This document shows positions 1 through 64,000 of a DNA stretch of 64,000 nucleotides, piece by piece (within the stretch, counting starts at the first letter, position 1; every line of letters starts with the position of its first letter). This stretch comes from Oligoflexia bacterium (GTDB lineage Bacteria; Bdellovibrionota; UBA1018). The notes beneath the pieces were generated by a model. That model searched no databases, was not told the origin of the DNA, and saw only the letters and a list, made by a program, of their open reading frames with translations. Location of the stretch: assembly GCA_014378465.1 (NCBI GenBank), contig JACMNQ010000021.1, positions 4,898-68,897 of the forward strand. The letters run 5' to 3'. The translations under genes were made by a program, and so were the position numbers.

Positions 1-75
1 CATGGCCCGGGGAAGCGCAGATCAGAAACGTGAGCGCACCACAGGCACTGAGAGAGTTTTTGATGAAGGAGACTT

Positions 76-1104
76 TCATTTGGCCGCGCGAATCCGGATG
101 GTGTCGCCCACTTTGACGATGGCACCTTCAAAGGATTGATCAATGATGGCCGTGCTGGTGCCGACATCAACCCGGTCCGTATGAATGTACGCGATGCTTC
201 GGTAGGCAGGACAGATTCCGGCCGAAGGAATCTCCTGGTAGACGCCGAAAGTCTGGCGCCCGGTCAGGTTGGACTCCGCTCCTGCACCCAGGGTGACTTC
301 TCCCGTATTGGGATCAAAGAAAGTGACGGAAGTTTTCCAGGGCAGGCGGTCCAGATAAGGAGAAGCGGCGAGCTTCTGCATTCCGGCATCCATGGAGCTG
401 CGGATCAGCTTTCCAAGTGCAGTTTTGAATAGAAAATCCGTGCCGGTCTTGATCTGACCGAAATCAATTTCAATCTGGCCTGAAACATCCGTCGTCGCAT
501 GAGTGGTGTACGTGGCGACTGCGGTCTCGCACTGACCGTTCAGACAACTGCGAACGGAAAAGTCCATCGCGAGAAGGCCGACATTCAGCTGAACTTTTCC
601 GTTCATGTTGGTGACAGTCCCCGTTTCACCAGTCGGGCTGTAACCGAATTTGATGCCGACCCCGGCGACGTTAAGATCCAGACTCGTGATCGCGGCCTTG
701 AGCTCAAGATGAGGGACGCAGGGATCAGCCACCGGGGAAATCAGAGGTCCGTTAGACAGCGTGGAATTGACCACTCGAAAATTAGGAGTGGCGGAAATGG
801 AAGTTTCCAGAATCTGCGGTAGATCTGCCGTCAGATCAATCTTCGCTCCATTCGGAAGATGAAACGCCTGAGTTCCGACTTCAAGAAGGTGAACGGGATG
901 TACGGGACTCGGCTGGGTCATGGCAGGGACCTTGACTGGATCGGGGGTCGGTTGAGGTCTGGGTTTTCCGGCCGCATGCGTGGGCGAACTGAAAACAAGA
1001 GTGCCGAAAACTCCAAGAGAGCTGGCAAGTACCCCCAGAAGAAGATTCGACGGAAGGGAATTCAACGACGACATTTTACGCGACACTTTAAGACTCATAC
1101 GCAC
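76..1104 (-). CDS. Secreted protein, CsgG/HfaB-like with FlgT C-terminal-like domain
   Basis: 342-aa ORF with a hydrophobic signal-like N-terminus ending in THA-A. The pattern LGKLIRSSMDAGMQKLA...PWKTSV...VTLGAG...VKVGDTIRI resembles CsgG/FlgT-type proteins. Same strand as, and downstream of, motAB. Confidence 0.45.
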   Translation of the reverse strand: MRMSLKVSRKMSSLNSLPSNLLLGVLASSLGVFGTLVFSSPTHAAGKPRPQPTPDPVKVPAMTQPSPVHPVHLLEVGTQAFHLPNGAKIDLTADLPQILETSISATPNFRVVNSTLSNGPLISPVADPCVPHLELKAAITSLDLNVAGVGIKFGYSPTGETGTVTNMNGKVQLNVGLLAMDFSVRSCLNGQCETAVATYTTHATTDVSGQIEIDFGQIKTGTDFLFKTALGKLIRSSMDAGMQKLAASPYLDRLPWKTSVTFFDPNTGEVTLGAGAESNLTGRQTFGVYQEIPSAGICPAYRSIAYIHTDRVDVGTSTAIIDQSFEGAIVKVGDTIRIRAAK

Positions 1105-1306
1105 CTCATAGTTAATTTCAAATGGCAGTCAGCCAGCTCCAGCTGAACCCGAGGGGGAGTGGAAGCTACGGACGACTTTAAAAATACATGATTTCAAGAA
1201 CTTGACTTGATTTAAGACCCATTCAAGCTTTGGTAATTTCTTAAACTTCAGGAAATTCTCAGGGAGTGCGCCCTCAGAAAGCTCAGTCAACTGGCAGTCC
1301 TAGAGC

Positions 1307-1334
1307 CTTTCGGCAGGAGGTCAGCCTTTCATGA
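1307..1334 (-). promoter_or_regulatory. Candidate sigma28 (FliA) promoter
   Basis: Minus strand reads TCATG-N15-GCCGAAAG, about 200 nt upstream of the 76-1104 gene. Fits the FliA consensus TAAA/TCAAG-N15-GCCGATAA. Confidence 0.4.
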
Positions 1335-1396
1335 GAAAAAGTGGAATTTTTTGCCGAGCGCCGACTGAGGTCCGAGCGAGTCCAACTCTTACAAAA

Positions 1397-2320
1397 TCAC
1401 TTCGTGCGTGGCTGAAGTGAATGAATGCCGGAAGGGAGCGACGGATTTACCGGGCGAGTGACTGGAGCGACGTCAGACTGAGGCCGAGGATTCATGAGCA
1501 GAATTTCAATCCGTCGCTGAGATCCTTTCGGTCCGATTCGTTTTGCCTGACCCGCGAGTACCGCTTCTGATGAAGACGTGAGCGGGCGATAGCGGGAGAA
1601 GGCGGTGACGGAAAGTTGTTCCGGATCCCAGTCCAGGCGCTTCATCCAGTGCTGAGCGACCCACGCCGCACGAGCTGCCGACAATTCCCAGGTATTCTTC
1701 TGACGACCCTCAGGATGCGCGATCAACCACGCGGAATCTTCCGAGTCTGCATGTCCTGCGATCTGAACCGGCTTGCCGGCTTTCATCAAGGTTGCACCGA
1801 TCCGGTCAAGCAGAGGGCGCAGATCCGGATTGACCTCGGCCTCACCCGGCATGAAAAACTGCGCAGCCAGAATCTTGATCACGAGCCCCTGCGGATTCGA
1901 TTCAAATTCCATCACGTCTGAAACCGCCGTGTCCGGCATGAGTTCATGCACTTGAGACTCGATTGAATTCTGCATTCCTGGAAACGGAGAATCAGCACTC
2001 GGATCGCTTCCGGCCCCCGGGCCAATCCCGGCTCCGCTACCGACGCCGGGCCCAGTCCCCGCTCCCCGCACATCGCTCTTGCCGGAAGCTCCGGCTGGAA
2101 TTTTTTCACCGGCGAACGCGGCTTTCATTCCCTGAGAAACCTGTTTGAGCTTTTCCAGATTGGCCTGGGAACTTGCGTAAAGAACTACAAAAAGCGCGAA
2201 AAGAAGCGTGATGAAATCGGCGTAGGAAACCAGCCAGCGCTCATGACTGGCAGACTCCTCACCGCCCCGCCTGCTGCCTCGGGCTTTGCCTGACTTGCCG
2301 CCTGTACCTTCCGAACTCAT
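1397..2320 (-). CDS. motB: Flagellar motor stator protein MotB
   Basis: Diagnostic HERWLVSYADFITLLFALFVVLYA transmembrane motif with the conserved Asp. C-terminal OmpA-like domain (IAGHAD, NTWELSAARA, RRIEI). Confidence 0.92.
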   Translation of the reverse strand: MSSEGTGGKSGKARGSRRGGEESASHERWLVSYADFITLLFALFVVLYASSQANLEKLKQVSQGMKAAFAGEKIPAGASGKSDVRGAGTGPGVGSGAGIGPGAGSDPSADSPFPGMQNSIESQVHELMPDTAVSDVMEFESNPQGLVIKILAAQFFMPGEAEVNPDLRPLLDRIGATLMKAGKPVQIAGHADSEDSAWLIAHPEGRQKNTWELSAARAAWVAQHWMKRLDWDPEQLSVTAFSRYRPLTSSSEAVLAGQAKRIGPKGSQRRIEILLMNPRPQSDVAPVTRPVNPSLPSGIHSLQPRTK

Positions 2321-2339
2321 GAAAAACTCACCTGAAAAG

Positions 2340-3110
2340 TCACTTCTTTTCCCGTCTCAGGAACACCGAAAGCTTTTCCTGAAGAAAGAAGGGGTTGATG
2401 CCTTCCTGAATTCCGATCACACCCTGCTTGATCACTTCACGCGAAACGGTATTCTGCTGCGCACGCCTCTTGAGCTTGGTGCCGATCGGGATGAGAATGA
2501 GATTGGACAGTGCGACTCCGTAAACGGTCGCGACGAATGCGACCGCGATCCCTTCTCCGATTTTCGCCGGCTCATTGAGCAGAGTCATCACGTGAATCAG
2601 GCCCAGCACGGCGCCGATGATGCCGATGGTAGGCGCGTAGCCTCCCGCCGCTTCGAAAACCTTCGCGGCCTGGACATCTTTTTCGTAGCCAAGCTCAATT
2701 TCGGCATCGATGATTTCGCGGATTGCATTGGCATCAAAACCGTCCACCACATGCTTGAGGCATTTTTTGAGCAGAGGATCAGAAACCTTGGAAATCTGAG
2801 AATCTACCGCCAAAAGGCCTTCTTTTCGGGCGACAGTGGCGATTTCTCCGATCTCAGAAACGAGAGTGTCACACTGAACCATCTCCTGTCTGAAGACACT
2901 GGGAATGGATCTGAAGGCATGCATCACTTCTTCCATGGGAAAGGAAACCAGGACAGCACCGAGAGTTCCGCCGAGCACGATCAGCGCTGCAGTCCCCTGA
3001 AGAATCTGACCCAGGGTTCCACCTTCGAGTAATTGTCCGCCCAGTACCGCAGCGACTCCGATGACGAGTCCAAGAATAGACGCCAGATCGATCATAGGAT
3101 TTCCCTGCAT
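2340..3110 (-). CDS. motA: Flagellar motor stator protein MotA
   Basis: Motifs AALIVLGGTLGA, ARKEGLLA, GGYAPTIGIIGAVLGLI and AFVATVYGV. Directly upstream of motB. Confidence 0.93.
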   Translation of the reverse strand: MQGNPMIDLASILGLVIGVAAVLGGQLLEGGTLGQILQGTAALIVLGGTLGAVLVSFPMEEVMHAFRSIPSVFRQEMVQCDTLVSEIGEIATVARKEGLLAVDSQISKVSDPLLKKCLKHVVDGFDANAIREIIDAEIELGYEKDVQAAKVFEAAGGYAPTIGIIGAVLGLIHVMTLLNEPAKIGEGIAVAFVATVYGVALSNLILIPIGTKLKRRAQQNTVSREVIKQGVIGIQEGINPFFLQEKLSVFLRREKK

Positions 3111-3156
3111 AGAGATTTAGTGTAACCTCAAAAGGATACGGAGCACTAGGTGTCAA

Positions 3157-4599
3157 ATGACGGATTTTCTTTCACCCCAAGTTCACGTGCGTGGACAATC
3201 TCACTTTGATGCCCAAGCCAGCCTGAAGCTGAAGCTCCTGTCGACACTGGTTGACCTTGCAATCATCGCGATCGTTTATTTTTTGACATCGGGAGCCCTG
3301 GGAAGATTTCCAATCCCGACTCTGGGTGAAGGCGCTCTGGTATTCGGACTGGGTGCACTGGTCCGCTCGCTCCTGCAGTTCTTCACCGGAGCCAGTCCCG
3401 GACAGCATGCGTGGAAGCTCCGTCTGAGGCGCGCGCCCGGAGAATCACCCGAATCGCTTGGAGAATTTCTCCACTCACAGGTTCGAGTCTGCGAGCGCAC
3501 TGGAACTCCCGAGATCATCAAGGCTTCGCTCATCAGTGGAGTTCTCCTTCTGTCAGCCTGCACTCTCGGCTGGGTCACACTTCTCAACCATCCCCTCACG
3601 ATGGCGGCCTCGGGAATCCAACTCCCCGTCTTCGTGCCCAGTGAGCTTACCGGGGGCAAGAAAAGTCCGGTGCCTCAGGACGAAAAGGGCCCGGGTTCCA
3701 GCTGGGCGGTGATGCCGTTTTATTACAGCAATGGCGCCTGGCCCCTCCAGTTCGCAGGGCATCCGGTCTTCTACGTCGCGCCTTACGAAAAAGGACCGCC
3801 CACGCACTTTCTCGGAAGAATCATCGCTCGCTGGGACATGCCGGACACGAAACTCACGATTCAGGGGCCGATCACTCCGGCGCGCGGGAGCCCGAGGAAG
3901 ATCTGGGAATCCTGCATGAAACAAGCGATGAGCTGCCTGAAACTCCGCAAGGAAGGGCTCTCGCGCGCGGTTGAAGAAATGAAGGCTCTGAAACTCAAGC
4001 ATTGGAACGTCCGTTGGTTTCGAGTGGACAACCCACTCATCCCTGAAGACGAGAGACCTGAAGGCATCTACATTTCCGCTGAGAATGAAACGCGCGCTCA
4101 GGACCGCATGATCCTGATCAATGAAAAGGGCACTCAACAGGCTTTCATCCTCGATCGCCCTTCATCCGAGGGCGAAGGACCGAGTGCCGAACGCAGTCGT
4201 GCCGCTCAACATCTTTTTGAGCAGGCCATGGGCTCACAACGGGTCACCAATGAACTCGACACCGGACGCGCCTGGATCAACCGGATGTTGGCGGATGTGA
4301 AAATGAGCCCGGCCATCGCGGGACTCTCCGATTCAGAATTCGTGACGAATATCGCCAAAACTCAGGCACTTCTGCTGTCTAAAATTTCCGTGGAGCCCAA
4401 AGTTCTGGATGCCTACTATCATCTCGGGGGCACCGCTCTCGTCCTTGCGAGACGTGCCAACAAGGCCAAGAATGCGGAATGGAGTTCGGCCGCCAAGATC
4501 CTTCTGCAAAGCGCTTATCATTATGCTCAGGACATTTCTCCCGACGATCCGAGAACGCGCCAACTCGAATCTTCGTGGGTCGAAGTGAAAAACTACTGA
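3157..4599 (+). CDS. Membrane protein with RDD-like N-terminal domain and large soluble C-terminal domain
   Basis: 480-aa ORF. LVDLAII...GASPGQHAWKLRLRR resembles the RDD family, followed by a further TM helix and a helical C-terminus. Divergent from motA. Confidence 0.55.
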   Translation: MTDFLSPQVHVRGQSHFDAQASLKLKLLSTLVDLAIIAIVYFLTSGALGRFPIPTLGEGALVFGLGALVRSLLQFFTGASPGQHAWKLRLRRAPGESPESLGEFLHSQVRVCERTGTPEIIKASLISGVLLLSACTLGWVTLLNHPLTMAASGIQLPVFVPSELTGGKKSPVPQDEKGPGSSWAVMPFYYSNGAWPLQFAGHPVFYVAPYEKGPPTHFLGRIIARWDMPDTKLTIQGPITPARGSPRKIWESCMKQAMSCLKLRKEGLSRAVEEMKALKLKHWNVRWFRVDNPLIPEDERPEGIYISAENETRAQDRMILINEKGTQQAFILDRPSSEGEGPSAERSRAAQHLFEQAMGSQRVTNELDTGRAWINRMLADVKMSPAIAGLSDSEFVTNIAKTQALLLSKISVEPKVLDAYYHLGGTALVLARRANKAKNAEWSSAAKILLQSAYHYAQDISPDDPRTRQLESSWVEVKNY

Positions 4600-4777
4600 A
4601 GCTCCTTTCGTTTGCGTTTCTCTCTTTCCGTCAAAAAAATGGCCGTTCACTCCTGAAGCTGAGTTGAAAATGAAACCAATTGAGCTGCAGACGGCTCCAT
4701 TTGCAGCTGAAGCGAGCCGGTTGAGAACGACACACCTGCCTGAATCCTGAAAACCTCTGTAAGATCAAGAATAGCCC

Positions 4778-4805
4778 TCATCTCTGACACTTCATCATCC
4801 GATAG
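4778..4805 (+). promoter_or_regulatory. Candidate sigma28 promoter (weak -35)
   Basis: TCATC-N15-TCCGATAG, about 45 nt upstream of the TTG start at 4849. Confidence 0.3.
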
Positions 4806-4848
4806 GTCTCAGGCAGTCGGGGCACTTTCAGTGCGGGAGGATTCAGAG

Positions 4849-5934
4849 TTGAAAATCATCGACCAGCCACAAAAAAATTTCACGCGGAGCGAGACACTGA
4901 CTTCAGTGAACTCAGCATTTATCTTTTCATTCCCGCTCCCGGGTCTGCTCATCGCCCTGCTCACGTGCCTCTTCACAGGGTGCTTTCAGCCTCCTGCTGG
5001 CAGTGGTGCCGCAGTGTCTGCCTCGAGCTCCGCTCCTCAACCCACGCTCACCCCAGCACCCGGCCCCATGGCGGTGAAGATCATTTTCAAAGCCGATGGC
5101 AGCTCCTCGATCGGGAGCTTCTATGACTCTGAAATTGATTCCGGCACTCAGGTTGCGATCGCCAAAAAACTCTTTCCAGTCGATGGAACGAACAATCCCA
5201 TCGCCACGGGCGGACCCGGCTCATCGGGTTGGCCGGCCTGGCTCACCACCGTGCGTGTCGGATTGACGGGAACCACGCGAACCGTGGTAGCTGACCAAAA
5301 GCCCAATTGCGCAAGATTCGCCGATGCCACGACCACCCCCTGCGCGATCGGACCCGGAGGAGTTGCCGTGAACTGCAATGGTCCTGCCGGTTACCTTCGA
5401 GTCAGTGAAGTGGACTGCGGGAACACATTGACAAAAGGCACGGGCAGCGAAGCGGACCCGGTCTACATCCGAGTGACTTTCAGCGATCAGGTCGCGAATC
5501 TCGCCGCGCACGAAAACATCATGGCGGTTCTTGAATATGCCGCTGCCTCAATCAACCCTCCGCCGTCGGACCCGACCGCCTGCTTCACTGGAGGACTGTT
5601 CACTCCCGGCAATACCAATTGCAGTGATCAGACGTGGAACGTCTACCTCAAGAAGCTGGGAAACACGGCCGCGGCCAATCCTTTTCTCATGCTCATCCCT
5701 CCCGCGTACTCCTACCTGCGGCCGCTCTCCGTCAGCAGTGCTGAATCTGTCGGGGCCGGGGTGGCGTCCAAGCAGATCTTTCTGCCCCTCGCGTCGAATC
5801 CCGGACTCAGAGTCCTGCAGATCTCAAGAACCAATGCGACTTCGTCCTACACTTACAGTGGAGTGACTTGTCCGTCCAACTCACCCCTTTGCCTGGGCAT
5901 GGTCCTCTATTCTCTGACTCTCTACAGGATGTGA
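4849..5934 (+). CDS. Hypothetical lipoprotein (cluster gene 1), Cys-containing
   Basis: ORF-track start is 4831; TTG at 4849 is preferred because GGAGG lies just upstream. Lipobox LFTG-C followed by an Ala/Ser/Pro tether. Confidence 0.75.
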   Translation: MKIIDQPQKNFTRSETLTSVNSAFIFSFPLPGLLIALLTCLFTGCFQPPAGSGAAVSASSSAPQPTLTPAPGPMAVKIIFKADGSSSIGSFYDSEIDSGTQVAIAKKLFPVDGTNNPIATGGPGSSGWPAWLTTVRVGLTGTTRTVVADQKPNCARFADATTTPCAIGPGGVAVNCNGPAGYLRVSEVDCGNTLTKGTGSEADPVYIRVTFSDQVANLAAHENIMAVLEYAAASINPPPSDPTACFTGGLFTPGNTNCSDQTWNVYLKKLGNTAAANPFLMLIPPAYSYLRPLSVSSAESVGAGVASKQIFLPLASNPGLRVLQISRTNATSSYTYSGVTCPSNSPLCLGMVLYSLTLYRM

Positions 5935-5939
5935 ACGGA

Positions 5940-8900
5940 ATGAGACTGCGCGACTTTCATCACAACCCGATTCGCCACTCAGTTCTGGTGAAAAAGCCTG
6001 AGGAGACTGCTCCACAGATTTCTCTCGCTCATTCGGCGGTGATTTTGGTCGTCTGCGCCCTATTTTCCGGATGCATCGCGGACTCCAATGTGGTGAGAAA
6101 ATCACGAAAACCCGGCTCTGTCGTCGTTCCGGATGCTTCGATGGAACTGGAAGATGAAGCTCAGCCGGGAGTGAAGATCTCCTTCAATCACTCCAACTTC
6201 TATACTCTCACTCACCCGAACTCGGAAGGGTGTGCAGGCGACGCGCGTCTTTTCACGCACTACCTGACTGCGGACTCGAGCGGAGCGGCAACCCAGTTTT
6301 CAGTGAGCAGTTCGAACTCCAGTGAAACTTACAAACCCACGTTTTTGAAGAACGTCGCAGTGGATCTGACGGACTCCAATGCGAACGTGCCTTCGAATCA
6401 AGCCTACACCTGCTCTTATGGGAGTCAGCCTTCGGTTGCCCCACCGTCGAGCTGCTCCACTTTTGACTACGGCGCCATCGGTGGGATCCCGACTTCGCTC
6501 GGTGGCTCGATCCTCACGATCGGGGGCAATGGGACGAATGATCGGTATTCACCCGCCGCAAGCTGTTCAGCGTATTCCCTGTCTGATCCACTTTCACTGC
6601 CTCAGTACTGTTCGAGCTCGATCTACGCACTCGGGGTGGACTCACTTTCGTCGGGTGAAGCGGGCACCGACCTTGCGCCGAATCTGAGCACTTCAGACGG
6701 ACACTCAATTTCAACCTGGGCGAATCTCACCACGACGTCGACGATAACTCCGTCGTCAGTCCCGCTCGGGGCCGTGGGCTCAGCCATCACGTACGATCCT
6801 GGCGATCAAAAAGTGCTTCTTTTTGGCGGTGCTTCGCCTCTGCTGGCTTCAGACCCGACGGATACCCGAACTTACGCGGGCTCTGACACGGTCGATACAT
6901 GGACGTATGATGTCAAGACTCAGAGCTGGCTCAGAGGCAATCCCACGCCTTTCGCGAACAACATCATCTCCACACTCTATGACATCACACCGACCACTTT
7001 CACCCCCGCCGAAACTTCGGTCTACCTGGGCAAAGCAATGGGAGCACGAGCGCTTTTCGGCTACGCAGCCGTCCCCAATTCCGCACTCTCCAAACTGACG
7101 ACGACTGGCATTCTCGCCGACGCAAACGTCGACAAGACGGAAAGAATAGTCTCGGTGGGAGGCTTCACCGGGAGCGGCGTCATCCAGGGAACATACCGCT
7201 TCAATCCCACTTTTGGTCCTGACTGGGTGGATATCTCAAGTACTGGAGCTTCGATCGTCCATTGGCTCGACAGCTACCACACTCAGCTCATGAGCAATAC
7301 GGATCCAACGAGTCGCTTTCAACCGGCCTATCCTATCCCGGCTCCGACGCCATCGCCGACCTATATTCCGCAGTCGTATTCCTTCGGCAGCGTTCCGACC
7401 TTGACCGGTTCCGCAGGCCAGCAAGTAGGCTCCATCCTCAATGCAGGCGGGTTTGAATTCCTTTTACCCACGATCCCTCTACCCCACACTTTCGCAGCCC
7501 CGACCGACGGAAAAATGACTCGTCTGGACCGCAGAGTCGCAACCACCGAAGGGTTTTCCGCAGTGCCGAACACGCCCCTGACCGGCGTTTCGCTCGCACC
7601 GGTACGCTGGACAGCCCTCAACACGAGCGCCTCGCCAGTCGATTGGGTCGGCGGAGTGCAGGCGGTTCCAGGCTTCTCCAAAACGAAAAATGATTTTGCT
7701 TATTTTGGCGGGAGCTATTGTCAGGATTATCTGACGAGCACTTCCGGATCGACGACCTGCTTCGCTTCGAGTTCGAAATATTATCAGATGGGTGCTGCAC
7801 CGGGCACTCCGACTGTGAGCGGGGCCGCTCTTGACATCACCTACTACACGGGAGGTGCAATGCCTGCCACTGACCCCGGAAAACGCGCTGGAATGGCGGT
7901 CGCTCGAGGACTTGACCCGACCGGAAAAGTCATCATCGTCGCCTGGGGCGGGATGAATCAACTTGCTTCGACCTCACCCGACAACTCGATCTGGGTCGCC
8001 TATGATTCGGCTGGCTCGCCTGTCTGGCGAGATTTCACGCCGGGAGGAGATCTGCCACTTCCGCTCGCGAACGGTCAACTGGTCTTCAGTCACACCACTG
8101 GAAAATTTTACCTCTTCGGCGGCTACCAGACGACTGGGACAATCAAGACCGTCGCGGACACTTATGAACTGAGCGTCGGCGGACCGTCGTGCACGAGTGG
8201 TGGCTGCGCTTTTACCTGGAAAAAGCTGACTTCAGAATTGACCTGCTACCCGAACTGTCCGTCGGCACGGCGCTCGCACCGCATGGTCGAAGTCAATTAC
8301 AACAACGAAGATCCGACTCACGAAGTGATTCCGGAATTTTACGCAGTCCCCGGCGCGGTCGATTGCACCGCCGCCAAGCCGTGTTCGTTTGGAATATTCA
8401 TGGAAGGCGGAAGCCCCGACGGCTTCGGCGTTCTCTCGGATCGCTGGATGTTTGATCCCACCGGAAACGGCGGAAAAGGTCACTGGCAGAGAGTCGACTC
8501 GTTTCCTCCTCGCAGGCTTGCGGCATTGGCGTCGGCAGACTACGAATCCTGGGACGGTTCGGGACCGGTCCACCGCGCCGTGCTCTTTGGAGGAGAAACT
8601 GCCCTTCAGAACTCAAGCCTGGGACTGCGTGCAATGGCAGACTCCGCCCACGTCGCACCGACTCTCGGCGACACGTACGTTTACGACTACGATGTGAAAA
8701 CCTGGCAGCGTGTGGAGCTTCTCGGCAAAGGTTACAATGGCGCCTTTCCTCCTGCCGCAGGTTATCCGACCGAAAGAGACGCGAGACAGGCCTACTCAAC
8801 GGCCGACCTCACCCACTTTGAGGAACTCTCCGCCTTCAGCCCTCCCGCGCTCAGTGGCGCGATGATGATCACCCGGACGATGTCGGGACCGCAGACTTCG

Positions 8901-10217
8901 ACTGTTCCTGCTCATAAACTTCGCATTCCGGAAGTTTTTCTCCTGGGCGGTCGACTGAAAGACGGAAAATTCAATACAGTCGACCAAGTTTACAAATTTT
9001 GCATGGGCAGTACGGGCGAAAGATCGAGTACGCCTGCTTCCAGCAACGACGCCAGCTGCGATGCTTATGATCCCAATACGAATCCCAACTCCACTTCCGG
9101 AAATCGTTCTTACGTGGGACGCTGGCTGAAGAAAAATACGATTGCCTGGGACGGCAGTCCGGGGCACGCCAATGCGCTCGGTTCCTACATGGGCGCGGGA
9201 GCTTATGATTCTTACAACGACTTGATCGTCTTCTACGGCGGTTTGACATCGGCAACTCTCCCGGTGGTGACCGCCGTCACGAACACTCCTCAACTCGCGA
9301 CGAATGATGACTACATCTATGAGTACACGCCGCCTTCGAAGTCTGGCGCCGGTGCTGGCGTGAACCAGGACAATCGAAACGGGGTCTGGACTTCGCGCCC
9401 CATGTGCAGCGGAGGAGCGGTCGCCGTCACTCCTCCCACTTTCCGGTATGGACATGGCCTGTCTTTTGACACGCTCAACAAACAGCTGATCATCGTGGGC
9501 GGCTATAATGGCGTGAACGGCACACTTCTCAAAAGTGCCAGCGGCGCTCCAGAAGTCTGGAGCGCCAAGCGCATCAACAATCCTCAGGCCGCGGGTTACA
9601 CCGATACAACTACCTGCTACGCGTGGGAACTCAAGACTTACTTCGGCAACGATCCTGCCACGGGCCCTCAGACGGGACTTGCTCATGCTGCCAGCGTGAT
9701 GATCCCGAGCACGGGTTACAATTCCGGCTTCTACACCTTTCAAGACGAGTTCTGCCCTGGAGCAGGCCCGGCTGCCTCACCTGATCCGAGCACGAGCAAA
9801 CTCTTCGCGGGCGGAGCTTACCTCGACATTGATCGTTCGCAGCTCGGGCCCCATGAGAACCTGCTGCTTCACTTGACTTACATCCCGATGGGAACGCAAA
9901 GTCAGAAACCTGACGGATCACTCTACTCTCAGGCTGAAACTGCAGTCCTTCGCGTTCATCTGCTCAAGAGCGGGTCGACGGAAACGGCAATCCGTTCGGG
10001 AATACAGCCTCGACATCTGATCTCCGCCGATCCTGCGATCCATCCCAAGATCGTGCAGACACTTCACATCGTCGCGCCTCCGACAGGCTCCGTGCGCCAG
10101 GATCAGATCGTCATCCCTCTCACGGCTGACCCGAACATCGACCGCATCCGAATCGAGCGCGTTTCCGGCTCGGCTGTACTCATCGACGCCACCCTGATTC
10201 GCATGGGTTACCGCTGA
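5940..10217 (+). CDS. Very large lipoprotein with multiple Kelch-like beta-propeller blades (cluster gene 2)
   Basis: ATG at 5940, 5 nt after the previous stop. Lipobox LFSG-C. At least 10 Kelch-type motifs (KVLLFGG..DTWTYD..SW, KFYLFGG..DTYEL, RAVLFGG..DTYVYD..TW, RYGHGLSFD..LIIVGG). Confidence 0.8.
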   Translation: MRLRDFHHNPIRHSVLVKKPEETAPQISLAHSAVILVVCALFSGCIADSNVVRKSRKPGSVVVPDASMELEDEAQPGVKISFNHSNFYTLTHPNSEGCAGDARLFTHYLTADSSGAATQFSVSSSNSSETYKPTFLKNVAVDLTDSNANVPSNQAYTCSYGSQPSVAPPSSCSTFDYGAIGGIPTSLGGSILTIGGNGTNDRYSPAASCSAYSLSDPLSLPQYCSSSIYALGVDSLSSGEAGTDLAPNLSTSDGHSISTWANLTTTSTITPSSVPLGAVGSAITYDPGDQKVLLFGGASPLLASDPTDTRTYAGSDTVDTWTYDVKTQSWLRGNPTPFANNIISTLYDITPTTFTPAETSVYLGKAMGARALFGYAAVPNSALSKLTTTGILADANVDKTERIVSVGGFTGSGVIQGTYRFNPTFGPDWVDISSTGASIVHWLDSYHTQLMSNTDPTSRFQPAYPIPAPTPSPTYIPQSYSFGSVPTLTGSAGQQVGSILNAGGFEFLLPTIPLPHTFAAPTDGKMTRLDRRVATTEGFSAVPNTPLTGVSLAPVRWTALNTSASPVDWVGGVQAVPGFSKTKNDFAYFGGSYCQDYLTSTSGSTTCFASSSKYYQMGAAPGTPTVSGAALDITYYTGGAMPATDPGKRAGMAVARGLDPTGKVIIVAWGGMNQLASTSPDNSIWVAYDSAGSPVWRDFTPGGDLPLPLANGQLVFSHTTGKFYLFGGYQTTGTIKTVADTYELSVGGPSCTSGGCAFTWKKLTSELTCYPNCPSARRSHRMVEVNYNNEDPTHEVIPEFYAVPGAVDCTAAKPCSFGIFMEGGSPDGFGVLSDRWMFDPTGNGGKGHWQRVDSFPPRRLAALASADYESWDGSGPVHRAVLFGGETALQNSSLGLRAMADSAHVAPTLGDTYVYDYDVKTWQRVELLGKGYNGAFPPAAGYPTERDARQAYSTADLTHFEELSAFSPPALSGAMMITRTMSGPQTSTVPAHKLRIPEVFLLGGRLKDGKFNTVDQVYKFCMGSTGERSSTPASSNDASCDAYDPNTNPNSTSGNRSYVGRWLKKNTIAWDGSPGHANALGSYMGAGAYDSYNDLIVFYGGLTSATLPVVTAVTNTPQLATNDDYIYEYTPPSKSGAGAGVNQDNRNGVWTSRPMCSGGAVAVTPPTFRYGHGLSFDTLNKQLIIVGGYNGVNGTLLKSASGAPEVWSAKRINNPQAAGYTDTTTCYAWELKTYFGNDPATGPQTGLAHAASVMIPSTGYNSGFYTFQDEFCPGAGPAASPDPSTSKLFAGGAYLDIDRSQLGPHENLLLHLTYIPMGTQSQKPDGSLYSQAETAVLRVHLLKSGSTETAIRSGIQPRHLISADPAIHPKIVQTLHIVAPPTGSVRQDQIVIPLTADPNIDRIRIERVSGSAVLIDATLIRMGYR

Positions 10218-10338
10218 CACATTTTCAGAATTCGCCTGTGACGATTTTCTTCATGAATCTGCAGACTTGGATTGTCCAAGAATCAAGCACTGGCAAAAAG
10301 ATCTTCAGGACCTCAATTGTTCAGCTAAGCGTTTGTTC

Positions 10339-10366
10339 TCAATCCTTTTCTTGGTTCCACCGATAC
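10339..10366 (+). promoter_or_regulatory. Candidate sigma28 promoter
   Basis: TCAAT-N15-ACCGATAC, about 190 nt upstream of 10559. Confidence 0.4.
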
Positions 10367-10558
10367 GCCCTTGGAGAGAGTGTCGAAGAACCTGACAGTT
10401 GAAAAAGAGTTTTTCGCATTCGATTTTGCCTGAAGTGTCGGATTTCACAGGACTCTTGATGGATTGCATGCCCCTTGCAACTCAGGAGCGGTGGGAACTT
10501 ACGGGACTCGGTCAAAGTGAGATGATCAAAGCAAGATGATGAAAGCGAGACGACGAGA

Positions 10559-12514
10559 GTGAGCAGTACCCTTCGAAAAAACGCTGCAAACATCTTCAGA
10601 CCAGGATCCAGGCTCGCCTTGATCTCCCTGAGTCTTTTCGCATTTGCAGCGCTTCAGTTCGGTTGCACGAACGGAACGATGGGCAAACTCACTTCAAAAA
10701 CCACAGAAGGACTGGCCGCAAGCACCCCGGGTGGCGCCAGCTCCGGCGACGGCTCCCTGCTTTCACTCACGCGAGTGATTCGTTCGAGCGCAACTCCGGA
10801 TACCAGTTTTGATCTCGTCGGCGATGGAAGCGGCTCGATCGGGCAACTCTGCGTGAGCACGACAGGAGGTGCGGGAAACACTGGCGCCAGCACCTGCGTC
10901 TGCGCCTATGACTACATCCGTGCAGATGGTTCGCATGAAAGTTTTGAAGCCGACACGATCTACCGCGAGAACAATCTCATCCGCTGCAGCACCGCTTCGA
11001 TTCCGGCCGGTCTTGGCTACGTCAAAGTGGCCGTGAAACTCGTCAACTCGGGTGACACTTCGAACCAGATCACTTTCAATTTTCTCAGCGGCGGCTCCGT
11101 CCTGAACCTGGGCGATGCTTCCAGCTTTTCGGATGTGAAACGGTACCAGTGCAAAGACGCCGTCTACATTCAGAACATGTTCACGAGTGATTCGATGTAC
11201 GACCCGATGCAGTCGGAAGATCCGGCCATCAGCTACCCTCTGAATTTCTACACGCTGAACATTGCCAAATCGATCGTCAAATTCGCCGGCCTCGACGCGA
11301 ACAAACCCGTGAACGGTTCGGGTTGGATCTGCCCCACCACTCCGAACGATCCAAGCGCCGGCATGAACCTGAACGTGTTCAGTGTGATGCCTCTCGGAGG
11401 CTCAGACTACTCCATTTATCCCGTCGCTCCCGGTGGCGCCTATGACCGCAGCGGTTTTCTTCTCGCCAAAAAGGCCTCCGGCGTCTTCAACGTGCCGGTC
11501 AACGCTTTCATCGCGCCCAACATCAACACGACTTCAGGGGGAGGCTCCGAGCCGCCGCTCGGCTTCGGTGCGGCACCGATCCCGGTCGGGGACGGAACCA
11601 CTGAAAGGTGTCCTGACTCCTCCGTTTCAATTCCCTCAGGCTATCACTGGGTGAAGGTCTGGCTCTTCCGCGCTTCGCTCGAAGATCGCAAGGCGAAGAA
11701 AAGCGCCGCGTTCACGAGTCTGGGTCCGCTCTTCTGCAACCCGGGCTATTGGCCAGGTACGGTGGCACCAGCCACTCCGGAATATGTTTTCAAGGATTGT
11801 CATAATTCAGCGACCCTCAGCGCGACCAATTCACTTTCGGCACGAGTTCTCCAGAATCATGCCTGTGTGAATCCGAGCCCAGTCGGCGCGATTGGCAGCA
11901 AGAGCGCAGGAACAACCGTTGCGGGTGGAACCACCGACTGCAGTGACCCGGTAGCCGGTTGTGTGCAGAGATCCGGTTACAGCCAATATGCGCTGGGGAC
12001 TGATATCTGGAAGTACGGCTATACGAATACCCAGGGCCTCGCAGCCCTCCCAGACGCCCCCGGACGCGACCGTTTCAGCGATTGTGCCAATAGCCCGGAT
12101 CCCATCGGGCTCTGCTCGAGCGGCACGACGGGATCCAACGGAACTTCCGATTTTTCCGTCCCGAAAGACGGCAACCCGACGCTGGTCAGCATCGATGGCG
12201 GCGTTTCCCGTTACGATTACATGTACGTCGTGTCTCCTCCGAGCATCAACGCGTTGGACTTCAAGAACGCGACTTCCAACAGCCTCCCCTACACTCCACT
12301 TCGCTATCATTCGTCAAAAGACTGTCAGGGAGACCCCGATCATCCGCGCTTTGCAGGAGACTGTTCTCCAAGTAAACTCATTCGGTATGGAGTCAAGTTT
12401 CACGACATCGCGACCAATGGTGACGAAGCAGTCGGCACGGTCACTTCTCCCGGCAACAACGGTCGCCTTCCGGTATTCCCGGTCTGCGCGCTCCAGAAGG
12501 GTACGGGGCCCTGA
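10559..12514 (+). CDS. Hypothetical Cys-rich lipoprotein (cluster gene 3)
   Basis: 651-aa ORF with lipobox LQFG-C. Gly/Ser/Thr/Cys-rich; no family recognised. Confidence 0.75.
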   Translation: MSSTLRKNAANIFRPGSRLALISLSLFAFAALQFGCTNGTMGKLTSKTTEGLAASTPGGASSGDGSLLSLTRVIRSSATPDTSFDLVGDGSGSIGQLCVSTTGGAGNTGASTCVCAYDYIRADGSHESFEADTIYRENNLIRCSTASIPAGLGYVKVAVKLVNSGDTSNQITFNFLSGGSVLNLGDASSFSDVKRYQCKDAVYIQNMFTSDSMYDPMQSEDPAISYPLNFYTLNIAKSIVKFAGLDANKPVNGSGWICPTTPNDPSAGMNLNVFSVMPLGGSDYSIYPVAPGGAYDRSGFLLAKKASGVFNVPVNAFIAPNINTTSGGGSEPPLGFGAAPIPVGDGTTERCPDSSVSIPSGYHWVKVWLFRASLEDRKAKKSAAFTSLGPLFCNPGYWPGTVAPATPEYVFKDCHNSATLSATNSLSARVLQNHACVNPSPVGAIGSKSAGTTVAGGTTDCSDPVAGCVQRSGYSQYALGTDIWKYGYTNTQGLAALPDAPGRDRFSDCANSPDPIGLCSSGTTGSNGTSDFSVPKDGNPTLVSIDGGVSRYDYMYVVSPPSINALDFKNATSNSLPYTPLRYHSSKDCQGDPDHPRFAGDCSPSKLIRYGVKFHDIATNGDEAVGTVTSPGNNGRLPVFPVCALQKGTGP

Positions 12515-12516
12515 TC

Positions 12517-14919
12517 ATGAAATTCATGTTTGAATCCTCAAGAAAATTTCAGCCCGTGCTCCTGCTTCTGGGCGCCTTCTCACTTGCAGGTGGAACCGGT
12601 TGCACGAACTCCAACCTCACGAATCTGACGCGCAAGGCGCAGAAGACCGCAGCCATCGCCGCCGCAGCGGGCGATACCTACAAGATCACCAACGTGAGCG
12701 TCGCCGCTCCGGCCACAGGCGCCACGGGTAGCAGCGCACAGTTGACCACCGTGTATTTCAGCGCCTCCGATCCGGCGAACTCCATTGCCAACGGTTGCTC
12801 CGGCAGCAGTAGTGCGCAGAACCTCAAGTCCTGCACCTGTGAATTCAAATGGGATGAAATCAATTCGACGACGGGCAGCAATGTTCGGATCCCGAGGTCC
12901 GTCACGAGTTCGGTGCTCAACGTTCAGGCGAGCATCGTGACCTGCAATGCACCCCTGGCTTATGCGAGCGAAATCCCCGAAGGAACGATCATCACGGTCA
13001 ACGTGTTCCCAAGCGGCAACAACAACGGAAACTTTTCAGTCACTCCTTTCAAGTACACCAAGCAGGGAGTCGTCGTCGGCGGCAGCTTTCAGGACGCGGA
13101 AGGAAAATCCTTCGACAATATCCTTCGCTACTCCTGCTTTGAGCAGAACTACCGTGGCCTCACGATGAGGTCCAAGAAACTGGCCTACCCCAAATCCAGC
13201 GGAGATTCCACGGTCAACCTGCTTTACGCCAACCAGTATTGCACCGGAAAAACCGCGGGCGCCGCAGGCTGCGAATCCACACCGCCCGCCGGACTCTCGG
13301 CGCAGTCCTACTACTACAACCTTTACATTCGAAACACGGATCGCGGGAACATCAACTCCGAGAACCAGCGTTACAAATGCCCTCTGGTGAAGGAAAGTCT
13401 TTATTCAGTGCTCGGCAGCTCCGGCACTCAGAATGATTTCTACCCCCTCGACACGAGCTTCGCCCTCGCCCTCAGTCCCACTCCGAACTACAACGTCGGA
13501 GTCGAAGCATTCAGCAAGCTCGGAATCGGCACCGATCCATCAACCACCGGCTCCTCCTGCTATCCAGCTGCCAACGGTACCGGGACAGGAGACGCAAGTG
13601 GAGCGGGTGCCGGCTCGCTCGTTCACAGTTGCCTCGGATTCGCCGCGAAACCGGCTTCAGACGGAACCTGCCCGCTCATCCGCCTTCCGAACGGAACCCA
13701 GCAGAACACCTACCGCCTTCGCCGCTTCGTCGCTCTCTATCCTGCCCTTTTCGATACGGATGGAAAAATGATCGCGGAATTTCAGGCGACTGACTCCATT
13801 TACGTTCTTGACCGTCCCGTCAGGTACACGGGCATGGACATCACCAAGCCTTACACGATGCGCGGACCGAAGCCCTGCCCGTTCGCTTACTTTGACAAAG
13901 CGGCCGTCACCCGCGGACCCACGCCGGATCCGCTCTACCCGGATGGCATGCCTCAGTATGTTTCGACGAACAACCCTTCCTGGAACAACACCAACATCGA
14001 TGGAATTGAATTTCCCAACCAGGACATCAGCACTGCCACGCAGCAGTCCTGCTCCGCGGTGCTGCCGCTCCTGAGCAGTGACCGCAACACACTGAGCCTG
14101 GGTACGGTTCACACGAGCAATCCTTACCTGAAGCGTGTCTTCGTTCGGCCCGTGCAGGCCTGGGCACCTCACTACGAAGAGGATACGGACTTTCAGGCCT
14201 GCGCTCCGCAGTCCAACCCCCTCAAAGATCCCCCTCTTCACTTCGCGAAGGATTCGAGCACGGGAAATGTTTCCTGGTGCGCGGAAGTCTATCCCTCTCA
14301 GAATCCCAACGTCACCGCTCTCGATGCAAGAGACACGAGCAGCAACTTCCCTGGCAAAGTCATCTCCTACACTTCTCATGTCGCCAAGAACTCCATCAGC
14401 GCCGCGTGCACACCCACCACCTTGAGCGACAGAGTTCCGGCAACTCCCGGCTACCCATCTGATCCAGCGGGTGCGAGATCGTGTACCGTGAGTGCTTCGG
14501 TCGACTTCGGTGTCGCTCATCATCCAAAAAATCTCCTTCTTGAGCAGATCCCCGTCTCTTCCTACGGCTGCCTGAACGGAAGCACGGCCGAAGGAGCGCT
14601 CTGTAATTTCTGCGCAGACCAGACCTGCGATCGCACCGTTTCAAGCAACAATCTCACCAGCCAGTTTCCGCTTCTGGCGAGACCCAGCCAGGTTGAAACC
14701 GCCATTTCGTCTGACACGACCTATGGCTGCATCATGACCTACGATGGCGCCGGCGGCATCAAGTCCGGCAAGCGGTCTCCGACACAAGGCTGCTGCGGGC
14801 CCTCGGTCAAAGTATGGACGGGTACCGGCAATTCGAGCCCGGAACTTTCCAATAAAACCGCTCACCTTGAGCCCGACCCGAACTCGACTGGTTCACTTTG
14901 TGCGCAGCCCGGGTATTAA
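12517..14919 (+). CDS. Hypothetical Cys-rich lipoprotein, paralogue of gene 3 (cluster gene 4)
   Basis: 800-aa ORF starting 2 nt after the previous stop. Lipobox-like GGTG-C. Shares collinear motifs with 10559-12514. Confidence 0.75.
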   Translation: MKFMFESSRKFQPVLLLLGAFSLAGGTGCTNSNLTNLTRKAQKTAAIAAAAGDTYKITNVSVAAPATGATGSSAQLTTVYFSASDPANSIANGCSGSSSAQNLKSCTCEFKWDEINSTTGSNVRIPRSVTSSVLNVQASIVTCNAPLAYASEIPEGTIITVNVFPSGNNNGNFSVTPFKYTKQGVVVGGSFQDAEGKSFDNILRYSCFEQNYRGLTMRSKKLAYPKSSGDSTVNLLYANQYCTGKTAGAAGCESTPPAGLSAQSYYYNLYIRNTDRGNINSENQRYKCPLVKESLYSVLGSSGTQNDFYPLDTSFALALSPTPNYNVGVEAFSKLGIGTDPSTTGSSCYPAANGTGTGDASGAGAGSLVHSCLGFAAKPASDGTCPLIRLPNGTQQNTYRLRRFVALYPALFDTDGKMIAEFQATDSIYVLDRPVRYTGMDITKPYTMRGPKPCPFAYFDKAAVTRGPTPDPLYPDGMPQYVSTNNPSWNNTNIDGIEFPNQDISTATQQSCSAVLPLLSSDRNTLSLGTVHTSNPYLKRVFVRPVQAWAPHYEEDTDFQACAPQSNPLKDPPLHFAKDSSTGNVSWCAEVYPSQNPNVTALDARDTSSNFPGKVISYTSHVAKNSISAACTPTTLSDRVPATPGYPSDPAGARSCTVSASVDFGVAHHPKNLLLEQIPVSSYGCLNGSTAEGALCNFCADQTCDRTVSSNNLTSQFPLLARPSQVETAISSDTTYGCIMTYDGAGGIKSGKRSPTQGCCGPSVKVWTGTGNSSPELSNKTAHLEPDPNSTGSLCAQPGY

Positions 14920-14935
14920 GCGCAAAATCGTCCTC

Positions 14936-15919
14936 ATGCTCGACTCCGCCAGTCGCCTGGACCTCGCCCTCCTTCATGAATTGCGAAAGCAGAATCCAGA
15001 CCTCTCCCGTGCGAAGCTCAAGGAGTGGTTCAAGAGCGAGTCGATCACTTACCGAGGCCGTGCGGCCTCTCCCTCCGAGGAACTTTCAGCCGGGGATCAC
15101 GTCCTTGATATTCCAGAAGCCCTCGAAAACGCGCTCGCTCCTGACACGGCCCAAGCTTCCCCTCGCGGCAGCTTTCTTGAGATTCTCCACGAAGACGAAA
15201 ACCTTCTCGCGTTGAACAAGGATTCAGGAATTCCGTCGGTGCCTCATGCCATACACGAAACCGATACGGCGGTGAGCTCCGCTCTTGCGCACTTTCCCGG
15301 TCTTGAGCAAGTTGGCCGCAGAGGCTTCGAACCCGGCATTCTCCACCGGCTTGATACCGGAACCAGTGGCGTGCTCCTGTTTGCAAAAAACCAGCCGACC
15401 TTTGAAACTCTCCAGTCTCTCTGGAAAACTCCGAGAGTCATCAAAACCTACCGCGCGCTCGTTCAGAGCCAGAGCGCCGACCCTTCACCTGAGACCTGGC
15501 AGTTGCCCAAGGTCATTGCCACGCCGCTGGCCCATGATCCAAAATCTTCAAAAAAAATGATCGCTCTTTCCCGAGAGGATTCGGAAGAACGAGGACTCTA
15601 CCGCGGAAAACCGTTGCCGGCCTTGACACGAATCAGGCAGCTTTCTCGCCTCGAAGGCCGAAACCCTGACTCCTGGGATCTCGAGATTGAAATTGAAACG
15701 GGAGTGATGCACCAGATCCGCTGCCATCTCGCGAGCGTCGGGCTTCCCATTCTGGGGGACTCACTTTACCGCGGCGGGATCTCACCCCGGCTCTGGCTTC
15801 ACGCGTGGAAACTCAAGGTGGATTCGCTCGAGATCACAGCCCCCCTGCCGGCCCACTGGCCGGGCGCCGCTCCTTCGCAGAAAGATCACTCCAGGACAGA
15901 CCTCAAGGAACAGCCATGA
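14936..15919 (+). CDS. RluA/RluD-family RNA pseudouridine synthase with S4-like N-terminus
   Basis: Catalytic motif GILHRLDTGTSGVLLFAK, plus KTYRALV, TGVMHQIRCHLASVGLPILGDSLY and LHAWKL. ATG 14936 preferred over ORF start 14744, which overlaps the upstream gene. Confidence 0.9.
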   Translation: MLDSASRLDLALLHELRKQNPDLSRAKLKEWFKSESITYRGRAASPSEELSAGDHVLDIPEALENALAPDTAQASPRGSFLEILHEDENLLALNKDSGIPSVPHAIHETDTAVSSALAHFPGLEQVGRRGFEPGILHRLDTGTSGVLLFAKNQPTFETLQSLWKTPRVIKTYRALVQSQSADPSPETWQLPKVIATPLAHDPKSSKKMIALSREDSEERGLYRGKPLPALTRIRQLSRLEGRNPDSWDLEIEIETGVMHQIRCHLASVGLPILGDSLYRGGISPRLWLHAWKLKVDSLEITAPLPAHWPGAAPSQKDHSRTDLKEQP

Positions 15920-17268
15920 AAACAAAATTCAATCTGCTCACTTTTTCGGCACAAATTTTTGCACTGACCGCGATCAGCTGCTCAACCAATCCCTTTCGGA
16001 GCCCCTCTTCGGAAGGCAACCTGCCCGTCTACGCGGATTGCGACACGCAATTCTCGGTGATTCGCACGGACCCCGCCTGGCAGAAGGAACTTCTCTACAC
16101 GCCACCTTCCGAAATGAAGAAACGCCTTCAAAATCACCTCACCGACAAGAGGCATTGCGATCCGGCAGTGATTTCCCCTTTCATGAGCCGGCTCGAAGCG
16201 GAAACGAGAACTCGCCAGCAGGAAAACGTGGCTCACATTCGGGACGAGCTTTCGGCAATCGCGAAGTACCGTCCACCGCTACGCGAACTGAAACTCATCG
16301 AACAGCAGAGTCAATACTCACAAATCACCGATCCAGTCCCGGCATCTGAAAAGGCTGAGCTTGTGAGCCTGGGCACGCGCGCGGCCCGGGAGAGAAAAGC
16401 CGCGTGCACCTCAGTGGACGTCCGCGGCCCCATGCTCCAGCACATGAACAACCAGAAAGACGGCCCGTGGTGCTATGCCTATGCGGCTTCTGATCTCTTG
16501 AGCGTCGCTCTCGGAGAAAGAGTTTCCGTCTTTGACATCATCAACAATTACAACAATCGCCTGGAATACAAATTTCAGCAGATCGTTGGCGGCAAGGATG
16601 AAAGCGACCTCCATGGCGGGTCAGTCACCCGGGCCGCCACTCGAGCTTTGAAGAAAGGTCTCTGCCTGGAGTCAGACCTTCCCTCGCTCAAGGTCACGGA
16701 CTCCGAAGGCAAGACTTTGAAGGGTCTTCTGCAGCTGATTGACGAACGAAAAGTGACGGCCACGGACTTTTCCGACGAGTTGAATCAGATCCGGGAGCTG
16801 TTCCCCAACATCGAGGAGGAGGATTTCGAAAAAATCCTGAAGAAGTCAGGCCGTATGAAGCGAGTCGATCGTCTCGTGGACGCGAGCTGCAAGAAACGCA
16901 TCCACGTTGAAAAGGACTTCGCGGTCAGACGAGTGGATCTGGAAAAGGATCTTCACGATGAGGGTGAGCGAATGATGCAGGAACTTGATCAGCTGCTGAA
17001 TCAACAGCAGATCGTCGCGATTGACTATGATGCCACGATATTACATGAGGCTTACAATCACGACCGGATCAGGCGCCATGCCTCCAGCATCGTGGCCCGA
17101 ACCTGGAACGAAAAGGCTCAAAGCTGCGACTATCTGGTCCGAAACTCGTGGGGATCGGGCTGCCTGGAGTATGATCCTGGCCTCGGCTGTGAAAAAGGAA
17201 ACGTCTGGATTTCCGCTGACATGATTCGCAGAACGGTCTATCGGTTGACGACGATTCATTCGAACTGA
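15916..17268 (+). CDS. Papain-like (C1 family) cysteine peptidase, lipoprotein
   Basis: ATGA overlap with the upstream stop. Lipobox TAIS-C. Catalytic elements Q-x5-C (NQKDGPWCYAYA), His (HASSIVA) and RNSWG. Confidence 0.8.
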   Translation: MKTKFNLLTFSAQIFALTAISCSTNPFRSPSSEGNLPVYADCDTQFSVIRTDPAWQKELLYTPPSEMKKRLQNHLTDKRHCDPAVISPFMSRLEAETRTRQQENVAHIRDELSAIAKYRPPLRELKLIEQQSQYSQITDPVPASEKAELVSLGTRAARERKAACTSVDVRGPMLQHMNNQKDGPWCYAYAASDLLSVALGERVSVFDIINNYNNRLEYKFQQIVGGKDESDLHGGSVTRAATRALKKGLCLESDLPSLKVTDSEGKTLKGLLQLIDERKVTATDFSDELNQIRELFPNIEEEDFEKILKKSGRMKRVDRLVDASCKKRIHVEKDFAVRRVDLEKDLHDEGERMMQELDQLLNQQQIVAIDYDATILHEAYNHDRIRRHASSIVARTWNEKAQSCDYLVRNSWGSGCLEYDPGLGCEKGNVWISADMIRRTVYRLTTIHSN

Positions 17269-17297
17269 AAGATCCGTCTCGCGCCGACGGGTGCATC

Positions 17298-17332
17298 AAA
17301 AAAAGCCCCCTGAGAAATTCTCAGAGGGCTTG
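17298..17332 (-). terminator. Rho-independent terminator of nrdJ
   Basis: Stem aagccccctgagaa/ttctcagagggctt (1 mismatch) with an A7 tract on the + strand, giving a U tract on the minus strand. Confidence 0.8.
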
Positions 17333-17393
17333 AGGACTTGATTCTTCCGTGGTTGTGGAACGAAAAAATCAATTCTGATCTTGAAATTCGGGA

Positions 17394-20300
17394 TCAGCTG
17401 CAGCCCATGCTGTTGCCACAGTTGAGGCACTTGTAACATGCACCGTTTCTGACCGTCGTGTGACCGCAGCCATCACAGGGAGGAGCATCTCCCATCATCT
17501 CTGCCAGGTGCTGCGCTTGTCCGCCCCCTGAAACTTCGTTTGCGCCCAAAGCATTCGAAGGAGCTTGAATTTTCAGTTCAAGCTGAGGATCCACTCCTGG
17601 AAGAGTTCCGGACACGATCTGAGCCGAAGGATTCTTTGGGTAAGTCGCGGCTGCGGAGTTCTTGTCGGCCGTGATATCAATCGGCTTCACCTGCACGAAG
17701 TCCGTGCGTCCCAGGTACTCGAGACCAAGGACACGGAAGATGTAATCGATGATCGAAGTCGCCATCTTGACGTTAGGATGTCCATCCACGATTCCTGACG
17801 GTTCAAAGCGCGTGAAAGTGAACTTGTCGACGAACTCCTTGAGCGGCACTCCGTACTGGAGGCCAAGACTCACGGAGATCGCGAAACAGTTCATCATCGA
17901 ACGGTAAGCGGCCCCTTCTTTATGCATGTCGATGAAGATTTCGCCCAGGGCGCCGTCTTCGTACTCTCCGGTACGGATGTACACCTTGTGACCGGCGACT
18001 GCCGCCTCTTGAGTGAAGCCCAAGCGCTTGGCCGGGAGCTTTCTTCTCACGGGAGCGAACGTCATGAGGGACCCTTGTGATGCCCCTTGAGTGCCGGTGT
18101 TTGCCTGGGTCGACATCGCCACGGTTTGCGTGGACTTGTCCGTTTTTGCGGCTTTTTCAGCGGCCGTGGAGTTCTTGGCATCGCGAGATTCGAGAGAATC
18201 TTCCTTGCTGGTCTTGGTCGTCAAAGGCTGCGACAACTTGCAACCATCACGGTAAAGAGCGACGGCTTTGAGGCCAAGCTTCCAACCCTGATAGTAAATG
18301 TCCTGAATCTCTTCGACCGTCGTCTCGTTGGGGAGATTGACGGTTTTGGAAATTGCGCCGGACAGGAAAGGCTGAACCGCGGCCATCATGCGGACGTGTC
18401 CCATCGGAGCGATGAAACGAGTCCCCTTCTGACCGCATTTGTTGGCGCAGTCAAAAACAGCCAGATGCTCGTCCTTGATGTGAGGAGCGCCTTCGACGGT
18501 CATCGTCCCGCAGATCACGGTATTGGCTTCGTCGATCTGAGCGTAAGTCAGGCCTGCCCAGGTCAAAAGATTGAAAGTTGACTTGTCGTAGTCTACAGCC
18601 ACGATGCCCATCTTCTTGAGAGCTTCTTCACCGACGCCGAGCTTCGTGAAAGCGCTCGAAAGCTCAAACGTGCCAGGCAATGCCTTTTCGATCTTTGAAA
18701 TATCCGAATCGGCCATGCCCTTGGACTTGAGGAACTCACGGTTCACCACCGGGCTCCCGTGCGGAGCGCCATCCAGGTTCATCGTGCCGAGCACGTGACG
18801 GATGATGTCCGAAGTCTGAGCGGCAGTGTAACCCAGGTTCTTCAAAGCCGCAGGCACGGAGCCGTTCACGATCTTGAAGTAACCGCCGCCGGCGAGTTTC
18901 TTGAATTTCACGAGCGCGAAATCAGGCTCGACACCCGTGGTATCGCAGTCCATGAGAAGTCCGATGGTGCCGGTCGGAGCAAGCACAGTGACCTGTGAAT
19001 TGCGGTAACCGTACTTTTCACCCAGAGCGACGGCGCGGTCCCATTCCTGCTGAGCAGCCGTGACGAGTTCAGCCGGGCACTTCGTGGCGTCAATTTCATA
19101 AGCGGCATTTCTGTGCCTGTTCATGACGTTCAGCATTGGCTCACGATTCTTTTCAAAACCAGGAAACGCGCCCAGAGTGCCCGCTTCTTCAGCGCTGACC
19201 GCGTAAGCATGTCCACACATGATCGAAGTGAGGGCCGCAGCCCAAGCGCGGCCTTCATCACTGTCATAAGGAATGCCCTTGAGCATGAGCATCGTCCCGA
19301 GGTTTGCGTAACCCAGGCCCAGAGGCCGGTAATCGTGTGAGTTCTGCGCGATCTGCTCGGTTGGATAGCTCGAAAGATCGACCAGAATTTCCTGCGCGAC
19401 GATGAAGACGCGGCAGGCCTTGCGGTAACTCTCGATATCGAAGCTTCCGTCCTTCTTCATGAATTTGACGAGATTCAGGGAAGAGAGGTTGCAAGCCGTA
19501 TCATCCAGGAACATGTATTCCGAGCACGGATTCGAAGCGTTGATGCGCGAAGTGTTCAGACAAGTGTGCCACTCATTGATGGTGGTGTCGTACTGAAGGC
19601 CTGGATCCGCGCAAGACCATGCGGCCTGGGCCACGGTCTTCCACATCTCCTTGGCTTCATAGGTATTGATGACTTCGCCGGTCGTGCGAGCGGTGGTATT
19701 CCACTTGCCGCCCTTTTCAACCGCGTGCATGAAATCGTCGGAAACTCGGATGGAATTGTTCGAATTCTGTCCTGCAACCGTACGGTAAGCTTCACCATTG
19801 AAATCCGAGCTGTAGCCCGCGGCAATGAGGGCTGCGACCTTGCGCTCTTCGCGCATCTTCCAGGTGATGAAATCCATGATTTCAGGATGATCCATGTCGA
19901 GACAGACCATTTTCGCCGCACGCCGAGTGGTGCCACCTGACTTCGTCGCGCCAGCGCCCTTGTCGAGCACTTCAAGAAAGCTGATGAGTCCTGACGAATA
20001 ACCGCCACCCGCGAGCTTTTCCTGATTGCCGCGGATCTTCGAGAAGTTGGTGCCGGTGCCGGAGCCATACTTGAAGAGGCGGGCTTCGTTCTTGGCGAGT
20101 TGAAAGAGTCCCATCAGATCATCGTCGACGGACTGAATGAAGCAGGCCGAACACTGAGGATGACTGTAAGCGTTCTTGGTTTCAACGATTCGCAACGCTT
20201 CAGTGTCCCAGGCAAAGTTTCCGCCCGAGCCTTCGATTGCGTATTCATGATAGAGGCCGAGATTGAACCAGACTGGAGAATTGAAAGCTCCCATCTGATT

Positions 20301-20825
20301 GACCAGAAGGAAGGAAAGTTCGGCTTCAAACGTTTCAGCATCCGCCGGGCTGAAATAACCCATTTTCTCGCCCGAAACACGCAAAGTGTGCGCGACGCGT
20401 CTGACAACCTGACGTATCGAGACTTCGTGACCGGTCTGGGGAACCCCTGCCTTGCGGAAGTATTTGGAGACCAGGATGTCAATGGCAAGCTGTGACCAGC
20501 CTGCAGGCACTTCGACATCTTTCATTTCAAAGACGCTCTTGCCGTCCACGTCTTTGATCTTGGAGGAGGACTTGATGTACTCCACCTGAGTCATGGGATC
20601 GACCCCTGCCTGAGTGAAATGACGCGCAAAGGATACCGTGCTGCCCTTCTGAAAATTGAAAGTCGTCGAGTCAGCGGTGTTCACAGAATTCGAAGAAAGG
20701 TGCGACGCCTTCTTGGTCTTGTCCATCGACTTCCCTGCTTTCAGATTCAGAGCGTTTGCGACTTTGGCTTTGGTGGTCATTTTTTCGTTCAGCAAGCTAC
20801 CTTCTGGGGTGGTCATCTGGTCCAT
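17394..20825 (-). CDS. nrdJ: Class II (adenosylcobalamin-dependent) ribonucleotide reductase
   Basis: Motifs FNSPVWFN, QCSACFI, NASNPCSEYMFLDDTACNL (radical Cys) and APTGTIG. C-terminal TSCPD-like domain (GEIFIDM..KEG) and zinc ribbon CDGCG..CLNCG. GGAG RBS before the ATG. Confidence 0.95.
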   Translation of the reverse strand: MDQMTTPEGSLLNEKMTTKAKVANALNLKAGKSMDKTKKASHLSSNSVNTADSTTFNFQKGSTVSFARHFTQAGVDPMTQVEYIKSSSKIKDVDGKSVFEMKDVEVPAGWSQLAIDILVSKYFRKAGVPQTGHEVSIRQVVRRVAHTLRVSGEKMGYFSPADAETFEAELSFLLVNQMGAFNSPVWFNLGLYHEYAIEGSGGNFAWDTEALRIVETKNAYSHPQCSACFIQSVDDDLMGLFQLAKNEARLFKYGSGTGTNFSKIRGNQEKLAGGGYSSGLISFLEVLDKGAGATKSGGTTRRAAKMVCLDMDHPEIMDFITWKMREERKVAALIAAGYSSDFNGEAYRTVAGQNSNNSIRVSDDFMHAVEKGGKWNTTARTTGEVINTYEAKEMWKTVAQAAWSCADPGLQYDTTINEWHTCLNTSRINASNPCSEYMFLDDTACNLSSLNLVKFMKKDGSFDIESYRKACRVFIVAQEILVDLSSYPTEQIAQNSHDYRPLGLGYANLGTMLMLKGIPYDSDEGRAWAAALTSIMCGHAYAVSAEEAGTLGAFPGFEKNREPMLNVMNRHRNAAYEIDATKCPAELVTAAQQEWDRAVALGEKYGYRNSQVTVLAPTGTIGLLMDCDTTGVEPDFALVKFKKLAGGGYFKIVNGSVPAALKNLGYTAAQTSDIIRHVLGTMNLDGAPHGSPVVNREFLKSKGMADSDISKIEKALPGTFELSSAFTKLGVGEEALKKMGIVAVDYDKSTFNLLTWAGLTYAQIDEANTVICGTMTVEGAPHIKDEHLAVFDCANKCGQKGTRFIAPMGHVRMMAAVQPFLSGAISKTVNLPNETTVEEIQDIYYQGWKLGLKAVALYRDGCKLSQPLTTKTSKEDSLESRDAKNSTAAEKAAKTDKSTQTVAMSTQANTGTQGASQGSLMTFAPVRRKLPAKRLGFTQEAAVAGHKVYIRTGEYEDGALGEIFIDMHKEGAAYRSMMNCFAISVSLGLQYGVPLKEFVDKFTFTRFEPSGIVDGHPNVKMATSIIDYIFRVLGLEYLGRTDFVQVKPIDITADKNSAAATYPKNPSAQIVSGTLPGVDPQLELKIQAPSNALGANEVSGGGQAQHLAEMMGDAPPCDGCGHTTVRNGACYKCLNCGNSMGCS

Positions 20826-21056
20826 GATCAGTTCTCCGAACTGTTAAATTTTCATCTCATGCCGAAGCGATTACTCGCTGCAGCAAAAAACTCAGTCTTC
20901 CTTTTTTGTTTTCTCGCCTACGCAGAACTTACGCATTGACTACATCTCCATCGCGTGCCTGCTTCAAGCGCCCTTCAGCTCCCGGGAATGCCTCCAAAAA
21001 CTGCTCTCTCCCAGTAGATTGAGAATGAACGGTTTCTAGGGCTCTGTCAAAAACAA

Positions 21057-21110
21057 CCACTACCTATTGTGGTACCTCCTAGTATACACCCCAAGGAATA
21101 GACATTTCAA
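21057..21110 (-). promoter_or_regulatory. nrdJ sigma70 promoter overlapped by tandem NrdR boxes
   Basis: TTGAAA-N18-TATACT at 21110-21081 (minus strand). Near-palindromic box CCACTACCTATTGTGG at 21057-21072 and a degenerate second box CCCCAAGGAATAGACA at 21089-21104, 32 bp apart, as is typical of NrdR box pairs. Confidence 0.65.
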
Positions 21111-21351
21111 CCAGTCTTAGCCCGCGATCTCTAAGCGCTTTTCGACGTCTTTCTGAGTCACCGACCGGCTATTTAAAAATTAAGGCGCATTGCATAATGC
21201 AGGATTTAGCCGCTCAGTTGTCCCTGAATTGGCGCTGCTGGTAGACAGCGATACCCTTCATTAACCGGGTTTAACCGTTCACATAAAAAGAAGCGGCAGT
21301 CTCTCCTGATTGGACATCTGGACCCACCTGAAAGCAGACCTCAACTGAACG

Positions 21352-21392
21352 AAAAAGAGCTCCCCCATCCAGCGGATGTGAGGAGCTTCTTT
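21352..21392 (-). terminator. Terminator (probably bidirectional) ending the prkA...ATP-grasp operon
   Basis: Hairpin aagagctcc-catcc..ggatg-ggagcttctt flanked by A and T tracts. Confidence 0.7.
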
Positions 21393-21418
21393 GAATGGAA
21401 TGATGTCACGGATTCATC

Positions 21419-21694
21419 TCATTTTTCGTTCTCACCCGGGCAGGCCTGGAGTTGCCCAAGGAGCGTATCGATGGCCTGCTGTTCCTGATGATTGATTTGC
21501 GAAATCATCGCCAGGATTGCGGGCCCTGAATTTCGCTTGAAAAAAATTTTGAGCGGCATCGCGGGCCAATCGGGCATCAGTGCTGAAAAATCGGAAGAGC
21601 AGGAAATTTGTGCAGGCAGATTCGGTCCAGCCATGTTGGGTCCCGGAGCGTTTGGACAAGGCGCCGTACGCCCCCTGAACAGCCGCGATGTCAC
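21419..21694 (-). CDS. Possible small hypothetical protein
   Basis: Only support is position: it fills the gap between the ATP-grasp stop and the terminator. No motif recognised. Confidence 0.2.
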   Translation of the reverse strand: MTSRLFRGRTAPCPNAPGPNMAGPNLPAQISCSSDFSALMPDWPAMPLKIFFKRNSGPAILAMISQINHQEQQAIDTLLGQLQACPGENEK

Positions 21695-21737
21695 CGTGAC
21701 TGACGAGGGAAACGCCGTTGCACGTGCAGTGCTGGAA

Positions 21738-22739
21738 CTAGACTCCCGACAGACTGATCATCTTGGCGATGAGCTCATCGTAAGGGATGTCGGCTTTGGC
21801 GGCCGAGAGCGCGAAATCATCTTCTTTCGCGATCGAGGGATTGGGATTGGCTTCGAGGAAAACGAATTCGCCATTCGGCTTGAGTCTCAGATCAATGCGG
21901 CCGTAGCCCCTGAGCTGAAGCGTGCGGTAGATCTTCTTGCAGGCTTCAAGCATTTCTTCGAGGACATCGGCCGGGATCGAGGCGGCGGGACCATTCCTGA
22001 TCCCCCACTTCTTGCGGTAATCATCATTCCACTTCGCCCGGAAAGTCGCGATTTTAGGCTCTCCCTCCGGCACTTCCTTGAAGAAAAGCTCTCGCGGCGG
22101 AAAAGCGTTGAGGCGCTCATTGCCCAGCACGCCGACGTAGAGTTCACGCCCGTCGATGAATTCTTCGATGATCGCGTCGGCTTCGAATTTTTCATGAATG
22201 AACTGCACCCGGTCGAGAGTGTCGGCCAGATTTTCAGTCAGAGAAACCTGCGAGATGCCTTCTGAGGCTTCGAGCTGAAGGGGCTTCACGAAAGCGGGAT
22301 ACGGAAAATCCTCCAGCTCCTTCGGACTCTGGCCTTTCTTGACGACTTCAAAACGCGGGACACGAATCCCCTGATAGGCAAGCAGCTTCTTCGTCAGCCC
22401 CTTGTCCTTGCAGAGCGTGAGGGCGCCTGGCCCCGCCCCCGTGTATTTGAGGCCGAGAAGTTCAAAGAGTGAGGGTAAATGCGGCTCAAACCTGCGGTCT
22501 CCGTTGAAAGCTTCGCTCAGGTTGAAAATGAGGTCGGGCCGTTCATTCTTGATCTCATGAATGAACGGATCAATATCGTCATGAATGCCGAAGGCCTTGG
22601 CCGTGTGCCCGAGCTTCTTCAGCGTCTCCAGCACGTGCGCTTCATTTTCCCAGTCATCGGTTTTCATGTAGTCCGCGTAGTCTTCGGGCATGAGCGGAAT
22701 GGAGAGATCAAATACGAGCAGAATTTTCAAGGGGCGCAT
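21738..22739 (-). CDS. D-Ala-D-Ala ligase-like ATP-grasp peptide ligase
   Basis: Motifs DLIFNLSE, YTGAGP..LTLCKDK, FVKP..EASEGI, IIEEFIDGRE and GYGRIDLRL..VFLEANPNP. The N-terminus lacks the housekeeping Ddl GGxSxEHEVS motif. Confidence 0.85.
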   Translation of the reverse strand: MRPLKILLVFDLSIPLMPEDYADYMKTDDWENEAHVLETLKKLGHTAKAFGIHDDIDPFIHEIKNERPDLIFNLSEAFNGDRRFEPHLPSLFELLGLKYTGAGPGALTLCKDKGLTKKLLAYQGIRVPRFEVVKKGQSPKELEDFPYPAFVKPLQLEASEGISQVSLTENLADTLDRVQFIHEKFEADAIIEEFIDGRELYVGVLGNERLNAFPPRELFFKEVPEGEPKIATFRAKWNDDYRKKWGIRNGPAASIPADVLEEMLEACKKIYRTLQLRGYGRIDLRLKPNGEFVFLEANPNPSIAKEDDFALSAAKADIPYDELIAKMISLSGV

Positions 22740-22776
22740 TCATCAACCTTTTTTCGTAAACCTTTCCTTCGCACGT

Positions 22777-23904
22777 TCAAACCGTCCTTTTGAATTTGCC
22801 AGTGAAGAGATAATTGGTCACCAGCGTGGCCAGATACGCAGCCACTTCGAGGCTGGTCTGGGTTTCACTCTTTCCCGTCTTCAGTTCGAGTTTTTCACAG
22901 CGAGTGGTCACTTTGTCGATGAGCTTGTGGACCGTGTACTTGCGCTCCCCGCTCCAATGACTCACGCTTTCAACGATGATCTTGCGGTGGCGCTTCATGA
23001 AGACCGCAGCACCGTGTTCACGCTTGGAGAGTTCAGGTGCTCCATCGAAGATTCGCTTCAGATCCGGATCGTAGAAGTCCGGATACTCCTCTGCCCGTTC
23101 CTTGCGCTTTTTATTGTAGTAATGCTCCAGCGTCGTCTTCATGCGTGAAGCCGAGAAGGGCAGGTAGCCGCCCTCGCCTCCAGGCTCCTTGTTCCTCACC
23201 GATTTCACGAGCTCGTCAACGTACTCCAGTTTGGAGAGAGCCACGGGCCAGTGCGCGTATTCGGCCTTCCACAGCGGGATGATCCTGCCCAGGGCGCCGT
23301 CCTGTCCCTCTTGAGCGAGTTGCGCTGCATCCTCGACCGGGAACCCGGACGAGGTGAGCCACACGGCGAACGTTTCGGCGAAATCCTCATCGGGATGAGC
23401 CTGGGCATACCAGTTGTCGAGGTGCCGGACGAAACTCTTGCTGTGAGGTCTCGGGCGATAGGTCTCGGGAGCGTACTCCTGATTCGGCGGACCAAAGAGT
23501 TCTCGCCAGCGCTTGCGGGGCGAGAACCGGTAAGCGTGATCAAAGCAGTGCCCGGCTTCATGACGAATCAGCTTCTTGAAGTACTCGGGGTCATCCCCTT
23601 CGACTTCAAACATGAGCTTCTTCTCCAGTGCAATGAGCCTGGGGTGAGCCAGATAGAAGGGCACCGCGATCGCTACCATGCCTTCAGGACTGAACCACTC
23701 GTCTCCCAGATAGACCTTGGGCTTGAACCTGAATCCCCTCGTCTCAAGCTCCGCATGAAAGGACTGGATCCGGGACTCAAGCTCAGAACCCTCGATTTTA
23801 AGCCCTAAATCACAGATCTTGAGCTTGAGGAGCTCCTCGTCCTTCAGCGTGCTCCACTCCGCAGCGTCGAGGCCTGGCATCGACTTTGACTTTAACTTTG
23901 CCAT
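22777..23904 (-). CDS. Putative zinc-binding metallopeptidase (zincin, HExxH)
   Basis: Motifs LIRHEAGHCFDHAY and YAQAHPDEDFAETFAVWL. ATG 23904 preferred over ORF start 24057, which overlaps SUI1. Confidence 0.8.
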   Translation of the reverse strand: MAKLKSKSMPGLDAAEWSTLKDEELLKLKICDLGLKIEGSELESRIQSFHAELETRGFRFKPKVYLGDEWFSPEGMVAIAVPFYLAHPRLIALEKKLMFEVEGDDPEYFKKLIRHEAGHCFDHAYRFSPRKRWRELFGPPNQEYAPETYRPRPHSKSFVRHLDNWYAQAHPDEDFAETFAVWLTSSGFPVEDAAQLAQEGQDGALGRIIPLWKAEYAHWPVALSKLEYVDELVKSVRNKEPGGEGGYLPFSASRMKTTLEHYYNKKRKERAEEYPDFYDPDLKRIFDGAPELSKREHGAAVFMKRHRKIIVESVSHWSGERKYTVHKLIDKVTTRCEKLELKTGKSETQTSLEVAAYLATLVTNYLFTGKFKRTV

Positions 23905-23912
23905 GGTGTGTA

Positions 23913-24320
23913 TCAGCCTCGGGTTTTGATGTTCTGTTCGGCAAGGTAGCTGCGGATGAATTCGCGGTGATCGCCCTGAATCTCGACGAGTCCACAGCCC
24001 GGCGGAACCCCTGACCTCACAGGTACCTCCACGAGGTAGGTGCCGCCCGAGCCGCACCTGTTCTTGAGCTTCTTGCAGAGATCCTTGAGAAAAAGTTCCT
24101 GTTTCGGAAGTCCGTCGATGACCGTCACGGTCTTCCCGCCGCGCCCGGATTTTTCGATCCGGATGAGTGCCGTGTAGTTGGAAAGTTCCTTCTTTTTGGC
24201 TTTCACGGCCGCTGCCTCATCCTGAACTTTCAGACGCGCGACTTCTTCCGGCTTCTGCTCCGGAAGCTTGACCCTGGCCTCGGCAAGTTTTCCAAAAGGA
24301 TTGTTGAAACTGCCGGACAT
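23913..24320 (-). CDS. yciH: SUI1/eIF1-like translation initiation factor (YciH)
   Basis: IRIEKSGRGGKTVTVIDGL...LKNRCGSGGT...EIQGDHR. Confidence 0.9.
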   Translation of the reverse strand: MSGSFNNPFGKLAEARVKLPEQKPEEVARLKVQDEAAAVKAKKKELSNYTALIRIEKSGRGGKTVTVIDGLPKQELFLKDLCKKLKNRCGSGGTYLVEVPVRSGVPPGCGLVEIQGDHREFIRSYLAEQNIKTRG

Positions 24321-25840
24321 TACAGAAAACGCTCGGTGAATTCGCCGTTCTGGTAACTGAGCAGCTTCTTCTGGCCGTCGACTTCCGTCTCGACGTTCAC
24401 GGGCCGCTTCCAGATCTCGGCCAGCGCCCGCATGGTCTCGCGTGCGTACTTGACGTCCAGGTCGAGCCCCTGATGCTTGTGCCAGAGGAGCAGCTCCCCT
24501 TTGTTGTGATGATTGCCATCCGTGACGTAGATCAGCGGTTGCCCCCGGTTCGTGAGCTGAAAAAGCAGTTTTTCCTTCACTTTTTTGAAATCACGGTCCG
24601 CGATTTCATACTGATTCGTCCGGCGGTTGAACTGGTACGTGTAGAGCTTGAAGCGCTCGACGAATTCTTCCGTGAGGTACTCGTCAATGAAGGTCACATC
24701 GTTGCAGACTTTTCTCACTTCAAAGATCTTCTTGCGGCCGAGGCCAAGTTCCTTGTTCCAGCGGTGCTTCACCATCATGTCGTCGCACTCGTCGTACTCC
24801 TTGCCGAACTTGCCGCGGTCCCAGCGGTCCTCGATGTCGCGGTAGAGTTCAATCCCGATCTTGTAAGGGTTGATCCGACCGGGTTGCATGACCAGGGTGC
24901 CCGCATGGTGATCCGCGAAATCGATGATCTCGGACGCCTTGAGCGCCTTCTGGGTCATGATCTTGGAATGCCAGTAGGAAGCCCAGCCTTCATTCATGAT
25001 CTTCGTCTGGCCCTGGGGAGCGAAGTAATAGGCCTCGTCGCGCACGATCGAGAGCACTTCGCGCTGCCAGTCTTCAAGCGGAGAATTCTCCAGGAGAAAA
25101 AGAAGGACATCTTTCTGAGGCTCAGGCGGATTCTTCCGCGCTTTCTGATTCTGGTCCTTCTGGCGCTGCTTCTGCTCTTCGACGAACTCAGCAGGATTGA
25201 TGTAAGCGTCCATGTACTGGCGAGTGATCTTGAGTTTGCCCACTTCTTCAGCCACTTCAGGCGGCTGCGTGACGGACTCCCGGTGATCAGGCTCATTGGA
25301 GCGCTTGCGCTCGACAAAGGGCAGAAACGGGTCAATCAGAGGTTCCAGAGTCAGACAGCGATCAATGAAATCCTCGACCACTTCCTGGCCATAGCGGTCC
25401 ATGTAATCGCGGATCTTGACGGCGTGATTGGCCATCGTGTCGAGCATCTTGCGGTTGGTTTTTGAGAACCAGTAGTTGTTCTTGAAGAAATCCACGTGCC
25501 CATACACATGAGCCATGACGGTCTTCTGATCAACGAAGTCATTGGCTTTCATGAGGTACGCGTAAGAGGGGTTGGTGTTGATCACCATTTCATAGATCTT
25601 CTGAAGCCCGTACTCATAACCCTTGGAGAGCTGGTCGTAATCCATGCCGAAGCGCCAGTGCGGATAACGCACCGGAAAGCCGCCAAAAGCGGCGAAAGCG
25701 TTGATCTGCTCGTGATCGACCATTTCAAAGATGGTGTCGAAGAAATCAAGGCCGTAGCCCTGAGCGTAGCCCCGGATCTCATCGCGAATCGCCACCAGCT
25801 CAGGAGTCAGATCACTGCTGTTGAAGCCGTAAGAGGACAT
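24320..25840 (-). CDS. spoVR: SpoVR/YcgB family protein
   Basis: Motifs RYPHWRFG, KIYEMVINTNP, HVYGHVDFFKNN, TKIMNEGWASYWH and NPYKIG. Confidence 0.92.
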   Translation of the reverse strand: MSSYGFNSSDLTPELVAIRDEIRGYAQGYGLDFFDTIFEMVDHEQINAFAAFGGFPVRYPHWRFGMDYDQLSKGYEYGLQKIYEMVINTNPSYAYLMKANDFVDQKTVMAHVYGHVDFFKNNYWFSKTNRKMLDTMANHAVKIRDYMDRYGQEVVEDFIDRCLTLEPLIDPFLPFVERKRSNEPDHRESVTQPPEVAEEVGKLKITRQYMDAYINPAEFVEEQKQRQKDQNQKARKNPPEPQKDVLLFLLENSPLEDWQREVLSIVRDEAYYFAPQGQTKIMNEGWASYWHSKIMTQKALKASEIIDFADHHAGTLVMQPGRINPYKIGIELYRDIEDRWDRGKFGKEYDECDDMMVKHRWNKELGLGRKKIFEVRKVCNDVTFIDEYLTEEFVERFKLYTYQFNRRTNQYEIADRDFKKVKEKLLFQLTNRGQPLIYVTDGNHHNKGELLLWHKHQGLDLDVKYARETMRALAEIWKRPVNVETEVDGQKKLLSYQNGEFTERFL

Positions 25841-25868
25841 GGTTCATTTACCTTTCCCGAGGCGCGAT

Positions 25869-26984
25869 CTAGCGCCCTTTGCCCAAGAAGTCCTTGATGG
25901 ACTGCAGGATTCCTTCTTTATTCTCGATCTTCGACAGAATCACCGACTCATGATCCCCACCAAACTGTTCTTTCAGATCCTTGTAGAACTGACCCGAACC
26001 GTAGCGCGATTCGACCTGGCCGTAACAGAACACATTGGTCTTGGCCAAAAGGCTCTTCTGCAGGAGATCCATGCAGACCCGGGTGTCTTCGCCCGACCAG
26101 TTGTCTCCATCCGAGAAATGAAAGGGATAGATGTTCCACTCCGAGGGCGAGTAGTCCGTATCAATGATCTTTTCACAGAGCTTGTAGGCCGAACTGATCA
26201 GGGTTCCGCCCGATTCGCGAGTCTTGAAGAAGGTCTGCTCATCCACTTCACGAGCGGTCGCGTCGTGAATGATGTAGCGGGTCTCGATGCCCTTGTACTG
26301 GGACCTGAGCCAGGTATCGATCCAGAAGGCTTCGGTTCGCACGATTTCCTTCTGCTCATCGCCCATGGAACCCGAGACGTCCATCATGTAAATGATGACG
26401 GCGGAATTCTCGTGGCGGACGTCACTCTTCCACGACCGGTAGCGCATGTCCTTCTTGATCGGGATGATCATGGGTTTGTCGGCATCGTAAGTGCCCGAAG
26501 AAATCTGGCGCTTCAGAGTCTCCCGAAACGTGCGTTTGAAATGACGGAGAGAATTGGGCCCCTGATTGGCGATGCCCGTGTATTTGTCGGTTTTGGATTT
26601 GAGGGTCTTGTGACCGCGGGGCTCGATCTTCGGGAGCTCCAGCTGCTCTCCGAGAATTTCGGCCAATTCCTGCAGAGTCAGGTCCACTTCAATCGTGTGC
26701 TCACCGCCCTGATTGCCAGCCTGGCCTTCACCGGGCTGCTCTTCGCCCTGTCCCTGGCCGACGGCATCGCCGGGCTTGCCTTCGCCCTGGCCGACGCCCC
26801 CCTGCTCCTTTTCACCGAAGCGAAAATGAGGGATGTCAATCTGAGGCAATGGGATCGTGACCCTGTCTTTGCCTTTACGGCCGATCATTTCCCCGTGGGT
26901 CACGTATTTTTTGAGGTCCTGCTTGATCTTGCCTTTGACGATCTGTCTGAACCGGGCGTGATCACGCTTGATGTTGTTGCTCAT
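25869..26984 (-). CDS. yeaH: YeaH/YhbH (DUF444) vWA-like protein
   Basis: Motifs [10 protein letters not shown] and FHFSDGDNW, a Gly/Gln-rich linker, and position between prkA and spoVR. Confidence 0.9.
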
Positions 26985-27075
26985 TATAGTCCTTTGGCTT
27001 TCGCCAAAATAAATGGGATCTCTCGCACCTTCGCACTCTCGCGAAAGGGCAAAAGGCGCGAGAAATTCCCTATTT

Positions 27076-29223
27076 TCAGGACCGTTTCTTCACATCGCCG
27101 CGAGCGAAGATGCTGGCGACGAAGTTCAGAACGTCGGTCGAACAGATTTCACAGTAACCGTTGTTGCGGATCAGGCGGGACTTCACGACATCGATCTTTT
27201 CCTGGGTCTGGCGGTCGACCACATTGGAAACGAGCGACGTCAGCTTGATGGTGTCCTTCTGATCTTCGAACAGCTTGAGCTCGAGCGCCTTGTGCAGGCG
27301 TTCGTTGGTCTTGTAATCAAAGGTACGACCTTCAATCGCCAGAGCGCCGATGTAGTTCATGATTTCGCGGCGGAAATCTTCCTTGCGGCTGTCTGGAATG
27401 TCGATCTTCTCCTCGATCGAACGCATGAGTCTTTCATCCGGCTCCTCGTCCATGCCGGTATACTTGTTCTTCACGCGTTCACGCTGAGTGTAGGCCTTGA
27501 CGTTGTCGATGTAGTTCGCGCACAGCTTGGCAATGGCGTCCTCATCGGCGGAGATCGCGCGCTGGACTTCGTTCTTCACGATGTCCTCGTACTCCTGCTT
27601 CACCATGGCGAGCATTTCGCGGTATTCACGGCGTTTTTCGTCACTGGCGACGAGCGCGTGGTGCTTCAGGCCACCTTCGAGTTCATTCATGACCATGAAA
27701 GGATTCACGCAACCGATCTCACCGTTCTTGTCATTGACGAGAGCGTTGGAAATCTTGTCCTGAATGTAACGAGGGGAAATCCCGTCGAGACCTTCACGGA
27801 CGGCTTCCTTGCGGAGCTCCTTGACGTTGTCTTCAGTGTAGCCGGTGAGCGTCTTGCCGTCGTAGAGCTTCAGTTTCTGAAGCAGGGACAGATTGGCTTT
27901 CTTCGGCTGCTCGAGACGGGTCAGGATGGCCCACATGGCGGCGACTTCGATCGTGTGCGGAGCGATGTGCTTGCCCTTGATCTTGGCGTCGTTGAAGTCC
28001 TTCTCGTAGATCTTCACTTCCTGCTTGAGCTTGGTGATGTAGGGAACATCGATCTTCACGGTGCGATCGCGCAAAGCTTCCATGAACTCATTGTTCTGGA
28101 GCTTCTTGAACTCGGGCTCGTTGGTATGACCGATGATCACCTCGTCGATGTCCGTCTGTGCGAATTTCTTCGGCTTGATCTTGTGCTCCTGGGAAGCGGT
28201 CAGAAGATCGTAGAGAAACGCGACGTCGAGCTTCAGGACTTCGACGAATTCGACGATTCCGCGGTTGGCGACGTTGAATTCGCCGTCGAAGTTGAAAGCG
28301 CGGGGATCGGAATCCGAGCCGTATTCGGCGATCTTGCGGTAATTGATGTCACCGGTCAGCTCGGTCGAATCCTGATTCTTCTCGTCCTTCGGCTGAAACG
28401 TGCCGATCCCGATGCGGTCCTTTTCAGAGAGCACGAGACGGATCACGCGGATGTGATTCATCACCTGGGTCCAGTCGCCCTGGTAGCGCTTCATGAACTC
28501 GCGGTACACGAAACGGCTGGCCGGATCGAGATCCCCCTGGATGTTCACTTTGTAAGTGGCTTTGCTGCTGCGATTGAATTCTTCGCAGATCTTCGAGCGA
28601 AGCTCCTCGGGAACGAGCTTGAGAGGATCCTCGTTCATCGGAGAGCGCATTTCCTTCTGGCCGCCCATGATGTCGCTGAACTCACCCTTGGGATCCACCC
28701 ATTTGAAAGTGTAGAGCGCGCCTTCTTCGGTGCGGGAATAGTTTTCAATGCCCTTCTTCAGAACGCGGGCGATCGTGGATTTCGCCGATCCGACGGGACC
28801 GTGCAGGAGAAGCACGCGCTTTTCAGTTCCATAGCCGAGAGCGGCTGACTTGAAGAAGTGCACAAGCTTCATGATCTGAATGTCCAGACCGAAGACGGCG
28901 TCACGACCGTGGTCAATCGGATCTTCAAAAAATTTGTAACGCACGATATTCTTCTTGTACTCGGTGTACGAAGAAGTTCCGTAAGTGAGAATCATGTCAT
29001 AGGTGCGCTGAAACGCATTGCGCGTGACTGCCGGATTCTTCTTCACGATGTCGAAGTACTCGGCAAGCGAACCTTCCCAGTGAAACTGCTTGTAGTCCTG
29101 GGTCGCGTTCAGTTCACCCAGCATCTTGATCCAGGAAGTGCCGTCGCCGCCCTTGGGACTTTCAGCTCCACCGTCACGCGATGTCATCTTCGTATCTGCC
29201 TTACCACTTGTTTGGTCTGCCAT
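27076..29223 (-). CDS. prkA: PrkA/YeaG AAA+ ATPase (annotated serine protein kinase)
   Basis: Walker [13 protein letters not shown], plus [31 protein letters not shown] and ALRDR. Confidence 0.93.
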
Positions 29224-29685
29224 CTATGTTCTGCCTTCCGTTGCAAGACTTCAGTTTACCGAATCGCTCATTTGAAAAATGGGAAAAAAATGCGGAAAAA
29301 TACGGTGAAAAATTTAAAAAATTTTTCGCACGGGACCGGCCGGAAAAACTGCGCTCATCTGGCCGACTGAAAAACGGGTTGCCCAGGAGACGATCCATGA
29401 TCTCGCGAAGCCTGCCCTGCCTTTCATTTTAGCTTTACAGTCGTTCAGATGTAAAGTTAGTGTATCTTTTAAGTTTCCTGTCATTAACCTGACGCAGTCA
29501 GATCAGGATTGAAGCCCGGGTCCTCTCAAGACTTCAAGGGAACTTCTCTGGGAATCTTCATGAGGGTATATGAAGTCCACAGGAGATGTATATACCCCGG
29601 TCTTACCTGATGATATCAGTGACTTGGAACTGATCTCGAATCTGGAAGTTTAAGCCTGACTTAATTTGGACAAGGACGCTCACTC

Positions 29686-31035
29686 ATGCATTCCCATATC
29701 CATGGCCACCCTGCCCTGCTTCAAGCCGTCCGCAAGCTTGAGCAGATGAATCCCGACAAATTCGAACTCTATTTCCTGAGAAAGACTTCGACCAGGATTG
29801 ACTCCAAAAACGGCGAAGTGGATTCTCTTTCCCGCTCCGAGGACGTCGGCCTCTCCGTGCGCCTGATCCGCGATCAGCGCATGGGTTTCAGTTTCACGAC
29901 ATCCCTCGAAAAGGACGCCATTGACCGAGCCATCCAGGCGGCTTTGGACATCGCGGCCGTCATGCCGGCCGATCCATTCGTGGATCTTCATCCCTTTGGC
30001 TCCTCGGTTTACCCAGCCGTCGATCATTATGACACTCGAGGGCTGGCCACTCCGATCGAACAGAAGATCGCCCTCGCCCATGAACTCGAAGCCCAGTGTC
30101 GGCGCGCGGACAAACGCATCACGGGCATTCGAGCCGCCTCCCTGAGTGAGACGGCATATGAAATTCACATGCTCGACTCCAACAGCGAGCACATCCAGCA
30201 CCAGAGCACGCTCTTCTCAGCAAGCATCACCTGCAAGGCCGAACAGGACGGGGACAGTCAGATGGGTGGGGAATTTGATTTCTCCAACTACCTGGACAAT
30301 CTCAACACGGCGAACGTCGGAAAGCTCGCGGCCCAGTGGGCAACCGAGCTTCTCGGCGCCAAGCCCTGCCCTACCCTCAAGTGCCCGGCCATCATTCGAA
30401 ATGACGTCGTCGCCCAGTTGCTGGAATTCATTTCCGGAAGTTTTTCGGCTGAAGAAATCGACAAGGGTCGCAGCATGCTGGCCGGAAAAGAAGGCACTCG
30501 CATCTTCTCCGAACGCCTGACGCTCGTGGATGACGGTCTCTTGCCCGGCGGTTACGCGACTTCTCCTTTTGACGGCGAAGGCGTACCCTCTTCACACACG
30601 ACGCTTGTGGACGGAGGTTTCTTTTCCGGCATCCTTTATGACAGCTACCACGCGCGCAAAAAGGGAACCGACTCGACCGGCAATGCGACGCGCGGAATCA
30701 AGGGGCCTCCTTCGATCGGTCCCACGAACCTCTACCTGAACAAGGGCAAGAAGAGCCTTGCTGAACTTCAAGCCGGCATCACGAAAGGGATCCTCATCAC
30801 GGATCTCATGGGCGTGCATACCGCGAATTCAGTGACCGGTGAATTCTCACTCGGAGCTTCAGGCATCCTGATTGAAAATGGAGTGCTCACTCACCCGGTC
30901 AAAGGTTTCGCCGTCGCAGGCAACGTGCTCGATATCTTCAGGCACCTGACGGACATCGGAAGCGATCTGAGATTCTTCGGCAATATCGGAACCGCGAGCA
31001 TCAGCATTCCTGAACTTTCGGTCAGCGGGACCTGA
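29686..31035 (+). CDS. pmbA: TldD/PmbA family protein, PmbA (TldE)-type
   Basis: Motifs LTLVDDG..ATSPFDGEG, GNATRG, LMGVHTANSVTGEFSLGASG and VAGNVLD. No HExxxH motif, so it is the non-catalytic type. Confidence 0.88.
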   Translation: MHSHIHGHPALLQAVRKLEQMNPDKFELYFLRKTSTRIDSKNGEVDSLSRSEDVGLSVRLIRDQRMGFSFTTSLEKDAIDRAIQAALDIAAVMPADPFVDLHPFGSSVYPAVDHYDTRGLATPIEQKIALAHELEAQCRRADKRITGIRAASLSETAYEIHMLDSNSEHIQHQSTLFSASITCKAEQDGDSQMGGEFDFSNYLDNLNTANVGKLAAQWATELLGAKPCPTLKCPAIIRNDVVAQLLEFISGSFSAEEIDKGRSMLAGKEGTRIFSERLTLVDDGLLPGGYATSPFDGEGVPSSHTTLVDGGFFSGILYDSYHARKKGTDSTGNATRGIKGPPSIGPTNLYLNKGKKSLAELQAGITKGILITDLMGVHTANSVTGEFSLGASGILIENGVLTHPVKGFAVAGNVLDIFRHLTDIGSDLRFFGNIGTASISIPELSVSGT

Positions 31036-31038
31036 GAC

Positions 31039-31920
31039 ATGGGAAACACCGGAAAAACGGGAAACACGGGAACTCCAGACAGTTCCGGAAATTCAGCCTC
31101 TTCGGGCCATTTTCACGTCGGTTACGCGACCAACATCGGGATGAAAAGGCAGCAGAACCAGGACAGCGTCGGAAGCTTTCCTGAAAATGGCCTCTACATC
31201 GTGGCCGACGGCATGGGTGGACACCGCGGCGGCGAAACGGCCAGCGCCATGGCCGTCGAACTCATTGCGGAAACTTTTCAGAAGAACATGAAGTCCTCGC
31301 GCGCCAACCCGGGCATCGCGCTCACTGAAGCGTTTCGAAAGGCCAGCGGACAGATTCTCAAGCGTTCCAGCAACGAAGAAAATCTCAAGGGGATGGGCAC
31401 GACCGCCACGGCCCTCTATGCTCCGGTTCACGGGCAAACCTCCAGTGTCTACATCGGTCATGTCGGTGACAGTCGGTGCTACCTGCTGCAGCCCAGGGAA
31501 AATATCATCTGGCAGATCACACGCGATCACTCCCTCGTGCAGGAAAAGCTGCGCGCGGGCATGATCAACCGTGAACAGGCCAAGACGGACCGGATGAAGA
31601 ACGTGATCACGCGTTCGGTGGGTTTTGATTCCGCACTTCAAGTCGACATCTATGAGTACGACTGCAAGCCCGGCGACTGCTTTCTCCTGTGCTCAGACGG
31701 ACTCTCCGGACTGGTTGAGGACGCGAAGATTCTCGAGATCATCTCCGGCTACCTCATGGAGAACGCCGCGGGCACCGTCAAAGATTCAACTCCGCCTTCC
31801 CCGTCGCCCCTGGCGATTCATGAAAAGCTGCAAGCAGCTGTCGATCGTCTCATTGAGACCGCCAATTCCAATGGCGGAGACGACAATATTACTGCACTAT
31901 TGATTCAAAGAGATGGCTAA
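31039..31920 (+). CDS. PP2C-family Ser/Thr protein phosphatase
   Basis: Motifs KRQQNQD, IVADGMGGH, HVGDSRCY, LLCSDGL and GGDDNIT. Confidence 0.92.
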   Translation: MGNTGKTGNTGTPDSSGNSASSGHFHVGYATNIGMKRQQNQDSVGSFPENGLYIVADGMGGHRGGETASAMAVELIAETFQKNMKSSRANPGIALTEAFRKASGQILKRSSNEENLKGMGTTATALYAPVHGQTSSVYIGHVGDSRCYLLQPRENIIWQITRDHSLVQEKLRAGMINREQAKTDRMKNVITRSVGFDSALQVDIYEYDCKPGDCFLLCSDGLSGLVEDAKILEIISGYLMENAAGTVKDSTPPSPSPLAIHEKLQAAVDRLIETANSNGGDDNITALLIQRDG

Positions 31921-32875
31921 TCGATATTTCACCGTACTGATCATTCCCGAAAAAACCTCCCAGGTGAGGCGCTTGATTCTGCCCAGCTGGCTCATCAAGG
32001 GCGCGGCCGTGGCTGCCTGTTTTTCAATCATCCTCGGCGGCATCATGCTGCTGGACTACTGGTATGTGATGAGCCAGATCACCGAGAACAATCAGCTCAA
32101 GGTGGAAAATCGCCGACTTCGGCAGCAGGTGCAGGTCTTCAAGAGCAAGATGAACACGCTTGAAGGGACGCTCGACCGGGTCAAGACTTTCAGCAATCGC
32201 CTGAAGGTCATCACGAATCTTGAGGACCGGGGCTTTTTTCACGCCAAGAATGAAGTGAAACTCCCGGACGCCGCCACGAACATCGGCGAGACGAAGATGC
32301 CGCCTTCGATCGCGGCGATTGAAGCCGAGATCGACAGCAAGGATCCTGAGCAGCAGGTGCTGAAAAAACAGTATGTGGAGATGGAGCATTCCTTCACGGA
32401 GCTCAACAATGAGGCCCTGAAGACCGAGCAGATTCTTCAGGACCAGTATGAGCTTCTCGCGGATCAGAAGGCCTTTCTCGCCGCACTGCCGACTCGCAAG
32501 CCGGCGGTCGGGTACTTCACTTCAGGATTTGGCGTGAGACGGTCTCCTTTTGGTGACCGAGCCAAAATGCATGAAGGTCTCGACATCGCCAACCACCCGG
32601 GAACTCCGATCAAGGCACCGGCTGACGGTGTGGTCTCCTTCGCAGATTCGAAATCGGGTTACGGTCAAACGTTGATCCTGGATCACGGTTACGGACTGGA
32701 GACTTGGTATGGCCATACGCGCAAAATCCTGGTGAGCCGCGGCCAAAAGGTCCGACGCGGCGATACAATCGCGCTCCTCGGCAACAGTGGCCGCTCAACA
32801 GGGCCTCATGTTCACTATGAAGTGCGCGTCAATGGCACTCCTGTTGACCCCCTCTCCTACATTCTTGAAAATTAA
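31913..32875 (+). CDS. M23 family metalloendopeptidase with coiled-coil N-terminus
   Basis: Motifs HEGLDIA, TWYGH and STGPHVHYEV. TM segment followed by a coiled coil. Confidence 0.92.
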   Translation: MANRYFTVLIIPEKTSQVRRLILPSWLIKGAAVAACFSIILGGIMLLDYWYVMSQITENNQLKVENRRLRQQVQVFKSKMNTLEGTLDRVKTFSNRLKVITNLEDRGFFHAKNEVKLPDAATNIGETKMPPSIAAIEAEIDSKDPEQQVLKKQYVEMEHSFTELNNEALKTEQILQDQYELLADQKAFLAALPTRKPAVGYFTSGFGVRRSPFGDRAKMHEGLDIANHPGTPIKAPADGVVSFADSKSGYGQTLILDHGYGLETWYGHTRKILVSRGQKVRRGDTIALLGNSGRSTGPHVHYEVRVNGTPVDPLSYILEN

Positions 32876-33006
32876 ATTCAATTCCTGCGGTCAACTCCCC
32901 ACTCCCCATCGCAATTCTGAAAAATATCGCGTAAATAGTTGATGACACAGGCGGAAGTGCCCACTAGAGTTTGAAGTTAAAGCTTCACCCGAACTTCGAG
33001 AAAATT

Positions 33007-35949
33007 ATGCAATTACCGAACATCGCTCAGAAAATCTTTGGAACCCAGAACGAACGCGAATTGAAATCGATCTTCCCGATCGTCGCGCGCATCAATCAGC
33101 TCGAAGCCACCATCAAGCCCTTGAGTGACGAACAGCTCAAGGCCAAGACCGCCGAATTCAAAGGGCGCCTGGCCAAGGGTGAAACGCTCAACGATATTCT
33201 GGATGAAGCCTTCGCAGTCGTTCGGGAAGCGGCCTGGAGAACCCTCGGTCAGCGTCACTACGATGTTCAGTTGATCGGCGGGATCACGCTTCACCGCGGA
33301 CGCATCGCTGAAATGAGAACTGGCGAAGGAAAAACCCTGGTCGCGACTCTTGCCTGTTATCTCAACGCTCTCAGCGGCAAGGGCATTCACGTCATCACCG
33401 TCAATGATTACCTCGCGCGCCGAGATGCTCAGCAGATGGGGCAGGTCTATGGATTTCTCGGCCTCACCGTCGGAGTGATCGTGCACGGGCTTTCGGACGC
33501 GCAGAGAAAACAGAATTACGGCTGCGACATCACTTACGGCACGAACAACGAGTTCGGTTTTGATTACCTCCGCGACAACATGAAATTTCGCCTCGACGAC
33601 TACGTCCAGCGCGAGCTGAATTTCGCCATTGTTGACGAAGTGGATTCCATCCTGATTGACGAAGCGAGAACTCCGCTCATCATCAGTGGTCCGACCGATG
33701 ATTCGACCGACATGTATTACAAGATTGACCAGCAGCTTGCGTCCGGAAACGCGCTGACCCCGGAAATCGACTACACCATTGACGAAAAATCCAAGTCCGC
33801 CGCGCTCACTGAAGCGGGCGTCGACAAGATGGAGAAGCGTCTTGGGATCGCCAATCTCTATGATCCGGCCAACATCGAAGTGCTCCATCACGTCAACCAG
33901 GGGCTGAGAGCGCACGTGCTCTTCAAGCTCGACGTCGATTACGTGGTGAAAGACGGCGAAGTCATGATCGTCGATGAATTCACGGGACGCCTCATGCCGG
34001 GCCGCCGCTGGTCCGATGGACTCCATCAGGCCATCGAAGCCAAAGAAGGCGTGAACATCGAAAATGAGAATCAGACTCTCGCGACGATCACTTTTCAGAA
34101 TTACTTCCGCATGTACAACAAACTCAGCGGGATGACCGGCACGGCCGATACGGAAGCCACCGAGTTCAAACAGATCTACAAGCTTGATGTCACGATCGTG
34201 CCCACGAACCGCAACATGATCCGAAAGGACAATGCGGACGTCATCTACAAATCCCAGCTCGCGAAATTCACGGCGGCAGCAGCTGAGATTCAGCGCCTGC
34301 ATGAAAAGGGTCAGCCCGTGCTGGTGGGGACCGTCTCCGTCGAACGCTCCGAATTCATCGCGGCGATTCTCAAGAAGAACGGCATCAAGCACAACGTCCT
34401 GAACGCGAAACAGCATCAGCGTGAAGCCGAGATCGTCGCCCAGGCCGGACGAAAGGGAGCAGTCACGATTTCGACCAACATGGCCGGTCGTGGAACTGAC
34501 ATTCTTCTCGGTGGAAATGCCGAGTTTCTTGCCAAGAACGAAGTCGGCCCGCTGAAAGCGGACGCGACGGACGAAGAAAAAGCGGAACACGAAAAAGCGG
34601 TTCACGAAGCGATGGACCGCTGGGCAAAGCTCTGCGCGAAGGAAAAGGAAGAAGTCCTCCAGGCTGGCGGGCTTTTCATTCTCGGAACCGAACGCCACGA
34701 ATCTCGCCGAATCGACAATCAGCTTCGCGGTCGCGCGGGACGCCAGGGCGATCCGGGGGAAAGCCGTTTCTACCTTTCCTTCGAAGATGATCTGCTCCGC
34801 ATCTTTGGTCAGAATGAACTCATGAAGCGCACGGTCGCCGCCATGGAAGAAGAAGTGCCGATCGAACATCGCTGGACCACCAAGGCGATTGAAAATGCCC
34901 AGCGCAAGGTCGAAGGACACAACTACGATATCCGCAAGCACCTGCTTGAATACGATGACGTCATGAACCAGCAGCGCCAGGTCGTTTACAACTGGCGCAA
35001 GGCCGTTCTTGCGAGCGAGAATCTCAAGGAAATGGCGTACTCGATGATCGGTGACCTCGCCGCGAACATCGGACAGGACTTTTTCCCGAACGGCAAACTC
35101 AAGCGTGAAAATGGACATGCGTCCCTGGACGTCAATGAACTGAACGTCGCCATTTCGACGACTCTTCAGATTGAATCAAAGGTCTCCGAAAAGGACCTTC
35201 ACCCGTTCAATCACATCGGCCTCAGGGACCTGATCGTCACGACGGCCAAAGAAGCCTACGAAGCCAAGGAAAAGAACTTCGGCGACACGGTCATGCGCCA
35301 GCTGGAGAAGATGATTCTCCTGACGACGATCGATCACCTGTGGAAAGATCACCTGCTCGCGATGGATCACCTCCGCGAAGGAATCGGCCTTCAGGGTTAT
35401 GGGCAGAAGGATCCCCTCATCGCTTACAAGAAAGAGGGCTTCGGCTACTTTCAGCTGATGATGGACCAGATCAACGTGGACGTGATTCGCAAACTTTTCG
35501 CGGTTCAGCTTTCACCTGAAGAAACTCCTGATTTTCAGCGTGATTTTGACGCGGAACTCGAAGAGAATGAGCCCTCGCTCGCCGACATTCAGTACAACAT
35601 CAATGAAAATGGCGAACTGGTTCCCGTCAGTGGCAGCGCGCAGCCTGAGCTCGCGCATGCCGGCGCCGGAAGTCCGTCGGGTCATGCCGGGCATACACAC
35701 GCGGCCGGGGCGCACGCCGCGGGCGGACACCTGGAGGCCGCTGAATCTGCAGCCGCCATTCCCGCGCGGAGTTTCGATGTCGCTGACATGGCCAAAGCGC
35801 CTCGTCAGATGATGATGAGCCGCGGGCCACTCACTGCCGGTGCAGGCGGTGGCATGTCCATGGGCGCGACTGACCCCGACAAAGTCGGCCGCAATGGTCC
35901 CTGCCCTTGTGGCAGTGGCAAGAAATACAAGAAGTGCCATGGGGCCTAA
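33007..35949 (+). CDS. secA: Preprotein translocase subunit SecA
   Basis: Motifs [46 protein letters not shown] and the C-terminal SEC-C motif [17 protein letters not shown] 33007 (ORF-track TTG 32971). Confidence 0.97.
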
Positions 35950-37318
35950 GTCGGGCGATGGCCCAAGCGACGGACGCTTGGGCGATTCCGGTTCCGATTC
36001 GACGAAAAGCAAGATCACGGACCTGACCGGAATCAGCAAGCTCGTCAAAAACACGAAAGACTCCGCCCCTTCCCCTGACTCATTGGAACTTCAGTTTGAA
36101 GAATCCGCACCGGCACTGCAGGACTCCGAATTTCTCATGGACTTTGAACCCATGGGATCTGAACCTCCCAGCGAATCCGAACTCGCCGAAGAAAAAGCGG
36201 CGCATTTCGCGGCTTCCCAGGGCAATGGGCCGGGCCAGGGCCAGAGCCAGAGCAATGATGAAATCATCCTCGAAGAGAGCGCTCCTTTCGGAAATGACGA
36301 TCTCGCGGAATTTGATCAGCCGCTCGGAGTATCCGAAGGATCACACTCAGCATCATCCGAAGGATCGGGCGAGGCACTGGGCGAAACGCTCCCCGAAGAA
36401 GCCTCCACAATACCTTCAGAGGACCTCGCAGTCGACTTGCCGGATTTCTCCGCGAGTCTGGATGAACTGGTACTTGAGGCGGAAGCTTCTGGGCATCTGA
36501 ACCCTGCTCTCGAAGTTCCGGTTTTGGAACTCGGCGGCGGAACCCTCTCGACGATCACACCTCACGCGGTGAGCACGCCACAGGGCATGGACTCCGGCGC
36601 ACCTCCGCAGGGACTCAGTCAGGTGAAGGAATACTCCGACACGCTCTCGCAAGCCATCCCGCCCGTGCCCGCCAGCGTACCTTTCACTCTCAAGATCGAG
36701 GGCACTCTCAAGCCACACGAACAAGAGCGTCTTCTCGATATCCTTTCGCGTGAAAACATGGGCATTCGCGAGCTTGACCTGGAGCCGCAGCTTCAGGCCG
36801 GACGAATTCTGATTCCAAGAGTGAGTGAGTTTGCCGCCATTCTTCTCGTGCAGGCGCTGCGAAGCGCGCATGTGAAAATTCAGATGCTGCCCTCCGACGG
36901 AATCGTCGCCGGACATTCAGGCACTCACGCAAGCGGCATGAATGGTCCAGGCGCTTATGACACTTCCGGCATCACTCAAAGTGAAATCCAGACCAGTGAA
37001 GCTTCAGACACTGCCCCACATCCGGCCGAGAAAATCCCGGTCACACCCAGCACGACTTTCGCACAGTACAAACGCATTCAGGTGATCGACACCGTGACGG
37101 CGAGCGCGACTCTCAAGTCAAACGCCATTGACGTCGAAAGTTCCGCCGTTTTTCAGCAGATTCTGGAATCCTTGCAGCGCGAACTCAAGTACAAGGCCTT
37201 CCGAAAAGGCGCGACTGCCGTGCTCGGTTTCTCAGTCACCGTCACTCCCCAGGATCTCCCGAGTCACTACCGCCTTCTCGTCATGGGAACCGCGGTCAGG
37301 GAATTCAGCCAGAGCTAG
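35939..37318 (+). CDS. Acidic low-complexity protein with C-terminal YbjQ/heavy-metal-binding-like domain
   Basis: ATG overlaps the end of secA. The N-terminal half is E/D/S/P-rich. C-terminus IPVT..IDTV...[16 protein letters not shown]...LVMGTAV resembles YbjQ (UPF0145). Confidence 0.6.
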
Positions 37319-37459
37319 TTCTCAGCCAGGTCTTTCTCAGTGTGGGAAAGTGATTTTTCGATCTTAGCCAGGCGTGCGGTGGTCGGGTTTCATCCGAAAT
37401 TTGCCTCAGTGGCTAAATTCTAAATGCGAGCCGGCACAACGCGATGGACGCTGGCGTGC

Positions 37460-37867
37460 TCAAATTGCTGTTCCGGTCAGCCTTCCAATTCCGGCCGTCA
37501 CGAGCGTCGCGAGCGCACCCCAGAAAAAAACCCGCATCGCAAAGCTCACCGCGGAAGCCAGCGCCGCCTGAATCGGCCGAGCCCGGGTAACGTGGTTGAT
37601 GCCCAGCTCATCCCGTGCGTGCGATCCCAGTGCGTCATGAGCCATCAACTGTTCGGCGACCTGAATCGCCAGTTCAACGGTCAGACCCCATTTGACATAA
37701 ATACTGGCCAATTCGCGCTTTTCGGCCCTGAAGTTCTGTTTGAGTTCCTGCTTTTCAAGCGCGAGATCCGCTGCTTCGGTATCCGCCTGAGAACTGACGG
37801 AAACATACTCACCCGCCGCCATTGAGAGGGACCCCGCGACAAGACTGGCAATGCCCGCGGCAGATTA
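37460..37867 (-). pseudogene. VIT1/CCC1 iron/manganese transporter remnant
   Basis: AGIASLVAGSLSMAAGEYVSVSSQ and HARDELGI..RPIQAALAS are VIT motifs. An in-frame TAA at 37867-37865 removes the N-terminus, and the TM segment normally between ASAVSFA and RVFFWGALA is missing. Confidence 0.75.
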
Positions 37868-38068
37868 TCCAAGGGTTGAATTTCATTCATGGTCCCCTCA
37901 TTGCCAGAAGAATGCCGATCCCGCACCAAAGTCTTGAAGACGGATGCAGGATTTTTCCGACTTTTGCCTCTGGACCGAAATGTGAATCATCGCCCTTTCG
38001 GCACCCCATGAACTCAGTCCTGGAAAGTTTCCTGTCCAACCTGCCGCCCGTCGTCTAAACTTTCAAAC

Positions 38069-38803
38069 ATGGAAGTCGGTTACCCCATTCTGCCCTTGGC
38101 TGCCGGCTGCCCCTGGAGCAATCTCGCCCCCCCGCACATCAAGCACTGCGAAGAGAATCTCTGCGCCTGGATCACGGCGCCGGCCAACACCTGGAGCAAT
38201 CTCGCGTACCTCATCGTGGGGGTCTGGCTCTGGAGGACTTTATCAAAACGCGCTTCGGAGACTTCTCCTGGCGAAGTGAAAGCCGCAAACCTGGCCGTGC
38301 TCTTCGGACCCGCCGCACTCGTGACGGGCGTGACGTCTTTTCTTTATCACGCTTCCTACACTTATGTTTTTCAAGCAATCGATTACGTCGGCATGTTCAT
38401 GTTCTCGAGTCTGCTCATCGCCTTGAACCTGAGGCGCCTGGGCGTCCTGAGACGACCTCAGGTGATCCCGGTCTACCTTGCACTCGTCGCAGTCGGCACC
38501 CTCCCTTTCATCGTGACAGGAGGATCCTCGGGGCGCTCAGCTTTCGCAGTGCAGATCAGTGTGGCCCTCCTTCTTGAAATCCGGCTCTATTTCAAATCCA
38601 AAGTCGGCACCCATTACACGCTCTTCTGGACAACGCTCGGCCTTTTCGCGGCCGCTTACGGCTGCTGGTGGATTGACGCCGGGCATGTCTGGTGCGATCC
38701 GCAGAACCATGTCTTTCAGGGGCATTCAGGCTGGCACGTTTTCAGCGCGCTCTGTTCCGTGCCCATGGCGTTCTTCTACCGGCAATTCAAAACGTTGAAC
38801 TGA
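38069..38803 (+). CDS. Ceramidase/CREST-superfamily membrane hydrolase
   Basis: Motifs CEE...PANTWSNL, SFLYHAS..D..M and HSGWH. About seven TM segments. Confidence 0.75.
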   Translation: MEVGYPILPLAAGCPWSNLAPPHIKHCEENLCAWITAPANTWSNLAYLIVGVWLWRTLSKRASETSPGEVKAANLAVLFGPAALVTGVTSFLYHASYTYVFQAIDYVGMFMFSSLLIALNLRRLGVLRRPQVIPVYLALVAVGTLPFIVTGGSSGRSAFAVQISVALLLEIRLYFKSKVGTHYTLFWTTLGLFAAAYGCWWIDAGHVWCDPQNHVFQGHSGWHVFSALCSVPMAFFYRQFKTLN

Positions 38804-38807
38804 GGAT

Positions 38808-39518
38808 TCAGCCGTGGCCAGCCCAACGCGTGAAAACGCTGAGTCCACTGAGCCCGGTGATACCGGTGATGCCCGTCCAGAGAATCTTGAGACCGAAAGT
38901 CCCGATGATCACTCCGAGGCTGCGAATGCAGTAGACGTAGCCCTGGCCGGAAAGAAACGGCTTGGCTTTGACCGTGGCCGTGATGATGCACATCTTGGCG
39001 AGAAAAACGGCGACGTAAAAACTCAGAATGAAAGTCAGCACCTGGGCGGGACCTTGCGTGAAGGCCCCGACGAGAAAAGGCGAGCCCACTCCCATCCAGA
39101 ACAGATAAGGGTACGGACTCAGAGCGCTGGCCATGATTCCTTTTTTGAGCGAATGGGGTTCTGATTCCTGCACTTCGAGTTCCTTCGCCTTGTAAGTCAG
39201 GTTCTCATAGGCCATCGAAAAAATGAAAAGTGCGCCGGCCAGAGATAGAACGGAGAGCACGAGATCCAGGTGCGCGAGCCTCGACAGAGCGAAGAGCGCG
39301 AGCAGAATCACGGGAGCGTCCGTGATCAGGGGTGAGCATGAAATTTTCACGCCTTCACGCGCCCCATGTTTCAAAGTCTGTGAAATGACCAGGGTGCACA
39401 GGGGCCCGGGCGTAAAGCCGCTTGCGCCTCCCAAAGCCAGCCCCGTCAGCATCCACGACGTCCCTGTCGCCATTGCCATCGCTACTCTCTCTTTTTTGAT
39501 TTCTGAATTCGACCTCAA
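38808..39518 (-). CDS. LysE-family amino acid exporter
   Basis: GFTPGP..LVISQTLKHG..EG..D and SLKKG...LSPYPYLFW. The true start may be an internal ATG near 39475. Confidence 0.85.
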   Translation of the reverse strand: MRSNSEIKKERVAMAMATGTSWMLTGLALGGASGFTPGPLCTLVISQTLKHGAREGVKISCSPLITDAPVILLALFALSRLAHLDLVLSVLSLAGALFIFSMAYENLTYKAKELEVQESEPHSLKKGIMASALSPYPYLFWMGVGSPFLVGAFTQGPAQVLTFILSFYVAVFLAKMCIITATVKAKPFLSGQGYVYCIRSLGVIIGTFGLKILWTGITGITGLSGLSVFTRWAGHG

Positions 39519-39683
39519 TTTGAAACTGAGCCGTCCACTCGAAAAACTGTCTCAATCCTGAGTCAGCATTTGCCCACCCGCCTCGGATGGCGTCTTCAGA
39601 GTAATGAATTTTGCAACGCTCGTGAAGCACTTTCTGAAAAGAGGGAGACTTGGCTTGGTCGCTCGCTTGCAAGCTCATTGCTC

Positions 39684-40862
39684 ATGACCTTTTTGATGTC
39701 GCAGAAATCCCCGGTGCATCCTTCTCTCTCAACCCCACCTGCGCCGAAAACGGAATTCAGTGCAACCGAGAGCGCGCTGCTTGAGCTCGGGAAACTCCTT
39801 CAGCACAAGCGTTATCAATTCGTGACCCTCACGCCGGCCTCGCATGCCCGCGTTCTCGCGCGAGACCGCTTCAACCCAACTGATCCGCTTCGTGCAGTCT
39901 TCGGCTGGAATCAACCTTTCAGAAAAAATGAGCTGGATCCTTCAGTTTTTGAACTTCTGCAAAAGGCTGAAGTCCTCGAAACGCTCTCATGGGACCGGTT
40001 CAAGAGCCGCGTTCGCTTCTCGACACTCGGAGATTGCCTCTTTCTGCATTCGGCATTTCCAACGGAGGCTGCCGACAGTGTGTTTTTTGGACCCGACACT
40101 TACCGCTTCACTCGTTTCCTCAAGGAGCAACTGACGAGCCGGCAATCGGAAGGTTCCACTTTCTGGCCTCAGTCCCTGCAACCGTGTCGTCCGAAGCTTC
40201 GCGCGCTGGATCTTGGCTGTGGCGCAGGAGCAGGCGGACTCTTCCTGATCCATTCTTCGCCCTCTTCATCATCTTTTTCTTCCTCACCTTCTTCATCCTC
40301 CTCGTCTTCTTCCTCGTCTCCGGCTCCTCTTGAATTTTCGGAGATGGTGCTCTCCGACGTGAATCCGAAAGCCCTTTCCTACTCGCGAGTCAATTCAGCG
40401 ATCAATGCAGTATCCGACACCCGGCTCCACGCCGCGCCCCACAGTGCGGGAGCGTCCCTCACCTTTCTGGAGAGCGACCTCTATTCGAAGGTGAAAGGAG
40501 AGTTTGACCTGATCCTGGCCAATCCTCCCTTTCTGATCGATGGCGAGAAAAGAAGCTATCGTCACGGGGGCGAAGAAGCGGGTGCGGAACTTTCACTCCA
40601 GATCGTGAGAGGGGCTCTGTCTCGCCTGACTCCGGGAGGAAAGCTCCTGCTTTACACGGCGTCGGCCATTCAAGACGGCAAGGATCCATTCATCAACTCG
40701 GTGTACAAAATCCTGCTGGAGCCCTTTGACAAGTTCGAACTCAGCTATGAAGAAATCGATCCGGACATCTTTGGCGAAGAACTCGGACGTCAGGCGTACT
40801 CGGAAGTGGACCGCCTGGCTGCAGTCGGACTCGTGGTGACAAGACCCAAAGTCTCCGTGTGA
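39684..40862 (+). CDS. Class I SAM-dependent methyltransferase (PrmC/MTS-like)
   Basis: Motifs VFFGPDTYRF, ALDLGCGAG, LSDVN, DLILANPPF and YEEIDPDIFGEEL. ORF-track start is 39570; the true start is uncertain. Confidence 0.85.
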   Translation: MTFLMSQKSPVHPSLSTPPAPKTEFSATESALLELGKLLQHKRYQFVTLTPASHARVLARDRFNPTDPLRAVFGWNQPFRKNELDPSVFELLQKAEVLETLSWDRFKSRVRFSTLGDCLFLHSAFPTEAADSVFFGPDTYRFTRFLKEQLTSRQSEGSTFWPQSLQPCRPKLRALDLGCGAGAGGLFLIHSSPSSSSFSSSPSSSSSSSSSSPAPLEFSEMVLSDVNPKALSYSRVNSAINAVSDTRLHAAPHSAGASLTFLESDLYSKVKGEFDLILANPPFLIDGEKRSYRHGGEEAGAELSLQIVRGALSRLTPGGKLLLYTASAIQDGKDPFINSVYKILLEPFDKFELSYEEIDPDIFGEELGRQAYSEVDRLAAVGLVVTRPKVSV

Positions 40863-41902
40863 CCCGCGAGCCCGCTTTCGCGCGTGGCGTGACTTCTCTC
40901 ACCCGCGGCGTGACTGCGGAGGGCCTCATGATCATGAACTTCGGCCACAAGACAGGCGGCACTTCCGCCGGCGCGCTGAAACTCCGAGAGAGGCGCGTAG
41001 CGGGGGGTGTAGCCCTGCAGCTTCAGAGAGCGCATCAGGCCCGGCAGAAAACTGCCCAGAATCACGGTTTTTCCGACCTGCACCAGGTTGCAGCCAAAAC
41101 TCAGCGCCTCTCGCTCGGACACTTCGATCACTTTTGAAATCCAGGGCGAGCGCACGAGGAGCTCCCAGGATTTCGGCGCAAAAGCTCGTTTACAGGCGAT
41201 TGCAGTTCCGTCCTTGAGGACACTCAGCGCGGTATCGAGATGATACAGAAAAGGATCCACGAGCTTTAGCGGAAGGACGCTGACTCCGATTCGAACTTCG
41301 AGTGCGTGAGCGGACTCGAGAGTAGACCTGAAACCATGACCCATGAAAATGCCGTGGCCAGCGCAGACGACCAGGTCTCCGCCTTCGAGCTTGAACTGAG
41401 GTGGCAGCTCGACCACGGAAAAACCGCGTGAAAGGAGCGCTTTCTTCCGCCCAGCCTGCTCCGCCCTTCTCACCCCATGGAGAGGGTTGGCCAGGACGGC
41501 AAGCTGACTTGCACCTGGCTTCACGGATGAGGCAGGGCCTGCACTTGAAAGCAGAAGCGCATTGTCCTTGGTGAAAACTGAATCATAAGCGCTGCAGACG
41601 AACGGAAGCTCCACCACCTCTGCGCCGGCATCCCGCAAAAGCTGCTTGAAGTTCAGGTGCTGCGTGAACGCGATCTCGAGATCAGAGGACCCGGGCACCA
41701 TATGAGGGTTGATCGTCCACGCGATCTGAAAGTGACACTGCTCGGAGTGCGCGTGAGGCAGGGAGCAGGAAACATCGCTCAAAATGAAAGTGCTCTTTTT
41801 GGCTTCGGCAGATGAGTTTACCTGGGAGGACAAGGCCGATGACCAAGCCGGTGGTGAAGTCATGGAGGATGAAGCCATGGTGGATGAAGTCGCCAGTTGC
41901 AT
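40790..41902 (-). CDS. Amidinotransferase / dimethylarginine dimethylaminohydrolase superfamily enzyme
   Basis: Motifs INPHM, DSVFTKD, LEGGD, YHLDT and the C-terminal nucleophile GGSAAC. Confidence 0.85.
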   Translation of the reverse strand: MQLATSSTMASSSMTSPPAWSSALSSQVNSSAEAKKSTFILSDVSCSLPHAHSEQCHFQIAWTINPHMVPGSSDLEIAFTQHLNFKQLLRDAGAEVVELPFVCSAYDSVFTKDNALLLSSAGPASSVKPGASQLAVLANPLHGVRRAEQAGRKKALLSRGFSVVELPPQFKLEGGDLVVCAGHGIFMGHGFRSTLESAHALEVRIGVSVLPLKLVDPFLYHLDTALSVLKDGTAIACKRAFAPKSWELLVRSPWISKVIEVSEREALSFGCNLVQVGKTVILGSFLPGLMRSLKLQGYTPRYAPLSEFQRAGGSAACLVAEVHDHEALRSHAAGERSHATRESGLAGHTETLGLVTTSPTAARRSTSEYA

Positions 41903-42044
41903 ATTAGGTCATCACTAAGCACAAGGAAGGCCAAAAAGGGCCCTGTCTCAGAATCGTCTGAGAAAAAAACGCACAAATCCCCGTGCGCACGCTCGTGCTC
42001 CAATTCAAAGAGGGAGGCATACCTCCTGCATTCGTGAGTGCGAT

Positions 42045-43004
42045 ATGATTGACTCGAGCAGACCCGAACACCTCTCCAGGACTTTGCAACTTGCGTGGGC
42101 CCTGCAAAACAGGAAGCGCCTGAGTCCCAATCTCAACGCGCTTGAGTCCGCCCCCTCTTATCTCGACAGCCTGCTTGACCTGAAATGGAAAGCCGACCTC
42201 ACCGCTGAAGCGGAATTTGCCCGCATCGAAGGAGAATGGATCGAGTCTGAGCGCCGCGAAATCGCGCCCTGGGCCAATCAAGCACCTCGCACGCCGGACG
42301 ATTTCATCCAGTGGTTTGAAGACCTCAAGCAGACGGGTCCGGGCCAGCAGGATCCCCTTTTCCCGTGGCTTGCAAAAGAGGCCAGCTTTGAGGAAATGCG
42401 TTGGTTTTTGAAACAGGAAGTGGGCGGCGAGGCCGGCTTTGACGACTTGGTCGCTTTGACTCAGGTCAAGCTGCCCAATCAGGCCAAACTCGAACTTGCC
42501 CGAAACTACTGGGATGAGATGGGCCGCGGGAGTGAGCGCGGCATGCATGGACCGATGCTCCATCACCTCGCGGTGGAGCTCGAGCTTCACCCCGTGCCTG
42601 AAGCCGAGATCGTGACTGAGAGTCTGGCCCTGGGCAATCTCATGGTCGGCATGGCCTTTCACAAACGCTATACTTATCAGTCCATCGGAGCGCTCGGGGT
42701 GATCGAGCTCACGGCGCCGGGACGAGCCTCGTGTGTTTACGAGGGGTTAAAGCGTCTGGACGTGAGTTCCACGGGCCGCCAGTACTACCTGCTCCACTCA
42801 ACTCTGGATGTGAAACATTCAGAAGCCTGGAACCGCGAAGTGCTCCGCCCACTGATCTCGGCCAGCCCGAAAGTTGCGCCGCTCATTGCCGAAGGCGCAC
42901 TTCTTCGGCTGAAAGCCGGCAGTTTCTGCTTCCGGCGTTACCGGCGGGAGCTCGATCTACTGAATCTCAACTCCAAAATCGCAAGTCTGCGCTTGACGGC
43001 TTAA
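42045..43004 (+). CDS. Iron-containing redox enzyme (heme-oxygenase-like diiron oxidase, HDO)
   Basis: QEVGGEAGFDDLVA, YWDEMGRG..H, LGVIEL and H-x3-D-x2-H (HSTLDVKH), matching the diiron ligand pattern. Confidence 0.85.
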   Translation: MIDSSRPEHLSRTLQLAWALQNRKRLSPNLNALESAPSYLDSLLDLKWKADLTAEAEFARIEGEWIESERREIAPWANQAPRTPDDFIQWFEDLKQTGPGQQDPLFPWLAKEASFEEMRWFLKQEVGGEAGFDDLVALTQVKLPNQAKLELARNYWDEMGRGSERGMHGPMLHHLAVELELHPVPEAEIVTESLALGNLMVGMAFHKRYTYQSIGALGVIELTAPGRASCVYEGLKRLDVSSTGRQYYLLHSTLDVKHSEAWNREVLRPLISASPKVAPLIAEGALLRLKAGSFCFRRYRRELDLLNLNSKIASLRLTA

Positions 43005-43182
43005 CGCACCTAGTCTATCTCTCCGTTCCATAGGATTTGTTTAAAAGTTCCCTCCAGCCCCTGCTGGCCCGGGACTGGAATGAAACGATGCGAAGCATCG
43101 AAACGGGGTGAGTACGGGAATGAAAAATCCACGTGCGTACCCGGTTTTCTTTTGAGATCAAGTAAACGCACACTGTCGCTTT

Positions 43183-43737
43183 TTGGGCCTGATTGAAAAG
43201 CTGGAGATTGAACCTCTCATGAATTCTTTTCTGACCTCACTGACCCCTGTCCAACTCAGACCTCGTTTGCCCATTCAAATTCCCAGGTTTTCGGAACTGT
43301 TTGGCAAACGATCGTTTCATCTGCCCCGTTTCGCGATGCCCAAACCCGTGGACCGGGTGAAAGCCATGATCGACACTTTTGAAGATGAAGCCAACGGGAT
43401 CTCGCTGGACATCCGAAACCTGGAGCAGCGCCTCTTCGACCGCGGGGTCTTCATCCCTTACGATTACGCGATCACCAAGCGCTACGAATCCAATGACGAC
43501 TACTCTCCTCTCGTGAAAGCACTCGAAATTTCCTGGGACAATTACCGTGGCAAGGGCTTTCGCCTGCTCCTGAGAGAAGAAAAGTACACGAATCTCAAGG
43601 GCGCGCCTCGCATTCGCCTCGTGACTCCGCTGGTGGATTGCACTTCAGTCAAAAAAGTTCAGGCCTATTACCACCTGGATAAATTTCTGACGGGCCTTGC
43701 GAAGAACACGCACTCGAGTTCGTCTTTGGTTTCCTGA
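43183..43737 (+). CDS. Hypothetical protein
   Basis: 184-aa ORF with protein-like composition. An alternative ATG lies at 43219. No family recognised. Confidence 0.6.
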   Translation: MGLIEKLEIEPLMNSFLTSLTPVQLRPRLPIQIPRFSELFGKRSFHLPRFAMPKPVDRVKAMIDTFEDEANGISLDIRNLEQRLFDRGVFIPYDYAITKRYESNDDYSPLVKALEISWDNYRGKGFRLLLREEKYTNLKGAPRIRLVTPLVDCTSVKKVQAYYHLDKFLTGLAKNTHSSSSLVS

Positions 43738-43856
43738 CCTTTTTCTGCTTCATTCGCACGATTTGTCCTCAGCACTGCGAAATGGACTGCTCACTCAGGG
43801 ACCTTTAGGGGGTACCTGAGTGAAAGAAACCCGAAAGGGTTTCTCAGTCCCAGCTG

Positions 43857-43896
43857 AAAAAGAAAGCCGAATGGAAGGGGTTCCATTCGGCTTTCT
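43857..43896 (-). terminator. Rho-independent terminator
   Basis: Perfect 16-bp stem agaaagccgaatggaa/ttccattcggctttct with an A tract on the left, giving a U tract on the minus strand. Confidence 0.75.
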
Positions 43897-44035
43897 CTAT
43901 TTTGGAGCTCGCATCGGCGCCGGTTTCGGGGTTTCATCTTTTGCCGGCCTCCGGGTTTTACGTTACGTCGAAGCAGGCTTTGCAGTGGTGCGCAGGATAT
44001 ACGAAACTAAAGCGACTGCCTGCGCGCGAGATGAC

Positions 44036-44212
44036 TCAAGCCGCTTTCTTCTTGCGGCAGGACCCTTTGGCTCCGGGCTGGGTACCGGGCACGCGCACGA
44101 ACCCAGACCAGCAGGAGGTCTTTTTCGCTTTACTCTTCGGGGTCCCACGCGCTTGCGCGGGTTTCCGTTTTTTGGCCGCCGAGACTTTGGACGATTTTCT
44201 TGCAGTGGGCAT
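44036..44212 (-). CDS. Small (58 aa) Lys/Arg-rich protein with CW...RVPGT..GAKGSC motif, below the ORF-track cut-off
   Basis: Translated by hand: MPTARKSSKVSAAKKRKPAQARGTPKSKAKKTSCWSGFVRVPGTQPGAKGSCRKKKAA*. The ATG overlaps the upstream stop (TGATG) and a terminator follows. Confidence 0.7.
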   Translation of the reverse strand: MPTARKSSKVSAAKKRKPAQARGTPKSKAKKTSCWSGFVRVPGTQPGAKGSCRKKKAA

Positions 44213-44451
44213 CAGACGATCCTTTTCACTTTGAGGGTTCGGTGATCTTCGGCAGGTGAAACGATGAAGAAGCTCTGGCCGCGCTTGTAGATTTCGGCTT
44301 CATTCAGACCGGTTTGCGCAGTCTGGGTGAGCCGTAAAGCCGTGTGCTCCAGAGCTTCGGAAAGTTCGGGGTCGAGTTCATGATCGCGATTTGCGAGCGA
44401 ATCGGGATGAGCGGAGCGATTTCGGGGATTCATGCACTGATTACGGGGCAA
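44212..44451 (-). CDS. Small hypothetical protein
   Basis: 79-aa ORF (or 73 aa from an internal ATG). Its stop is coupled to the next ATG. Confidence 0.5.
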   Translation of the reverse strand: MPRNQCMNPRNRSAHPDSLANRDHELDPELSEALEHTALRLTQTAQTGLNEAEIYKRGQSFFIVSPAEDHRTLKVKRIV

Positions 44452-44541
44452 AAAGCGAGCCGTTTGATCGTGAATTGCAGACGAAATTCGAAGCGAGGGG
44501 CTGAGAGTCCTGGACCGTGGCTTGAAGTGATGAGCAAAAAG

Positions 44542-45000
44542 TCATGACGCCTTCTCGTACCGGGCTTTTCGCTTGGCAACGTACTGTTGATGATGCGCCT
44601 CGGCCCGGTAGAACGGCACCGCTGGCACGACCGAGGTCCACTGCCGGGTGGGCTGCCGCGCTCTCGAGCGGATCGCCAAACGCTCCTGATCTGGCGTATG
44701 AAAGAAGATCACGGATCGGTATTGATAACTCGAATCGTGATCCGATCGGTGAGTCGCGCGCGGGTCATGGATCTCCCAGAATTTCTCGAGGAGTTCTTCG
44801 TAACTGACGACTTTTGGATCGAAGAGGACTTCGACGGTCTCGGCATGCCCGGTATTTCCGGTGCAAACCTCTGAATAGCGCGGGTTGCTCGTCGTTCCTC
44901 CCGAATAGCCCACGGCAGTTTCGACCACGCCCTTCAGATTTCGAAACGAGTCTTCGACTCCCCAAAAACAGCCGGCTCCCAAAGTAAATTTTTCGGTCAT
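44542..45000 (-). CDS. msrA: Peptide methionine sulfoxide reductase MsrA
   Basis: Motifs GAGCFWGVE, VGYSGG..NPRYSEVCTG.TGHAE, QYRSVIF and FYRAEAHHQQY. ATG at 45000. Confidence 0.93.
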   Translation of the reverse strand: MTEKFTLGAGCFWGVEDSFRNLKGVVETAVGYSGGTTSNPRYSEVCTGNTGHAETVEVLFDPKVVSYEELLEKFWEIHDPRATHRSDHDSSYQYRSVIFFHTPDQERLAIRSRARQPTRQWTSVVPAVPFYRAEAHHQQYVAKRKARYEKAS

Positions 45001-45568
45001 GACAGCCTCCCTCCTTCGCCTGTGGTGCAATCCGGAGACCCTTTGCCGCCGTATCATTCTCGATATTCACGTCATGGTCACGATTAGCCCGGCTGATGCC
45101 GCGATCGAAACAATCGATTGGCCTCATCACTCCTGCCATGAAAGATCAGGCTCACGACGCGAGGCCGCTTCCAGCAGTTGTCGGGCGCTCTCGTGGAACT
45201 TGGGCGTGACGAGGTTTCGTTCTTCCCGGTTCACTCAGCAACCACGGAGATCGTATTCAAAAGGCCCTCGAGTCCAGCCTCGCCCGCGTTTTCTCCTCTC
45301 GAACTGGAGATCACGACACTGAATGCCGAGCACGAACCCAAAATCGACAGGTACTCGGCTTAGTGCAGCCGCTTTCCTGAAATTCAGGTCAAGCCGATGA
45401 AATGCGGCAAGGATCAGAAACTCTGCTACGGCGACTGCAGGCCGATCGACCGGGGATGTGGCCATCACCGCTGAAAACGCAGAGCGGCAATTGCGCCAGA
45501 CTGCTTGGAGAACACCTCTCGAGACTCCCCTCGCCTTATCTCAGCTCGTCTGATAGCTTGAACTCACT

Positions 45569-45926
45569 GGGGACGTCACGGCTTCGACGGGAGTCTTGAT
45601 GCCTTGGATGCATGTCGTGGTTCGTCGAAGGCCACGTAAAAATCGACGAAATGTAATTGGCAACGATTACGCAATGGCTGCTTAATAGTTAACTCTATTT
45701 AAGTACCACGGTCTACCCGAAGGCTCCCATCGTTCGGAATAGTCCGTCATTGAATGGGATAGGTTCCTGGTTCTCGCAGATGGCCAGGGAGCGAAACTAA
45801 AGTCTGCGGAGGGTGAGAACAGGTTGTCTGTAGTCGTTTCTCACTTAATCCAAACTACAGAATACGCATGTAGATTCTAAGGTTGATGTCTTTCGGACGA
45901 GGGTTCGACTCCCTCCGTCTCCACCA
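45569..45926 (+). ncRNA. ssrA: tmRNA
   Basis: The 5' end GGGGACGtcacggcTTCGAC pairs with the 3' CGTCTCC-A-CCA (G3-U70). T-arm GAGGG-TTCGACT-CCCTC. Internal tag ORF ends in Ala-Ala. Length 358 nt. Confidence 0.95.
45659..45685 (+). other. tmRNA proteolysis tag reading frame (A)GNDYAMAA*
   Basis: GGC AAC GAT TAC GCA ATG GCT GCT TAA, followed by TAG. Confidence 0.85.
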
Positions 45927-45931
45927 ATATC

Positions 45932-45971
45932 AAAAAAGGGTCCCCTTCTTCACGGAAGGGGGCCCTTTTTT
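45932..45971 (+). terminator. ssrA terminator
   Basis: Hairpin aaaaaagggtccccttc-ttcacg-gaagggggccctttttt. Confidence 0.85.
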
Positions 45972-46077
45972 GATTTTAATTGGGGAGCGAAGGATCGTCG
46001 AGAGCTCCGTGTTCCGCTTCGCGGCCACTCGCTCACGCGTCACATGAAAACTCTTTCAGAGTTTTTCTGCGCTCGCG

Positions 46078-46094
46078 TCCCTCCGTCTCCACCA
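46078..46094 (+). repeat. ssrA 3'-end copy 1 (att-like)
   Basis: tccctccgtctccacca, 17/17 identical to 45910-45926. Followed by the hairpin ggggttgaaga/tcttcagcccc and a T tract. Confidence 0.9.
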
Positions 46095-46398
46095 AATTGG
46101 AGGGGTTGAAGAGTAAAATCTTCAGCCCCTTTCTTTTTCAATAATAAAAACAAACTAGCTCACAGGGGTTCTTTTAGGTCACTTAGCCATTCCACTCCAA
46201 ATCACGCAAAATAACCCCACTTGTTGTGCGTTGCAGTAATCGGCTGTAGTAAGCCACCCGGTTACTACGTTCATTTCTAAGTATGTAGATTTTAAACCGG
46301 CTAAGTGTTGGAATGGCCGCTATGAGACCCCGTAGCCCTCTCCTGGTTTAGATCAACCAGCGGAGGCCACCCACGCGGTCCGCGCTAAAAGAAATCAG

Positions 46399-46459
46399 GT
46401 GTCGTCGTCTGTCTGGGAATGACTCCCCGGAAAGTGTCGTCGCTTATGTGGGAATGACC
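46399..46459 (+). repeat. Two bipartite direct repeats GTGTCGTCG-N6-TGGGAATGAC, period 35 bp
   Basis: Copies start at 46399 and 46434; 19/19 conserved positions are identical. Confidence 0.7.
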
Positions 46460-46498
46460 CTAGCTAAACTGCCGTCGAGTTGGTGGGACGGAAAACTT

Positions 46499-49400
46499 TT
46501 AATGCCGGAGTAAAAGTGGAAGCTCAATAATGAACTTCGTTCCCTTCCCTTCTTCACTCTCTACCCGAATATTTCCCTGATGGCCGGTCACAATCTGTTT
46601 GACGATGTAGAGGCCAAGCCCAAGACCACTGACGTGGCGCGAAACATTCGCGCGCTCAAAGCGCTCAAATATTTTTTCCTGACACTCTTTGAGAATGCCG
46701 GGACCAAAATCCTGAACAACGAGTACAGCGGTCGCACCCTCAACCGAGACCCGAATTTGAATCGAATGGCCGGGTGCATACTTAATGGCGTTAGAGATCA
46801 AATTGACGATGACCTGCTCGATACGCGCTGGGTCCCAGCGAACGACTAGGTTCGGGGTGACTTCAACTTGAACCGAACACTCTGCCCGCTCAAGCTGTTC
46901 GGAAAAGTGGAGGACCGCCTCCCGGATAACTGCTTCCACGTTCATCGTCTGGAAACTGAAGGCCAGAATTCCAGCCTGAATTTGAGCGACATCGAGTAAG
47001 TTTTCTACCAAACCGGCCAAGCGATCGGTCGCCTCTATCGACTTGTCAATCAGCTTTTCAGAGGAGGAAGCTTGGCCGAGTTCTGTTTGGATTCGTTTTT
47101 TTGCCAGCTGGAGTTGTAAAATCAATGCAGTAATAGGGTTCTTAAACTCATGAGACGCGATCGCCATGAACTCATCACGAGAGTGAAGTGCTTCTTGGAG
47201 CTTGGATGTCAGTCTTTCCATCTCCCTGCGCGCCGTCACCTGCTCGGTCACTTCATAACCGAAGATCAGGACCGCTTCGGTTTCTCCGGCTAAGTCTTTC
47301 ATCGGTTCAACTACAAAGGAGAAGTACCCTTTTCTCTCTTGGCGTCCGAGACGGTCGAGTGTCGCTTCATATTCGTTTGCGACGAAAGACTGTCCCGTAC
47401 GATAAACCTTCTCGAAAATAAGATGGGTTTCTTCTTCCATCTCTGGCAGAGCTTCGCGTAACGACTTGCCTATGATGGAATCTTCTTTACCGATCAGCGC
47501 AAGGTATCGAGAATTGGCAATATCGAAGGTGAGTTTTTCGCCCTTGAGTAAAGCTACGGCAGCAGGCGCTTGCATAAAAACGTTGTAAATGTTTTCTCGC
47601 TGAAAATTTGACTCCGCACGAAGCCTTCCAATTTCAAGATGGGTCATTACGCGGGCTATGAGTTCTTTGGCAGAAAATGGTTTTATAAGATAATCATCAG
47701 CGCCCGTTTCCAAGCCTTCAATGCGTGACTCTTCGCCTGCTCGGGCCGAGAGTAGGATACAAGGTATTCCTTTTGTTTTTGGATTCTCCCTGAGTCGTTT
47801 GACTAACTCCAAGCCGTCCATCTTGGGCATCATGACATCACTGAGAATAAGATCAGGCGCATGATGGTTAGCCGAAATCAGGGCAGCTTCTCCATCCCCT
47901 ACCGCCTCGATATCGCAATGAGGTTGGAGCAGGTTCTTCACATAGCCGCGCATGTCGGAATTATCATCGGCGATGAGGATTCTCGCACGTTTCTTACCTT
48001 TGATAAACGCATCGAAACTCACTGGACTCGTCTGCGAGTCCGGGAGCCACCTCAGCGCTTCCTCTACAAACTCGGCACCCTGGGCTTCAATGGCCTCCCC
48101 CTCTTTGGCGCTCCCTAAGAGGTCAGCGGGTAAATGTTCTTTGCCGAGTGGAATTTCAACCGTGAACTCGGACCCCGTCCCTAACTCGCTTCGTACTGAG
48201 TTCGTGCCCCCATGAAGCTTTACGAGCTCCTGAGTCAGCGCAAGCCCGATGCCCGAGCCCTCATGGGTTCGCCCTTGTGCCCCTTCTACTCGGTGAAAGC
48301 GTTCAAAGAGGTGGGGAATTTCGGTAGCGGGAACGCCGACGCCCGTGTCTCGAACACTGAGGCGGGCCCATCCATTGGCTTGAGTCAACCTGACTTCGAT
48401 CTCCCCGTGGAGGGTAAACTTAAAGGCATTTGAAAGAAGATTAAGAACGACCTTTTCCCACATTTCACGGTCGACATAGACCGATTCGTGTAGACCAGAA
48501 GTTTCGACGATCAGCTTGAGACCCGCTTTTTCTATAGCTGCGCGAAACATTCCCGAAAGTTCGACGGTCAGTTTTGAAAGATCTGTCGGCCGGAATACCG
48601 CTTTCATGCGGCCGGCCTCAATGCGGGAAAAATCCAGGAGCGAATTGACTAACTTGAGAAGCCTTCGTGCGTTCCGGTAGGCAAGCTCATCTCGCACTCT
48701 ATGCTCCGGCCCCAGGGAAAGATTGGGATGAGCCAAGTTGTCTTCCAGCGGCCCGAGCATCAGCGTAAGCGGCGTACGAAACTCGTGCGAAACATTTGAA
48801 AAAAATGCAGTTTTAGCACGATCAATCTCCGCTAAAGCCTCGGCCCTTTTTTTTTCTTGCGCGTAGGCCCGCACGTTGGTGAACGCGGTGTTGACCGCAT
48901 TTCCCAAGGACTCATAGAAACTCAGGTAGTCGGCGTCGAAGGCACGTCGCGCACTGACGCCCGCTACCAGGAAGCCAAAAGGGTGATCAACGCCCGAAAT
49001 TAAAATGGGTAGAATAACGGCTTCCCGGAGCGCTTCGGGATAGGGCTCGCAAATCAGCGGACCCCATAAGCGCTCGAGGTCACTTACGAACTTCATTTTC
49101 TTGGCACGAGCTACTTCCGCGAGTGGCCAGGTTTGCTGACTCTCATTTTCAAGGTCAATCGAATCGGGCGTACTTGTGGTTCCACTCGGCAGTCCGACAC
49201 TTTTAATCAGGCGGGCGCTTTTTCCAGATTCATCCAGTTGGTAAATGAGGAAGAACGGCAGGTCGAGATTACTGGCCCCGTGGGTCTTCTCGGCAAAATC
49301 GACGATTTCAGTCTCAGTCTGGGCTTTGGCGATTTGGGTGGAAAAGTCACGAACGGCTTGAGTCCGCCTTGAACTCAGCATCCGGTTGGTGGTTTCGGTA

Positions 49401-49894
49401 ATCGGGTGGAAAAGTCCGCCGACTTCCCCCGACTCGTCACGAATCGGACTGAAGGAGAACGTCATGAACGCTTCTTCCAAATAGCCATCCCGATCGAGGA
49501 ACATGCGCTGGTTCTCGATGTAGGAACCTTTGCCAGACCAGGCCCGTGCAAAAATTTCGCCTACTACGGGCAGCGCCGTAGCCCAGCAATCATTGAATCT
49601 CTGACCCATGGCCTGTGGGTGTTTGGCACCGCAGATCGGTCGATAGCTGTCGTTGTAGATCTGAACGTTCTCCGGTCCCCAAGTGATGAGGATAGGAAAG
49701 GTCGAAGAGAGGCACAAGCTTACCGTGGTACGCAAGCTCTGGGGCCACAGTTCGACCGGCCCGAGAGGAGTCTTGCCCCAATCCAGAGAGCGGATCAGCG
49801 CCCCCATTTCGCCGCCCCCCGAAAGAGCGTCGTACTTAGCTGAATCAGGGTCTCTCGAGGCTGGGACGGCGCTAGTAATTTCCTTAATTTTCAT
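46499..49894 (-). CDS. Hybrid sensor histidine kinase (PAS/GAF-HisKA-HATPase-REC-PAS-HisKA-HATPase)
   Basis: Two H-boxes (VSHEFRTPL, ASHEFKNPI), two ATPase domains (NLLSNAFKF/DTGVG/GSGIGL and NLISNAIKY/DFGPG/GLGLGL) and a receiver domain (IADDN..SDVMMPKMDG..KPF). Confidence 0.93.
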   Translation of the reverse strand: MKIKEITSAVPASRDPDSAKYDALSGGGEMGALIRSLDWGKTPLGPVELWPQSLRTTVSLCLSSTFPILITWGPENVQIYNDSYRPICGAKHPQAMGQRFNDCWATALPVVGEIFARAWSGKGSYIENQRMFLDRDGYLEEAFMTFSFSPIRDESGEVGGLFHPITETTNRMLSSRRTQAVRDFSTQIAKAQTETEIVDFAEKTHGASNLDLPFFLIYQLDESGKSARLIKSVGLPSGTTSTPDSIDLENESQQTWPLAEVARAKKMKFVSDLERLWGPLICEPYPEALREAVILPILISGVDHPFGFLVAGVSARRAFDADYLSFYESLGNAVNTAFTNVRAYAQEKKRAEALAEIDRAKTAFFSNVSHEFRTPLTLMLGPLEDNLAHPNLSLGPEHRVRDELAYRNARRLLKLVNSLLDFSRIEAGRMKAVFRPTDLSKLTVELSGMFRAAIEKAGLKLIVETSGLHESVYVDREMWEKVVLNLLSNAFKFTLHGEIEVRLTQANGWARLSVRDTGVGVPATEIPHLFERFHRVEGAQGRTHEGSGIGLALTQELVKLHGGTNSVRSELGTGSEFTVEIPLGKEHLPADLLGSAKEGEAIEAQGAEFVEEALRWLPDSQTSPVSFDAFIKGKKRARILIADDNSDMRGYVKNLLQPHCDIEAVGDGEAALISANHHAPDLILSDVMMPKMDGLELVKRLRENPKTKGIPCILLSARAGEESRIEGLETGADDYLIKPFSAKELIARVMTHLEIGRLRAESNFQRENIYNVFMQAPAAVALLKGEKLTFDIANSRYLALIGKEDSIIGKSLREALPEMEEETHLIFEKVYRTGQSFVANEYEATLDRLGRQERKGYFSFVVEPMKDLAGETEAVLIFGYEVTEQVTARREMERLTSKLQEALHSRDEFMAIASHEFKNPITALILQLQLAKKRIQTELGQASSSEKLIDKSIEATDRLAGLVENLLDVAQIQAGILAFSFQTMNVEAVIREAVLHFSEQLERAECSVQVEVTPNLVVRWDPARIEQVIVNLISNAIKYAPGHSIQIRVSVEGATAVLVVQDFGPGILKECQEKIFERFERANVSRHVSGLGLGLYIVKQIVTGHQGNIRVESEEGKGTKFIIELPLLLRH

Positions 49895-50161
49895 ATTTAA
49901 AATATGGTCGTCAGCGGCTCGCGAGTTTTAGACCCAAGTGGAGCCTGTAAACACTTAGGGCAAAGAAAGCGAGGTTTAAATACCGAACCTATCAAGTCTT
50001 CTATTGCAGCGCCGTATCCGGGTTGCGCCAGAATGGGACTTTTATCTGATGTCTTCGTCAAAGACTACTCATAGATCGGCAGGAAGCGCCTCGCCTTCTC
50101 GTTTTGACCAAGTCTCAGCTTCTCTTGGATTGGGAATCGCGTTGCCTGGAAAAGATTCCCA

Positions 50162-50235
50162 TGGCCGATTTCACGCGAGCTGACCCCTACGTTTTCACTC
50201 AACTGACCCCTGCTCTTTTCACTTGAGTTGACCCC
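50162..50235 (+). mobile_element. Orphan IS21-type terminal repeat
   Basis: TGGCCGATTtCAcgcGAGCTGACCC plus two internal TTCACT..A.TGACCC repeats, similar to the element end at 50488. Confidence 0.7.
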
Positions 50236-50487
50236 AGGAAGATTTCAAGAAAGATGTCGCATTTATTTTTTAGGCAGCCTGAACTCTTAACTTTTGATCA
50301 TCTGATTTGATTTCTTTTCGAGGGTTGAGCCTGACTTCCGTGATCATCGACCAGTTGCGCGTCTGCCTGGACCAGCGAGAGGGATTGGAGAGCTTTGCAG
50401 CCTGATAGATTTCGTGCCGACGTCTCAAGATTTCAGTATCTTTGCCGTTATGGCGTGACTCGGGCGTTACAAAACGGAATCCACTAT
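50236..50487 (-). pseudogene. IS3-family transposase C-terminal remnant with its right end
   Basis: SGFRFVTPESRHNG..EILRRRHEIYQAAK..NPSRWS..TRNWS...LNP is an IS3-type C-terminus. It is cut off at the IS21 left end. Confidence 0.7.
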
Positions 50488-50676
50488 TGGCCGATTGCAG
50501 TTGAGCTGACCCGGGCAATTGCAATGAATTGACCCACCCCGATTTCACTTGAGTTGACCCAGGCGATTTCACTGAACTGACCCAGCCAATATCAGTGAAA
50601 TGACCCACTAGTTTTGGTCAGGTTTTCGGGTGCTTTTGAAGCTAGTGTCGATCATCTCAAAGGGGACCCCTGAAAG

Positions 50677-52155
50677 ATGATTGGCAGCAGAAAGAGCACC
50701 GCAGTGAGAAGTGAGATTTTTAGATTAAAACACGCAGGCCACGGGCACCGAAAGATTGCCCAGATCCTAGGGATTTCAAGAAATACGGTCAAAGGGATCC
50801 TGAAGTCCGGAGATGGGCCCGGTCGTGTGGAGAAGCCCTTGCCCGAGACCCGGGTCTGGAGTGATGAGGTGGCCTGGGATGAGGTCCGCAGTGAGCTCAC
50901 CAAGCGCTACGTGACGATCAAGCAGCTGGCGGCTGAATACGCCCCTGAGGGCGTTGATTACATCCGCTTCTGGAGGGAGCTCAGGCGACGCACTCCGGTC
51001 GACGTCATCAGTCAGGTGCGCATCAAGATGCAGCACGAGCCCGGAAGCCGCTTTGAGGGAGATTACTGTGACGGTATTGTGATCACGGACCGGAAAACCG
51101 GGAGAACGAAAAAGACGCAGCTCTTTGCAACCGCGAGTTCATTTAATGATTACAAATACGCCGAATTCACCATGGCCCAGACCAAATGCGAATTCATCGC
51201 GTCCCAAGACCGGATGTTTCATTTCTTTGGCGGGCTGCCAGTCTATTACGTGATCGACAATCTGAAGAGTGGCGTCAGCCGGGCGCACCGCTATGATCCG
51301 GACCTGAATCCTTCATACTGTGATTACGCCAATCACATGGGATTTTCCGTACTGCCGGCAAGACCCGTCACCCCAAGAGACAAGCCCGCCATTGAAGGCG
51401 CAATTGGCGTCACCCAGAGACAATTTTATTCGGAAGTGAGAAACCGGGTATTCTATTCAGTCACCGAACTCAATGACTGTCTTCGGAAATACATCACGCG
51501 CCTGAACGCTTCAGAAATGAAGGACTACGGGACAACCAGAGCCGCGCGCTTCGAAACTGAAAGGCCGCTACTGAAAGCACTTCCTCAAGAAGCCTACGAG
51601 ATGAGTGAGTACCGAAGCTCAAAAGTTCATCCGGATTGCCATATCCAGGTGGACCGAAATTTTTACTCAGTCCCGTACCGCTTCATCTCTCAAAGCATGC
51701 GCGTGAAGCTCTCGGTCAGAACCATTGAGATCTATAGCGAGGACCACGAGCTTGTCGCCATTCATGCGAGAAAATTAGGAAAACGAAACTTCTCCACCCA
51801 CGACGCCCACTATCCGGAACAAAAAATCGCCGCGGCAAGATTTGATATCTTGGCACTCAAAAAAGAGGCTGCCCGGATCGGACCCGAGATGGATGCCGTG
51901 AATGGTGAACTCCTGGCGGGAGTGTCGCCGCTTCGGTACCTGAGGCGCGCACAGGGAATCTTGCGGCTGTCAAAAACGCTACCGTCAAGTGCGCTTGAGT
52001 ACGGCTGCAAGCAGGCAAGGCTCTTTGGTCGCCTGAGGCTTCAGTACATCACTGACTGCGCGACCAGGTTCCATAGAAATGGGACCAGGCCCGTGCTGGT
52101 TAGGGAAGCCCCCGCTCGCGAGCGCTCTCAGATCTATCTCCATGAACAACCCTGA
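50677..52155 (+). CDS. istA: IS21 transposase IstA
   Basis: N-terminal HTH (KIAQILGISRNTVK), HEPG..EGDY, YVIDNLKSGV, DKPAIEG and DRNFYSVPY. Confidence 0.92.
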   Translation: MIGSRKSTAVRSEIFRLKHAGHGHRKIAQILGISRNTVKGILKSGDGPGRVEKPLPETRVWSDEVAWDEVRSELTKRYVTIKQLAAEYAPEGVDYIRFWRELRRRTPVDVISQVRIKMQHEPGSRFEGDYCDGIVITDRKTGRTKKTQLFATASSFNDYKYAEFTMAQTKCEFIASQDRMFHFFGGLPVYYVIDNLKSGVSRAHRYDPDLNPSYCDYANHMGFSVLPARPVTPRDKPAIEGAIGVTQRQFYSEVRNRVFYSVTELNDCLRKYITRLNASEMKDYGTTRAARFETERPLLKALPQEAYEMSEYRSSKVHPDCHIQVDRNFYSVPYRFISQSMRVKLSVRTIEIYSEDHELVAIHARKLGKRNFSTHDAHYPEQKIAAARFDILALKKEAARIGPEMDAVNGELLAGVSPLRYLRRAQGILRLSKTLPSSALEYGCKQARLFGRLRLQYITDCATRFHRNGTRPVLVREAPARERSQIYLHEQP

Positions 52156-52197
52156 ATCCGAAAACCCTGAAATGACCCTACGAAAGAGAAGTAAAAA

Positions 52198-52943
52198 ATG
52201 TCATCATCTCCATCATCATCAATCCCCATGATCCAGAGCATGCGGCAGATATCCCATGAACTGAGACTCTTTGGAGTCCACGAAGGGCTCGAGCGCAGGT
52301 CTGAGGAATCCCTTCACTCAGGGCTCAGCCCACTTGAGTACCTGAGACTCGTGCTTGAAGACGAGCGACTCCATCGCCGCCAGAGAACGGCAAAAATGCT
52401 TCAAACCCGGGCCAAGTTCCGATCTGGCGCCGAGCTTGAGGACTGGGACCACGCAGTCGATCGGGGGCTCAGTAAACCGCAGTTCAAGGATCTGGCAAGC
52501 CTGGGGTTTAAAACGTGATTATTGTCGGACCCACAGGGACCGGGAAGACACATCTGGCGACCGCTCTCGGAAAAAAACTCTGTCGTGAAAGTGTAGGAGT
52601 ACAGTTCTTCTCGCTCAATCTTTTTCTGGAGGAGTGTCAGGCCGAGAAATCCTCGGGTCGTTATCTCAACTTCATCAAACGCACAAAAAACGTCGCAGTT
52701 TTGATCTTAGATGACTTCGGACTTCGGAACTACTCGCACGATGAAGCAGTGATTATCGTCGACCTGCTTGAAGAAAGATATTAACACGGGTCTGTCATCA
52801 TCACGTCCAGGGTTGACCCAAAGGGCTGGCACAAACTCTTTGAAGATCCAGTGATTGCCGAGGCCGCAATCGACCGGATGAAAAATCCCAGCATGCAAAT
52901 CATTCTCAAAGGGAGTTCCTACCGAGAGCGCCTGAAAAAATAG
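52198..52943 (+). pseudogene. istB: IS21 helper ATPase IstB, disrupted
   Basis: Frameshift near 52510 just before Walker A (GPTGTGKT). In-frame TAA at 52782-52784 after LLEERY, then HGSVIITS...KGSSYR continues to TAG at 52943. Confidence 0.88.
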
Positions 52944-53079
52944 GATTGAACTGACAAGAATAACGCAGTAGCAGATCCAGCAAATAACAGCCGCATCATC
53001 GGCACCCATCCCCCTGGGTCAGTTGAGTGAAATAGGGTGGGTCAACTCAACTGCAATCGGCCACCCGAAGCGCGAGGAG

Positions 53080-53105
53080 TCGACTCCCACGGTCGGTCGC
53101 CACCA
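53080..53105 (+). repeat. ssrA 3'-end copy 2 (degenerate)
   Basis: tcgactcccacggtcggtcgccacca: three substitutions plus a ggtc duplication relative to the native end. Followed by the hairpin aaaaaggccgatt..aatcggcccttttg. Confidence 0.65.
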
Positions 53106-53205
53106 AGATCAAAAAGGCCGATTGAGCACTCAGTGTTTAATCGGCCCTTTTGATTTTATGCAATCGATATCGAAACTCGCAAGCCCCGCCCGATCAAATT
53201 TGGTC

Positions 53206-53342
53206 GAACAGTAATGCCAGAACGTGATCAGCGTTTTGCTCCTTCAGCAGGGAGCCGAGAGGGAGACTGAGGGGGCACCAGCTATGCTAGTCGCGAAGGA
53301 GCCCAGCCTGCAGCCGAAGCGGGATAGCGCTGAGAGCGAAAG
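53206..53342 (+). repeat. Structured repeat type A, copy 1
   Basis: Collinear with 53618-53756 (GAACAGTAA.GCCA.AACG...GCGTTTTGCTCC...ACTGAG..GG.ACCAGCTA.GCT.GTCGCGAAGGAGCCC..CCTGCAGCCGA.GCG.GA.AGCGC.GAGAGCG). Confidence 0.85.
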
Positions 53343-53344
53343 GC

Positions 53345-53363
53345 ACTCCCTCCGTCTCCACCA
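53345..53363 (+). repeat. ssrA 3'-end copy 3
   Basis: actccctccgtctccacca, 19/19 identical to 45908-45926. Followed by the hairpin aaaaatccca..tgggattttt. Confidence 0.9.
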
Positions 53364-53548
53364 TAAAAATCCCAGGTGACACGTAAGTGTTAGTTGGGAT
53401 TTTTATTTGTGCGGACTTGAGGGAGGCAAACCGTGGAGGAGCGACCTCGCAGACTCCGAGGGAGTCTGCGAGGAGAGTCGCGCAGGACGCGCGAATCAGC
53501 GACGACGCCGCGACGGAGGTTTTTCCTGGAAGGCAAAAGCGCGAGGAG

Positions 53549-53570
53549 TCGACTGCCTCCGTCTCCACCA
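53549..53570 (+). repeat. ssrA 3'-end copy 4
   Basis: tcgactgcctccgtctccacca, 21/22 identical to 45905-45926. Preceded by a type B element containing a 13-bp perfect hairpin at 53445-53473. Confidence 0.9.
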
Positions 53571-53617
53571 AAAATTAAAAGGACTGCTCCGAAAGAAGCT
53601 GCCTTTTTTATTTTGTG

Positions 53618-53756
53618 GAACAGTAACGCCAAAACGCAGTCGGCGTTTTGCTCCTCCCAGGCTAGACTCGAAAGGCGGACTGAGAGGGTACCAGCTACGC
53701 TGGTCGCGAAGGAGCCCGTCCTGCAGCCGAGGCGCGACAGCGCCGAGAGCGGAAAG
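53618..53756 (+). repeat. Structured repeat type A, copy 2
   Basis: See copy 1. Contains stems AAAACGC/GCGTTTT, ACCAGC/GCTGGT and GGCGC/GCGCC. Confidence 0.85.
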
Positions 53757-53803
53757 ATCAACGCTCAGGCACATGCCATTGCGGGAGGTCAATTTCACAG
53801 ACA

Positions 53804-55603
53804 CTAAGCAGCCTTTTTGTGCCTATAGCCTTGATTGAGGTGATTTCTAAAAAGCTCGTTCATCCACCCGTGGCTCTTGGCCGCATCATATGCTTTGGGA
53901 TCTCGCTTCATAAAATCACGACGATTCCTGCAAAATCGAACAATCTCCTGACATTTCTCAAACGTCCAGTAAGCATTCGGTGCGGCCTTTGGAAGGTAGC
54001 CTTCATTTGGATGCCTTCTGAAAAGATCATTGAGCCAGCCCCTGCGATGGGCAGCCGCGAAAGCACCGGGCTGGTGTAGTTCTAGTTCTTTTCTTGTTTT
54101 CACTTTCGAAACGAACTCAGAGACTCGCTCAAAGGTCCAAAAACCTGGCGGTATACTCTTGAAGCCTTGGTTTGGATGCATGGCAAACAGGTGATCAAGC
54201 AGTCTTCTCCGGACAGCCCCTTCGTAAGCGCCGGCATGCTTCATCTTGAATTCGCTCCTGGTCGCGCATTGCTTTACCAGGGCGCTGAGTTGGTCATAGT
54301 CCCATTCCGCATTCTTCCGGTACCCATGGCCTGCATGGTTTTCAAAGAGTTCGTCAAGCCAGTGATTTTTAACGGCTGCCGCGTGGGCCCCCGGGAACCG
54401 CTCCTTGAATTCCTTTCGATCCGTACACTGCTTGGCGGCAGCCTGGCATGCCGCCAAGCTCCAAGTGCCGTTTTTTTTCTTGATCAAGCCTTGATGAGGA
54501 TGATCTTTGAATATCCGATCCAGAAGCTTCTGATTTGCAGCCGCTTGATACGCATTTGGATGTTTTTTTAAGAACTCGTTGCGACTCTCGCAAACCATGG
54601 CCAGCTCGTGCAATTTATCTTCAGTCCAAAACCCAGTGTCCACCCGAAGTTTTCCTTGATTCGGCAGCGACGAGAATATTTCCTCCAGCCATCCGTTATG
54701 AATTGCAGAATTGTAACCGCCTCCGAAATTCTTTTGGAATGCTCGCCTGGAGCCGCATTTCAGAGCAACTCTCCTACATTCTTCCTTGTTCCAACGATCA
54801 ATACCCTTTCCAACTGCACCACCGCCATCCGCATTTGCCATAATCCAGCCATCGGTGCGGAATTTTTTGATCTGATCTTTTTCAAGGGCTGCGGCGCAGC
54901 TTTCATCTAGTGGTCCCGATATTCGTGTCAACACTGCCCCATCTTCGATCAACTTCCGAACGACAGCCGATCCCGACCTGCGATGTTCCTCGAATCTCTC
55001 TTCTGGATCGTGCGAAAGCCCTACGTAAATGCGCTTTTCACTCGCGAGCGCGATCGTGTAGACATAGCGTGTATAGAGACTCCCCAGCGAACGCATATGC
55101 GCTGAAAAATCATCAATCCAGCCGTTTCTCAGGGCACTTGAATAGGCGCTGGAGTATTTCTTTCTGAACTCGTTTTTTGACTTGCACTCAAGTGCAGCCT
55201 TGCGGCAATTCTCTTTATCCTGCCAGTGACCCCGTGCAACTCTTCCCTCTTCAAAGCCACGATTGGGATGGTCTTCAAATAATAGATCGATCACGCCATT
55301 TTGGTGCGCACGGCTATAGGCATTTGGATTTGTTTTTGCCATCTGGCCACGGGTAGCAAATCCAGCCGCAATCCTCTTGAGGTCTGAGATTGACTCTTCC
55401 TTTGAAGTAAACTTCGCTATTCGGTTGCCCCCGTTGGTGTGGTTGCAGAAGATTTCCTGAAGCCAACCTGCACGGTAGGCGGCTCTAAAGGCCTGGTAGT
55501 GATCGGTTCGCATCTGCTTTTGGTCAACACAAGCATTTGCGATTGTTTGACATTTCTCCTTCGTCCATGCCGGCAGCTGAGAACTTTTTTTATGCGAGGC
55601 CAT
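53804..55603 (-). CDS. GIY-YIG nuclease embedded in nine ~55-aa helical tandem repeats
   Basis: YVY-x10-IYVG..DPEERFEEH...LEKDQI..ANADGGG nuclease core. Repeat consensus W(T/S)xExC..A..C..RxEF...xAY..A...GWLDELF..HxNxG, with 3 copies before and 6 after the nuclease. Confidence 0.8.
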   Translation of the reverse strand: MASHKKSSQLPAWTKEKCQTIANACVDQKQMRTDHYQAFRAAYRAGWLQEIFCNHTNGGNRIAKFTSKEESISDLKRIAAGFATRGQMAKTNPNAYSRAHQNGVIDLLFEDHPNRGFEEGRVARGHWQDKENCRKAALECKSKNEFRKKYSSAYSSALRNGWIDDFSAHMRSLGSLYTRYVYTIALASEKRIYVGLSHDPEERFEEHRRSGSAVVRKLIEDGAVLTRISGPLDESCAAALEKDQIKKFRTDGWIMANADGGGAVGKGIDRWNKEECRRVALKCGSRRAFQKNFGGGYNSAIHNGWLEEIFSSLPNQGKLRVDTGFWTEDKLHELAMVCESRNEFLKKHPNAYQAAANQKLLDRIFKDHPHQGLIKKKNGTWSLAACQAAAKQCTDRKEFKERFPGAHAAAVKNHWLDELFENHAGHGYRKNAEWDYDQLSALVKQCATRSEFKMKHAGAYEGAVRRRLLDHLFAMHPNQGFKSIPPGFWTFERVSEFVSKVKTRKELELHQPGAFAAAHRRGWLNDLFRRHPNEGYLPKAAPNAYWTFEKCQEIVRFCRNRRDFMKRDPKAYDAAKSHGWMNELFRNHLNQGYRHKKAA

Positions 55604-55784
55604 AGCGATGTATCGGAATGGGTGCGCGGAAAATCAAGCGGCTTAATAATCATTGAGTCGCTTGAGGTCTCTCATGCAATGTAGCTAATTGACGATCTAC
55701 GTCTTCAAGGACATACACCCGTTCTGAACAACTCTCTCTTTCTCCTCAGAAGCTGCCACCGAACCACTCCCTACGGAAAATGGT

Positions 55785-56747
55785 TTACGCCGCCTCCAGC
55801 TTAATCTTCAGATTCATCATCCATTCAGTCATGAGCCTGATCACTTGCTCATGATTGGGACCTCCGGGCACTACAGCGTAAACTTCGACTTCAGGCAACC
55901 CCGGAACATCGGGTGCGAGTAAGTCTCTGCCGTCAAAAGCTACGCCCAGATACTCGGCAGCGATAAAGCCCGCGCCCCGGATAGGCGCCACTCCAAAGCT
56001 CCGAACCTTTCCTTTCCCGTCCCATTTGAGCGTATCCGTCCGGTCCTCATGAGGCACGGAGCGAAAAAGCTGAACTGCGGCTCGAGTTGCGATCGAAGCG
56101 CCGTCCTGCCTAGCAAGTCCTGCGACGAGGTACTTGAAAGCGATCTTTGCTTCCCCCAGCTCCAACGCTCTCTCAGAGAGCATCGCCGCGTGGGTAGCGC
56201 TTTCTGCAGCGCCCTCAGCACTCAATTCTGACAACGTCATTTTGGCGACTCGCCCGTTCAGTGACAACAACTCTTGAACTCTGAGTGCAGGGTTGAATGA
56301 TTCTGTATCCGGCGTCCACTCGTGCCTGAGGATCCACGAACAGATCCCGATCAAGGCTTCACTATCAAGGGGCAGCGCCAGAGGTACATTCGAGTACAGG
56401 TCCTGTGAACGAATCTGTTTTGAAGCGGCCCAGGCCAGGTCCATCTCGGCCTTTCTTCTGCGCGCCACAAGGCCCAAAATCTCAAAGAAGGCCGCACCTC
56501 GGTAGCCGCCCTTTCTGAATTCTCGTGCTTCGGTCACAGCCCCCACCCATTCGCCCTCTGTGATCTTCCTGATCAGGGATTTGGGAGAACGAATATCGGA
56601 GGTTGTAACTGGAGTCACAAGAGACACAGGCGCGCAGGCCTCGGGTAAGAGTTTTAACTTCATTCTCAAAGTTTGCTGCCCAACGGTGACATCCCGGGAC
56701 CCGCTCTCATGGCCGACGAAGATCCGATGCCTGACCTTATCTGACAA
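55785..56747 (-). CDS. Hypothetical protein
   Basis: 320-aa ORF divergent from the DUF2779 gene. No motif recognised. Confidence 0.6.
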   Translation of the reverse strand: MSDKVRHRIFVGHESGSRDVTVGQQTLRMKLKLLPEACAPVSLVTPVTTSDIRSPKSLIRKITEGEWVGAVTEAREFRKGGYRGAAFFEILGLVARRRKAEMDLAWAASKQIRSQDLYSNVPLALPLDSEALIGICSWILRHEWTPDTESFNPALRVQELLSLNGRVAKMTLSELSAEGAAESATHAAMLSERALELGEAKIAFKYLVAGLARQDGASIATRAAVQLFRSVPHEDRTDTLKWDGKGKVRSFGVAPIRGAGFIAAEYLGVAFDGRDLLAPDVPGLPEVEVYAVVPGGPNHEQVIRLMTEWMMNLKIKLEAA

Positions 56748-56914
56748 GGCCCTGGGGTAACTTCAAGAAGTCGGGATTTGGGATCCAAAGCGCAGTCATC
56801 CCAGTGACACCTCCACTTCGGAATAATCTTGAGTGGGCATTCCAATATGCCGATGAGCCACCCGTGAAGTTCACGGTTAATCGGCCCAGTTGTGGCCTGT
56901 GAAGGACCCCGCGC

Positions 56915-58948
56915 ATGTCGCCTCGCTATCTGACTAAGTCTCTCTTCAAAGTCGCCTATGAGTGCCCCACGAAGCTCTACTACCAAATCCATAAGGAGTA
57001 CGGCAACACGAAGGTCGACAATGCGTTTCTCAAAGCGCTGGCTGACGGAGGCTTTCAGGTCGGGGAGCTCGCCAAGATGTATTCGCCTGGCGGCATTGAG
57101 ATCACTGAAAAGAACTCGGACAAGGCCGCTGAGCAGACCGAGGTCCACCTCAAAAAAGAGAACGTCACTCTTTTCGAAGCGGCACTCAGGGTGGATGGTC
57201 TTCTGGTCAGAGTTGATATCCTTCACAAGCGCGGCAACTCCATTGAGCTGGTCGAAGTCAAAGCCAAGAGCTGGGATGACACCGAAGAAAGTGGCTTCTA
57301 CAAGAAAGCAGAACTTAAAAAAGGCATCCGGAAGATCCAGGGCGACTGGGAACCCTACCTCATGGATATCGCCTTTCAGACCTACGTCGCCAAGAAGGCA
57401 CTGCCTGGCTGCAAGATCTCAAGCTACCTCATGATGGCTGACAAGACGGCCAAGACCACTGTGGACGGCATCAACCAGAGATTTCTCATTGTCACTGACA
57501 ACAAGCAGACCGACGTGATCGTCCGAGAAGGCACCAAGCGTGACATGCTGGGAGACTCAGTCCTCATCAGCAAGTGCGTGGATGATGAAGTCGAAGTGCT
57601 CTTCAATGAGACATTTGATGAAGGTCGCACTTTTACTCAACTCGTCAATCACCTCCTCAACCTGATCGCTACGGATACGAAAGACGAACCCAAGATCTGC
57701 TCGAGCTGCAAACAGTGTGAGTTCAGGCTCCCGACTCAAGATATCACCCCCACCCACAACAGTGGATTTGAGGAATGTTGGCTCAAGGCCACCGGCTTAA
57801 GCCTTGAGAAACTGAGAACTCCCCTCGTCTTTGACCTTTGGGACAATCGCAAATCAAAAGACCTCATCGAGCAGAGAATCTACCTGATGACTGACATTCA
57901 GGAAGAGGACCTCGCCTCAAAAGCCAAGAGCAAAAAGAAAACGGATGAAGGGGACATTGATCCTACGGCGGGACTCACCCGGACCGCAAGACAGTGGCTC
58001 CAAGTCGAAAAGACTCAGAAGAATGACTTAACCCCCTATTTCGATCACATTGGCCTCAGAGAGGAAATGAGCTCCTGGACCTACCCACTGAACTTCATCG
58101 ATTTTGAGACCACGATGGTCGCCATCCCCTTTCATAAGGGCAAGCGTCCTTATGAGCAGCTTGCCTTTCAATTCTCTCACCACGTGATGACGGCCAATGG
58201 AAAGATCACCCACCAGAGTGAGTTCATCCACTTTGAGCAGGGAGCATTCCCCAACTTTGACTTTGTCCGGGCACTCAAGAAGGCGCTCACCACAAACGAT
58301 GGAACGATCTTTCGATTCGCCGCACACGAAAACACGGTTCTTGGGCAGATCATGAGGCAGCTTGAGGCGGCGGCCGATACCACTCCAGACCACCAAGAAC
58401 TCATCGACTGGATCAAAGAGATCACTCAGTCCTCAAAGGATGCTGACGTCTCCTGGGAAGGCAGCCGAAACATGATTGACCTCTGCGACCTGGTGAAGAA
58501 ATTCTACTATAGCCCACTCACCGGCGGATCAAACTCGATCAAGAAAGTACTGCCGGCCGTGCTGCGCGAATCTACCTATCTGCAAGACAAGTACAGCAAG
58601 CCCATCTATGGGACCGACATTCCCAGCAAGAACTTCAAAAACCACGCATGGATCAAAAAAGATTCCGAGGGCAAGATTCTAGACCCCTACAAGACCCTTG
58701 AGCCCATCTTCTCAGACCTAGACTTGAAGACCATGGACTCCCTGATCAAAGAGAACAGCCTTGCTGACGGCGGCGCTGCGATGACCGCCTTTGCGCGTAT
58801 GCAATTTACCGAGATGAGCGAGCTTGAGCGGCACCGCGTCTCCAAGGCGCTCCTTCGGTATTGCGAGCTGGATACTTTTGCGATGGTCATGATCGTGGAG
58901 TACTGGATAGACGTACTTAAGGCGCATGAAGGGAAAGATGCGGCATGA
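56915..58948 (+). CDS. DUF2779-type protein: Cas4/RecB-like PD-(D/E)xK nuclease fused to an RNase H-fold (DEDD-like) exonuclease
   Basis: LTKSLF..AYECPTKLYY, RVDIL..LVEVKAKS, CSSCKQCEF, FIDFETT..PYEQLAFQFSHH, MIDL, SIKKVLP and LLRYCELDT. Confidence 0.8.
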   Translation: MSPRYLTKSLFKVAYECPTKLYYQIHKEYGNTKVDNAFLKALADGGFQVGELAKMYSPGGIEITEKNSDKAAEQTEVHLKKENVTLFEAALRVDGLLVRVDILHKRGNSIELVEVKAKSWDDTEESGFYKKAELKKGIRKIQGDWEPYLMDIAFQTYVAKKALPGCKISSYLMMADKTAKTTVDGINQRFLIVTDNKQTDVIVREGTKRDMLGDSVLISKCVDDEVEVLFNETFDEGRTFTQLVNHLLNLIATDTKDEPKICSSCKQCEFRLPTQDITPTHNSGFEECWLKATGLSLEKLRTPLVFDLWDNRKSKDLIEQRIYLMTDIQEEDLASKAKSKKKTDEGDIDPTAGLTRTARQWLQVEKTQKNDLTPYFDHIGLREEMSSWTYPLNFIDFETTMVAIPFHKGKRPYEQLAFQFSHHVMTANGKITHQSEFIHFEQGAFPNFDFVRALKKALTTNDGTIFRFAAHENTVLGQIMRQLEAAADTTPDHQELIDWIKEITQSSKDADVSWEGSRNMIDLCDLVKKFYYSPLTGGSNSIKKVLPAVLRESTYLQDKYSKPIYGTDIPSKNFKNHAWIKKDSEGKILDPYKTLEPIFSDLDLKTMDSLIKENSLADGGAAMTAFARMQFTEMSELERHRVSKALLRYCELDTFAMVMIVEYWIDVLKAHEGKDAA

Positions 58949-59958
58949 CGTCAATTCAAGAGACTCGAAGTGGTGAGGACTGGTCGGAGGACGAGATTTC
59001 AGCATCGGTGGTGGCATATTTTTCTCTCATGCAAATGATCATATCCGATCAGCCCGCAAAGAAGGCTCAAATATACCGACAACTCTCCCAACAATATCCA
59101 GCTCGTACTCCAAAAGCGTTTGAAGCAAAATTCCAAAATATAAGTGCGGTACTCTTCGAAATGGGCCGTGCGTTTATCCCTGGGCTCAAGCCGAGAAAGA
59201 ACTATCAAAATTGCCTTTTTAAGGCCGTGACTGAATATCTGGGCAAATCTGCACTTCAAGTGTGTGAGCCCATACCTAGAGACAGGCTTTTTGACGAGCT
59301 GAGGCGGCTTACAAAGCAAGGCTTTATACCAGTGAAGGGCAAAGGGACCGGAAGATTTGGACTCACTCTCGAACACTACCTAAACATTCCACAGAACTGC
59401 AGCAAAAATCCTGACTATTTTGGCATCGAACTAAAGACAAAACGAAAAGGCAAACTGCAAACACTTTTTTCTAGAAAGCCTACAAGATACCACGCTTGCG
59501 TCGATAGGTCTGGGCTCCTCTTTAATTTTGGTTACCCTCATAAGAAGCGAAAAAATGATTTCGCTTTGCGCACTTCATTTAACGTTTTACCGAATACCCT
59601 TGGATTTAATTTGAATGTGCGAAACAAATTATTCGAAGTAATCAAAAATAATTCAGCAATCCTCGATTTCTCTCACGCTAGTATAGAACAGACTCTATTA
59701 GCGAAGCATTTTGAAACGGTGTACATCAAAGTTCTGGCTCGCAAAACTCAAAGACGCCAGGAAGAGTGTCGTTTCGATGGCGCGGTCTACTACTCAACGC
59801 CGTCACTCGACCGGTTTATTAAGCTGGCCAGAGAAGGAAGCGTTTACTTGGACTTTACTCTGAGTTCCAACGAAGGGACCGTCAAAGACCACGGTTTTCT
59901 GTGGAGAATTCTTAATGATAAACTCATTTCGCTCTACGAAAGCTCAATTGTTATCTAG
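58945..59958 (+). CDS. MvaI/BcnI-family restriction-endonuclease-like protein with an extra N-terminal helical domain
   Basis: GTGRFGLTLEHYLNI..N.SKNPDYFGIELKTKR...TLFSRKP...KDHGFLWR. N-terminus WSEDEI..SV.AYF...KFQNISAVL..PGLKPRKNYQ. ATGA overlap with the upstream gene. Visibly more AT-rich than its neighbours. Confidence 0.75.
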   Translation: MTSIQETRSGEDWSEDEISASVVAYFSLMQMIISDQPAKKAQIYRQLSQQYPARTPKAFEAKFQNISAVLFEMGRAFIPGLKPRKNYQNCLFKAVTEYLGKSALQVCEPIPRDRLFDELRRLTKQGFIPVKGKGTGRFGLTLEHYLNIPQNCSKNPDYFGIELKTKRKGKLQTLFSRKPTRYHACVDRSGLLFNFGYPHKKRKNDFALRTSFNVLPNTLGFNLNVRNKLFEVIKNNSAILDFSHASIEQTLLAKHFETVYIKVLARKTQRRQEECRFDGAVYYSTPSLDRFIKLAREGSVYLDFTLSSNEGTVKDHGFLWRILNDKLISLYESSIVI

Positions 59959-60148
59959 AAAATGGGATTTTCGTCACCGGATGCATTACTCTCCCTCCTG
60001 AGGGGAGGACCGCGAAACATTCCTCGTCAAGTAAATCCGCTCAAAACTAGTAGCATTGTCCCTCCCTGTCAACCGACCCGCTTATATTCATGCAAGCTCC
60101 TCATCGATGGTTTTACTTCCGAGTTTGACTCGGGTTAGGGTGACTTGC

Positions 60149-61327
60149 ATGAATCTTAAGATCTTTCACACAGCCGATATCCACTTGGGGCTTCAGTTCT
60201 CAAAGTACCCAGACGACCTCTCGAAAAAGCTCCGGGAAGGGCGATTTGAGACTCTCGTACGGATGGTGCAGACTGCGAATGCCGAGCGCTGCCAGCTCTT
60301 CGTCGTGGGTGGAGACATGTTCGATACCACCCAAGTCGCAAAGAAGCTCGTAGTGCAGGCGGCTAAGATCTTGAGCGAGTTTGAGGGAGTCGTTGTTGTC
60401 CTTCCGGGCAATCATGATTTCATCACGGGTACCGACCCCAGCACCCACAATGATCTCTGGTCAGCGTTTCAAGAAGCCCATTCTGACCGCGTGCTCCTCT
60501 TGACGGAGAAAAAGCCCTACTCCCTGAAATCCTTTGATCTCGACGTCTGCCTCTATCCAGCTCCCTGCCAGAATAAGCACTCCAAGACTCACGCCGTGAG
60601 TTGGCTTGAGTCGACTGAGAAGGCTGAAGACACGACCTACCACGTGGGTCTTGCGCACGGGAGTTTCGAAGGGGTCAGTGCCGACATCGAGGGTGAGTAC
60701 TACCCCATGAAAAAGGACGACCTCCTCGTCCACAAGATGGATATCTGGCTTATGGGCCACATCCATATCCAGTACCCTCAAAAGCCAGGAGCTTCGGACA
60801 AGATCTTTTACCCTTCAACTCCAGAGCCCGATGGCTTTGATTGCCGTCACGAAGGACGGGCGTGGATCCTGGAAGTTGACCCCGAGAAACGCGTGACTGC
60901 GCGCTCGACCTCCACCGGGCACTACCGGTTTCTTCAGGATAGTGTTCGCATCGAGTCGCAAGCTGACCTCGATCTCCTGAAGCTCCGCTACAAAGGCGAC
61001 TCTTTCAAAAACACCCTGGTCAAACTCACTTTGGAAGGGTCCTTGGCCAAAGCCGAGTACGCCACTCTCAATTCGCTCCTGCAGGCACTCAAGGATGATC
61101 TCCTCTTCTTGAAATACGATGACTCAGGCGTTCGGGTCAAACTCACCCCTTCGGACATCGACAGCGAATTTACGCCCGAGTCGTTCCCTCACCTGCTCCT
61201 CACCTCCCTCTCCGGAAAAACGCAGAGCACCGAGAGCCTGGACAGCCCAGAACTTCATGAAGACCGCGACGCGCTTCAGCTCGCGTATGAACTTATTCAG
61301 GAACTCAAGCAAGGAGCCGCCAAATGA
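60149..61327 (+). CDS. Mre11/SbcD (YhaO-like) metallophosphoesterase nuclease
   Basis: All five motifs present: HTADIHLG, GGDMFD, LPGNHD, GLAHG and LMGHIH. ATG 60149 (ORF-track start 60056). Confidence 0.9.
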   Translation: MNLKIFHTADIHLGLQFSKYPDDLSKKLREGRFETLVRMVQTANAERCQLFVVGGDMFDTTQVAKKLVVQAAKILSEFEGVVVVLPGNHDFITGTDPSTHNDLWSAFQEAHSDRVLLLTEKKPYSLKSFDLDVCLYPAPCQNKHSKTHAVSWLESTEKAEDTTYHVGLAHGSFEGVSADIEGEYYPMKKDDLLVHKMDIWLMGHIHIQYPQKPGASDKIFYPSTPEPDGFDCRHEGRAWILEVDPEKRVTARSTSTGHYRFLQDSVRIESQADLDLLKLRYKGDSFKNTLVKLTLEGSLAKAEYATLNSLLQALKDDLLFLKYDDSGVRVKLTPSDIDSEFTPESFPHLLLTSLSGKTQSTESLDSPELHEDRDALQLAYELIQELKQGAAK

Positions 61328-63744
61328 TTTTAAAGAAAATCACGCTCCATCCTTTTGCGGGCATTCGCAATCAGACCTTCACCTTTGAGAGCGGCCTGAA
61401 TGTCCTGTGCGGTCCGAATGACATTGGCAAATCCACGCTTTTTCGCGCCATAGAAGGCGTTTTCTTTCTCGAGACCAAACCCAAGGTCAATTCAATTGAA
61501 GGGAAATTTCTCCAGACACTGATCCCGATCGGCGGGGACAATGCGAAAGTGACCGCCGAGTTTGAAAGTGGCGGAATTCCGTACCGACTCGAGAAGACCT
61601 GGGGAGCCGGCCACGCCTGCCGCCTGGAACTTCCTGATGGGACTGCCCTCAACACGCAGGAAAAGATTTCAGAAAAGCTTCAGCAGATCTTGCCGGCGAC
61701 CGAAGCGACCTTTAAAAGCATTCTACTTGCTGGACAGAACTGCCTTGCGCAGACGATCGGGCACCTGGAAAAAAACCAGGACTCGCTTCATTCCTTGGGG
61801 GATGTGCTGAGGCAGGCCATGAGCCAGACTGACGGGATCTCGGTCGACCGTCTGAAGCTCATGCTCCAGGAGCGGATCGACAAAGCGTTTTTGCGCTGGG
61901 AAACTCAGAGCCAAGGTCCGCAAGGCGGACGCGGACTTGAAAACCCCTGGGCCTATCCCGGCAGTATCCTGAAAAGCTGGTATGAGCGCGAGAATCTCAA
62001 GAAGCAGCGCAACGACATTCGCGCGCTCGAAGCTTTGTACGGCGATAAGGCGAACCTGCTTGCGCAGAAGACGGCGAGGCAGGCTCAGGCGCAACTCTTC
62101 ATGCAGGAGCATGAACCTCACATCGAGGCGATCCAACAGCGAAAGACGCTCGAGGCCGTCAGCCAGGGTGCAAAGCACGCAGTCGATACAGTGAAAGCCG
62201 ACCTTGGCAACTGGATGAAGGCAGAAAACCTCCAACCCATTCTCGCTCTTGAACTTCAGCGTCTGAAGACGGTGGTCGCGAATCTGAAGAAGGAACAAGG
62301 CGAAGCCCATGCGGCGTCAGGTAGAAAAGCCCTCATCGACCGCTTCACGAAGATCGAGGCTGAGCACCAAGAGCTTTTGCGCCTCAAGGCCGCGAAGGAT
62401 GCCCTCCCCACCGTAGCCCATGAGAACATCGAAGCCTTGCGAGAAGCGCTGGGTCTCAGTGAACGCTTGAAAGCAGGACTTTCTGCCTCAAAACTCGCAC
62501 TTCAGTTCACGGCGCGTGCTGCACTTGACCTGGTCACTCAGAAGGATCTCGATCCTGCCTCCAAGCAAGGTCTTGCCTTGGGCCAGACCCTTGAGCTCCA
62601 GGCCGGGGGTCGGATTTATCTGACTCATGACCTTTTTGAAATCAAGATCAGCTCGGGCGACGGTAAAATGGATCAACTCGAAAAGAACCTCAAGGCCTCC
62701 GAGCAGACCATCCGGAGCCTCCTTGAAAAACTGAAAGTCTCCAACCTTGCTGAAGCACTGGAGCAGGAATCGGCCTTTACTTCCGCCACGCGCAAAGTCG
62801 AAACTTCAGAAAGAACCCTCCGGAGCCTGCTTGGCCAGGACCGCTATGAAGAACTGAAGACCCTTTTTGATGCGGCCCAGACGCAGGTCGGCTCAAGAGA
62901 GCTTTCGATCATCGTCCAAGAGTTTTCTGAAGCGAGCAGCGATTTGGGCAAGAAGGAAAGTGACTACCAACAGGCTACTCTTGAACTCAACCGACTCAAG
63001 CAACTCTACGGAAGTGATGACTCAAGTTCGCTCCTGGTCAAACTCTCTGAAAAAACCGCCGAACTGAATAAAAGCGTGAAGGACCTGGCTAGCCTCCCTG
63101 CCATTCCAGCTGACATAGGAGACGGCGATACCCTTCTCACCCGCTTCAGTACCGCGCGCGACGCCTTCAGAAGAATCACCGAAGAACTCCCCCGTCTCAT
63201 TTCAGACGTCGCTGAGCTCAGAGCTCAGCTCTCTGACAAGACCTCGCAAGAGTTTGATCGACAATTTGAGGACGCGGACCAGGCTTTTCAGAAGGAACTG
63301 CGCGCAGGCAATGCCCTTCAGCGGGTCAGCCAAGCCGTTCAAGCTCTTGAAGCCAGAAGTACCAACGTCTATTCTGAACTTCAGAAGGAATTCGAAAAAA
63401 CGATCACTCAGTTCAGCTCAGGCAAGTACTCCAAATCCAATATGACAGGCTCACTCCCCCAGGCCTTCACCCGGCAGGACGGGGCCAAGGTTCCCTATGA
63501 GTGGCTCTCTGGAGGCACCAAGGACAGCTTTGCCTTGGCGCTGAGACTTGCCATGGCCCGGTACTTTCTAGCGGCAAGGTCAGGCTTTCTGCTCGTTGAC
63601 GACCCCATGGTCGCGATGGATCCGGACCGCCAAAAAATTGCGGCGGGCTTGGTAAAGGAGTTTGCTGAGAAGACGCAGGTTCTGGTCTTTACTTGCCACC
63701 CATCGCACGCGGAGATTTTGGGTGGGACAGCGGTGAAGATTTAG
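61324..63744 (+). CDS. Rad50/SbcC-like (YhaN-type) coiled-coil ABC ATPase
   Basis: Walker A GPNDIGKST, a long coiled coil, signature LSGGT, Walker B/D-loop LLVDDPMVAMD and H-loop FTCH. No CxxC hook. ATGA overlap with the Mre11 gene. Confidence 0.88.
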   Translation: MILKKITLHPFAGIRNQTFTFESGLNVLCGPNDIGKSTLFRAIEGVFFLETKPKVNSIEGKFLQTLIPIGGDNAKVTAEFESGGIPYRLEKTWGAGHACRLELPDGTALNTQEKISEKLQQILPATEATFKSILLAGQNCLAQTIGHLEKNQDSLHSLGDVLRQAMSQTDGISVDRLKLMLQERIDKAFLRWETQSQGPQGGRGLENPWAYPGSILKSWYERENLKKQRNDIRALEALYGDKANLLAQKTARQAQAQLFMQEHEPHIEAIQQRKTLEAVSQGAKHAVDTVKADLGNWMKAENLQPILALELQRLKTVVANLKKEQGEAHAASGRKALIDRFTKIEAEHQELLRLKAAKDALPTVAHENIEALREALGLSERLKAGLSASKLALQFTARAALDLVTQKDLDPASKQGLALGQTLELQAGGRIYLTHDLFEIKISSGDGKMDQLEKNLKASEQTIRSLLEKLKVSNLAEALEQESAFTSATRKVETSERTLRSLLGQDRYEELKTLFDAAQTQVGSRELSIIVQEFSEASSDLGKKESDYQQATLELNRLKQLYGSDDSSSLLVKLSEKTAELNKSVKDLASLPAIPADIGDGDTLLTRFSTARDAFRRITEELPRLISDVAELRAQLSDKTSQEFDRQFEDADQAFQKELRAGNALQRVSQAVQALEARSTNVYSELQKEFEKTITQFSSGKYSKSNMTGSLPQAFTRQDGAKVPYEWLSGGTKDSFALALRLAMARYFLAARSGFLLVDDPMVAMDPDRQKIAAGLVKEFAEKTQVLVFTCHPSHAEILGGTAVKI

Positions 63745-64000
63745 ATTCCGGGATCCAGGGCACTCTCGATTTCCATATGATCGCGCTTGTCTAGCCTTCG
63801 CATAAGATGATCAGAGGACCTGCCAATTCCGCGGTTGAAGAAAGAAATGCCAAGAGCGAGTGCCGCGGTTGAATCGTTATCGCCTTCGGGAACCTGACTT
63901 GCTGCGAAGACTTTGGCATACTCGACTCCTGAATCCACCGCATGAGCAGCGATCTTGACTGTTTCAGGGGCATAAAAGCCCTGACCGGTAGACCAAAGCT
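63741..64000 (-). CDS. 3' end of an unidentified gene entering from the window edge
   Basis: The frame is open from the edge (LWSTGQGFYAPETVKIAAHAVDSGVEY...LDPGI*) and converges on the Rad50-like gene. Confidence 0.45.
   Translation of the reverse strand, partial: LWSTGQGFYAPETVKIAAHAVDSGVEYAKVFAASQVPEGDNDSTAALALGISFFNRGIGRSSDHLMRRLDKRDHMEIESALDPGI

Follow-up and report, generated by a model that had tools for sequence, protein, structure and literature searches.

Four consecutive genes in the 64,000-nucleotide stretch of Oligoflexia bacterium DNA analyzed here (the window) encode P1 to P4, predicted cysteine-rich lipoproteins, and each is a genuine gene for which dozens to hundreds of full-length homologues exist. 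With the export, assembly, and function proposed below, they may well constitute a previously undescribed envelope module specific to one lineage, the GTDB class UBA1018, a proposal that we hold with slightly less than even confidence. The four stay clustered throughout a class of predator-like bacteria that has no cultured member; they therefore probably make up a single conserved envelope complex. We call them new because our searches found no homologous or similar system, a label that does not extend to their function. The four-gene module is retained throughout UBA1018 and, as such, is a strong candidate for an envelope structure that defines this lineage.

Gene layout, composition, and predicted lipid anchoring

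The open reading frame listing of the window places all four genes on the plus strand at the coordinates given by a first-pass annotation of this DNA: P1 (4849 to 5934; 361 amino acids, a "mini" paralogue of P2), P2 (5940 to 10217; 1,425 amino acids, in which a Kelch-type propeller array separates an N-domain from a C-domain), P3 (10559 to 12514; 651 amino acids, a probable lipoprotein), and P4 (12517 to 14919; 800 amino acids). The two tightly coupled pairs described there were reproduced, with gaps of 5 nt between P1 and P2 (5935 to 5939) and 2 nt between P3 and P4 (12515 to 12516). Between the pairs lies a spacer of 341 nt (10218 to 10558), a variable junction that measures −4 to about 396 nt in relatives; a scan of the spacer for promoters and terminators gave no significant call and none better than shuffled sequences. 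The window sequence is contained in a glacier metagenome run. No RNA runs are listed for it, and for one relative, only tiny SOLiD metatranscriptome runs of the same sample or study are available, from which the sequence is absent.

The reported Gly/Ser/Thr/Pro/Cys-rich makeup is borne out, with G+S+T+P at 36 to 38% (16 to 30% in the cytoplasmic neighbors) and Cys at 1.4 to 3.2% (0.3 to 0.9% in the neighbors); unlike these neighbors, P1 to P4 are also charge-poor. Non-lipobox cysteines conserved in at least 90% of the family members number 8, 16, 13, and 21 in P1, P2, P3, and P4, respectively.

All four products had been called lipoproteins, and indeed, in each of the four family alignments, the lipobox cysteine is either invariant or conserved in at least 90% of the sequences. 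A regular expression modeled on PROSITE PS51257 matches P1 (LFTGC), P2 (LFSGC), and P4 (GTGC) of the window, whereas P3 (LQFGC) fails the strict pattern solely at position −3 (Q); its cysteine (LQFG-C36) is invariant in the family. The motif is present in 20/24, 97/120, 23/31, and 63/118 homologues of the four families. PS51257 places the cysteine within residues 15 to 35 and a Lys or Arg among the first seven residues, in agreement with Cys29 (GGTG-C29) and K2 of P4. In P1 and P2, the lipobox cysteine is residue 45 counted from the longest plausible and best-supported start, or residue 26 to 29 if alternative GTG starts are used, and the median position in homologues is 24 to 29; the TTG start of P1 at 4849 is preceded by GGAGG 7 to 8 nt upstream. 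Each product would be exported by Sec and then lipidated at the conserved cysteine. The consensus around the +2 residue is C-T-N in the P3 and P4 families and C-A-A in the P2 family (C-I-A in window P2); with none having Asp at +2, the four are probably sorted to the outer membrane, by a rule that may not be that of this phylum. Beyond the lipid anchor, a flexible tether of 20 to 35 residues would lead to domains locked by many conserved, predicted disulfides. The outer membrane location, the disulfides, and the heteromeric assembly proposed below are predictions from lipoboxes, conserved cysteines, and paralogy.

Two paralogous pairs and their folds

Each pair had been said to consist of internal homologues. 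Plain BLASTP within the pairs is too weak to decide this (E = 0.08 and 3e-4), and therefore, a comparison of profiles was needed. By hhalign, P1 33-157 aligns with P2 33-175 (87%, E = 3.8e-6), P1 180-361 with P2 1262-1422 (95.8%, E = 7e-9), and P3 1-317 with P4 5-332 (97.9%, E = 4e-13), and a P1 HMM matches the P2 reading frame (E = 3e-10). Hence, the homology stands at the profile level but is weak in plain BLASTP. Profile comparison of P1/P2 with P3/P4 gave no homology across the pairs beyond the signal peptides.

P1 consists of a lipobox (LFTG-C45), a Ser/Ala/Pro tether, and N- and C-domains, with eight conserved non-lipobox cysteines; an exhaustive HMMER search yielded 118 cluster representatives of its family, all of 75 to 428 amino acids. 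P2 has 24 full-length homologues (35 to 46% identity), the lipobox LFSG-C45, and sixteen further invariant or near-invariant cysteines. Its N-domain (6075 to 6464, plus strand; about residues 46 to 175) is homologous to the P1 N-domain by hhalign, and its C-terminal β-sandwich domain (9723 to 10205, plus strand; residues 1262 to 1422) is homologous to the P1 C-domain; DSSP assigns 7 strands and 1 short helix to the latter P2 domain in the predicted model. By these alignments, P1 is P2 minus the Kelch array, with a core of N- and C-domains common to both.

The Kelch-type β-propeller array (6477 to 9704, plus strand; about residues 180 to 1255) is marked by Kelch matches and GG doublets, and the earlier claim of a multiblade Kelch-like array is upheld at the level of the fold by Foldseek, although Pfam scores fall just below gathering (PF24681, 48.5 versus 50 bits; Kelch_4, 21.3 versus 21.6). 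The AF2 model of P2 residues 226 to 1425 (pLDDT 73.5, pTM 0.77) has 129 PDB matches at E < 0.001. The top matches are all Kelch domains, with a probability of 1.0 and E down to 6e-15; KLHDC2, LZTR1, YjhT, and the dynein Kelch domain are among the matches. The P2 profile gave only a marginal match to the Kelch part of Muskelin among PDB sequences. The family alignment has invariant GG and W positions in this region, and self-alignment for a blade count revealed weak repeats only; about 12 GG doublet blades suggest two six-bladed propellers with long insertions. According to the model, P2 is a tandem Kelch propeller protein, its central ~1,075 residues folding as in KLHDC2, LZTR1, and NanM/YjhT. 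In contrast to these, its blades are very diverged, and its array lies inside another domain pair and is lipid-anchored, Cys-rich, and losable. The array is inserted between the N- and C-domains and can be lost in nature: the orthologue in locus L051 is a natural Kelch-less form of 338 amino acids, in which the N-domain is fused directly and in frame to the C-domain. P1, Kelch-less P2, and full P2 represent a natural series of domain insertion or deletion.

P3 has 31 homologues and, beyond C36, 12 to 13 conserved cysteines; its N-terminal ~320 residues (10559 to 11509) are homologous to P4, and the remainder is an orphan domain. P4, with at least 181 homologues (38 to 53% identity), none of which has a Pfam domain, consists of a ~23-residue tether, an Ig/FnIII-like N-terminal module in common with P3 (12529 to 13512), and a large orphan β-rich domain with about 20 invariant cysteines and invariant His575, His669, and His783; several Asp, Glu, and Arg residues are also invariant in the family alignment. 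Its AF2 model is confident (pLDDT 86.7, pTM 0.81) and has no Foldseek match at E < 0.001 in the PDB or BFVD, where partial Ig/FnIII-like matches were obtained only at E = 0.016 or worse. Neither Pfam, NCBIfam, PADLOC, nor PDB sequences gave a match to P1, P3, or P4; the same holds for all 29 members of the P3 family scanned with Pfam and NCBIfam and against PDB sequences, and Pfam and NCBIfam scans of single proteins and family alignments gave weak Kelch matches only. That no named system has this architecture is therefore supported: we found no homologous or architecturally similar system, and P2 alone matches Kelch. A literature search on Kelch lipoproteins in Bdellovibrio or in Myxococcus gliding found nothing relevant. 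No PADLOC model matches P1 to P4 or their neighbors, and a defense system was considered and rejected. With three orphan proteins, one of which has a confident predicted fold lacking a structural neighbor, the locus may hold new protein folds.

The conserved His, Asp, and Glu residues of P4 might just as well belong to the active site of an enzyme. In that case, the four proteins might be extracytoplasmic enzymes or capture a substrate, a glycan or other polymer, with the Kelch part used as in NanM or galactose oxidase and a His/Asp/Glu metal site in P4. The presence of the Kelch mutarotase YjhT/NanM among the structural matches of P2, the three invariant histidines with their Asp, Glu, and Arg companions, and a moderate, housekeeping-like conservation would fit enzymes. 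However, no catalytic family was found by sequence or structure, the locus has no transporter or TonB-dependent receptor, and the Kelch part is dispensable in L051; we consider an enzymatic role unlikely.

Distribution and divergence in UBA1018

UBA1018 is the sister group of Bacteriovoracia, and some of its members have magnetosomes. All taxonomically placed relatives (L005, L007 [GCA_016786465.1], L051 [genus JAMPXJ01], and FG-1) belong to this class, which has no cultured member. The restriction to Bdellovibrionota raised by the first-pass annotation holds and is even narrower, and no placed relative falls in a cultured predator.

Synteny in relatives is clear. The order P1-P2-P3-P4-rluA is nearly invariant across 52 loci, with P3 preceding P4 in 41/41, P2 preceding P3 in 30/32, and P1 preceding P2 in 24/24 loci, and in eight annotated relatives, the gaps are at most 15 nt between P1 and P2 and at most 32 nt between P3 and P4. 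In L012 and L015, P1 and P2 are missing together and P3-P4 is retained; the P3-P4 pair is the invariant core of the locus. The wider neighborhood, including rluA and a class II ribonucleotide reductase, is also syntenic in the clade, and therefore, the conserved order is in part lineage inertia. Cargo of a mobile element was rejected because the surrounding genes are housekeeping genes. Taken to its end, inertia would leave no system at all, only four independently acting lipoproteins held together by a frozen gene order, and the equal synteny of rluA, the ribonucleotide reductase gene, and motAB speaks for it. This is not likely, however: gaps within the pairs stay at or below 32 nt despite a long divergence (intergenus identity of 36 to 43%), the pairs are paralogous, P1 and P2 are lost together, and all four products have the same unusual composition.

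The median identity of P1 to P4 is 36 to 43%, compared to 46% for RluA and 39% for MotB; by this measure, they diverge about as these do and no faster, and no variable tip region was seen. A rate of this kind would be more in keeping with a structural core complex than with a rapidly evolving adhesin used in recognition. It bears on the use first suggested for the cluster, prey recognition or invasion, in which the lipoproteins would sit on the cell surface, possibly at the pointed anterior pole, and attach to prey envelopes or break through them. In its favor, the phylum of the clade is one of predators, the P1 to P4 family occurs in this clade alone, and binding is a common task of Kelch propellers and Ig-like domains; furthermore, UBA1018 cells have a "bottlenose" anterior pole of 200 to 300 nm and Kil/Tad predation markers (PMC13200544). 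Yet UBA1018 has no member of demonstrated predation, P1 to P4 are not hypervariable and have no adhesin, toxin, or lytic domain (Pfam, NCBIfam, and PADLOC), P2 of L051 does without the Kelch array, the most obvious binding module, and the locus lies in a housekeeping block away from pilus, Tad, and secretion genes. With the divergence, the housekeeping block, the lack of a variable tip, and contextual hints that point to motors, the suggestion is not borne out, and we regard a prey-contact apparatus as unlikely.

Neighboring motor genes and a proposed assembly

The sole functional hints come from neighbors, and these point to proton-driven motility motors. On the minus strand of the window lie the flagellar stator genes motB (1397 to 2320; Pfam MotB_plug and OmpA) and motA (2340 to 3110; Pfam MotA_N and MotA_ExbB); MotA scores as an NCBIfam flagellar motor protein (280 bits versus a cutoff of 237). 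motAB, with or without flbD, neighbors the cluster in most loci, and its divergent upstream position in the window recurs in at least 14 relatives; flbD was not found in the window. FlgP, MotX/MotY, and PflA/B are accessory lipoproteins or rings of sheathed or high-torque flagellar motors, and P1 to P4 are likewise envelope proteins encoded near stator genes. They may thus be imagined as a periplasmic or outer membrane scaffold or a sheath component of an unusually thick, sheathed flagellum, consistent with flbD-motA-motB as the commonest neighbor, the MotA score, and the 53-nm-thick flagellum of FG-1 cells, a member of UBA1018 (PMC13200544). However, motAB is divergently transcribed, with a membrane protein gene in between in most loci, L006, L034, and L050 lack the adjacency, no other flagellar genes are nearby, and Pfam, NCBIfam, and PDB sequences revealed no similarity to any known motor accessory, including FlgP, MotX/MotY, and PflA/B; we consider a flagellar accessory role unlikely.

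A second motor is encoded in L006, where a GltG-like gene, a TolQ-like gene, and two ExbD/TolR-like genes lie 165 nt upstream of the cluster on the same strand; this adjacency was seen in L006 only and not in the window or other flanks examined. TolQ, two TolR, and GltG are the core set of Agl/Glt. P1 to P4 of L006 directly follow this set, and outer membrane lipoproteins, as predicted for P1 to P4, are also part of the Agl-Glt platform (CglB and GltK) of Myxococcus xanthus, a predatory, formerly "deltaproteobacterial" lineage. CglB is Cys-rich as well (17 of 416 amino acids), is disulfide stabilized, and has a β-sandwich N-domain (PMC9946355). However, P1 to P4 have neither sequence nor fold similarity to the platform and no VWA/MIDAS domain, their locus has no GltA/B/H-type barrels, and the NCBIfam gliding models and Pfam match none of them, although the same NCBIfam library identifies the GltG-like neighbor. 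P1 as a TonB analogue in L006 was rejected because it has no TonB_C domain. Bdellovibrio has no GltH/I/J/K, GltH and GltK being outer membrane parts in Myxococcus (PMC3169522), and therefore, lineage-specific outer parts are to be expected.

As the assembly itself, we propose that the four proteins would combine into a single, stable, heteromeric platform of lipoproteins at the outer membrane, with the Kelch propellers as an optional surface binding a ligand or partner, a proposal for which we judge the chances evenly balanced. BamBCDE are four outer membrane lipoproteins that act as one complex, and BamB is a β-propeller. The putative P1 to P4 complex would resemble this in having four lipoproteins, one of them propeller-bearing; in contrast, P1 to P4 are 3 to 10 times larger, Cys-rich, confined to one class where BamBCDE is universal, and not homologous, and no bamA is adjacent. 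It is conceivable but doubtful that the platform is constitutive, has a structural or adhesive role, and works with a proton-driven motor in the envelope, either flagellar or of the gliding Agl/Glt type; a prey-specific recognition device is less likely still. If the motor link holds, the module would fill in outer membrane components that the gliding or attachment machines of Bdellovibrio-like bacteria lack. Going further, P1 to P4 could be the class-specific outer membrane end of a proton-driven surface machine, in which the P3-P4 core and P1-P2 with its propellers would be an adhesive, force-receiving platform, replacing the absent GltH/GltK/CglB of Agl-Glt-type gliding motors in UBA1018 cells or building their "bottlenose" attachment pole; this is quite improbable but, if true, would make P1 to P4 new folds with a part in bacterial focal adhesion or in docking to prey.

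Two further neighbors flank the module. An rluA-type pseudouridine synthase gene (14936 to 15919, plus strand; Pfam PseudoU_synth_2) starts 17 nt past the P4 stop; such a gene follows P4 in 41/42 loci, where it often overlaps the P4 stop. It may be cotranscribed with P4 but is not considered part of the system. Upstream, u480 (3157 to 4599, plus strand) encodes a membrane protein of 480 amino acids with a weakly RDD-like N terminus (E = 0.005, below the cutoff). It precedes P1 in the same orientation in 15/19 informative loci and is a possible accessory rather than a core component.

A lineage-specific lipoprotein module

The four neighboring genes P1 to P4 form a real, undescribed, and lineage-specific lipoprotein module, with four conserved genes, a conserved lipobox Cys, a Cys-rich composition, two paralogous pairs, and a Kelch insert that can be lost. 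The module is rated as new by exclusion, because no known system is like it in sequence, P4 fold, or architecture; the first-pass annotation, which had recognized no named system, was right in this respect. Uncultured lineages commonly carry orphan envelope operons. Profile searches against Pfam, NCBIfam, PADLOC, and PDB sequences returned nothing for P1 to P4 except near-threshold Kelch matches in P2, and all named matches were "hypothetical proteins" of Bdellovibrionota MAGs. When 1.84 billion proteins were scanned exhaustively with HMMER, P1 yielded 118 representatives (50% clustering), all 75 to 428 aa long; 31 homologues were found for P3. P4 has at least 181 homologues (38 to 53% identity), in which no Pfam domain was found. 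P1, P3, and P4 are thus orphan families. For P2, 24 full-length homologues (35 to 46% identity) were detected in a search restricted by its word filter, further P2 genes being present in additional loci.

All four genes lie on the + strand: P1 at 4849-5934 (361 aa), P2 at 5940-10217 (1425 aa), P3 at 10559-12514 (651 aa), and P4 at 12517-14919 (800 aa). P1 starts with a TTG preceded by GGAGG, and its longest ORF begins at 4831. Gaps of 5 nt (P1-P2) and 2 nt (P3-P4) separate the members of each pair; the 341-nt spacer between P2 and P3, when scanned, contained no ORF and no convincing signal.

A lipobox Cys had been claimed for each protein at first reading, and this holds. A PROSITE-like regex was matched by P1 (LFTGC), P2 (LFSGC), P4 (GTGC), and most homologues (median Cys position, 24 to 29), and LQFGC of P3 misses it at position -3 only. 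More telling for the lipoprotein call, each of the four family alignments shows the Cys to be invariant or conserved at 90% or more. In each protein the Cys is followed by a low-complexity tether of 20 to 35 residues; in the P4 model, residues 25 to 48 have a pLDDT of <50. The residues at +2 and +3 are also conserved (C-T-N in P3 and P4, C-A-A in most P2 homologues). Because Asp does not occur at +2, an outer-membrane location is predicted by a sorting rule that is unvalidated in this phylum. With 1.4 to 3.2% Cys, 36 to 38% G+S+T+P, and few charged residues, P1 to P4 differ from the cytoplasmic proteins of the window (0.3 to 0.9% Cys, 16 to 30% G+S+T+P). The family alignments contain about 8 (P1), 16 (P2), 13 (P3), and 21 (P4) conserved Cys outside the lipobox, consistent with many disulfides, and the proteins are presumably both lipidated and disulfide bonded. 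That they are extracytoplasmic enzymes is a rival view of their function; in the P4 family, H575, H669, and H783 are invariant.

Paralogous pairs and gene order

The first-pass annotation had described two tightly coupled pairs of internal homologues, one protein carrying a Kelch-like array, and each part of this description was borne out. In profile-profile comparison, P3 1-317 aligned with P4 5-332 (97.9%, E 4e-13), and P1 aligned with P2 at two separate segments, 33-157 with 33-175 (87%, E 4e-6) and 180-361 with 1262-1422 (95.8%, E 7e-9). P1 therefore corresponds to P2 without its central ~1075 residues. No homology between the two pairs was found by this method beyond the signal peptides.

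A model of P2 residues 226-1425 (pLDDT 73.5, pTM 0.77) gave 129 PDB matches at E<0.001 in Foldseek, with a Kelch propeller in every top match (KLHDC2, LZTR1, YjhT/NanM, and dynein Kelch domains). Judged by its invariant GG doublets, the array would comprise about 12 blades, or two six-bladed propellers; the count is tentative, given how far the internal repeats have diverged. The last ~130 residues of P2 are modeled as a separate beta-sandwich, a domain common to P1. In locus L051 (GCA_023701205.1, genus JAMPXJ01), the P2 orthologue (6781-7797) has only 338 aa and lacks the Kelch array wholly; what is left corresponds to positions 9-154 and 1277-1445 of the P2 profile, joined as an in-frame fusion. 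The array is therefore an insert within an N- plus C-terminal core and is dispensable for retention of the operon. P4 of the same locus has 953 aa and carries a ~170-aa insert.

In the P4 model (82 sequences; pLDDT 86.7, pTM 0.81), the N-terminal domains are beta-sandwiches and the large body is rich in beta-structure. Foldseek gave no match at E<0.001 in PDB and BFVD, the sole matches being partial, cytokine-receptor/FnIII-like, and confined to the N-terminal part. P4 is thus predicted to have a confident fold without a known structural neighbor.

An HMM scan covered 52 loci, namely the window, 3 GTDB genomes, 38 metagenome contigs, and 10 loci from exact-protein look-up, and the order P1-P2-P3-P4 proved near-invariant across an uncultured class. 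P3 lies immediately upstream of P4 in 41/41 informative loci, P2 upstream of P3 in 30/32, and P1 upstream of P2 in 24/24; rluA follows P4 in 41/42, and the gene for the RDD-like membrane protein u480 precedes P1 in 15/19. Where genes were called (eight loci), P1-P2 gaps do not exceed 15 nt and P3-P4 gaps do not exceed 32 nt, and the P2-P3 junction varies from -4 to about 396 nt; hence, the coupling in two pairs is a conserved trait. Since L012 (4145-10247) and L015 (1-7895) keep P3-P4-rluA with P1 and P2 absent upstream, P3-P4 is the obligatory core. One locus (L004) has two P1 copies in tandem. The four proteins could be independent lipoproteins that are merely co-inherited; for their assembly as a single heteromeric platform, we regard the chances as evenly balanced.

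Four relatives could be placed taxonomically: the MAG UBA1018 itself (L005), GCA_016786465.1 (L007), L051, and the magnetotactic MAG FG-1, which owns one P3 homologue. UBA1018, GCA_016786465.1, and FG-1 are assigned to UBA1018 at the GTDB ranks of class, order, and family (PMC13200544 supplement), and JAMPXJ01 probably belongs to the class as well, given the statement that FG-1 stands near it (PMC13200544). The submitter-given NCBI labels of the other matches ("Bacteriovoracaceae", "Oligoflexia", and "Bdellovibrio sp.") are compatible with the class, too. Sister to the Bacteriovoracia, the class has no cultured member. FG cells are small vibrios whose flagellum is 53 nm thick and whose anterior pole tapers to a point (200 to 300 nm), and predation is inferred (PMC13200544). 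The window sequence is also present in a glacier metagenome run.

Rate of change and a possible motor connection

The first reading proposed a prey-contact apparatus. We found nothing specific in support of this, and the rates of change speak against prey recognition. Across loci, the median identity to the window counterpart is 43% for P4, 40% for P2, 38% for P1, and 36% for P3, in the range of RluA (46%), MotB (39%), and u480 (34%), with MotA at 59% and RNR at 72%. Furthermore, P1 to P4 are conserved through their final residues. By these values they evolve as ordinary, moderately constrained proteins, unlike fast-evolving recognition tips, and a role in prey contact is improbable.

We tentatively propose that P1 to P4 have a structural or adhesive function linked to a proton-driven motor for motility, a reading somewhat less doubtful than prey contact. 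The usual upstream neighbor of the cluster is the divergently transcribed flagellar stator pair motA-motB (MotA of the window, 280 bits versus an NCBIfam cut-off of 237), a context in which a flagellar accessory role is a rival reading. In relatives, motA and the RDD-like gene flank flbD; in the window, tblastn gave no flbD match, and the two genes are just 46 nt apart (3110-3157). The motAB neighborhood is absent in L050 and in L034, where DHFR and desaturase genes lie upstream. In L006, the genes immediately preceding P1 (4661-8511; same strand, 165 nt away) encode a GltG-like FHA protein, a TolQ-like protein, and two ExbD/TolR-like proteins. The GltG-like protein matches NF033760 (E 3e-62) under the equivalog cut-off, and its AgmX/PglI C-terminal domain scores over the cut-off. 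TolQ, two TolR proteins (AglRQS), and GltG form the gliding machinery core of Myxococcus and Bdellovibrio. The outer parts GltH/I/J/K of Myxococcus are missing from Bdellovibrio (PMC3169522), and the Myxococcus gliding adhesin CglB is, like P1 to P4, a Cys-rich lipoprotein, disulfide stabilized and located in the outer membrane (PMC9946355). It is suggestive that a rearranged cluster now adjoins another proton-driven stator, in a single locus: the set was found in none of the other flanks covered. Farther upstream, L006 encodes an OmpL47-type multi-barrel protein and a PilZ+GYF protein.

The block is set in a housekeeping region of the chromosome with class II RNR, Ddl, SpoVR-DUF444-PrkA, PmbA, SecA, and tmRNA. 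The SpoVR-DUF444-PrkA triad (24320-29223, - strand) recurs near the cluster in L001, L007, L008, and L051, and the tmRNA gene (45569-45926, + strand) matches Rfam RF00023 with 186.7 bits. The longest rluA ORF (14744-15919, + strand) overlaps the final 176 nt of P4; translation probably begins at the ATG at 14936, 17 nt past the P4 stop. In relatives the two genes often overlap at the stop codon of P4, so they may be co-transcribed.

Adjoining motB, a secreted 342-aa protein of unknown family is encoded at 76-1104 (- strand); its homologues adjoin motB in L001 and L003, there beside an S8 peptidase gene. Between rluA and RNR, a 487-aa ORF (15805-17268, + strand) has 10 Cys, a lipobox-like TAIS-C after an internal Met, and a stretch, GPWCYAYAASD, that we take to be reminiscent of papain-like active sites. 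It has no Pfam match and was not found in any related locus, which suggests an insertion specific to the window. Finally, 50677-59958 is likely a mobile or defense island, encoding a protein with a Mu-type transposase C-terminal domain (50677-52155), a DUF2779 protein (56915-58948), and an MvaI/BcnI-family restriction endonuclease (58945-59958); GC falls to 47.5 to 50% at 54 to 60 kb.

Follow-up and report, generated by a model that had tools for sequence, protein, structure and literature searches.

A widespread three-enzyme module

The genes at positions 39570-43004 of the window (the whole stretch of 64,000 nucleotides analysed here) constitute, in a reading that we hold with about even confidence, one copy of a widespread module whose substrate would be a basic amino acid in its free form, with L-arginine the likeliest. 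The module probably N-oxygenates, cleaves and N-methylates this amino acid; we infer all of these roles, and likewise infer the substrate, the order of the steps and the product. A HrmI-like heme-oxygenase-like diiron enzyme (HDO) would N-oxygenate a side-chain nitrogen using O2, an ArgZ/ADI-like hydrolase would attack the guanidino group, probably once it has been oxygenated, and cleave it via a covalent Cys317 intermediate, and an NPPY/F methyltransferase would methylate an amine-, ureido- or guanidino-type nitrogen in either substrate or product. Across phyla the three genes are genetically coupled, and all three proteins retain their catalytic and ligand residues. A literature search found no published function or description of a methyltransferase-hydrolase-HDO module and, as the initial annotation had stated, no assigned product. 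The module is a good target for de-orphanisation, not an exported-metabolite gene cluster.

To describe the genomic context, we sampled the neighbourhoods of 80 HDO orthologue loci from at least five phyla, covering the Myxococcota, Alpha-, Beta- and Gammaproteobacteria, Bdellovibrionota, Acidobacteriota and Verrucomicrobiota. A methyltransferase orthologue adjoins the HDO in 53 of these loci and the hydrolase in 17, while a PurD-like ATP-grasp ligase lies near the HDO in 22. There are 27 genomes with no methyltransferase near the HDO locus; 18 of them were checked, and in nine the methyltransferase is encoded elsewhere in the genome. Seen from the hydrolase, linkage is strict: an HDO adjoins this subfamily in 17/17 loci and in 5/5 further, independently sampled members, and its members are found solely beside HDOs (22/22). 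Sampling centred on the methyltransferase gave an adjacent PF14518 gene in three of four cases, one of the three, in Pseudomonas fluorescens, belonging to a different HDO subfamily. The hydrolase and methyltransferase genes overlap co-directionally at two loci (L020 and L117), and in Legionella lytica a single 619-aa ORF carries both a hydrolase domain (aa 52-288) and a methyltransferase domain (aa 435-554). The functional link that had been drawn between the methyltransferase, the guanidino-fold enzyme and the HDO is upheld by this co-occurrence across phyla and by the fusion of two of them in one genome; the three genes do occur together elsewhere, and the objection that they might not therefore fails. 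What had been called a compact orphan cluster is instead one copy of a very large module, whose HDO has over 8000 homologues and whose methyltransferase over 2300, and in which the HDO and the methyltransferase form the core, with the hydrolase and PurD-like ligase as optional additions.

In some genomes the HDO is found but the methyltransferase is not, which we count against the favoured reading; a complete Sphingomonas genome, for instance, carries the HDO twice and lacks the methyltransferase. A relative from the same genus as the present genome has the HDO but lacks both the methyltransferase and the hydrolase, and the partners are therefore not obligatory.

Organization of the locus

ORFs were found for all four genes of the initial annotation, and their coordinates bear out the strand alternation it described. 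A LysE-family exporter gene (38808-39518, reverse strand; Pfam PF01810, 1.2e-21; likely start 39473) is followed by the gene for the NPPY/F-type SAM N-methyltransferase (39570-40862, forward strand; PF05175 (MTS), 7e-11; NPPF at aa 318-321), that for the ArgZ/DDAH-like cysteine hydrolase of the guanidino-group-modifying (GME) fold (40790-41902, reverse strand; PF19420 (DDAH), 1.3e-8) and that for the HDO, a putative N-oxygenase of the HrmI-like clade (42045-43004, forward strand; PF14518, 3.6e-38). The 3' ends of the methyltransferase and hydrolase genes overlap convergently over 73 nt (40790-40862), as had been noted. It is true that the genes at this locus are not one operon, but the layout is not unique to it: a convergent overlap of the same two genes (58 nt) is also found in the Archangiaceae loci L010 (Cystobacter) and L116, and the arrangement is therefore recurrent. 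The alternating strands are a further observation counted against the favoured reading.

The hydrolase and HDO genes are divergent in most loci, and the intergenic region between them (41903-42044) presumably holds their promoters; no strong sigma-70 site was found in it, nor a motif shared among five loci of the Bdellovibrionota clade. A 184-aa ORF 3' of the HDO (43183-43737, forward strand) has no match in Pfam or NCBIfam and no homologue at any of the 80 HDO loci, and is probably not a member of the module. Within the host order the distribution of the module is patchy, and its location is a variable region.

Export, stress and the nature of the product

The LysE gene, which had been included as a cluster member, lies beside the module in this genome alone and does not belong to the system. 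A search of +/-6 kb around the HDO in the 80 orthologue loci (tblastn; phmmer E<=1) gave no LysE-family ORF, there is likewise none in nine loci, annotated with Pfam, that have the hydrolase or the methyltransferase at their centre, and no transporter family of another kind recurs near the HDO; the neighbours that do recur are intracellular enzymes and catalase. All of this argues against a self-contained four-gene cluster whose arginine-derived N-methyl/N-oxy product is secreted through LysE, a model to which we give little probability. In its favour, LysE-family proteins are exporters of basic amino acids, and the gene is adjacent to the methyltransferase gene and divergent from it, with a gap of ~200 bp. 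Like the methyltransferase and the hydrolase, it is absent from almost every one of 40 relatives (39 lack it and the remaining one carries a 34%-identical copy) and lies in the same variable region; LysE may export the module product in this genome. As the initial annotation proposed, the product is still best read as an N-methyl/N-oxy derivative of an amino acid, most likely arginine; membership of LysE in the conserved unit is not supported.

Catalase genes recur near the HDO (8/80 loci, and also L120) and EcfG-like motifs lie 5' of the HDO in 6 loci, against ~1 expected; these neighbours and general-stress-type promoter motifs at other loci suggest a stress-related metabolite that stays inside the cell, and not a secreted natural product. 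The arginine-related AstA is among the neighbours in L010. The catalase genes, like the occurrence of the HDO alone in some genomes, would also fit direct stress protection with no dedicated product, in which the HDO binds iron or consumes O2 or peroxide, as discussed for DtpC, and its neighbours are loosely associated. DtpC, an HDO of Acinetobacter baumannii that protects against desiccation and oxidative stress, shares a transcript with katE, and desiccation tolerance depends on its metal-ligand residues (PMC13232832), so that in both cases an HDO is genetically linked to a catalase, a large one for DtpC. This likeness does not imply membership in the same subfamily; the close relatives of DtpC in the authors' BLAST are only from Acinetobacter, Pseudomonas and Stutzerimonas, and, unlike for the module HDO, no methyltransferase or hydrolase partner is mentioned (PMC13232832). 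Direct protection leaves unexplained why a dedicated hydrolase subfamily is strictly linked to the HDO, as well as the hydrolase-methyltransferase fusion and the frequent adjacency of the methyltransferase, and we regard it as improbable.

The methyltransferase

An automatic gene call retained just the last 172 aa of the methyltransferase; this splitting of the gene by the caller is probably explained by a lineage-specific poly-Ser insertion, a TCN microsatellite (40254-40328, forward strand; TRF period 15, 3.8 copies) in the loop after motif I (aa 229-253), with low pLDDT in the model. The insertion is missing from all 53 orthologues, which align over ~350 aa with the N-terminal domain included; the full-length ORF is therefore real, and probably starts at M39 or M43 (39684 or 39696). 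Invariant motifs are FGW(S/N)xPF, HSAFPT, VFFGPDTYRF, D214-G-x-G-x-G, D263-x-N265, N318-P-P-F, RxYRxGGG and DPDxFGEEL. The best Foldseek matches of the AF2 model (pLDDT 87) are GenN, AerE and PrmC; GenN, the top match, is an aminoglycoside N-methyltransferase acting on a small-molecule amine, and a carbamoyl N-methyltransferase is also among the matches.

By sequence, the nearest solved relatives include the rRNA and protein methyltransferases RsmC (4e-16) and PrmC/HemK (1e-15), which we also count against the favoured reading. This proximity raises the alternative that a HemK/RsmC-like methyltransferase and its partners modify protein or RNA (e.g. protein arginine, glutamine or lysine residues under stress) and not a free metabolite, an alternative further favoured by AerE, a peptide asparagine N-methyltransferase and strong structural match, and by the many database copies that are auto-annotated as release-factor methylases. 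Its chances appear slim to us: the protein scores far under the cut-offs of the curated HemK, PrmC and RsmC models (e.g. 37.7 vs 199 bits), its N-terminal domain is family-specific, and it is accessory and patchy, with no orthologue in any of the 40 relatives. Moreover, it is fused or coupled to a hydrolase that retains the residues holding free alpha-amino and alpha-carboxylate groups in ADI, DDAH and ArgZ, and its other partners, the PurD-like ligase and the HDO, are of types that act on small molecules.

The hydrolase

The FTKD motif of the hydrolase (aa 110-113) is present, as had been reported, but it is no local oddity, since F-x-K-D is invariant across the whole HDO-linked subfamily. 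Also invariant are D107, F110, K112, D113, R145, E148, E173, R192, H221, D223 and C317, the last aligning with the ArgZ Cys that was changed to Ala in PDB entry 6lrh. By motif correspondence, which provides the putative substrate-binding residues, the triad of Cys, His and Glu is invariant, as are the two Arg positions that would bind the carboxylate and the two Asp positions that would bind the guanidino group, with roles taken from the ADI/DDAH literature and PMC11659421. The invariant extra Lys112 beside the guanidino-binding Asp113 would suit an oxygenated substituent.

Against the PDB, the family profile matches ArgZ/Sll1336 (2.4e-46) ahead of DDAH (4e-16) and ADI (6e-7). The cyanobacterial arginine dihydrolase ArgZ/AgrE (PDB 6juy, 6lrf) is homologous over the full length, shares the triad and the RxxE, GYGFRS, YHLDT and AGG(S/A)AxCL motifs, and acts on free L-Arg, a free amino acid being the common substrate type. 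In contrast, the module hydrolase has two additional conserved N-terminal Cys, lacks the ornithine cyclodeaminase domain and is strictly linked to the HDO. Its best NCBIfam models, Mtb-type DDAH (7.5e-34) and arginine dihydrolase (1.2e-32), are both far under their cut-offs (for the latter, 113 vs 450 bits).

If the hydrolase were nevertheless a true ArgZ-type dihydrolase converting arginine to ornithine, the HDO might oxidise the terminal amine of ornithine (or lysine) and the methyltransferase methylate that amine or the hydroxylamine; the product would then be a nitro or an N-hydroxy/N-methyl amino acid. ArgZ and HrmI are by far the closest characterised relatives of the hydrolase and the HDO, and GenN methylates a primary amine, all of which agree with this route. 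We nonetheless consider it unlikely. Besides the low dihydrolase score, the subfamily has Lys-Asp where ArgZ has Ala-Asn (F-T-A-N), and so retains an Asp that is characteristic of DDAHs and single-step deiminases. Strict linkage to the HDO would be unnecessary for a mere supply enzyme because ornithine is a universal metabolite, and ornithine carbamoyltransferase, and with it ornithine/citrulline metabolism, is encoded here as well as in 8/11 hydrolase-bearing genomes.

The HDO and comparison with known systems

In the favoured arginine reading the HDO would supply the N-oxygenation, and its three closest solved relatives, HrmI, RohS and SznF, are all N-oxygenases, ranked in this order by Foldseek with the AF2 model (pLDDT 87). 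HrmI is the best match both by profile (E 2e-44) and by structure (TM 0.70-0.80). HrmI and BelK, L-lysine N6-oxygenases of hormaomycin and belactosin biosynthesis (PDB 9n1a, 9n1x, 9nh9), have the same fold and 3-His/3-carboxylate ligand motifs (NYWDEMGxGxxxxxH, GxxGxxE and HxxxDxxH), with which the six invariant ligand-position residues E158, H168, E221, H251, D255 and H258 are aligned. The substrate of HrmI is likewise a free amino acid, but the nitrogen oxidised is a primary amine (Lys N6), not a guanidine, a point against the favoured reading. Identity to HrmI is just 28-35%, and the module clade is far larger, spans several phyla, has its own invariant blocks (GPGQxDPLFPWLA and QEVxGEAGFDDL), and is partnered by the NPPY methyltransferase, ArgZ-like hydrolase and PurD-like ligase, whereas HrmI/BelK are partnered by the Fe/2OG cyclopropanase HrmJ/BelL.

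The HDO had been likened to SznF, but the two are no more than remotely related (E~1e-3; TM about 0.5); SznF bears a C-terminal cupin domain that the module HDO lacks. The likeness gives no ground for inferring N-nitrosation chemistry. The pathway logic of streptozotocin biosynthesis is that of the module, however: SznE, an arginine N-methyltransferase, and SznF, an HDO N-oxygenase whose substrate is N-methyl-arginine, act on an arginine-type substrate, and ATP-grasp ligases in loci related to the module add to the resemblance.

In azomycin biosynthesis the HDO RohS, another remote relative (E~6e-3; Foldseek 4e-6), N-oxygenates 2-aminoimidazole, and the GME-fold nitrohydrolase NnhA frees nitrite from 2-nitroimidazole (PMC13133933, PMC11659421). 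The two belong to separate organisms and pathways (synthesis vs resistance), and NnhA lacks the amino-acid-binding residues that the module hydrolase retains. Taken together, RohS and NnhA provide a precedent for an HDO that oxidises an amidine- or guanidine-type nitrogen and for a Cys hydrolase, sharing its fold with the module hydrolase, that then cleaves off the oxidised nitrogen.

Gene models

Checking the ORF coordinates placed all four genes where the initial annotation had put them. The LysE-family gene lies on the reverse strand (38808-39518; PF01810, 1.2e-21, 77.5 bits against a gathering score of 25.6), and it is followed by a methyltransferase on the forward strand (39570-40862; PF05175, 7e-11), a hydrolase of the guanidino-group-modifying fold on the reverse strand (40790-41902; PF19420, 1.3e-8) and the diiron enzyme gene (HDO) on the forward strand (42045-43004; PF14518, 3.6e-38, 131.6 bits against a cut-off of 28.9). 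The methyltransferase and hydrolase genes do overlap convergently at their 3' ends, by 73 nt (40790-40862), and the FTKD motif that had been read in the hydrolase is present at residues 110-113. The sequence GGAGG-CATA-CCTCC (42013-42026) is a potential small hairpin that holds the sole Shine-Dalgarno-like sequence, with the HDO start codon 18 nt downstream.

The automatic gene call retained just the last 172 aa of the methyltransferase, a truncation that was probably caused by a TCN microsatellite (nt 40254-40328), which encodes a poly-Ser insert of 25 Ser-rich residues inside the fold. This insert is lineage-specific and occurs in none of the orthologues. Because the orthologues align over the full length, we regard the long ORF as the gene, with its start probably at 39684 or 39696.

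Co-occurrence of the module genes

Our comparison covered 80 loci with HDO orthologues, drawn from isolate genomes and MAGs of Myxococcota, Alpha-, Beta- and Gammaproteobacteria, Bdellovibrionota, Acidobacteriota and Verrucomicrobiota, with neighbours counted within about 6 kb of the HDO (7 kb for the hydrolase). A methyltransferase orthologue is found near the HDO in 53/80 loci, a PurD-like ATP-grasp ligase (PF01071) in 22/80, the hydrolase in 17/80 and a large catalase in 8/80; the window's own genome has no PurD-like ATP-grasp partner. Among the 27 genomes without a methyltransferase at the HDO locus, 18 were checked: 9 of the 18 encode the enzyme elsewhere, twice adjoining the ATP-grasp gene, and it is absent from 9 of the 18, one of them a complete Sphingomonas genome that carries two copies of the HDO.

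With 230 proteins at E<=1e-20 the hydrolase subfamily is small, and all five members sampled by contig directly adjoin a PF14518 gene, accompanied by the methyltransferase in three cases, the ATP-grasp gene in one and a catalase in one. Likewise, a PF14518 gene adjoins the methyltransferase in three of the four members sampled. At a Pseudomonas fluorescens locus (CP109659.1; L123:4613-9536), a methyltransferase orthologue (42% identity) comes after a PF14518 protein of 458 aa, and the NHEJ ligase LigD is next in line. This PF14518 protein has zero BLAST similarity to the window HDO and belongs to another HDO subfamily; the partnership between methyltransferase and HDO therefore spans at least two HDO subfamilies and is not bound to one lineage.

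The arrangement of the genes points in the same direction. Hydrolase and methyltransferase form a single uninterrupted ORF of 619 aa in Legionella lytica and overlap co-directionally in Bdellovibrionota loci, and a 58-nt version of the convergent overlap is present in Cystobacter and one metagenomic relative. Because of these co-occurrence, fusion and overlap results, the methyltransferase, hydrolase and HDO are a real functional unit. Their active sites are intact. The initial annotation had grouped all four genes in one cluster, a grouping that holds for these three enzymes but not for LysE, which it had cast as the exporter of the cluster product. Neither tblastn nor phmmer at E<=1 found a LysE-family ORF within ±6 kb of the HDO in any of the 80 loci, which rules it out as a member of the module, and no transporter family recurs among the neighbours at the HDO loci. 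LysE thus stands outside the functional unit and a role as dedicated exporter is not supported. The annotation knew of no assigned product for these genes, and our literature search likewise found no paper that describes the module or assigns it a function.

The HDO

The HDO protein has 319 aa and one PF14518 domain, with six ligand positions, E158, H168, E221, H251, D255 and H258 (three His and three carboxylates), that do not vary among 22 orthologues and line up with the ligand motifs of HrmI (profile E 2e-44). Its AF2 model is all-helical (pLDDT 87) and fits the seven-helix heme-oxygenase-like fold. The best Foldseek match of the model is HrmI (TM 0.70-0.80, rmsd 2.0 Å over 253 columns), followed by RohS, SznF, FlcD and CADD, so that the three closest structural relatives of the HDO are all N-oxygenases. 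By score, ligands and predicted fold the protein is a member of the PF14518 superfamily, with putative binding of two metal ions and O2 activation. HrmI is also the best PDB match, at just 28-35% identity, and the HDO falls in a separate, large clade: its homologues number more than 8000, with top identities of 55-68%. Reactions have been assigned to just a dozen or so HDOs (PMC13108848). The window's genome also encodes another, more distantly related PF14518 protein (G000:C59:71970-72443, locus L122; 49.5 bits, a 251-aa open frame).

The hydrolase and its substrate

Against NCBIfam, the hydrolase matches the Mtb-type DDAH (7.5e-34) and arginine dihydrolase (1.2e-32) models, both well short of their cut-offs; NF052232 gives 113.2 bits against a cut-off of 450, NF052231 114.6 against 1025, and the best DDAH model 117 against 300. 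A profile of the subfamily searched against PDB aligns over its full length to the arginine dihydrolase ArgZ (2.4e-46), followed by DDAH (4e-16) and ADI (6e-7). The residues D107, F110, K112, D113, R145, E148, E173, R192, H221, D223 and C317 are invariant in the subfamily and include a retained Cys-His-Glu triad composed of C317 (in AGGSAACL), H221 (YHLDT) and E173 (EGGD), with C317 aligned to the ArgZ Cys that is Ala in PDB 6lrh. From the motif correspondence with ADI and DDAH, we take the invariant residues to be an alpha-amine contact, two carboxylate-binding Arg, two guanidino-binding Asp and the triad. Retention of the amino-acid-binding residues speaks for a substrate that is a free amino acid of the arginine type.

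ArgZ differs from the subfamily at the guanidino pocket, where it has F-T-A-N, its Asn occupying the position of the guanidino-binding Asp, while the HDO-linked hydrolases have an invariant F-x-K-D (K112, D113). FTKD therefore marks the HDO-linked subfamily as a whole. The pocket's additional cationic residue and the strict linkage to the HDO lead us to infer an oxygenated guanidino group as the favoured substrate. The residue roles assigned by motif correspondence also draw on PMC11659421, in which H-x-K after the catalytic His is a feature of DDAH; the hydrolase instead has H-L-D, like ADI and ArgZ.

Near the N terminus, residues 46-56 (41737-41767) form C-x3-H-x5-C, whose two Cys and His are nearly invariant across the aligned loci L004-L076 and which is absent from ArgZ, an enzyme without the two conserved N-terminal Cys of the HDO-linked subfamily. 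These Cys and His residues may be a metal site or a disulfide. We also considered that the hydrolase might supply citrulline where ornithine carbamoyltransferase (OTC) is missing, and rejected this, since OTC scores above its cut-off both in the window's genome and in 8 of 11 genomes that carry the hydrolase.

The methyltransferase

The methyltransferase has a class I SAM fold with a GxGxG motif I and NPPF at residues 318-321, where the family consensus is NPPY. It shares the NPPY-type motif IV and the class I fold with HemK/PrmC, but the N-terminal domain of the PrmC type is not present here; in its place is a family-specific N-terminal domain with invariant FGWSxPF, HSAFPT and VFFGPDTYRF, and a C-terminal block is also conserved. 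The curated HemK, PrmC and RsmC models score well under their cut-offs, with TIGR03534 (HemK/PrmC) at 37.7 bits against 199.1. Foldseek matches of the predicted structure (pLDDT 87) are led by GenN, followed by AerE, PrmC and RsmC, with a carbamoyl N-methyltransferase among the matches; TM to PrmC is 0.43-0.57, and GenN is ranked above it. GenN is an aminoglycoside amine N-methyltransferase and AerE a peptide asparagine N-methyltransferase. The protein is an N-methyltransferase whose homology fits a small-molecule or a macromolecule target alike, and its fusion to an amino-acid hydrolase favours the former.

Genomic setting

In the HDO tree, the window protein grouped with Bdellovibrionota HDOs, including a copy from the same genus, and with the Legionella lytica protein (support 100/93), which gives no support to the idea that the module was recently imported from Myxococcota. 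Among 40 relatives, only the genome of the same genus has the HDO (59% identity, with other neighbours), orthologues of the methyltransferase and hydrolase occur in 0/40, and LysE is represented by one distant copy.

The order M23 peptidase, SecA and a 455-aa hypothetical gene (32971-37318) is kept in six relatives (L110-L115) and is broken straight after, at about 37.3 kb. The next 9 kb are missing at that position in the six relatives, and downstream of their SecA block no counterpart is found of any window gene between 37.4 and 50 kb. The end of synteny after SecA and the hypothetical gene marks about 37.4-46 kb as a variable region with vague borders. At its edge, a VIT1-family ORF (37460-37822, reverse strand) of 120 aa covers positions 48-146 of a 214-position profile and looks truncated or decayed. 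In Legionella lytica the module is flanked by an asparagine-synthase-like gene and a resolvase (L074:5485-7266, 11811-12410), which hints at mobility.

An alignment of the intergenic region between hydrolase and HDO from five related loci revealed no conserved shared operator, and scans for sigma-70 promoters and terminators gave background levels. Six alphaproteobacterial loci carry the EcfG-type motif GGAAC-N-CGTT upstream of the HDO, against an expectation of about one.

Proposed role and comparison with known systems

The fusion of hydrolase and methyltransferase and the strict linkage of hydrolase and HDO leave a short list of candidate substrates. We infer that the substrate of the module is free arginine or a closely related compound, which would undergo N-oxygenation by the HDO, guanidino cleavage by the hydrolase and N-methylation by the methyltransferase, with a product that is probably intracellular and stress-related. 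A large KatE-type catalase (PF00199 with Catalase_C) is encoded within 10 kb of the HDO at loci L034, L041, L044, L049, L050, L063, L065, L069, L061 and L120. The catalase loci often also carry an unknown 293-aa gene, a zinc-type alcohol dehydrogenase and a short-chain dehydrogenase. In Cystobacter (L010:4707-7148), an ATP-grasp_4 ligase and the arginine N-succinyltransferase AstA follow the module.

A more specific reading, to which we give little credence, is that the HDO and the hydrolase together turn arginine into reactive or oxidised nitrogen independently of nitric-oxide synthase. The diiron HDO would N-hydroxylate or N-oxygenate the guanidino group, and the dedicated Cys hydrolase, whose active site holds an additional Lys, would next free the oxidised nitrogen as hydroxylamine, N-methylhydroxylamine or nitrite, or would alternatively leave an N-hydroxyureido (hydroxyurea-like) amino acid to be capped by the methyltransferase. 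Together with the frequently neighbouring catalase, a product of this kind might act in stress signalling or protection.

The HDO clade has thousands of members in several phyla and a defined set of partner enzymes, and this conservation and partner set suggest that the product is a widespread but so far overlooked metabolite derived from a basic amino acid, and not a rare antibiotic. Solving the module would give a function to many genes annotated as 'iron-containing redox enzyme', 'release factor methylase' or 'amidinotransferase', and new N-oxygenation chemistry on arginine could emerge from it.

Among the characterised systems, HrmI and BelK are lysine N6-oxygenases, clustered with the Fe/2OG nitrocyclopropane-forming enzymes HrmJ and BelL and with NRPS genes. 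The module differs in that no such 2OG oxygenase or NRPS is found in the window neighbourhood, among the recurrent neighbours or at nine Pfam-annotated loci. SznF, which the initial annotation had cited as an HDO that acts on a methylated arginine, carries a C-terminal cupin fused to its HDO domain, while the window HDO is without a cupin and is matched by SznF at only E~1e-3, over the HDO core; the streptozotocin analogy is hence valid for pathway logic, not for family membership, and SznF-type chemistry is not supported for the module. RohS and NnhA provide a precedent in which an HDO oxidises an amidine-type nitrogen and a hydrolase of the same fold as here then cleaves the nitrogen off (PMC13133933, PMC11659421). 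In Acinetobacter baumannii, the gene for the HDO DtpC shares a transcript with katE, and the protein protects from desiccation-induced oxidative stress (PMC13232832). If the catalase and stress links hold, the module could explain a mechanism of stress protection, maybe one related to that described genetically for DtpC, whose dtpC-katE operon parallels the catalase neighbours seen here (PMC13232832).

Follow-up and report, generated by a model that had tools for sequence, protein, structure and literature searches.

The window, a 64,000-nucleotide stretch from the genome of a glacier bacterium, contains an intact tmRNA gene (ssrA) whose end, judging from the layout of the sequence, was struck repeatedly by site-specific insertions. 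As shown in Table 1, the gene is followed by an array of displaced copies of its own 3' end, terminator hairpins and short non-coding units. The gene scored 186.7 bits with its Rfam model, relative to a threshold of 47, and RNA contigs identical to this tmRNA were present in ice metatranscriptomes. The sequence repeated downstream is the last 22 nucleotides of the tmRNA. The earlier note had reported four extra 3' ends behind the native one, each followed by a hairpin, and all four were recovered. For copy 4, similarity to the tmRNA reached back across the T arm, with 26 of 29 positions matching. The GGTC duplication (4 nt) in copy 2 was missing from an independent assembly of the same sample, and without it this copy matched the tmRNA end at 13 of 16 positions. 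The most decayed copy was not the outermost one, which qualifies a reading of the array as a chronological record. No fifth displaced copy was found up to position 64,000.

Table 1. Features of the ssrA locus and the array behind it, in window coordinates.
Feature	Position	Strand	Basis or description
tmRNA gene (ssrA), intact, tag GNDYAMAA	45569-45926	+	ARAGORN; Rfam RF00023, full length
Terminator 0	45929-45974	+	20-bp hairpin; dG -34.7 kcal/mol, z -7.7; terminator scan calls both strands
Unit C, non-coding, strong fold	45975-46078	+	fold z -4 to -5
Copy 1 of tmRNA 3' end (CCCTCCGTCTCCACCA)	46079-46094	+	16 nt, exact
Island left end, homologous to L229	46098-46310	+	nhmmer E 3.4e-08 to L229:703-905
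Terminator 1	46099-46142	+	dG -22.6 kcal/mol, z -4.9; called by scan
Hybrid histidine kinase gene	46499-49894	-	Pfam HATPase_c, HisKA, Response_reg, PAS, GAF
Solitary IS21-type end, fragment of second copy	50162-50234	+	repeat families, sequence reading
IS21-family insertion sequence	50488-53063	+	terminal inverted repeats; Pfam Mu-transpos_C_2, IstB_IS21
IstA (within IS21)	50677-52155		
IstB, split (within IS21)	52198-52518 and 52515-52784		
B fragment (last 18-22 nt of second B unit)	53064-53085	+	18-mer identical to 53537-53554
Copy 2 of tmRNA 3' end	53086-53105	+	diverged, polymorphic GGTC duplication
Terminator 2	53108-53156	+	dG -29.1 kcal/mol, z -8.6; called by scan
Unit A1	53198-53344	+	84% identical to A2
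Copy 3 of tmRNA 3' end (ACTCCCTCCGTCTCCACCA)	53345-53363	+	19 nt, exact
Terminator 3	53364-53405	+	dG -24.0 kcal/mol, z -8.6; resembles L113 terminator behind ssrA (alignment)
Unit B	53406-53554	+	nhmmer and covariance model, covariation; T-arm-like end runs into copy 4
Copy 4 of tmRNA 3' end (GCCTCCGTCTCCACCA)	53555-53570	+	16 nt, 1 mismatch
Terminator 4, weak or decayed hairpin and T run	53571-53614	+	dG -9.3 kcal/mol, z -1.2
Unit A2, truncated	53610-53758	+	nhmmer 167.5 bits with A profile; repeat families

A hairpin and T run stood directly 3' of all five tmRNA ends. Four of the five hairpins were strong (z -4.9 to -8.6) and the one behind copy 4 was weak. Terminator 0 would be able to act in both directions because an A run and a T run lie on its flanks. 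All four cassettes in the window share a layout in which an end is followed by a hairpin, a T run and then a TTGGTGGAGAC-like motif.

Units C, A1 and B lay where the earlier note had placed them, and a truncated second A unit (A2) was found in addition. Types A and B therefore occur twice each (A1 and A2; B and the B fragment), and none of the three types was found elsewhere in the 64 kb. Three layers, measuring 152, 265 and 204 bp end to end, are free of genes and consist only of a terminator and a GC-rich module of 100-150 nt. A2 has no tmRNA end behind it and abuts a downstream defence island. The 18-mer AAGCGCGAGGAGTCGACT, which had been noticed before two of the tmRNA-end copies, lies at 53068-53085 and 53537-53554. 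Its first occurrence adjoins the right inverted repeat of IS21, in agreement with the suggestion that only the end of a B unit is left there; IS21 interrupted this second B unit, and there are signs of further rearrangement.

Similarity between units of the same family ended in the T loop, the junction that had been proposed. Specifically, the B end and the B fragment have 18 nt in common and then run into different 3' ends with unrelated terminators, and A1 and A2 part between GGCAC and the following T. A related metagenome contig (L229) has an island end next to ssrA that is homologous to copy 1, terminator 1 and some 200 nt. Together with a terminator for each displaced end, these junctions and this match uphold the earlier proposal of stacking at ssrA. 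The histidine kinase gene belongs to the layer between copies 1 and 2, either as its cargo or as a remnant. Independent contigs from the same sample covered 45000-46454 and 50249-56000 unbroken. The units are single-copy, with a depth across the array equal to that of the genome.

The earlier note had seen no integrase, and this was confirmed among the open reading frames scanned from 33 to 64 kb (the long ones at 44.5-64 kb and about half of those at 33-44.5 kb). The Pfam-scanned flanks of two related loci described below (L113 and L145) also contained none. Neither presence/absence polymorphism nor an excised form was found in public data, which are too thin for such detection.

A module family in related genomes

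We next considered the units outside the window. B immediately follows ssrA, with its orientation unchanged, in an Oligoflexia MAG (L113) and a Bacteriovoracaceae MAG (L145), both Bdellovibrionota, whose tmRNAs are 79% and 73% identical to that of the window. Genes downstream of B in these genomes are unrelated and island-like. The earlier note would have been refuted by units that have no homologues at other tDNA sites; B does have them, in L113 and L145, and none were found for A and C anywhere searched. Based on only three sequences, 90.5% of cells in the B fold were paired, and 14 pairs were compensated. Shuffles gave 6.3 ± 1.8 such pairs (0 of 500 as many) and slid controls 1-4. One hairpin of 12-13 bp kept its position while its sequence differed in each of the three genomes. 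B is a real family with a fold supported by covariation.

The B units of L113 and L145 open with 13 nt that exactly repeat, in inverted form, the tmRNA end of their own host, including two host-specific T-stem bases and trailer bases, and a direct copy stands at the end of the module. Controls at 129 ssrA loci never exceeded 9 nt. The inverted copy is degenerate in the window, and complementarity to the tmRNA end in the window's B and in A2 was no better than in shuffles. At the start of unit C, TTGGGGAGCGAAGG (45980-45995) is the tmRNA 3' end in inverted and degenerate form, and an internal arm of A1, GGGAGACTGAGGGGG (53261-53275), is complementary to copy 3. Both complements were significant: the duplex of C with copy 1 reached -17.1 versus -10.7 ± 2.4 in shuffles (equally low in 7 of 500), and that of A1 with copy 3 reached -25.4 versus -16.6 ± 2.6 (4 of 500).

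These results bear on whether the short layers are simply leftovers of large islands after cargo loss, their modules having neither function nor mobility. Such scars would fit the position of A2 beside a large defence island, the B fragment cut by IS21 with its signs of further rearrangement, the decay of copy 2 and terminator 4, and the searches that found no integrase or polymorphism. Remnants and scattered partial tRNAs are also common in such hot spots (10.1101/2020.12.28.424599). However, B retained its position, orientation and compensated fold in three genomes with tmRNAs 21-27% apart, which is not expected of debris. The order of end, terminator, inverted copy, module and end recurs in three unrelated module types and in relatives, and a residue of 100-150 nt on every occasion is not what random deletions should produce. 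We therefore regard deletion scars as unlikely. The eroded island arms that the earlier note had offered as a refutation are nevertheless correct in part, in view of A2 and the B fragment.

Alternatively, B, and perhaps A and C, could have belonged to the ssrA locus of this clade for a long time through vertical inheritance, for example as a stem for 3'-end formation or processing, or as a barrier that separates ssrA from the variable region. Island traffic would then merely have duplicated and displaced it. B adjoins ssrA in all three genomes and everything further downstream differs. The inverted copy follows each host's tmRNA over 13 nt plus trailer, in line with selection that maintains pairing to the 3' end of ssrA, and terminator 3 with the start of B resembles the L113 terminator with the start of its B. 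B bodies (56-70% identity) are more diverged than the tmRNAs (73-79%), so that old vertical inheritance fits as well as mobility. In Bacillaceae, moreover, it is the CCACCA end itself that makes up the stem of the ssrA terminator. On the other hand, a displaced 3' end and terminator stand to the right of B in the window, and the second B end continues into a 3' end that differs. This requires T-loop recombination rather than mere displacement. The inverted copy lies beyond the T run and hence would be absent from most ssrA transcripts. C rather than B comes after the functional ssrA in the window, and no B was present in the sequence available for three further relatives (L161, L093 and L229). 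Taken together, a resident element of this kind seems rather improbable.

Possible transcription of the modules

The units might instead be genes for structured RNAs of about 150 nt, their ends paired via the tmRNA-like 3' end. On the plus strand such an RNA would be a CCA-ending mimic. On the minus strand it would be convergent with ssrA, with a common two-way terminator, and in L113 and L145 it would end in the host's exact tmRNA tail. Covariation in B is consistent with an RNA. The conserved fold suits the opposite strand at least equally, which counts against a plus-strand mimic. A minus-strand model contained more G-U than A-C cells (16 versus 3), but this signal is biased by model construction and was absent with a plus-strand model. 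Terminators 0, 2, 3 and 4 are flanked by A and T runs on both sides, and in L113 a two-way hairpin is followed on the minus strand by the same 15 nt and trailer as in the tmRNA.

Against this, neither Rfam nor ARAGORN gave a signal in the units, no sigma-70-type promoter was detected in scanning the strand of the units, and promoter-like sites on either strand were no more frequent than chance. Four metatranscriptomes with this tmRNA contained no RNA contigs over the units, and RNA contigs on L113 stopped at CCA, both of which are weak evidence at low depth and from contigs only. B is not derived from tmRNA. A1 with copy 3 folds into a 13-bp helix that leaves ACCA free, but CCA is usually taken up in the closing helix, as it is in B and C. 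Alanyl-tRNA synthetase needs G-U at the third pair; this pair is A-U in the units, which excludes alanine charging. We consider small RNA genes to be quite unlikely. In particular, the earlier suggestion of tmRNA mimics or decoys was unsupported, given that the searches turned up neither an integrase nor a promoter, and neither an Rfam match nor a transcript.

Discussion

Serial site-specific insertion at ssrA has a known signature, and the layout behind the gene shows it. Under the reading we prefer, to which we assign about an even chance, the array is a stack of ssrA insertions in which the short layers are cargo-less, non-autonomous cassettes and the modules are their recombination ends. 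The ssrA 3' end would be an insertion hot spot that at least five elements entered in succession. Each incomer would have crossed over in or beside the T loop, bringing a replacement tmRNA 3' end and its own terminator, such that ssrA stayed intact and the older end and terminator were displaced outward. Serial replacement of this kind would result in direct repeats that stop at CCA, each with its own hairpin. One layer has kept cargo and debris in the form of the histidine kinase gene and IS21, and the outermost unit, A2, borders the defence island.

If the modules are non-coding recombination ends of ssrA-specific elements, then the three short layers would be cargo-less cassettes in the sense of cis-mobilizable elements. 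An integrase encoded elsewhere may have moved them in trans; alternatively, they may be what was left after cargo exited via a secondary site at the module end. Size counts against cassettes, since arm-dependent integrase recombination would have very little room on a double-stranded circle of 152-265 bp. Cassettes with no genes or almost none also stand behind ssrA in unrelated taxa, namely Bacillaceae (L017 and L076) and Holophagae (L100).

With the inverted copy at one end and the direct copy at the other, a module single strand could fold so that its stem restores the target site as a duplex, with conserved hairpins enclosed within it. We infer that the fold reflects site architecture rather than a tmRNA-like RNA. 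Protein-bound, double-stranded att arms are not expected to keep hairpins by compensatory change, and therefore the fold suggests a single-stranded form (RNA or DNA) that a plain island model does not need. Folded single-stranded sites have precedents in integron attC and the attP of CTX phage, where inverted core copies allow one strand to fold into a duplex site. Like the modules, these are units of about 60-150 nt bounded by inverted core copies, with structure conserved over sequence, and attC units are likewise arrayed in the same direction beside a fixed primary site. Unlike them, the window has no IntI- or Xer-type motifs (GTTRRRY, dif) and no adjacent integron integrase, its target is ssrA, and only a terminator lies between units. 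Single-strand recombination at ssrA modules is purely a conjecture.

Another parallel is offered by the cis-mobilizable elements (CIMEs) of Streptococcus thermophilus and related accretion models. Known CIMEs are kilobases long and carry genes. The window's cassettes resemble them in being att-flanked, lacking recombination and transfer genes, and lying in tandem at one attachment site, but they contain little beyond the att site and terminator, and their mobilization is putative. Sublocations and 'Traffic at the tmRNA gene' were reportedly the subjects of work by Williams in 2002 and 2003, respectively. The array can be placed among tandem islands at tmRNA and tRNA genes. In Dehalococcoides, islands with repeats of the 3' end stand in tandem at ssrA, and cis-mobilizable elements are described as well (PMC3146451); newcomers among Prochlorococcus tycheposons displace older elements outward while partial tRNAs remain (10.1101/2020.12.28.424599). 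Common to such islands and the window are direct 3'-end repeats, regeneration of the gene by element-borne sequence, an element-borne terminator, T-loop junctions, outward displacement of older elements, and remnants and insertion sequences within the array. The window differs in its three layers without any gene, the lack of an integrase within reach, modules with an inverted target end, and a module family that keeps its fold across genomes. Hence, stacking itself is ordinary, but the gene-less modules are not yet described. For this glacier bacterium, the array plausibly represents a putative chronological record of integration at ssrA.

Displaced tmRNA ends behind ssrA

The earlier note on this DNA described extra tmRNA ends with hairpins behind ssrA, and our analysis confirmed this observation: the terminal 16–22 nt of the tmRNA are repeated four times downstream, all in the orientation of ssrA, with a hairpin and a T run behind each. 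We number these displaced 3' ends outward from ssrA (copies 1–4); the hairpin after the native end is terminator 0, and those after the copies are terminators 1–4. Three of the four copies are exact or almost exact, the exception being the copy at 53086. Similarity to ssrA ends at CCA in every case and, for copies 1, 3, and 4, begins within the T loop or at its edge. From the native end outward, the hairpin energies are −34.7, −22.6, −29.1, −24.0, and −9.3 kcal/mol; shuffled sequences fold far less stably than the first four hairpins, and the fifth is weak. A fifth displaced end was sought as far as position 64000 and not found. The DNA derives from a glacier metagenome. The tmRNA sequence itself was found identical in RNA contigs, its closest relative, at 79% identity, is the tmRNA of an Oligoflexia MAG, and its tag, GNDYAMAA, is common to many Bdellovibrionota MAGs; the host thus probably belongs in or close to Bdellovibrionota/Oligoflexia.

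Independent contigs from the same sample run unbroken and at single-copy depth from the tmRNA to copy 1 and from IS21 to the units, which implies that the array is not an assembly artefact and that the units are not dispersed repeats. The Logan assembly, made independently from this sample, lacks the four bases GGTC in copy 2 (53090) and differs at two bases, 53158 and 53161, in the spacer behind terminator 2. These differences fall in non-functional sequence and stem either from variation within the population or from the assemblies themselves.

Features of the ssrA locus and of the layers behind it (C, A1, B, and A2 are GC-rich non-coding units)
Feature	Position	Extent	Remarks
tmRNA gene	45569-45926		Intact, full length; sole call of ARAGORN and Rfam (186.7 bits)
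Layer from ssrA end to copy 1		152 nt	Terminator 0, unit C
Copy 1 of tmRNA 3' end	46079-46094
Layer from copy 1 to copy 2		~7 kb	Terminator 1, L229-like stretch, hybrid histidine kinase gene, IS21 material, end of a B unit
Lone extra IS21-type end	50162-50234		326 bp left of the complete IS21
IS21-family element, complete	50488-53063		IstB frame split (52198-52518 / 52515-52784)
Copy 2 of tmRNA 3' end	53086-53105		Diverged, with GGTC duplication
Layer from copy 2 to copy 3		265 nt, start to start	Terminator 2, 40-nt spacer, unit A1
Copy 3 of tmRNA 3' end	53345-53363
Layer from copy 3 to copy 4		204 nt	Terminator 3, unit B
Copy 4 of tmRNA 3' end	53555-53570
Beyond copy 4			Terminator 4, unit A2
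Gene run resembling a defence island	53804-63744

Probable serial insertion at the T loop

Integration into tRNA and tmRNA genes occurs at canonical sublocations, namely the anticodon loop, the T loop, and the 3' end. Here the junctions point to the T loop, each of the four repeats of the target gene would mark the far boundary of an element, and the full-length tmRNA fits an ssrA regenerated intact by element-borne sequence. Three comparisons bear on how the layers arose. First, the end of unit B and the B fragment, an IS21-cut remainder comprising the final 18–22 nt of a second B unit before copy 2, share 18 identical nt up to the T loop and then continue into distinct 3' ends and unrelated terminators. 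Second, unit A2 is 84% identical to A1 until ~10 nt short of the junction between A1 and its tmRNA copy, where similarity is lost at GGCAC/T, likewise a T-loop position, and A2 enters the gene of a GIY-YIG protein. Third, ~200 nt after terminator 1 are homologous to the sequence immediately 3' of ssrA in the related metagenome contig L229, which shows that copy, terminator, and following sequence move together as the left end of an island type in this clade. These observations fit serial integration into a tRNA/tmRNA 3' end, in which an incoming element would substitute its own copy of the 3' end and its terminator for those of the gene, and the old gene end would stay at the far side of the newcomer. 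Simple tandem duplication of a block comprising B end, terminator, and A was rejected, as the homologous flanks enclose 3' copies and terminators that are not related to one another. We consider it very probable that site-specific recombination in the T loop of ssrA built the array.

Precedents for such arrays exist. Dehalococcoides carries tandem ssrA islands with 3'-end repeats, for which integrase-less, cis-mobilizable members have been proposed (PMC3146451), and in Prochlorococcus newcomers displace older elements outward, leaving partial tRNAs (10.1101/2020.12.28.424599). It is textbook knowledge that insertions stack up at tmRNA and tRNA genes, and the array in itself adds little. Island arrays at these genes carry a tyrosine or serine integrase inside the element, and none was present among the ORFs scanned here. 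Pfam searches covered the long ORFs from 44.5 to 64 kb and about one in two of those from 33 to 44.5 kb and detected no integrase domain, which leaves none upstream of ssrA among scanned ORFs, and a PHROGs scan of seven ORFs gave no integrase. The sole recombinase among scanned ORFs is the IS21 IstA.

Contigs from other runs, in which presence or absence of the array and an excised circle were looked for, are only fragmentary at this locus. In glacier metagenome X30, a tmRNA end with the window's sequence (45926) is fused directly to sequence resembling 46158-46223 (7/66 differences). In metagenome X28, a near-identical tmRNA with part of terminator 0 (45566-45960) has another upstream flank. 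There are relatives in which the ssrA locus is arranged otherwise, known from these fragments only.

Content of the layers

The four cassettes of the window have a common layout of tmRNA end, hairpin, T run, and a TTGGTGGAGAC-like motif. Neither a plausible ORF nor a domain was detected in the cassettes at 45927-46094, 53106-53363, and 53364-53570, and these three resemble cis-mobilizable elements (CIMEs) in that they are flanked by att sites and carry no recombination or transfer genes. A CIME moves by means of the integrase of an autonomous relative at its own site. One explanation is that the short layers are scars, the leftovers of cargo deletion. Set beside the gene-less cassettes and the structure conserved in unit B, described below, we regard this origin as unlikely.

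The longer layers contain recognizable genes. The histidine kinase gene (46499-49894) lies downstream of ssrA on the opposite strand and encodes a PAS/GAF hybrid kinase with a receiver domain. A large PAS/GAF histidine kinase gene also lies upstream of ssrA in the Bacteriovoracaceae MAG L145 (L145:1476-3983), resembling the window's at the domain level only. The lone IS21 end suggests a second, largely deleted copy and local rearrangement. In the outermost gene run, the first gene encodes a 599-aa GIY-YIG protein (phrog_20046), and its homologues, at ≤33% identity, did not lead to related islands. Other members are a 320-aa protein without a family, a DUF2779 protein, an MvaI/BcnI-type restriction endonuclease encoded with a four-base overlap onto the upstream DUF2779 gene, and an SbcCD-like pair (SbcD-like phosphoesterase and SMC/SbcC-like ATPase). 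No methylase domain was found among the scanned ORFs.

A family of B modules

Homologues of unit B occur in the Oligoflexia MAG L113 and in L145, in both cases immediately 3' of ssrA and in the same orientation (107–120 bits with nhmmer; 125–138 bits with a covariance model). There was no further B match among ~230 loci, and B was found in three of the four clade loci having at least ~3.5 kb of downstream sequence. A loose B pattern returned only chance GC-rich matches in genome_contigs beyond these two MAGs, one chance match in viral_contigs, and zero in metagenome_contigs; an exact scan of viral_contigs with the B 18-mer gave zero matches. Units A and C had no homologues with nhmmer over 229 fetched loci, the exact A pattern had zero matches in genome_contigs and viral_contigs, and the B covariance model recovered its three members only, detecting no relation to A or C. 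Searches of phage and plasmid collections with the units gave zero matches.

Genes on both sides of the ssrA-B pair differ among the three B genomes, and the downstream genes are island-like (IS4 transposase and AbiE in L113; cytosine methylase in L145). It is possible that the modules are an old, resident cis-element linked to ssrA, acting for example in 3'-end formation, that was duplicated by island traffic. Weighing the constant position behind ssrA against the multiplied units of the window, we find this rather improbable.

The consensus structure of B has 90.5% of its cells paired. Two-sided pair changes number 14, as compared with 6.3 ± 1.8 in column shuffles (0/500) and 1–4 with slid partners. 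One hairpin of 12–13 bp keeps its position while its sequence is completely different in each of the three genomes. The minus-strand consensus is more stable than the plus-strand consensus (−52.7 versus −38.3 kcal/mol). In the minus-strand model G-U cells outnumber A-C cells by 16 to 3, but the way this model was obtained biases the count, and no such asymmetry is seen with the plus-strand model. These features invite the reading that the units are RNA genes, on either strand. Against it, a promoter scan of the units yielded no site above chance, four ice metatranscriptomes with contigs identical to the tmRNA had zero over the units, and RNA contigs mapped on L113 end at CCA. Both RNA results are weak, as they consist of contigs only, with a tmRNA depth of 7–16. 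On balance, RNA genes are a quite unlikely explanation.

The B units of L113 and L145 are tied to their hosts by sequence. Each opens with 13 nt that reproduce the tmRNA end of its own host exactly, in inverted form, including both T-stem bases that distinguish the two hosts, and terminates in GAGGGGTCTCCACCA, a 10-nt direct copy. The inverted copy extends 3 nt into the trailer in L145 and through the entire terminator flank in L113. As a result, L113:3183-3252 (tmRNA 3' end, terminator, and B start) is a near-perfect palindrome with ~31-nt arms and one G-U position, which is long for a bacterial chromosome. The two MAGs are the extremes of inverted-copy length among 129 ssrA loci, with controls at ≤9 nt. 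The inverted copies in the window's own units are degenerate. Scoring complementarity to the tmRNA end as duplex energy against 500 dinucleotide shuffles, we found it significant for unit C (7/500 as low) and for A1 (4/500, with the arm 60 nt inside the unit), and not significant for the window's B and A2.

Small cassettes behind ssrA were also seen in unrelated taxa among the fetched loci. Two Bacillaceae species, represented by L017 (780-1000) and L076 (minus strand, 3710-4080), have cassettes without genes that measure 169 and 318 nt and have a right end of ~50 nt in common (GATATAGTCAGTGCCATGACGAAAGCATGGAA..) and an ssrA terminator stem made from the CCACCA end itself (CCACCAAAT...ATTTGGTGG). 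In the Holophagae MAG L100 (minus strand, ~3540-3790), a 201-nt GC-rich cassette has an 11-nt inverted T-loop/T-stem copy after the terminator (CGGTGGGAATC) and a 22-nt direct copy at its end, so the inverted-plus-direct arrangement is present in another phylum too. In the Bacteroidia MAG L044 (minus strand, 5120-6100), the cassette measures 833 nt and contains two small ORFs. Its flanking direct repeats exceed 100 nt and extend beyond CCA to include the terminator, so that the duplication is of another style.

Candidate identities of the modules

Several known identities were considered and rejected. Rfam searches at E up to 10 gave no match for any unit or for either relative. RsmY, a CsrA/RsmA-binding sRNA marked by several GGA loops and a terminator, reached only 19.4 bits where the threshold is 57, and the GGA loop of the unit is missing in L113. 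B is not a decayed tmRNA, inverted or otherwise, since only its 13-nt end is alignable. Group II introns, bridge RNAs, and Tn7 ends, suggested by motifs such as the GTGCG that opens B and the TG...CA ends, had no Rfam or protein support. MITEs and REP/REPIN elements are recognized by many scattered genomic copies and, for MITEs, by target-site duplications; the units are absent elsewhere in the 64 kb, lie at single-copy depth on unbroken contigs, and show no target duplication.

Models of tRNA and tmRNA look for a T arm and for an acceptor stem that leaves NCCA free, and charging with alanine by alanyl-tRNA synthetase requires the G3-U70 pair. As read from the sequence, the third pair of the units is A-U rather than G-U, CCA is paired by the closing helix in B and C, the units have no extended likeness to tmRNA, and ARAGORN detected no tRNA-like gene in them. 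Of the two proposals in the earlier note, small elements stacked at ssrA survive in outline, given the T-loop junctions and repeats, and the tmRNA decoy RNA does not, having no model match and, in B and C, a paired CCA. The promoter scan and, weakly, the RNA contigs described above also count against it.

Interpretation of the short layers

Our favoured reading, at about even odds, is that the short layers are cargo-less, non-autonomous cassettes, each built from the end module through which ssrA-specific elements recombine. Both target copies, inverted and direct, would then form the site architecture together with the inner hairpins. Several points stand against such cassettes. No integrase was found among the scanned ORFs, a double-stranded circle of 152–265 bp would be very small for such recombination, B bodies have diverged more than the tmRNAs, and protein-bound duplex arms are not expected to evolve hairpins by compensation.

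Because of this last point, a folded single-strand site stays in play. Integron attC sites have R''/R' cores of the form RYYYAAC ... GTTRRRY, with intI and attI adjacent. The unit ends, TGGTGGAGAC ... GTCTCCACCA, do not match this core; B alone has the attC-like trait of an imperfect palindrome in which structure is kept and sequence is not (terminal inverted repeat and compensated inner hairpins). If the modules were folded sites like attC or CTX attP, the inverted and direct tmRNA-end copies on one strand might rebuild a duplex ssrA target, at which a recombinase would successively add tiny cassettes of terminator plus folded site. In a variant, the folded strand would be RNA with a tmRNA-type tail. 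An integron-like, single-strand cassette system with an RNA gene as its target is, in our estimation, very doubtful.

The stack is a known structure, and what is new is a variant in which structured cassettes lack genes and one module type, B, forms a family. As far as we found, there is no description of layers reduced to a terminator plus one small folded module, or of a module such as B, with compensatory changes and a host-matched inverted end, behind ssrA in three distantly related Bdellovibrionota-like genomes. Should the modules be scars or a local processing element, they would be of local interest only. As minimal, non-autonomous integrative cassettes, if that is what they are, the modules would set the lower size limit of integrase parasitism and offer a compact att substrate. 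Folding as single strands, if it occurs, would add an RNA gene to the targets of integron- or CTX-type recombination.

Follow-up and report, generated by a model that had tools for sequence, protein, structure and literature searches.

The window analysed here, a stretch of 64,000 nucleotides, carries on its minus strand at positions 53804..55603 an open reading frame of 599 amino acids (P0001) that starts with ATG, contains no internal stop codons and encodes a GIY-YIG nuclease flanked on both sides by arrays of short repeats. This complete coding sequence is present as a single copy in its genome, matches the Pfam GIY-YIG domain and belongs to PHROG 20046, a family of unknown function (phrog_20046, E 2.6e-61). 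Its catalytic core, delimited with the help of Pfam, 33 aligned family members, the AlphaFold2 model and Foldseek, covers residues ~178-262 (54818..55072, minus strand) and is followed by a Gly-rich linker (residues 258-268). The Pfam match at residues 180-250 narrowly exceeds the gathering threshold (E 7.4e-5, 23.4 bits versus 22.6). Across the 33 aligned members, no columns are invariant except Y182, Y193, G195, R203, E241 and N257, H207 is nearly so, and the “GIY” and “YIG” motifs take in the 599-aa protein the form of Y182 (YVY) and Y193-V-G195, respectively. Following established knowledge on I-TevI and UvrC, we take these residues to make up the catalytic set of GIY-YIG enzymes. The AlphaFold2 model of the full protein has mean pLDDT of 83.8 with core blocks reaching ~93-97, and Foldseek relates it to the catalytic domain of I-TevI (1ln0_A, probability 0.99, TM 0.66 over 90 columns) and to the N-terminal domain of UvrC (1yd5, probability 0.97). 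The protein is a member of the GIY-YIG superfamily: sequence motifs as well as the active-site Arg, Glu and Asn are present, and the fold, a three-stranded sheet with helices on its flanks, is superposable on those of I-TevI and UvrC. Since the catalytic set is kept and the model resembles both enzymes, the nuclease looks catalytically competent as far as prediction goes. A likeness to TPR and HEAT proteins among the full-length Foldseek matches was set aside as meaningless (rmsd 20-50 Å).

The preliminary description of this gene claimed nine tandem repeats of ~55 aa arranged as three units, nuclease and six units, and this architecture is fully borne out. Repeat register was set by anchoring on the [AG][YFH]xxA motif, which allows all nine units to be aligned without gaps. 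A test HMM built exclusively from the repeats of homologues, with P0001 left out, recovers nine of nine units with independent E-values from 7e-10 to 2e-22, while 200 shuffles of the protein taken as a control yielded five weak matches altogether. On the N-terminal side of the nuclease these units are R1 (residues 11-64, 55412..55573, E 7.9e-15), R2 (residues 68-121, 55241..55402, E 6.8e-10) and R3 (residues 126-179, 55067..55228, E 2.2e-22), from which the first nuclease strand continues straight on. The C-terminal array is composed of R4 (residues 269-322, 54638..54799, E 2.1e-19), R5 (residues 324-377, 54473..54634, E 3.2e-17), R6 (residues 379-432, 54308..54469, E 2.2e-19), R7 (residues 432-485, 54149..54310, E 1.5e-13), R8 (residues 487-540, 53984..54145, E 7.2e-16) and R9 (residues 544-597, 53813..53974, E 1.7e-20), all nine being encoded by the minus strand. 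R2 is the most degenerate of them and is devoid of the leading Trp. Mean pairwise identity of the nine repeats is 28% (range 20-41%), and no repetition across the nine units was found at the level of DNA, so the copies are old and diverged.

The initially proposed scaffold W..C...R.EF...AY..A...GWL..LF..H.N.G agrees with the consensus of the family. Conserved repeat positions—W3, T4, E6, C8, A12, C/Y15, T/S17, R/K18, E20, F21, A28, Y29, A32, K/R34, N35, G36, W37, L38, D39 and E40—show helical periodicity and make up the core of the module. A survey of copy number and variable positions with a repeat HMM had been suggested as one way to check the array: over 1,409 repeats from 182 proteins the highest variability is observed for position 30 (3.77 bits), followed by 33, 22, 9 and 26. 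Residues T/S17, R/K18, K/R34 and N35 are conserved beside the most variable positions 26, 30 and 33, and the segment 26-34, adjoining the conserved basic residue 34, spans the beginning of helix 3 and one of its faces. The linker between modules, HPNQG[YF], is conserved in the repeat subtype to which the 599-aa protein belongs. A sister subtype, whose tail reads “DEIC.HM”, retains C8, C42 and H44 and often has Cys at position 15, and some of its members, judging from these residues, might bind zinc.

According to AlphaFold2, each repeat is predicted to adopt four short helices of ~10, 7, 9 and 4-6 residues. Within repeats pLDDT is ~90, in the linkers between them it falls below 50, and overall pTM is 0.35; R9 modelled alone gives pLDDT of 87.8 and pTM of 0.66. 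The modules are predicted, on the grounds of these models, to be independent four-helix “beads” on flexible linkers and not parts of a rigid solenoid. Assignment of the repeat to some known DNA-binding fold or family was attempted in three ways and rejected, as all of them came out empty: 1) a Foldseek search of the single-repeat model against PDB returned no matches at E <= 10, the sensitivity of this approach being low for a domain of 54 aa; 2) the repeat profile compared to PDB sequences found nothing under E 0.75; and 3) 48 repeats scanned one by one against Pfam pointed to no consistent family. No description of the module was found in the literature searched for GIY-YIG proteins with repeats, NUMOD or helical repeats, and the 2006 phylogenomic survey of the GIY-YIG superfamily does not mention it. 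A motif published for the group 2 proteins of Paulinella, which are import candidates, and for bacterial GIY-YIG, helicase and NUMOD proteins (PMC7729196) was considered as the same module and discarded, because its supplementary alignment differs, being apparently NUMOD1-like and having no W..E.C / AY..A...GWLD signature.

Variability of exposed positions raised in the preliminary description the idea of a recognition code similar to that of TALE proteins or zinc fingers. TALE repeats are nearly identical but for two residues and form a superhelix. The repeats studied here share tandem helical organization and linkage to a nuclease with TALE repeats (as the latter are used in engineered TALENs), but differ in being ~28% identical, in having diffuse variation instead of two hypervariable residues and in being joined by flexible linkers. 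In pairs of orthologues with 42-63% identity, substitutions affect 55-78% at every exposed repeat position, and across 1,409 repeats positions 30 and 33 show 235 different residue combinations, the ten commonest of which account for 24%. The predicted model, in which pTM is as low as 0.35 and linkers remain under pLDDT 50, likewise contains no continuous superhelical solenoid of the TALE type. With this combination of low repeat identity, substitutions at all exposed positions and high diversity of residue pairs, a TALE-like code is unsupported and was abandoned, and a simple recognition code likewise finds no support in the way the repeats vary. Zinc-finger chemistry had to be dismissed as well, because the nine repeats have no zinc ligand set (Phe occupies position 42 and position 44 is variable). 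As for C2H2 arrays, the similarity consists in small independent beads, variable copy number, a conserved linker and variation on one helix face, and the difference in the absence of zinc ligands, in the four-helix unit of 55 aa and in the lack of a known code. A zinc-finger-like logic—independent beads, conserved linker and a variable helix face—may apply to these modules.

The family that includes the 599-aa protein is large, unnamed and unstudied. An exhaustive phmmer search of 1.84 billion cluster representatives yielded 4,895 matches with E <= 1e-3, 643 of them reaching E <= 1e-30, identity of the 599-aa protein to any member found being at most ~40%. A single nuclease flanked by repeat arrays is present in 168 of the 182 surveyed members, with 0-9 repeats on the N-terminal side (mode 3) and 0-11 on the C-terminal side (mode 3-4), so that each of these 168 proteins carries from 4 to 21 repeats in total (median 8). 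By sequence, the layout with three and six units around the nuclease is ordinary and represents the norm for a family of thousands of members. Scanning of species-representative genomes with a degenerate DNA pattern for F..AY..A...GWLDE revealed 52 loci, 49 of which contain ORFs of this family. Their hosts include Prevotella/Segatella and other Bacteroidales, Polynucleobacter, Vibrio, Ruegeria, Synechococcus, Halobacteriovoraceae and others. One family protein was found at identity of at least 90% across several Vibrio species and Photobacterium. In NCBI, Vibrio members bear the label “GIY-YIG nuclease family protein”, and this entry, which also comprises proteins from Prevotella and other bacteria, together with PHROG 20046 makes the direct family of the 599-aa protein; both are annotation labels with no function, target or repeat description attached.

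The repeat behaves as a portable module tied to DNA enzymes: outside this common architecture, fusions join it to an HNH nuclease (P0037), an SF2/ResIII helicase (P0014), NUMOD1 (P0011) and an I-HmuI NUMOD-like domain (P0009). Every fusion partner is either a DNA enzyme or a known DNA-binding module of homing endonucleases, and mainly for this reason we infer that the repeat binds DNA. The modules are probably DNA-reading arms of the nuclease, if these sequence associations are taken as a guide. Other modes of action may also be considered. Helical repeat proteins commonly bind RNA or protein, and the modules might do the same or serve as a scaffold or regulator, with targeting of the nuclease coming from elsewhere. 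The absence of any found likeness to known DNA-binding folds and the occurrence of arrays without nuclease in 14 of 182 surveyed members speak in favor of such a role, which we nevertheless regard as quite improbable, given the exclusive nature of the fusion partners and the strongly basic character of the arrays: pI is 9.6 for the full protein and at least 8.8 for eight of nine repeats, the nuclease core being neutral. Furthermore, GIY-YIG homing enzymes need an appended DNA-binding domain (PMC3664794), and no other domain of this kind is present in the protein, where Pfam detects neither NUMOD nor HTH. A much more far-reaching proposal would be that the 55-aa module constitutes an undescribed class of sequence-reading DNA-binding units, a “fifth NUMOD”, in which helix-3 positions 26/27, 30, 33 and 34 would let each bead recognize a few base pairs, natural arrays of 4-21 beads to either side of a GIY-YIG core would spell long targets, and the beads could be re-assorted and engineered like zinc fingers; at present this seems rather unlikely.

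Mobility of the family is seen in phages. Tblastn detects the family in Rhizobium phages as well as in KVP40-like Vibrio phages, each genome of the latter carrying it at one to six places. In Vibrio phage Va3, a cassette of 2.4 kb contains two tandem family genes with repeats (R) and nuclease (N) in the order RRRNRRR and RRNRRR. This cassette (L004, 3885-6261) is cleanly missing from phage ValKK3, the flanks being 85-97% identical, and no repeat or nuclease ORF was found at the corresponding loci of ValKK3 and KVP40; KVP40 and other relatives are free of family genes at the site of the Va3 cassette. An intergenic motif of 40-45 bp exists there in one copy in ValKK3, and in Va3 it stands before each gene and again after the cassette. 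In Rhizobium phage RHph_TM3_3_9, the primase gene is flanked by two family copies. Phage homologues involved in the presence/absence comparison have 25-30% identity to the 599-aa protein. On sequence evidence they behave like free-standing homing endonuclease genes, for which presence/absence polymorphism is typical. Such behavior is comparable with that of T4 Seg and Mob genes, which are free-standing between phage genes, variable among close relatives and often multicopy, as are homologues from Va3/ValKK3 and Rhizobium phages; Seg and Mob differ in their DNA-binding region, and the 599-aa gene resides in a bacterial chromosome island and not in a phage.

Other members are associated with mobile DNA too. 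One is located on a phage-like contig alongside an HNH_3/NUMOD4 gene, another on a virus-like contig, and one more in a Bacteroidota conjugative transposon with TraO, TraQ, integrase and AbiH. Neighbors of further members include integrase in Vibrio, T4-type terminase and recombinase in Synechococcus, T5orf172 nuclease in Ferrimonas, a Bil-like ubiquitin system in Halobacteriovoraceae and, for some other homologue, KAP NTPase. Phages and other kinds of mobile DNA thus carry the family, which is inferred from its homologues to propagate as a selfish cassette among phages, conjugative transposons and islands. The possibility that tmRNA or tRNA genes serve as a homing target of the family was tested on 8-kb stretches of 52 chromosomal loci (L012-L063) and rejected, any tRNA being encountered in only six of them.

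The copy described here lies downstream of the tmRNA gene (45569-45926), the 3′ end of which is repeated in four copies, at 45910, 46078, 53347 and 53554, and the 599-aa gene is 233 bp apart from the last of them. No integrase was found in the region downstream of tmRNA, and Rfam detects tmRNA alone over 45400-56000. The gene is missing from the genome of the same genus and from 39 of 40 relatives. Its GC3 is 51.5% versus ~68% in core genes, making it a compositional outlier. This copy is horizontally acquired into the variable region at a tmRNA integration hotspot and is one more passenger in the genome. The initial assumption of a homing-type gene is in agreement with presence or absence of phage homologues in Va3 and ValKK3, but neither an empty site nor a target for the copy itself was found: synteny in relatives stops at the tmRNA gene with no continuation downstream of it. 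The sole public run containing the sequence is one glacier metagenome (DNA), in which a single contig spans the gene and no gene-less allele or alternative joint was found. The preliminary description was also right in that the enzyme is a free-standing GIY-YIG nuclease unaccompanied by an intron or intein.

The same description placed the gene in a defence-like island and allowed for an anti-phage function. What stands of this is the variable region at tmRNA itself and its content of unrelated nuclease modules, namely an MvaI/BcnI-like nuclease, a DUF2779 nuclease and an Mre11/Rad50-like pair. No link between these neighbors and the 599-aa gene was seen, PADLOC gives no match for the 599-aa protein, and there is no linked partner gene. 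An upstream ORF of 320 aa was examined as a partner and rejected, as it has no match in Pfam or PADLOC and is absent from 25 relatives; near homologues it is absent at all 70+ loci. One can imagine a stand-alone nuclease of defence or inter-element warfare, the array of which recognizes the sequence of an invader to be destroyed by the GIY-YIG core. Besides the adjacent nucleases, proximity of some homologues to AbiH, KAP NTPase or a Bil-like ubiquitin system is compatible with this scenario, and homing endonucleases are known as recruits in such conflicts: phage ICP1 turns a nuclease derived from a homing endonuclease against PLE (PMC8263062). Nevertheless, a defensive role appears unlikely in the face of the missing PADLOC match and the lack of a conserved partner or immunity gene. 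Many members reside inside genomes of lytic phages in multiple variable copies, which is the behavior of selfish genes, and a long multi-module footprint suits one specific target rather than broad immunity.

Some features of the gene and its surroundings could be taken as marks of decay. It is adjoined by a broken IS21 element with split istB; attachment-site remnants of tmRNA persist with the integrase missing; no obvious Shine-Dalgarno sequence is present ahead of the ATG; and R2 is degenerate. These features would be expected for an inactive relic, that is a stranded cassette decaying in the island with neither target nor function left. We hold this to be very doubtful, since the frame of 599 codons is open, catalytic residues are all intact and so are the scaffolds of nine out of nine repeats.

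Taken together, the data are best explained by a free-standing homing-type GIY-YIG endonuclease, acquired horizontally and persisting as an active or stranded selfish gene with putative DNA-binding repeat arrays, outside any multi-gene defence system; we assign to this reading a probability of about 0.65. The corresponding mechanism would imply that the modules act as sequence-reading DNA-binding units and that the arrays stretch the protein over a long asymmetric target, to either side of where it is cut. The GIY-YIG domain with its single active site, tethered between the two arms, would nick two strands in turn, like I-TevI and I-BmoI, and the copy in the Bdellovibrionota genome may be a selfish nuclease, active or stranded, that acts on its own. 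With I-TevI (T4) and I-BmoI (Bacillus mojavensis) the 599-aa protein has in common the catalytic fold and residues. Enzymes of this type act as monomers, their nuclease being connected by a flexible linker to a modular DNA-binding region (PMC3664794). A monomeric plan with a nuclease tethered by flexible linkers would be shared by the 599-aa protein, the DNA-binding role of the repeats being here a putative one. The difference is that I-TevI and I-BmoI carry their nuclease at the N-terminus and combine it with NUMOD, zinc-finger and HTH modules, whereas here it is internal and surrounded by three and six unclassified four-helix modules of 55 aa; moreover, the 599-aa gene is not intron-encoded.

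GIY-YIG homing endonucleases are textbook modular nucleases, for which, to our knowledge, few DNA-binding modules have been described: NUMODs, a zinc finger and HTH. Another plan is common to thousands of proteins encoded by phages, conjugative elements and islands of bacteria: their catalytic domain sits inside a pair of variable arrays built from a small helical module, for which there is neither a Pfam family nor a solved relative nor a description in the literature searched. If this module reads DNA, it would explain how the family finds long targets, would enlarge the set of parts available for engineering nucleases, and would be the hallmark of a widespread group of selfish genes shaping the genomes of phages and islands.

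The 3′ end of the tmRNA gene ssrA (TCCCTCCGTCTCCACCA) occurs in the window as four exact or near-exact copies (45910-45926, 46078-46094, 53347-53363, and 53554-53570), each followed by a terminator-like hairpin, and a longer, degenerate copy is located at 53068-53105. No integrase is left beside these copies, and the whole arrangement has the look of a site where elements integrated into ssrA several times in series. Two direct repeats of ~145 nt, designated “type A” (53198-53341 and 53610-53754), share 83-84% identity with each other; since each of them comes after one tmRNA 3′-end copy, they may be sequence that goes with the attachment sites, and not a structured RNA standing on its own. 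An IS21-family element bounded by multi-repeat terminal inverted repeats occupies positions ~50488-53063 and contains intact istA (50677-52155), while istB is broken up into two or more frames (52198-52518 and 52515-52784), which probably leaves the element inactive.

In two genomes of the same family (G006 and G010), the tmRNA gene comes immediately after the counterpart of the window ORF 35819-37315, whereas in the window the two are separated by ~8 kb (37315-45569). This stretch includes msrA and the “orphan biosynthetic cluster” (38808-43004), and the cluster therefore also lies in a variable region. On the opposite side, the continuation of the source contig past the window (L011) carries an ADP-ribosylglycohydrolase just beyond the Mre11/Rad50-like pair, followed by a 429-aa ORF without a match in the Pfam scan, a GNAT protein, and an HD_4 protein, in that order (L011 intervals 2642-3460 and 3467-4753 lie in this continuation). 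This part of the contig contains no further tmRNA 3′-end copy that could mark where the variable region ends on the right.

Comparison of two Vibrio phages, Va3 having the two-gene nuclease cassette and ValKK3 lacking it, revealed an intergenic motif of 40-45 bp present once in ValKK3 (locus L006, 1987-2031) and three times in Va3 (locus L004, 3840-3884, 5133-5171, and 6262-6306), namely ahead of each inserted nuclease gene and past the cassette. Identity between the phages is just 85% in the left flank gene against 95-97% further out, a pattern that recalls co-conversion beside a homing site.

Repeats of the nuclease encoded in the window have Phe at HMM position 42 and the tail “LF.NHPNQG[YF]”. 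The commoner subtype of the family, exemplified by the homologous proteins P0004 and P0020, has the tail “DEIC.HM” and keeps C8, C42, and H44, often accompanied by C15 or by an additional Cys at position 41; these residues are a possible zinc site. One family member from another Bdellovibrionota genome, a Halobacteriovoraceae MAG (L051, 1927-4415), directly adjoins a JAB/ThiF (E1-like) protein and a multiubiquitin/Prok-E2 protein, and these neighbors constitute a Bil-like ubiquitin-type defence module.
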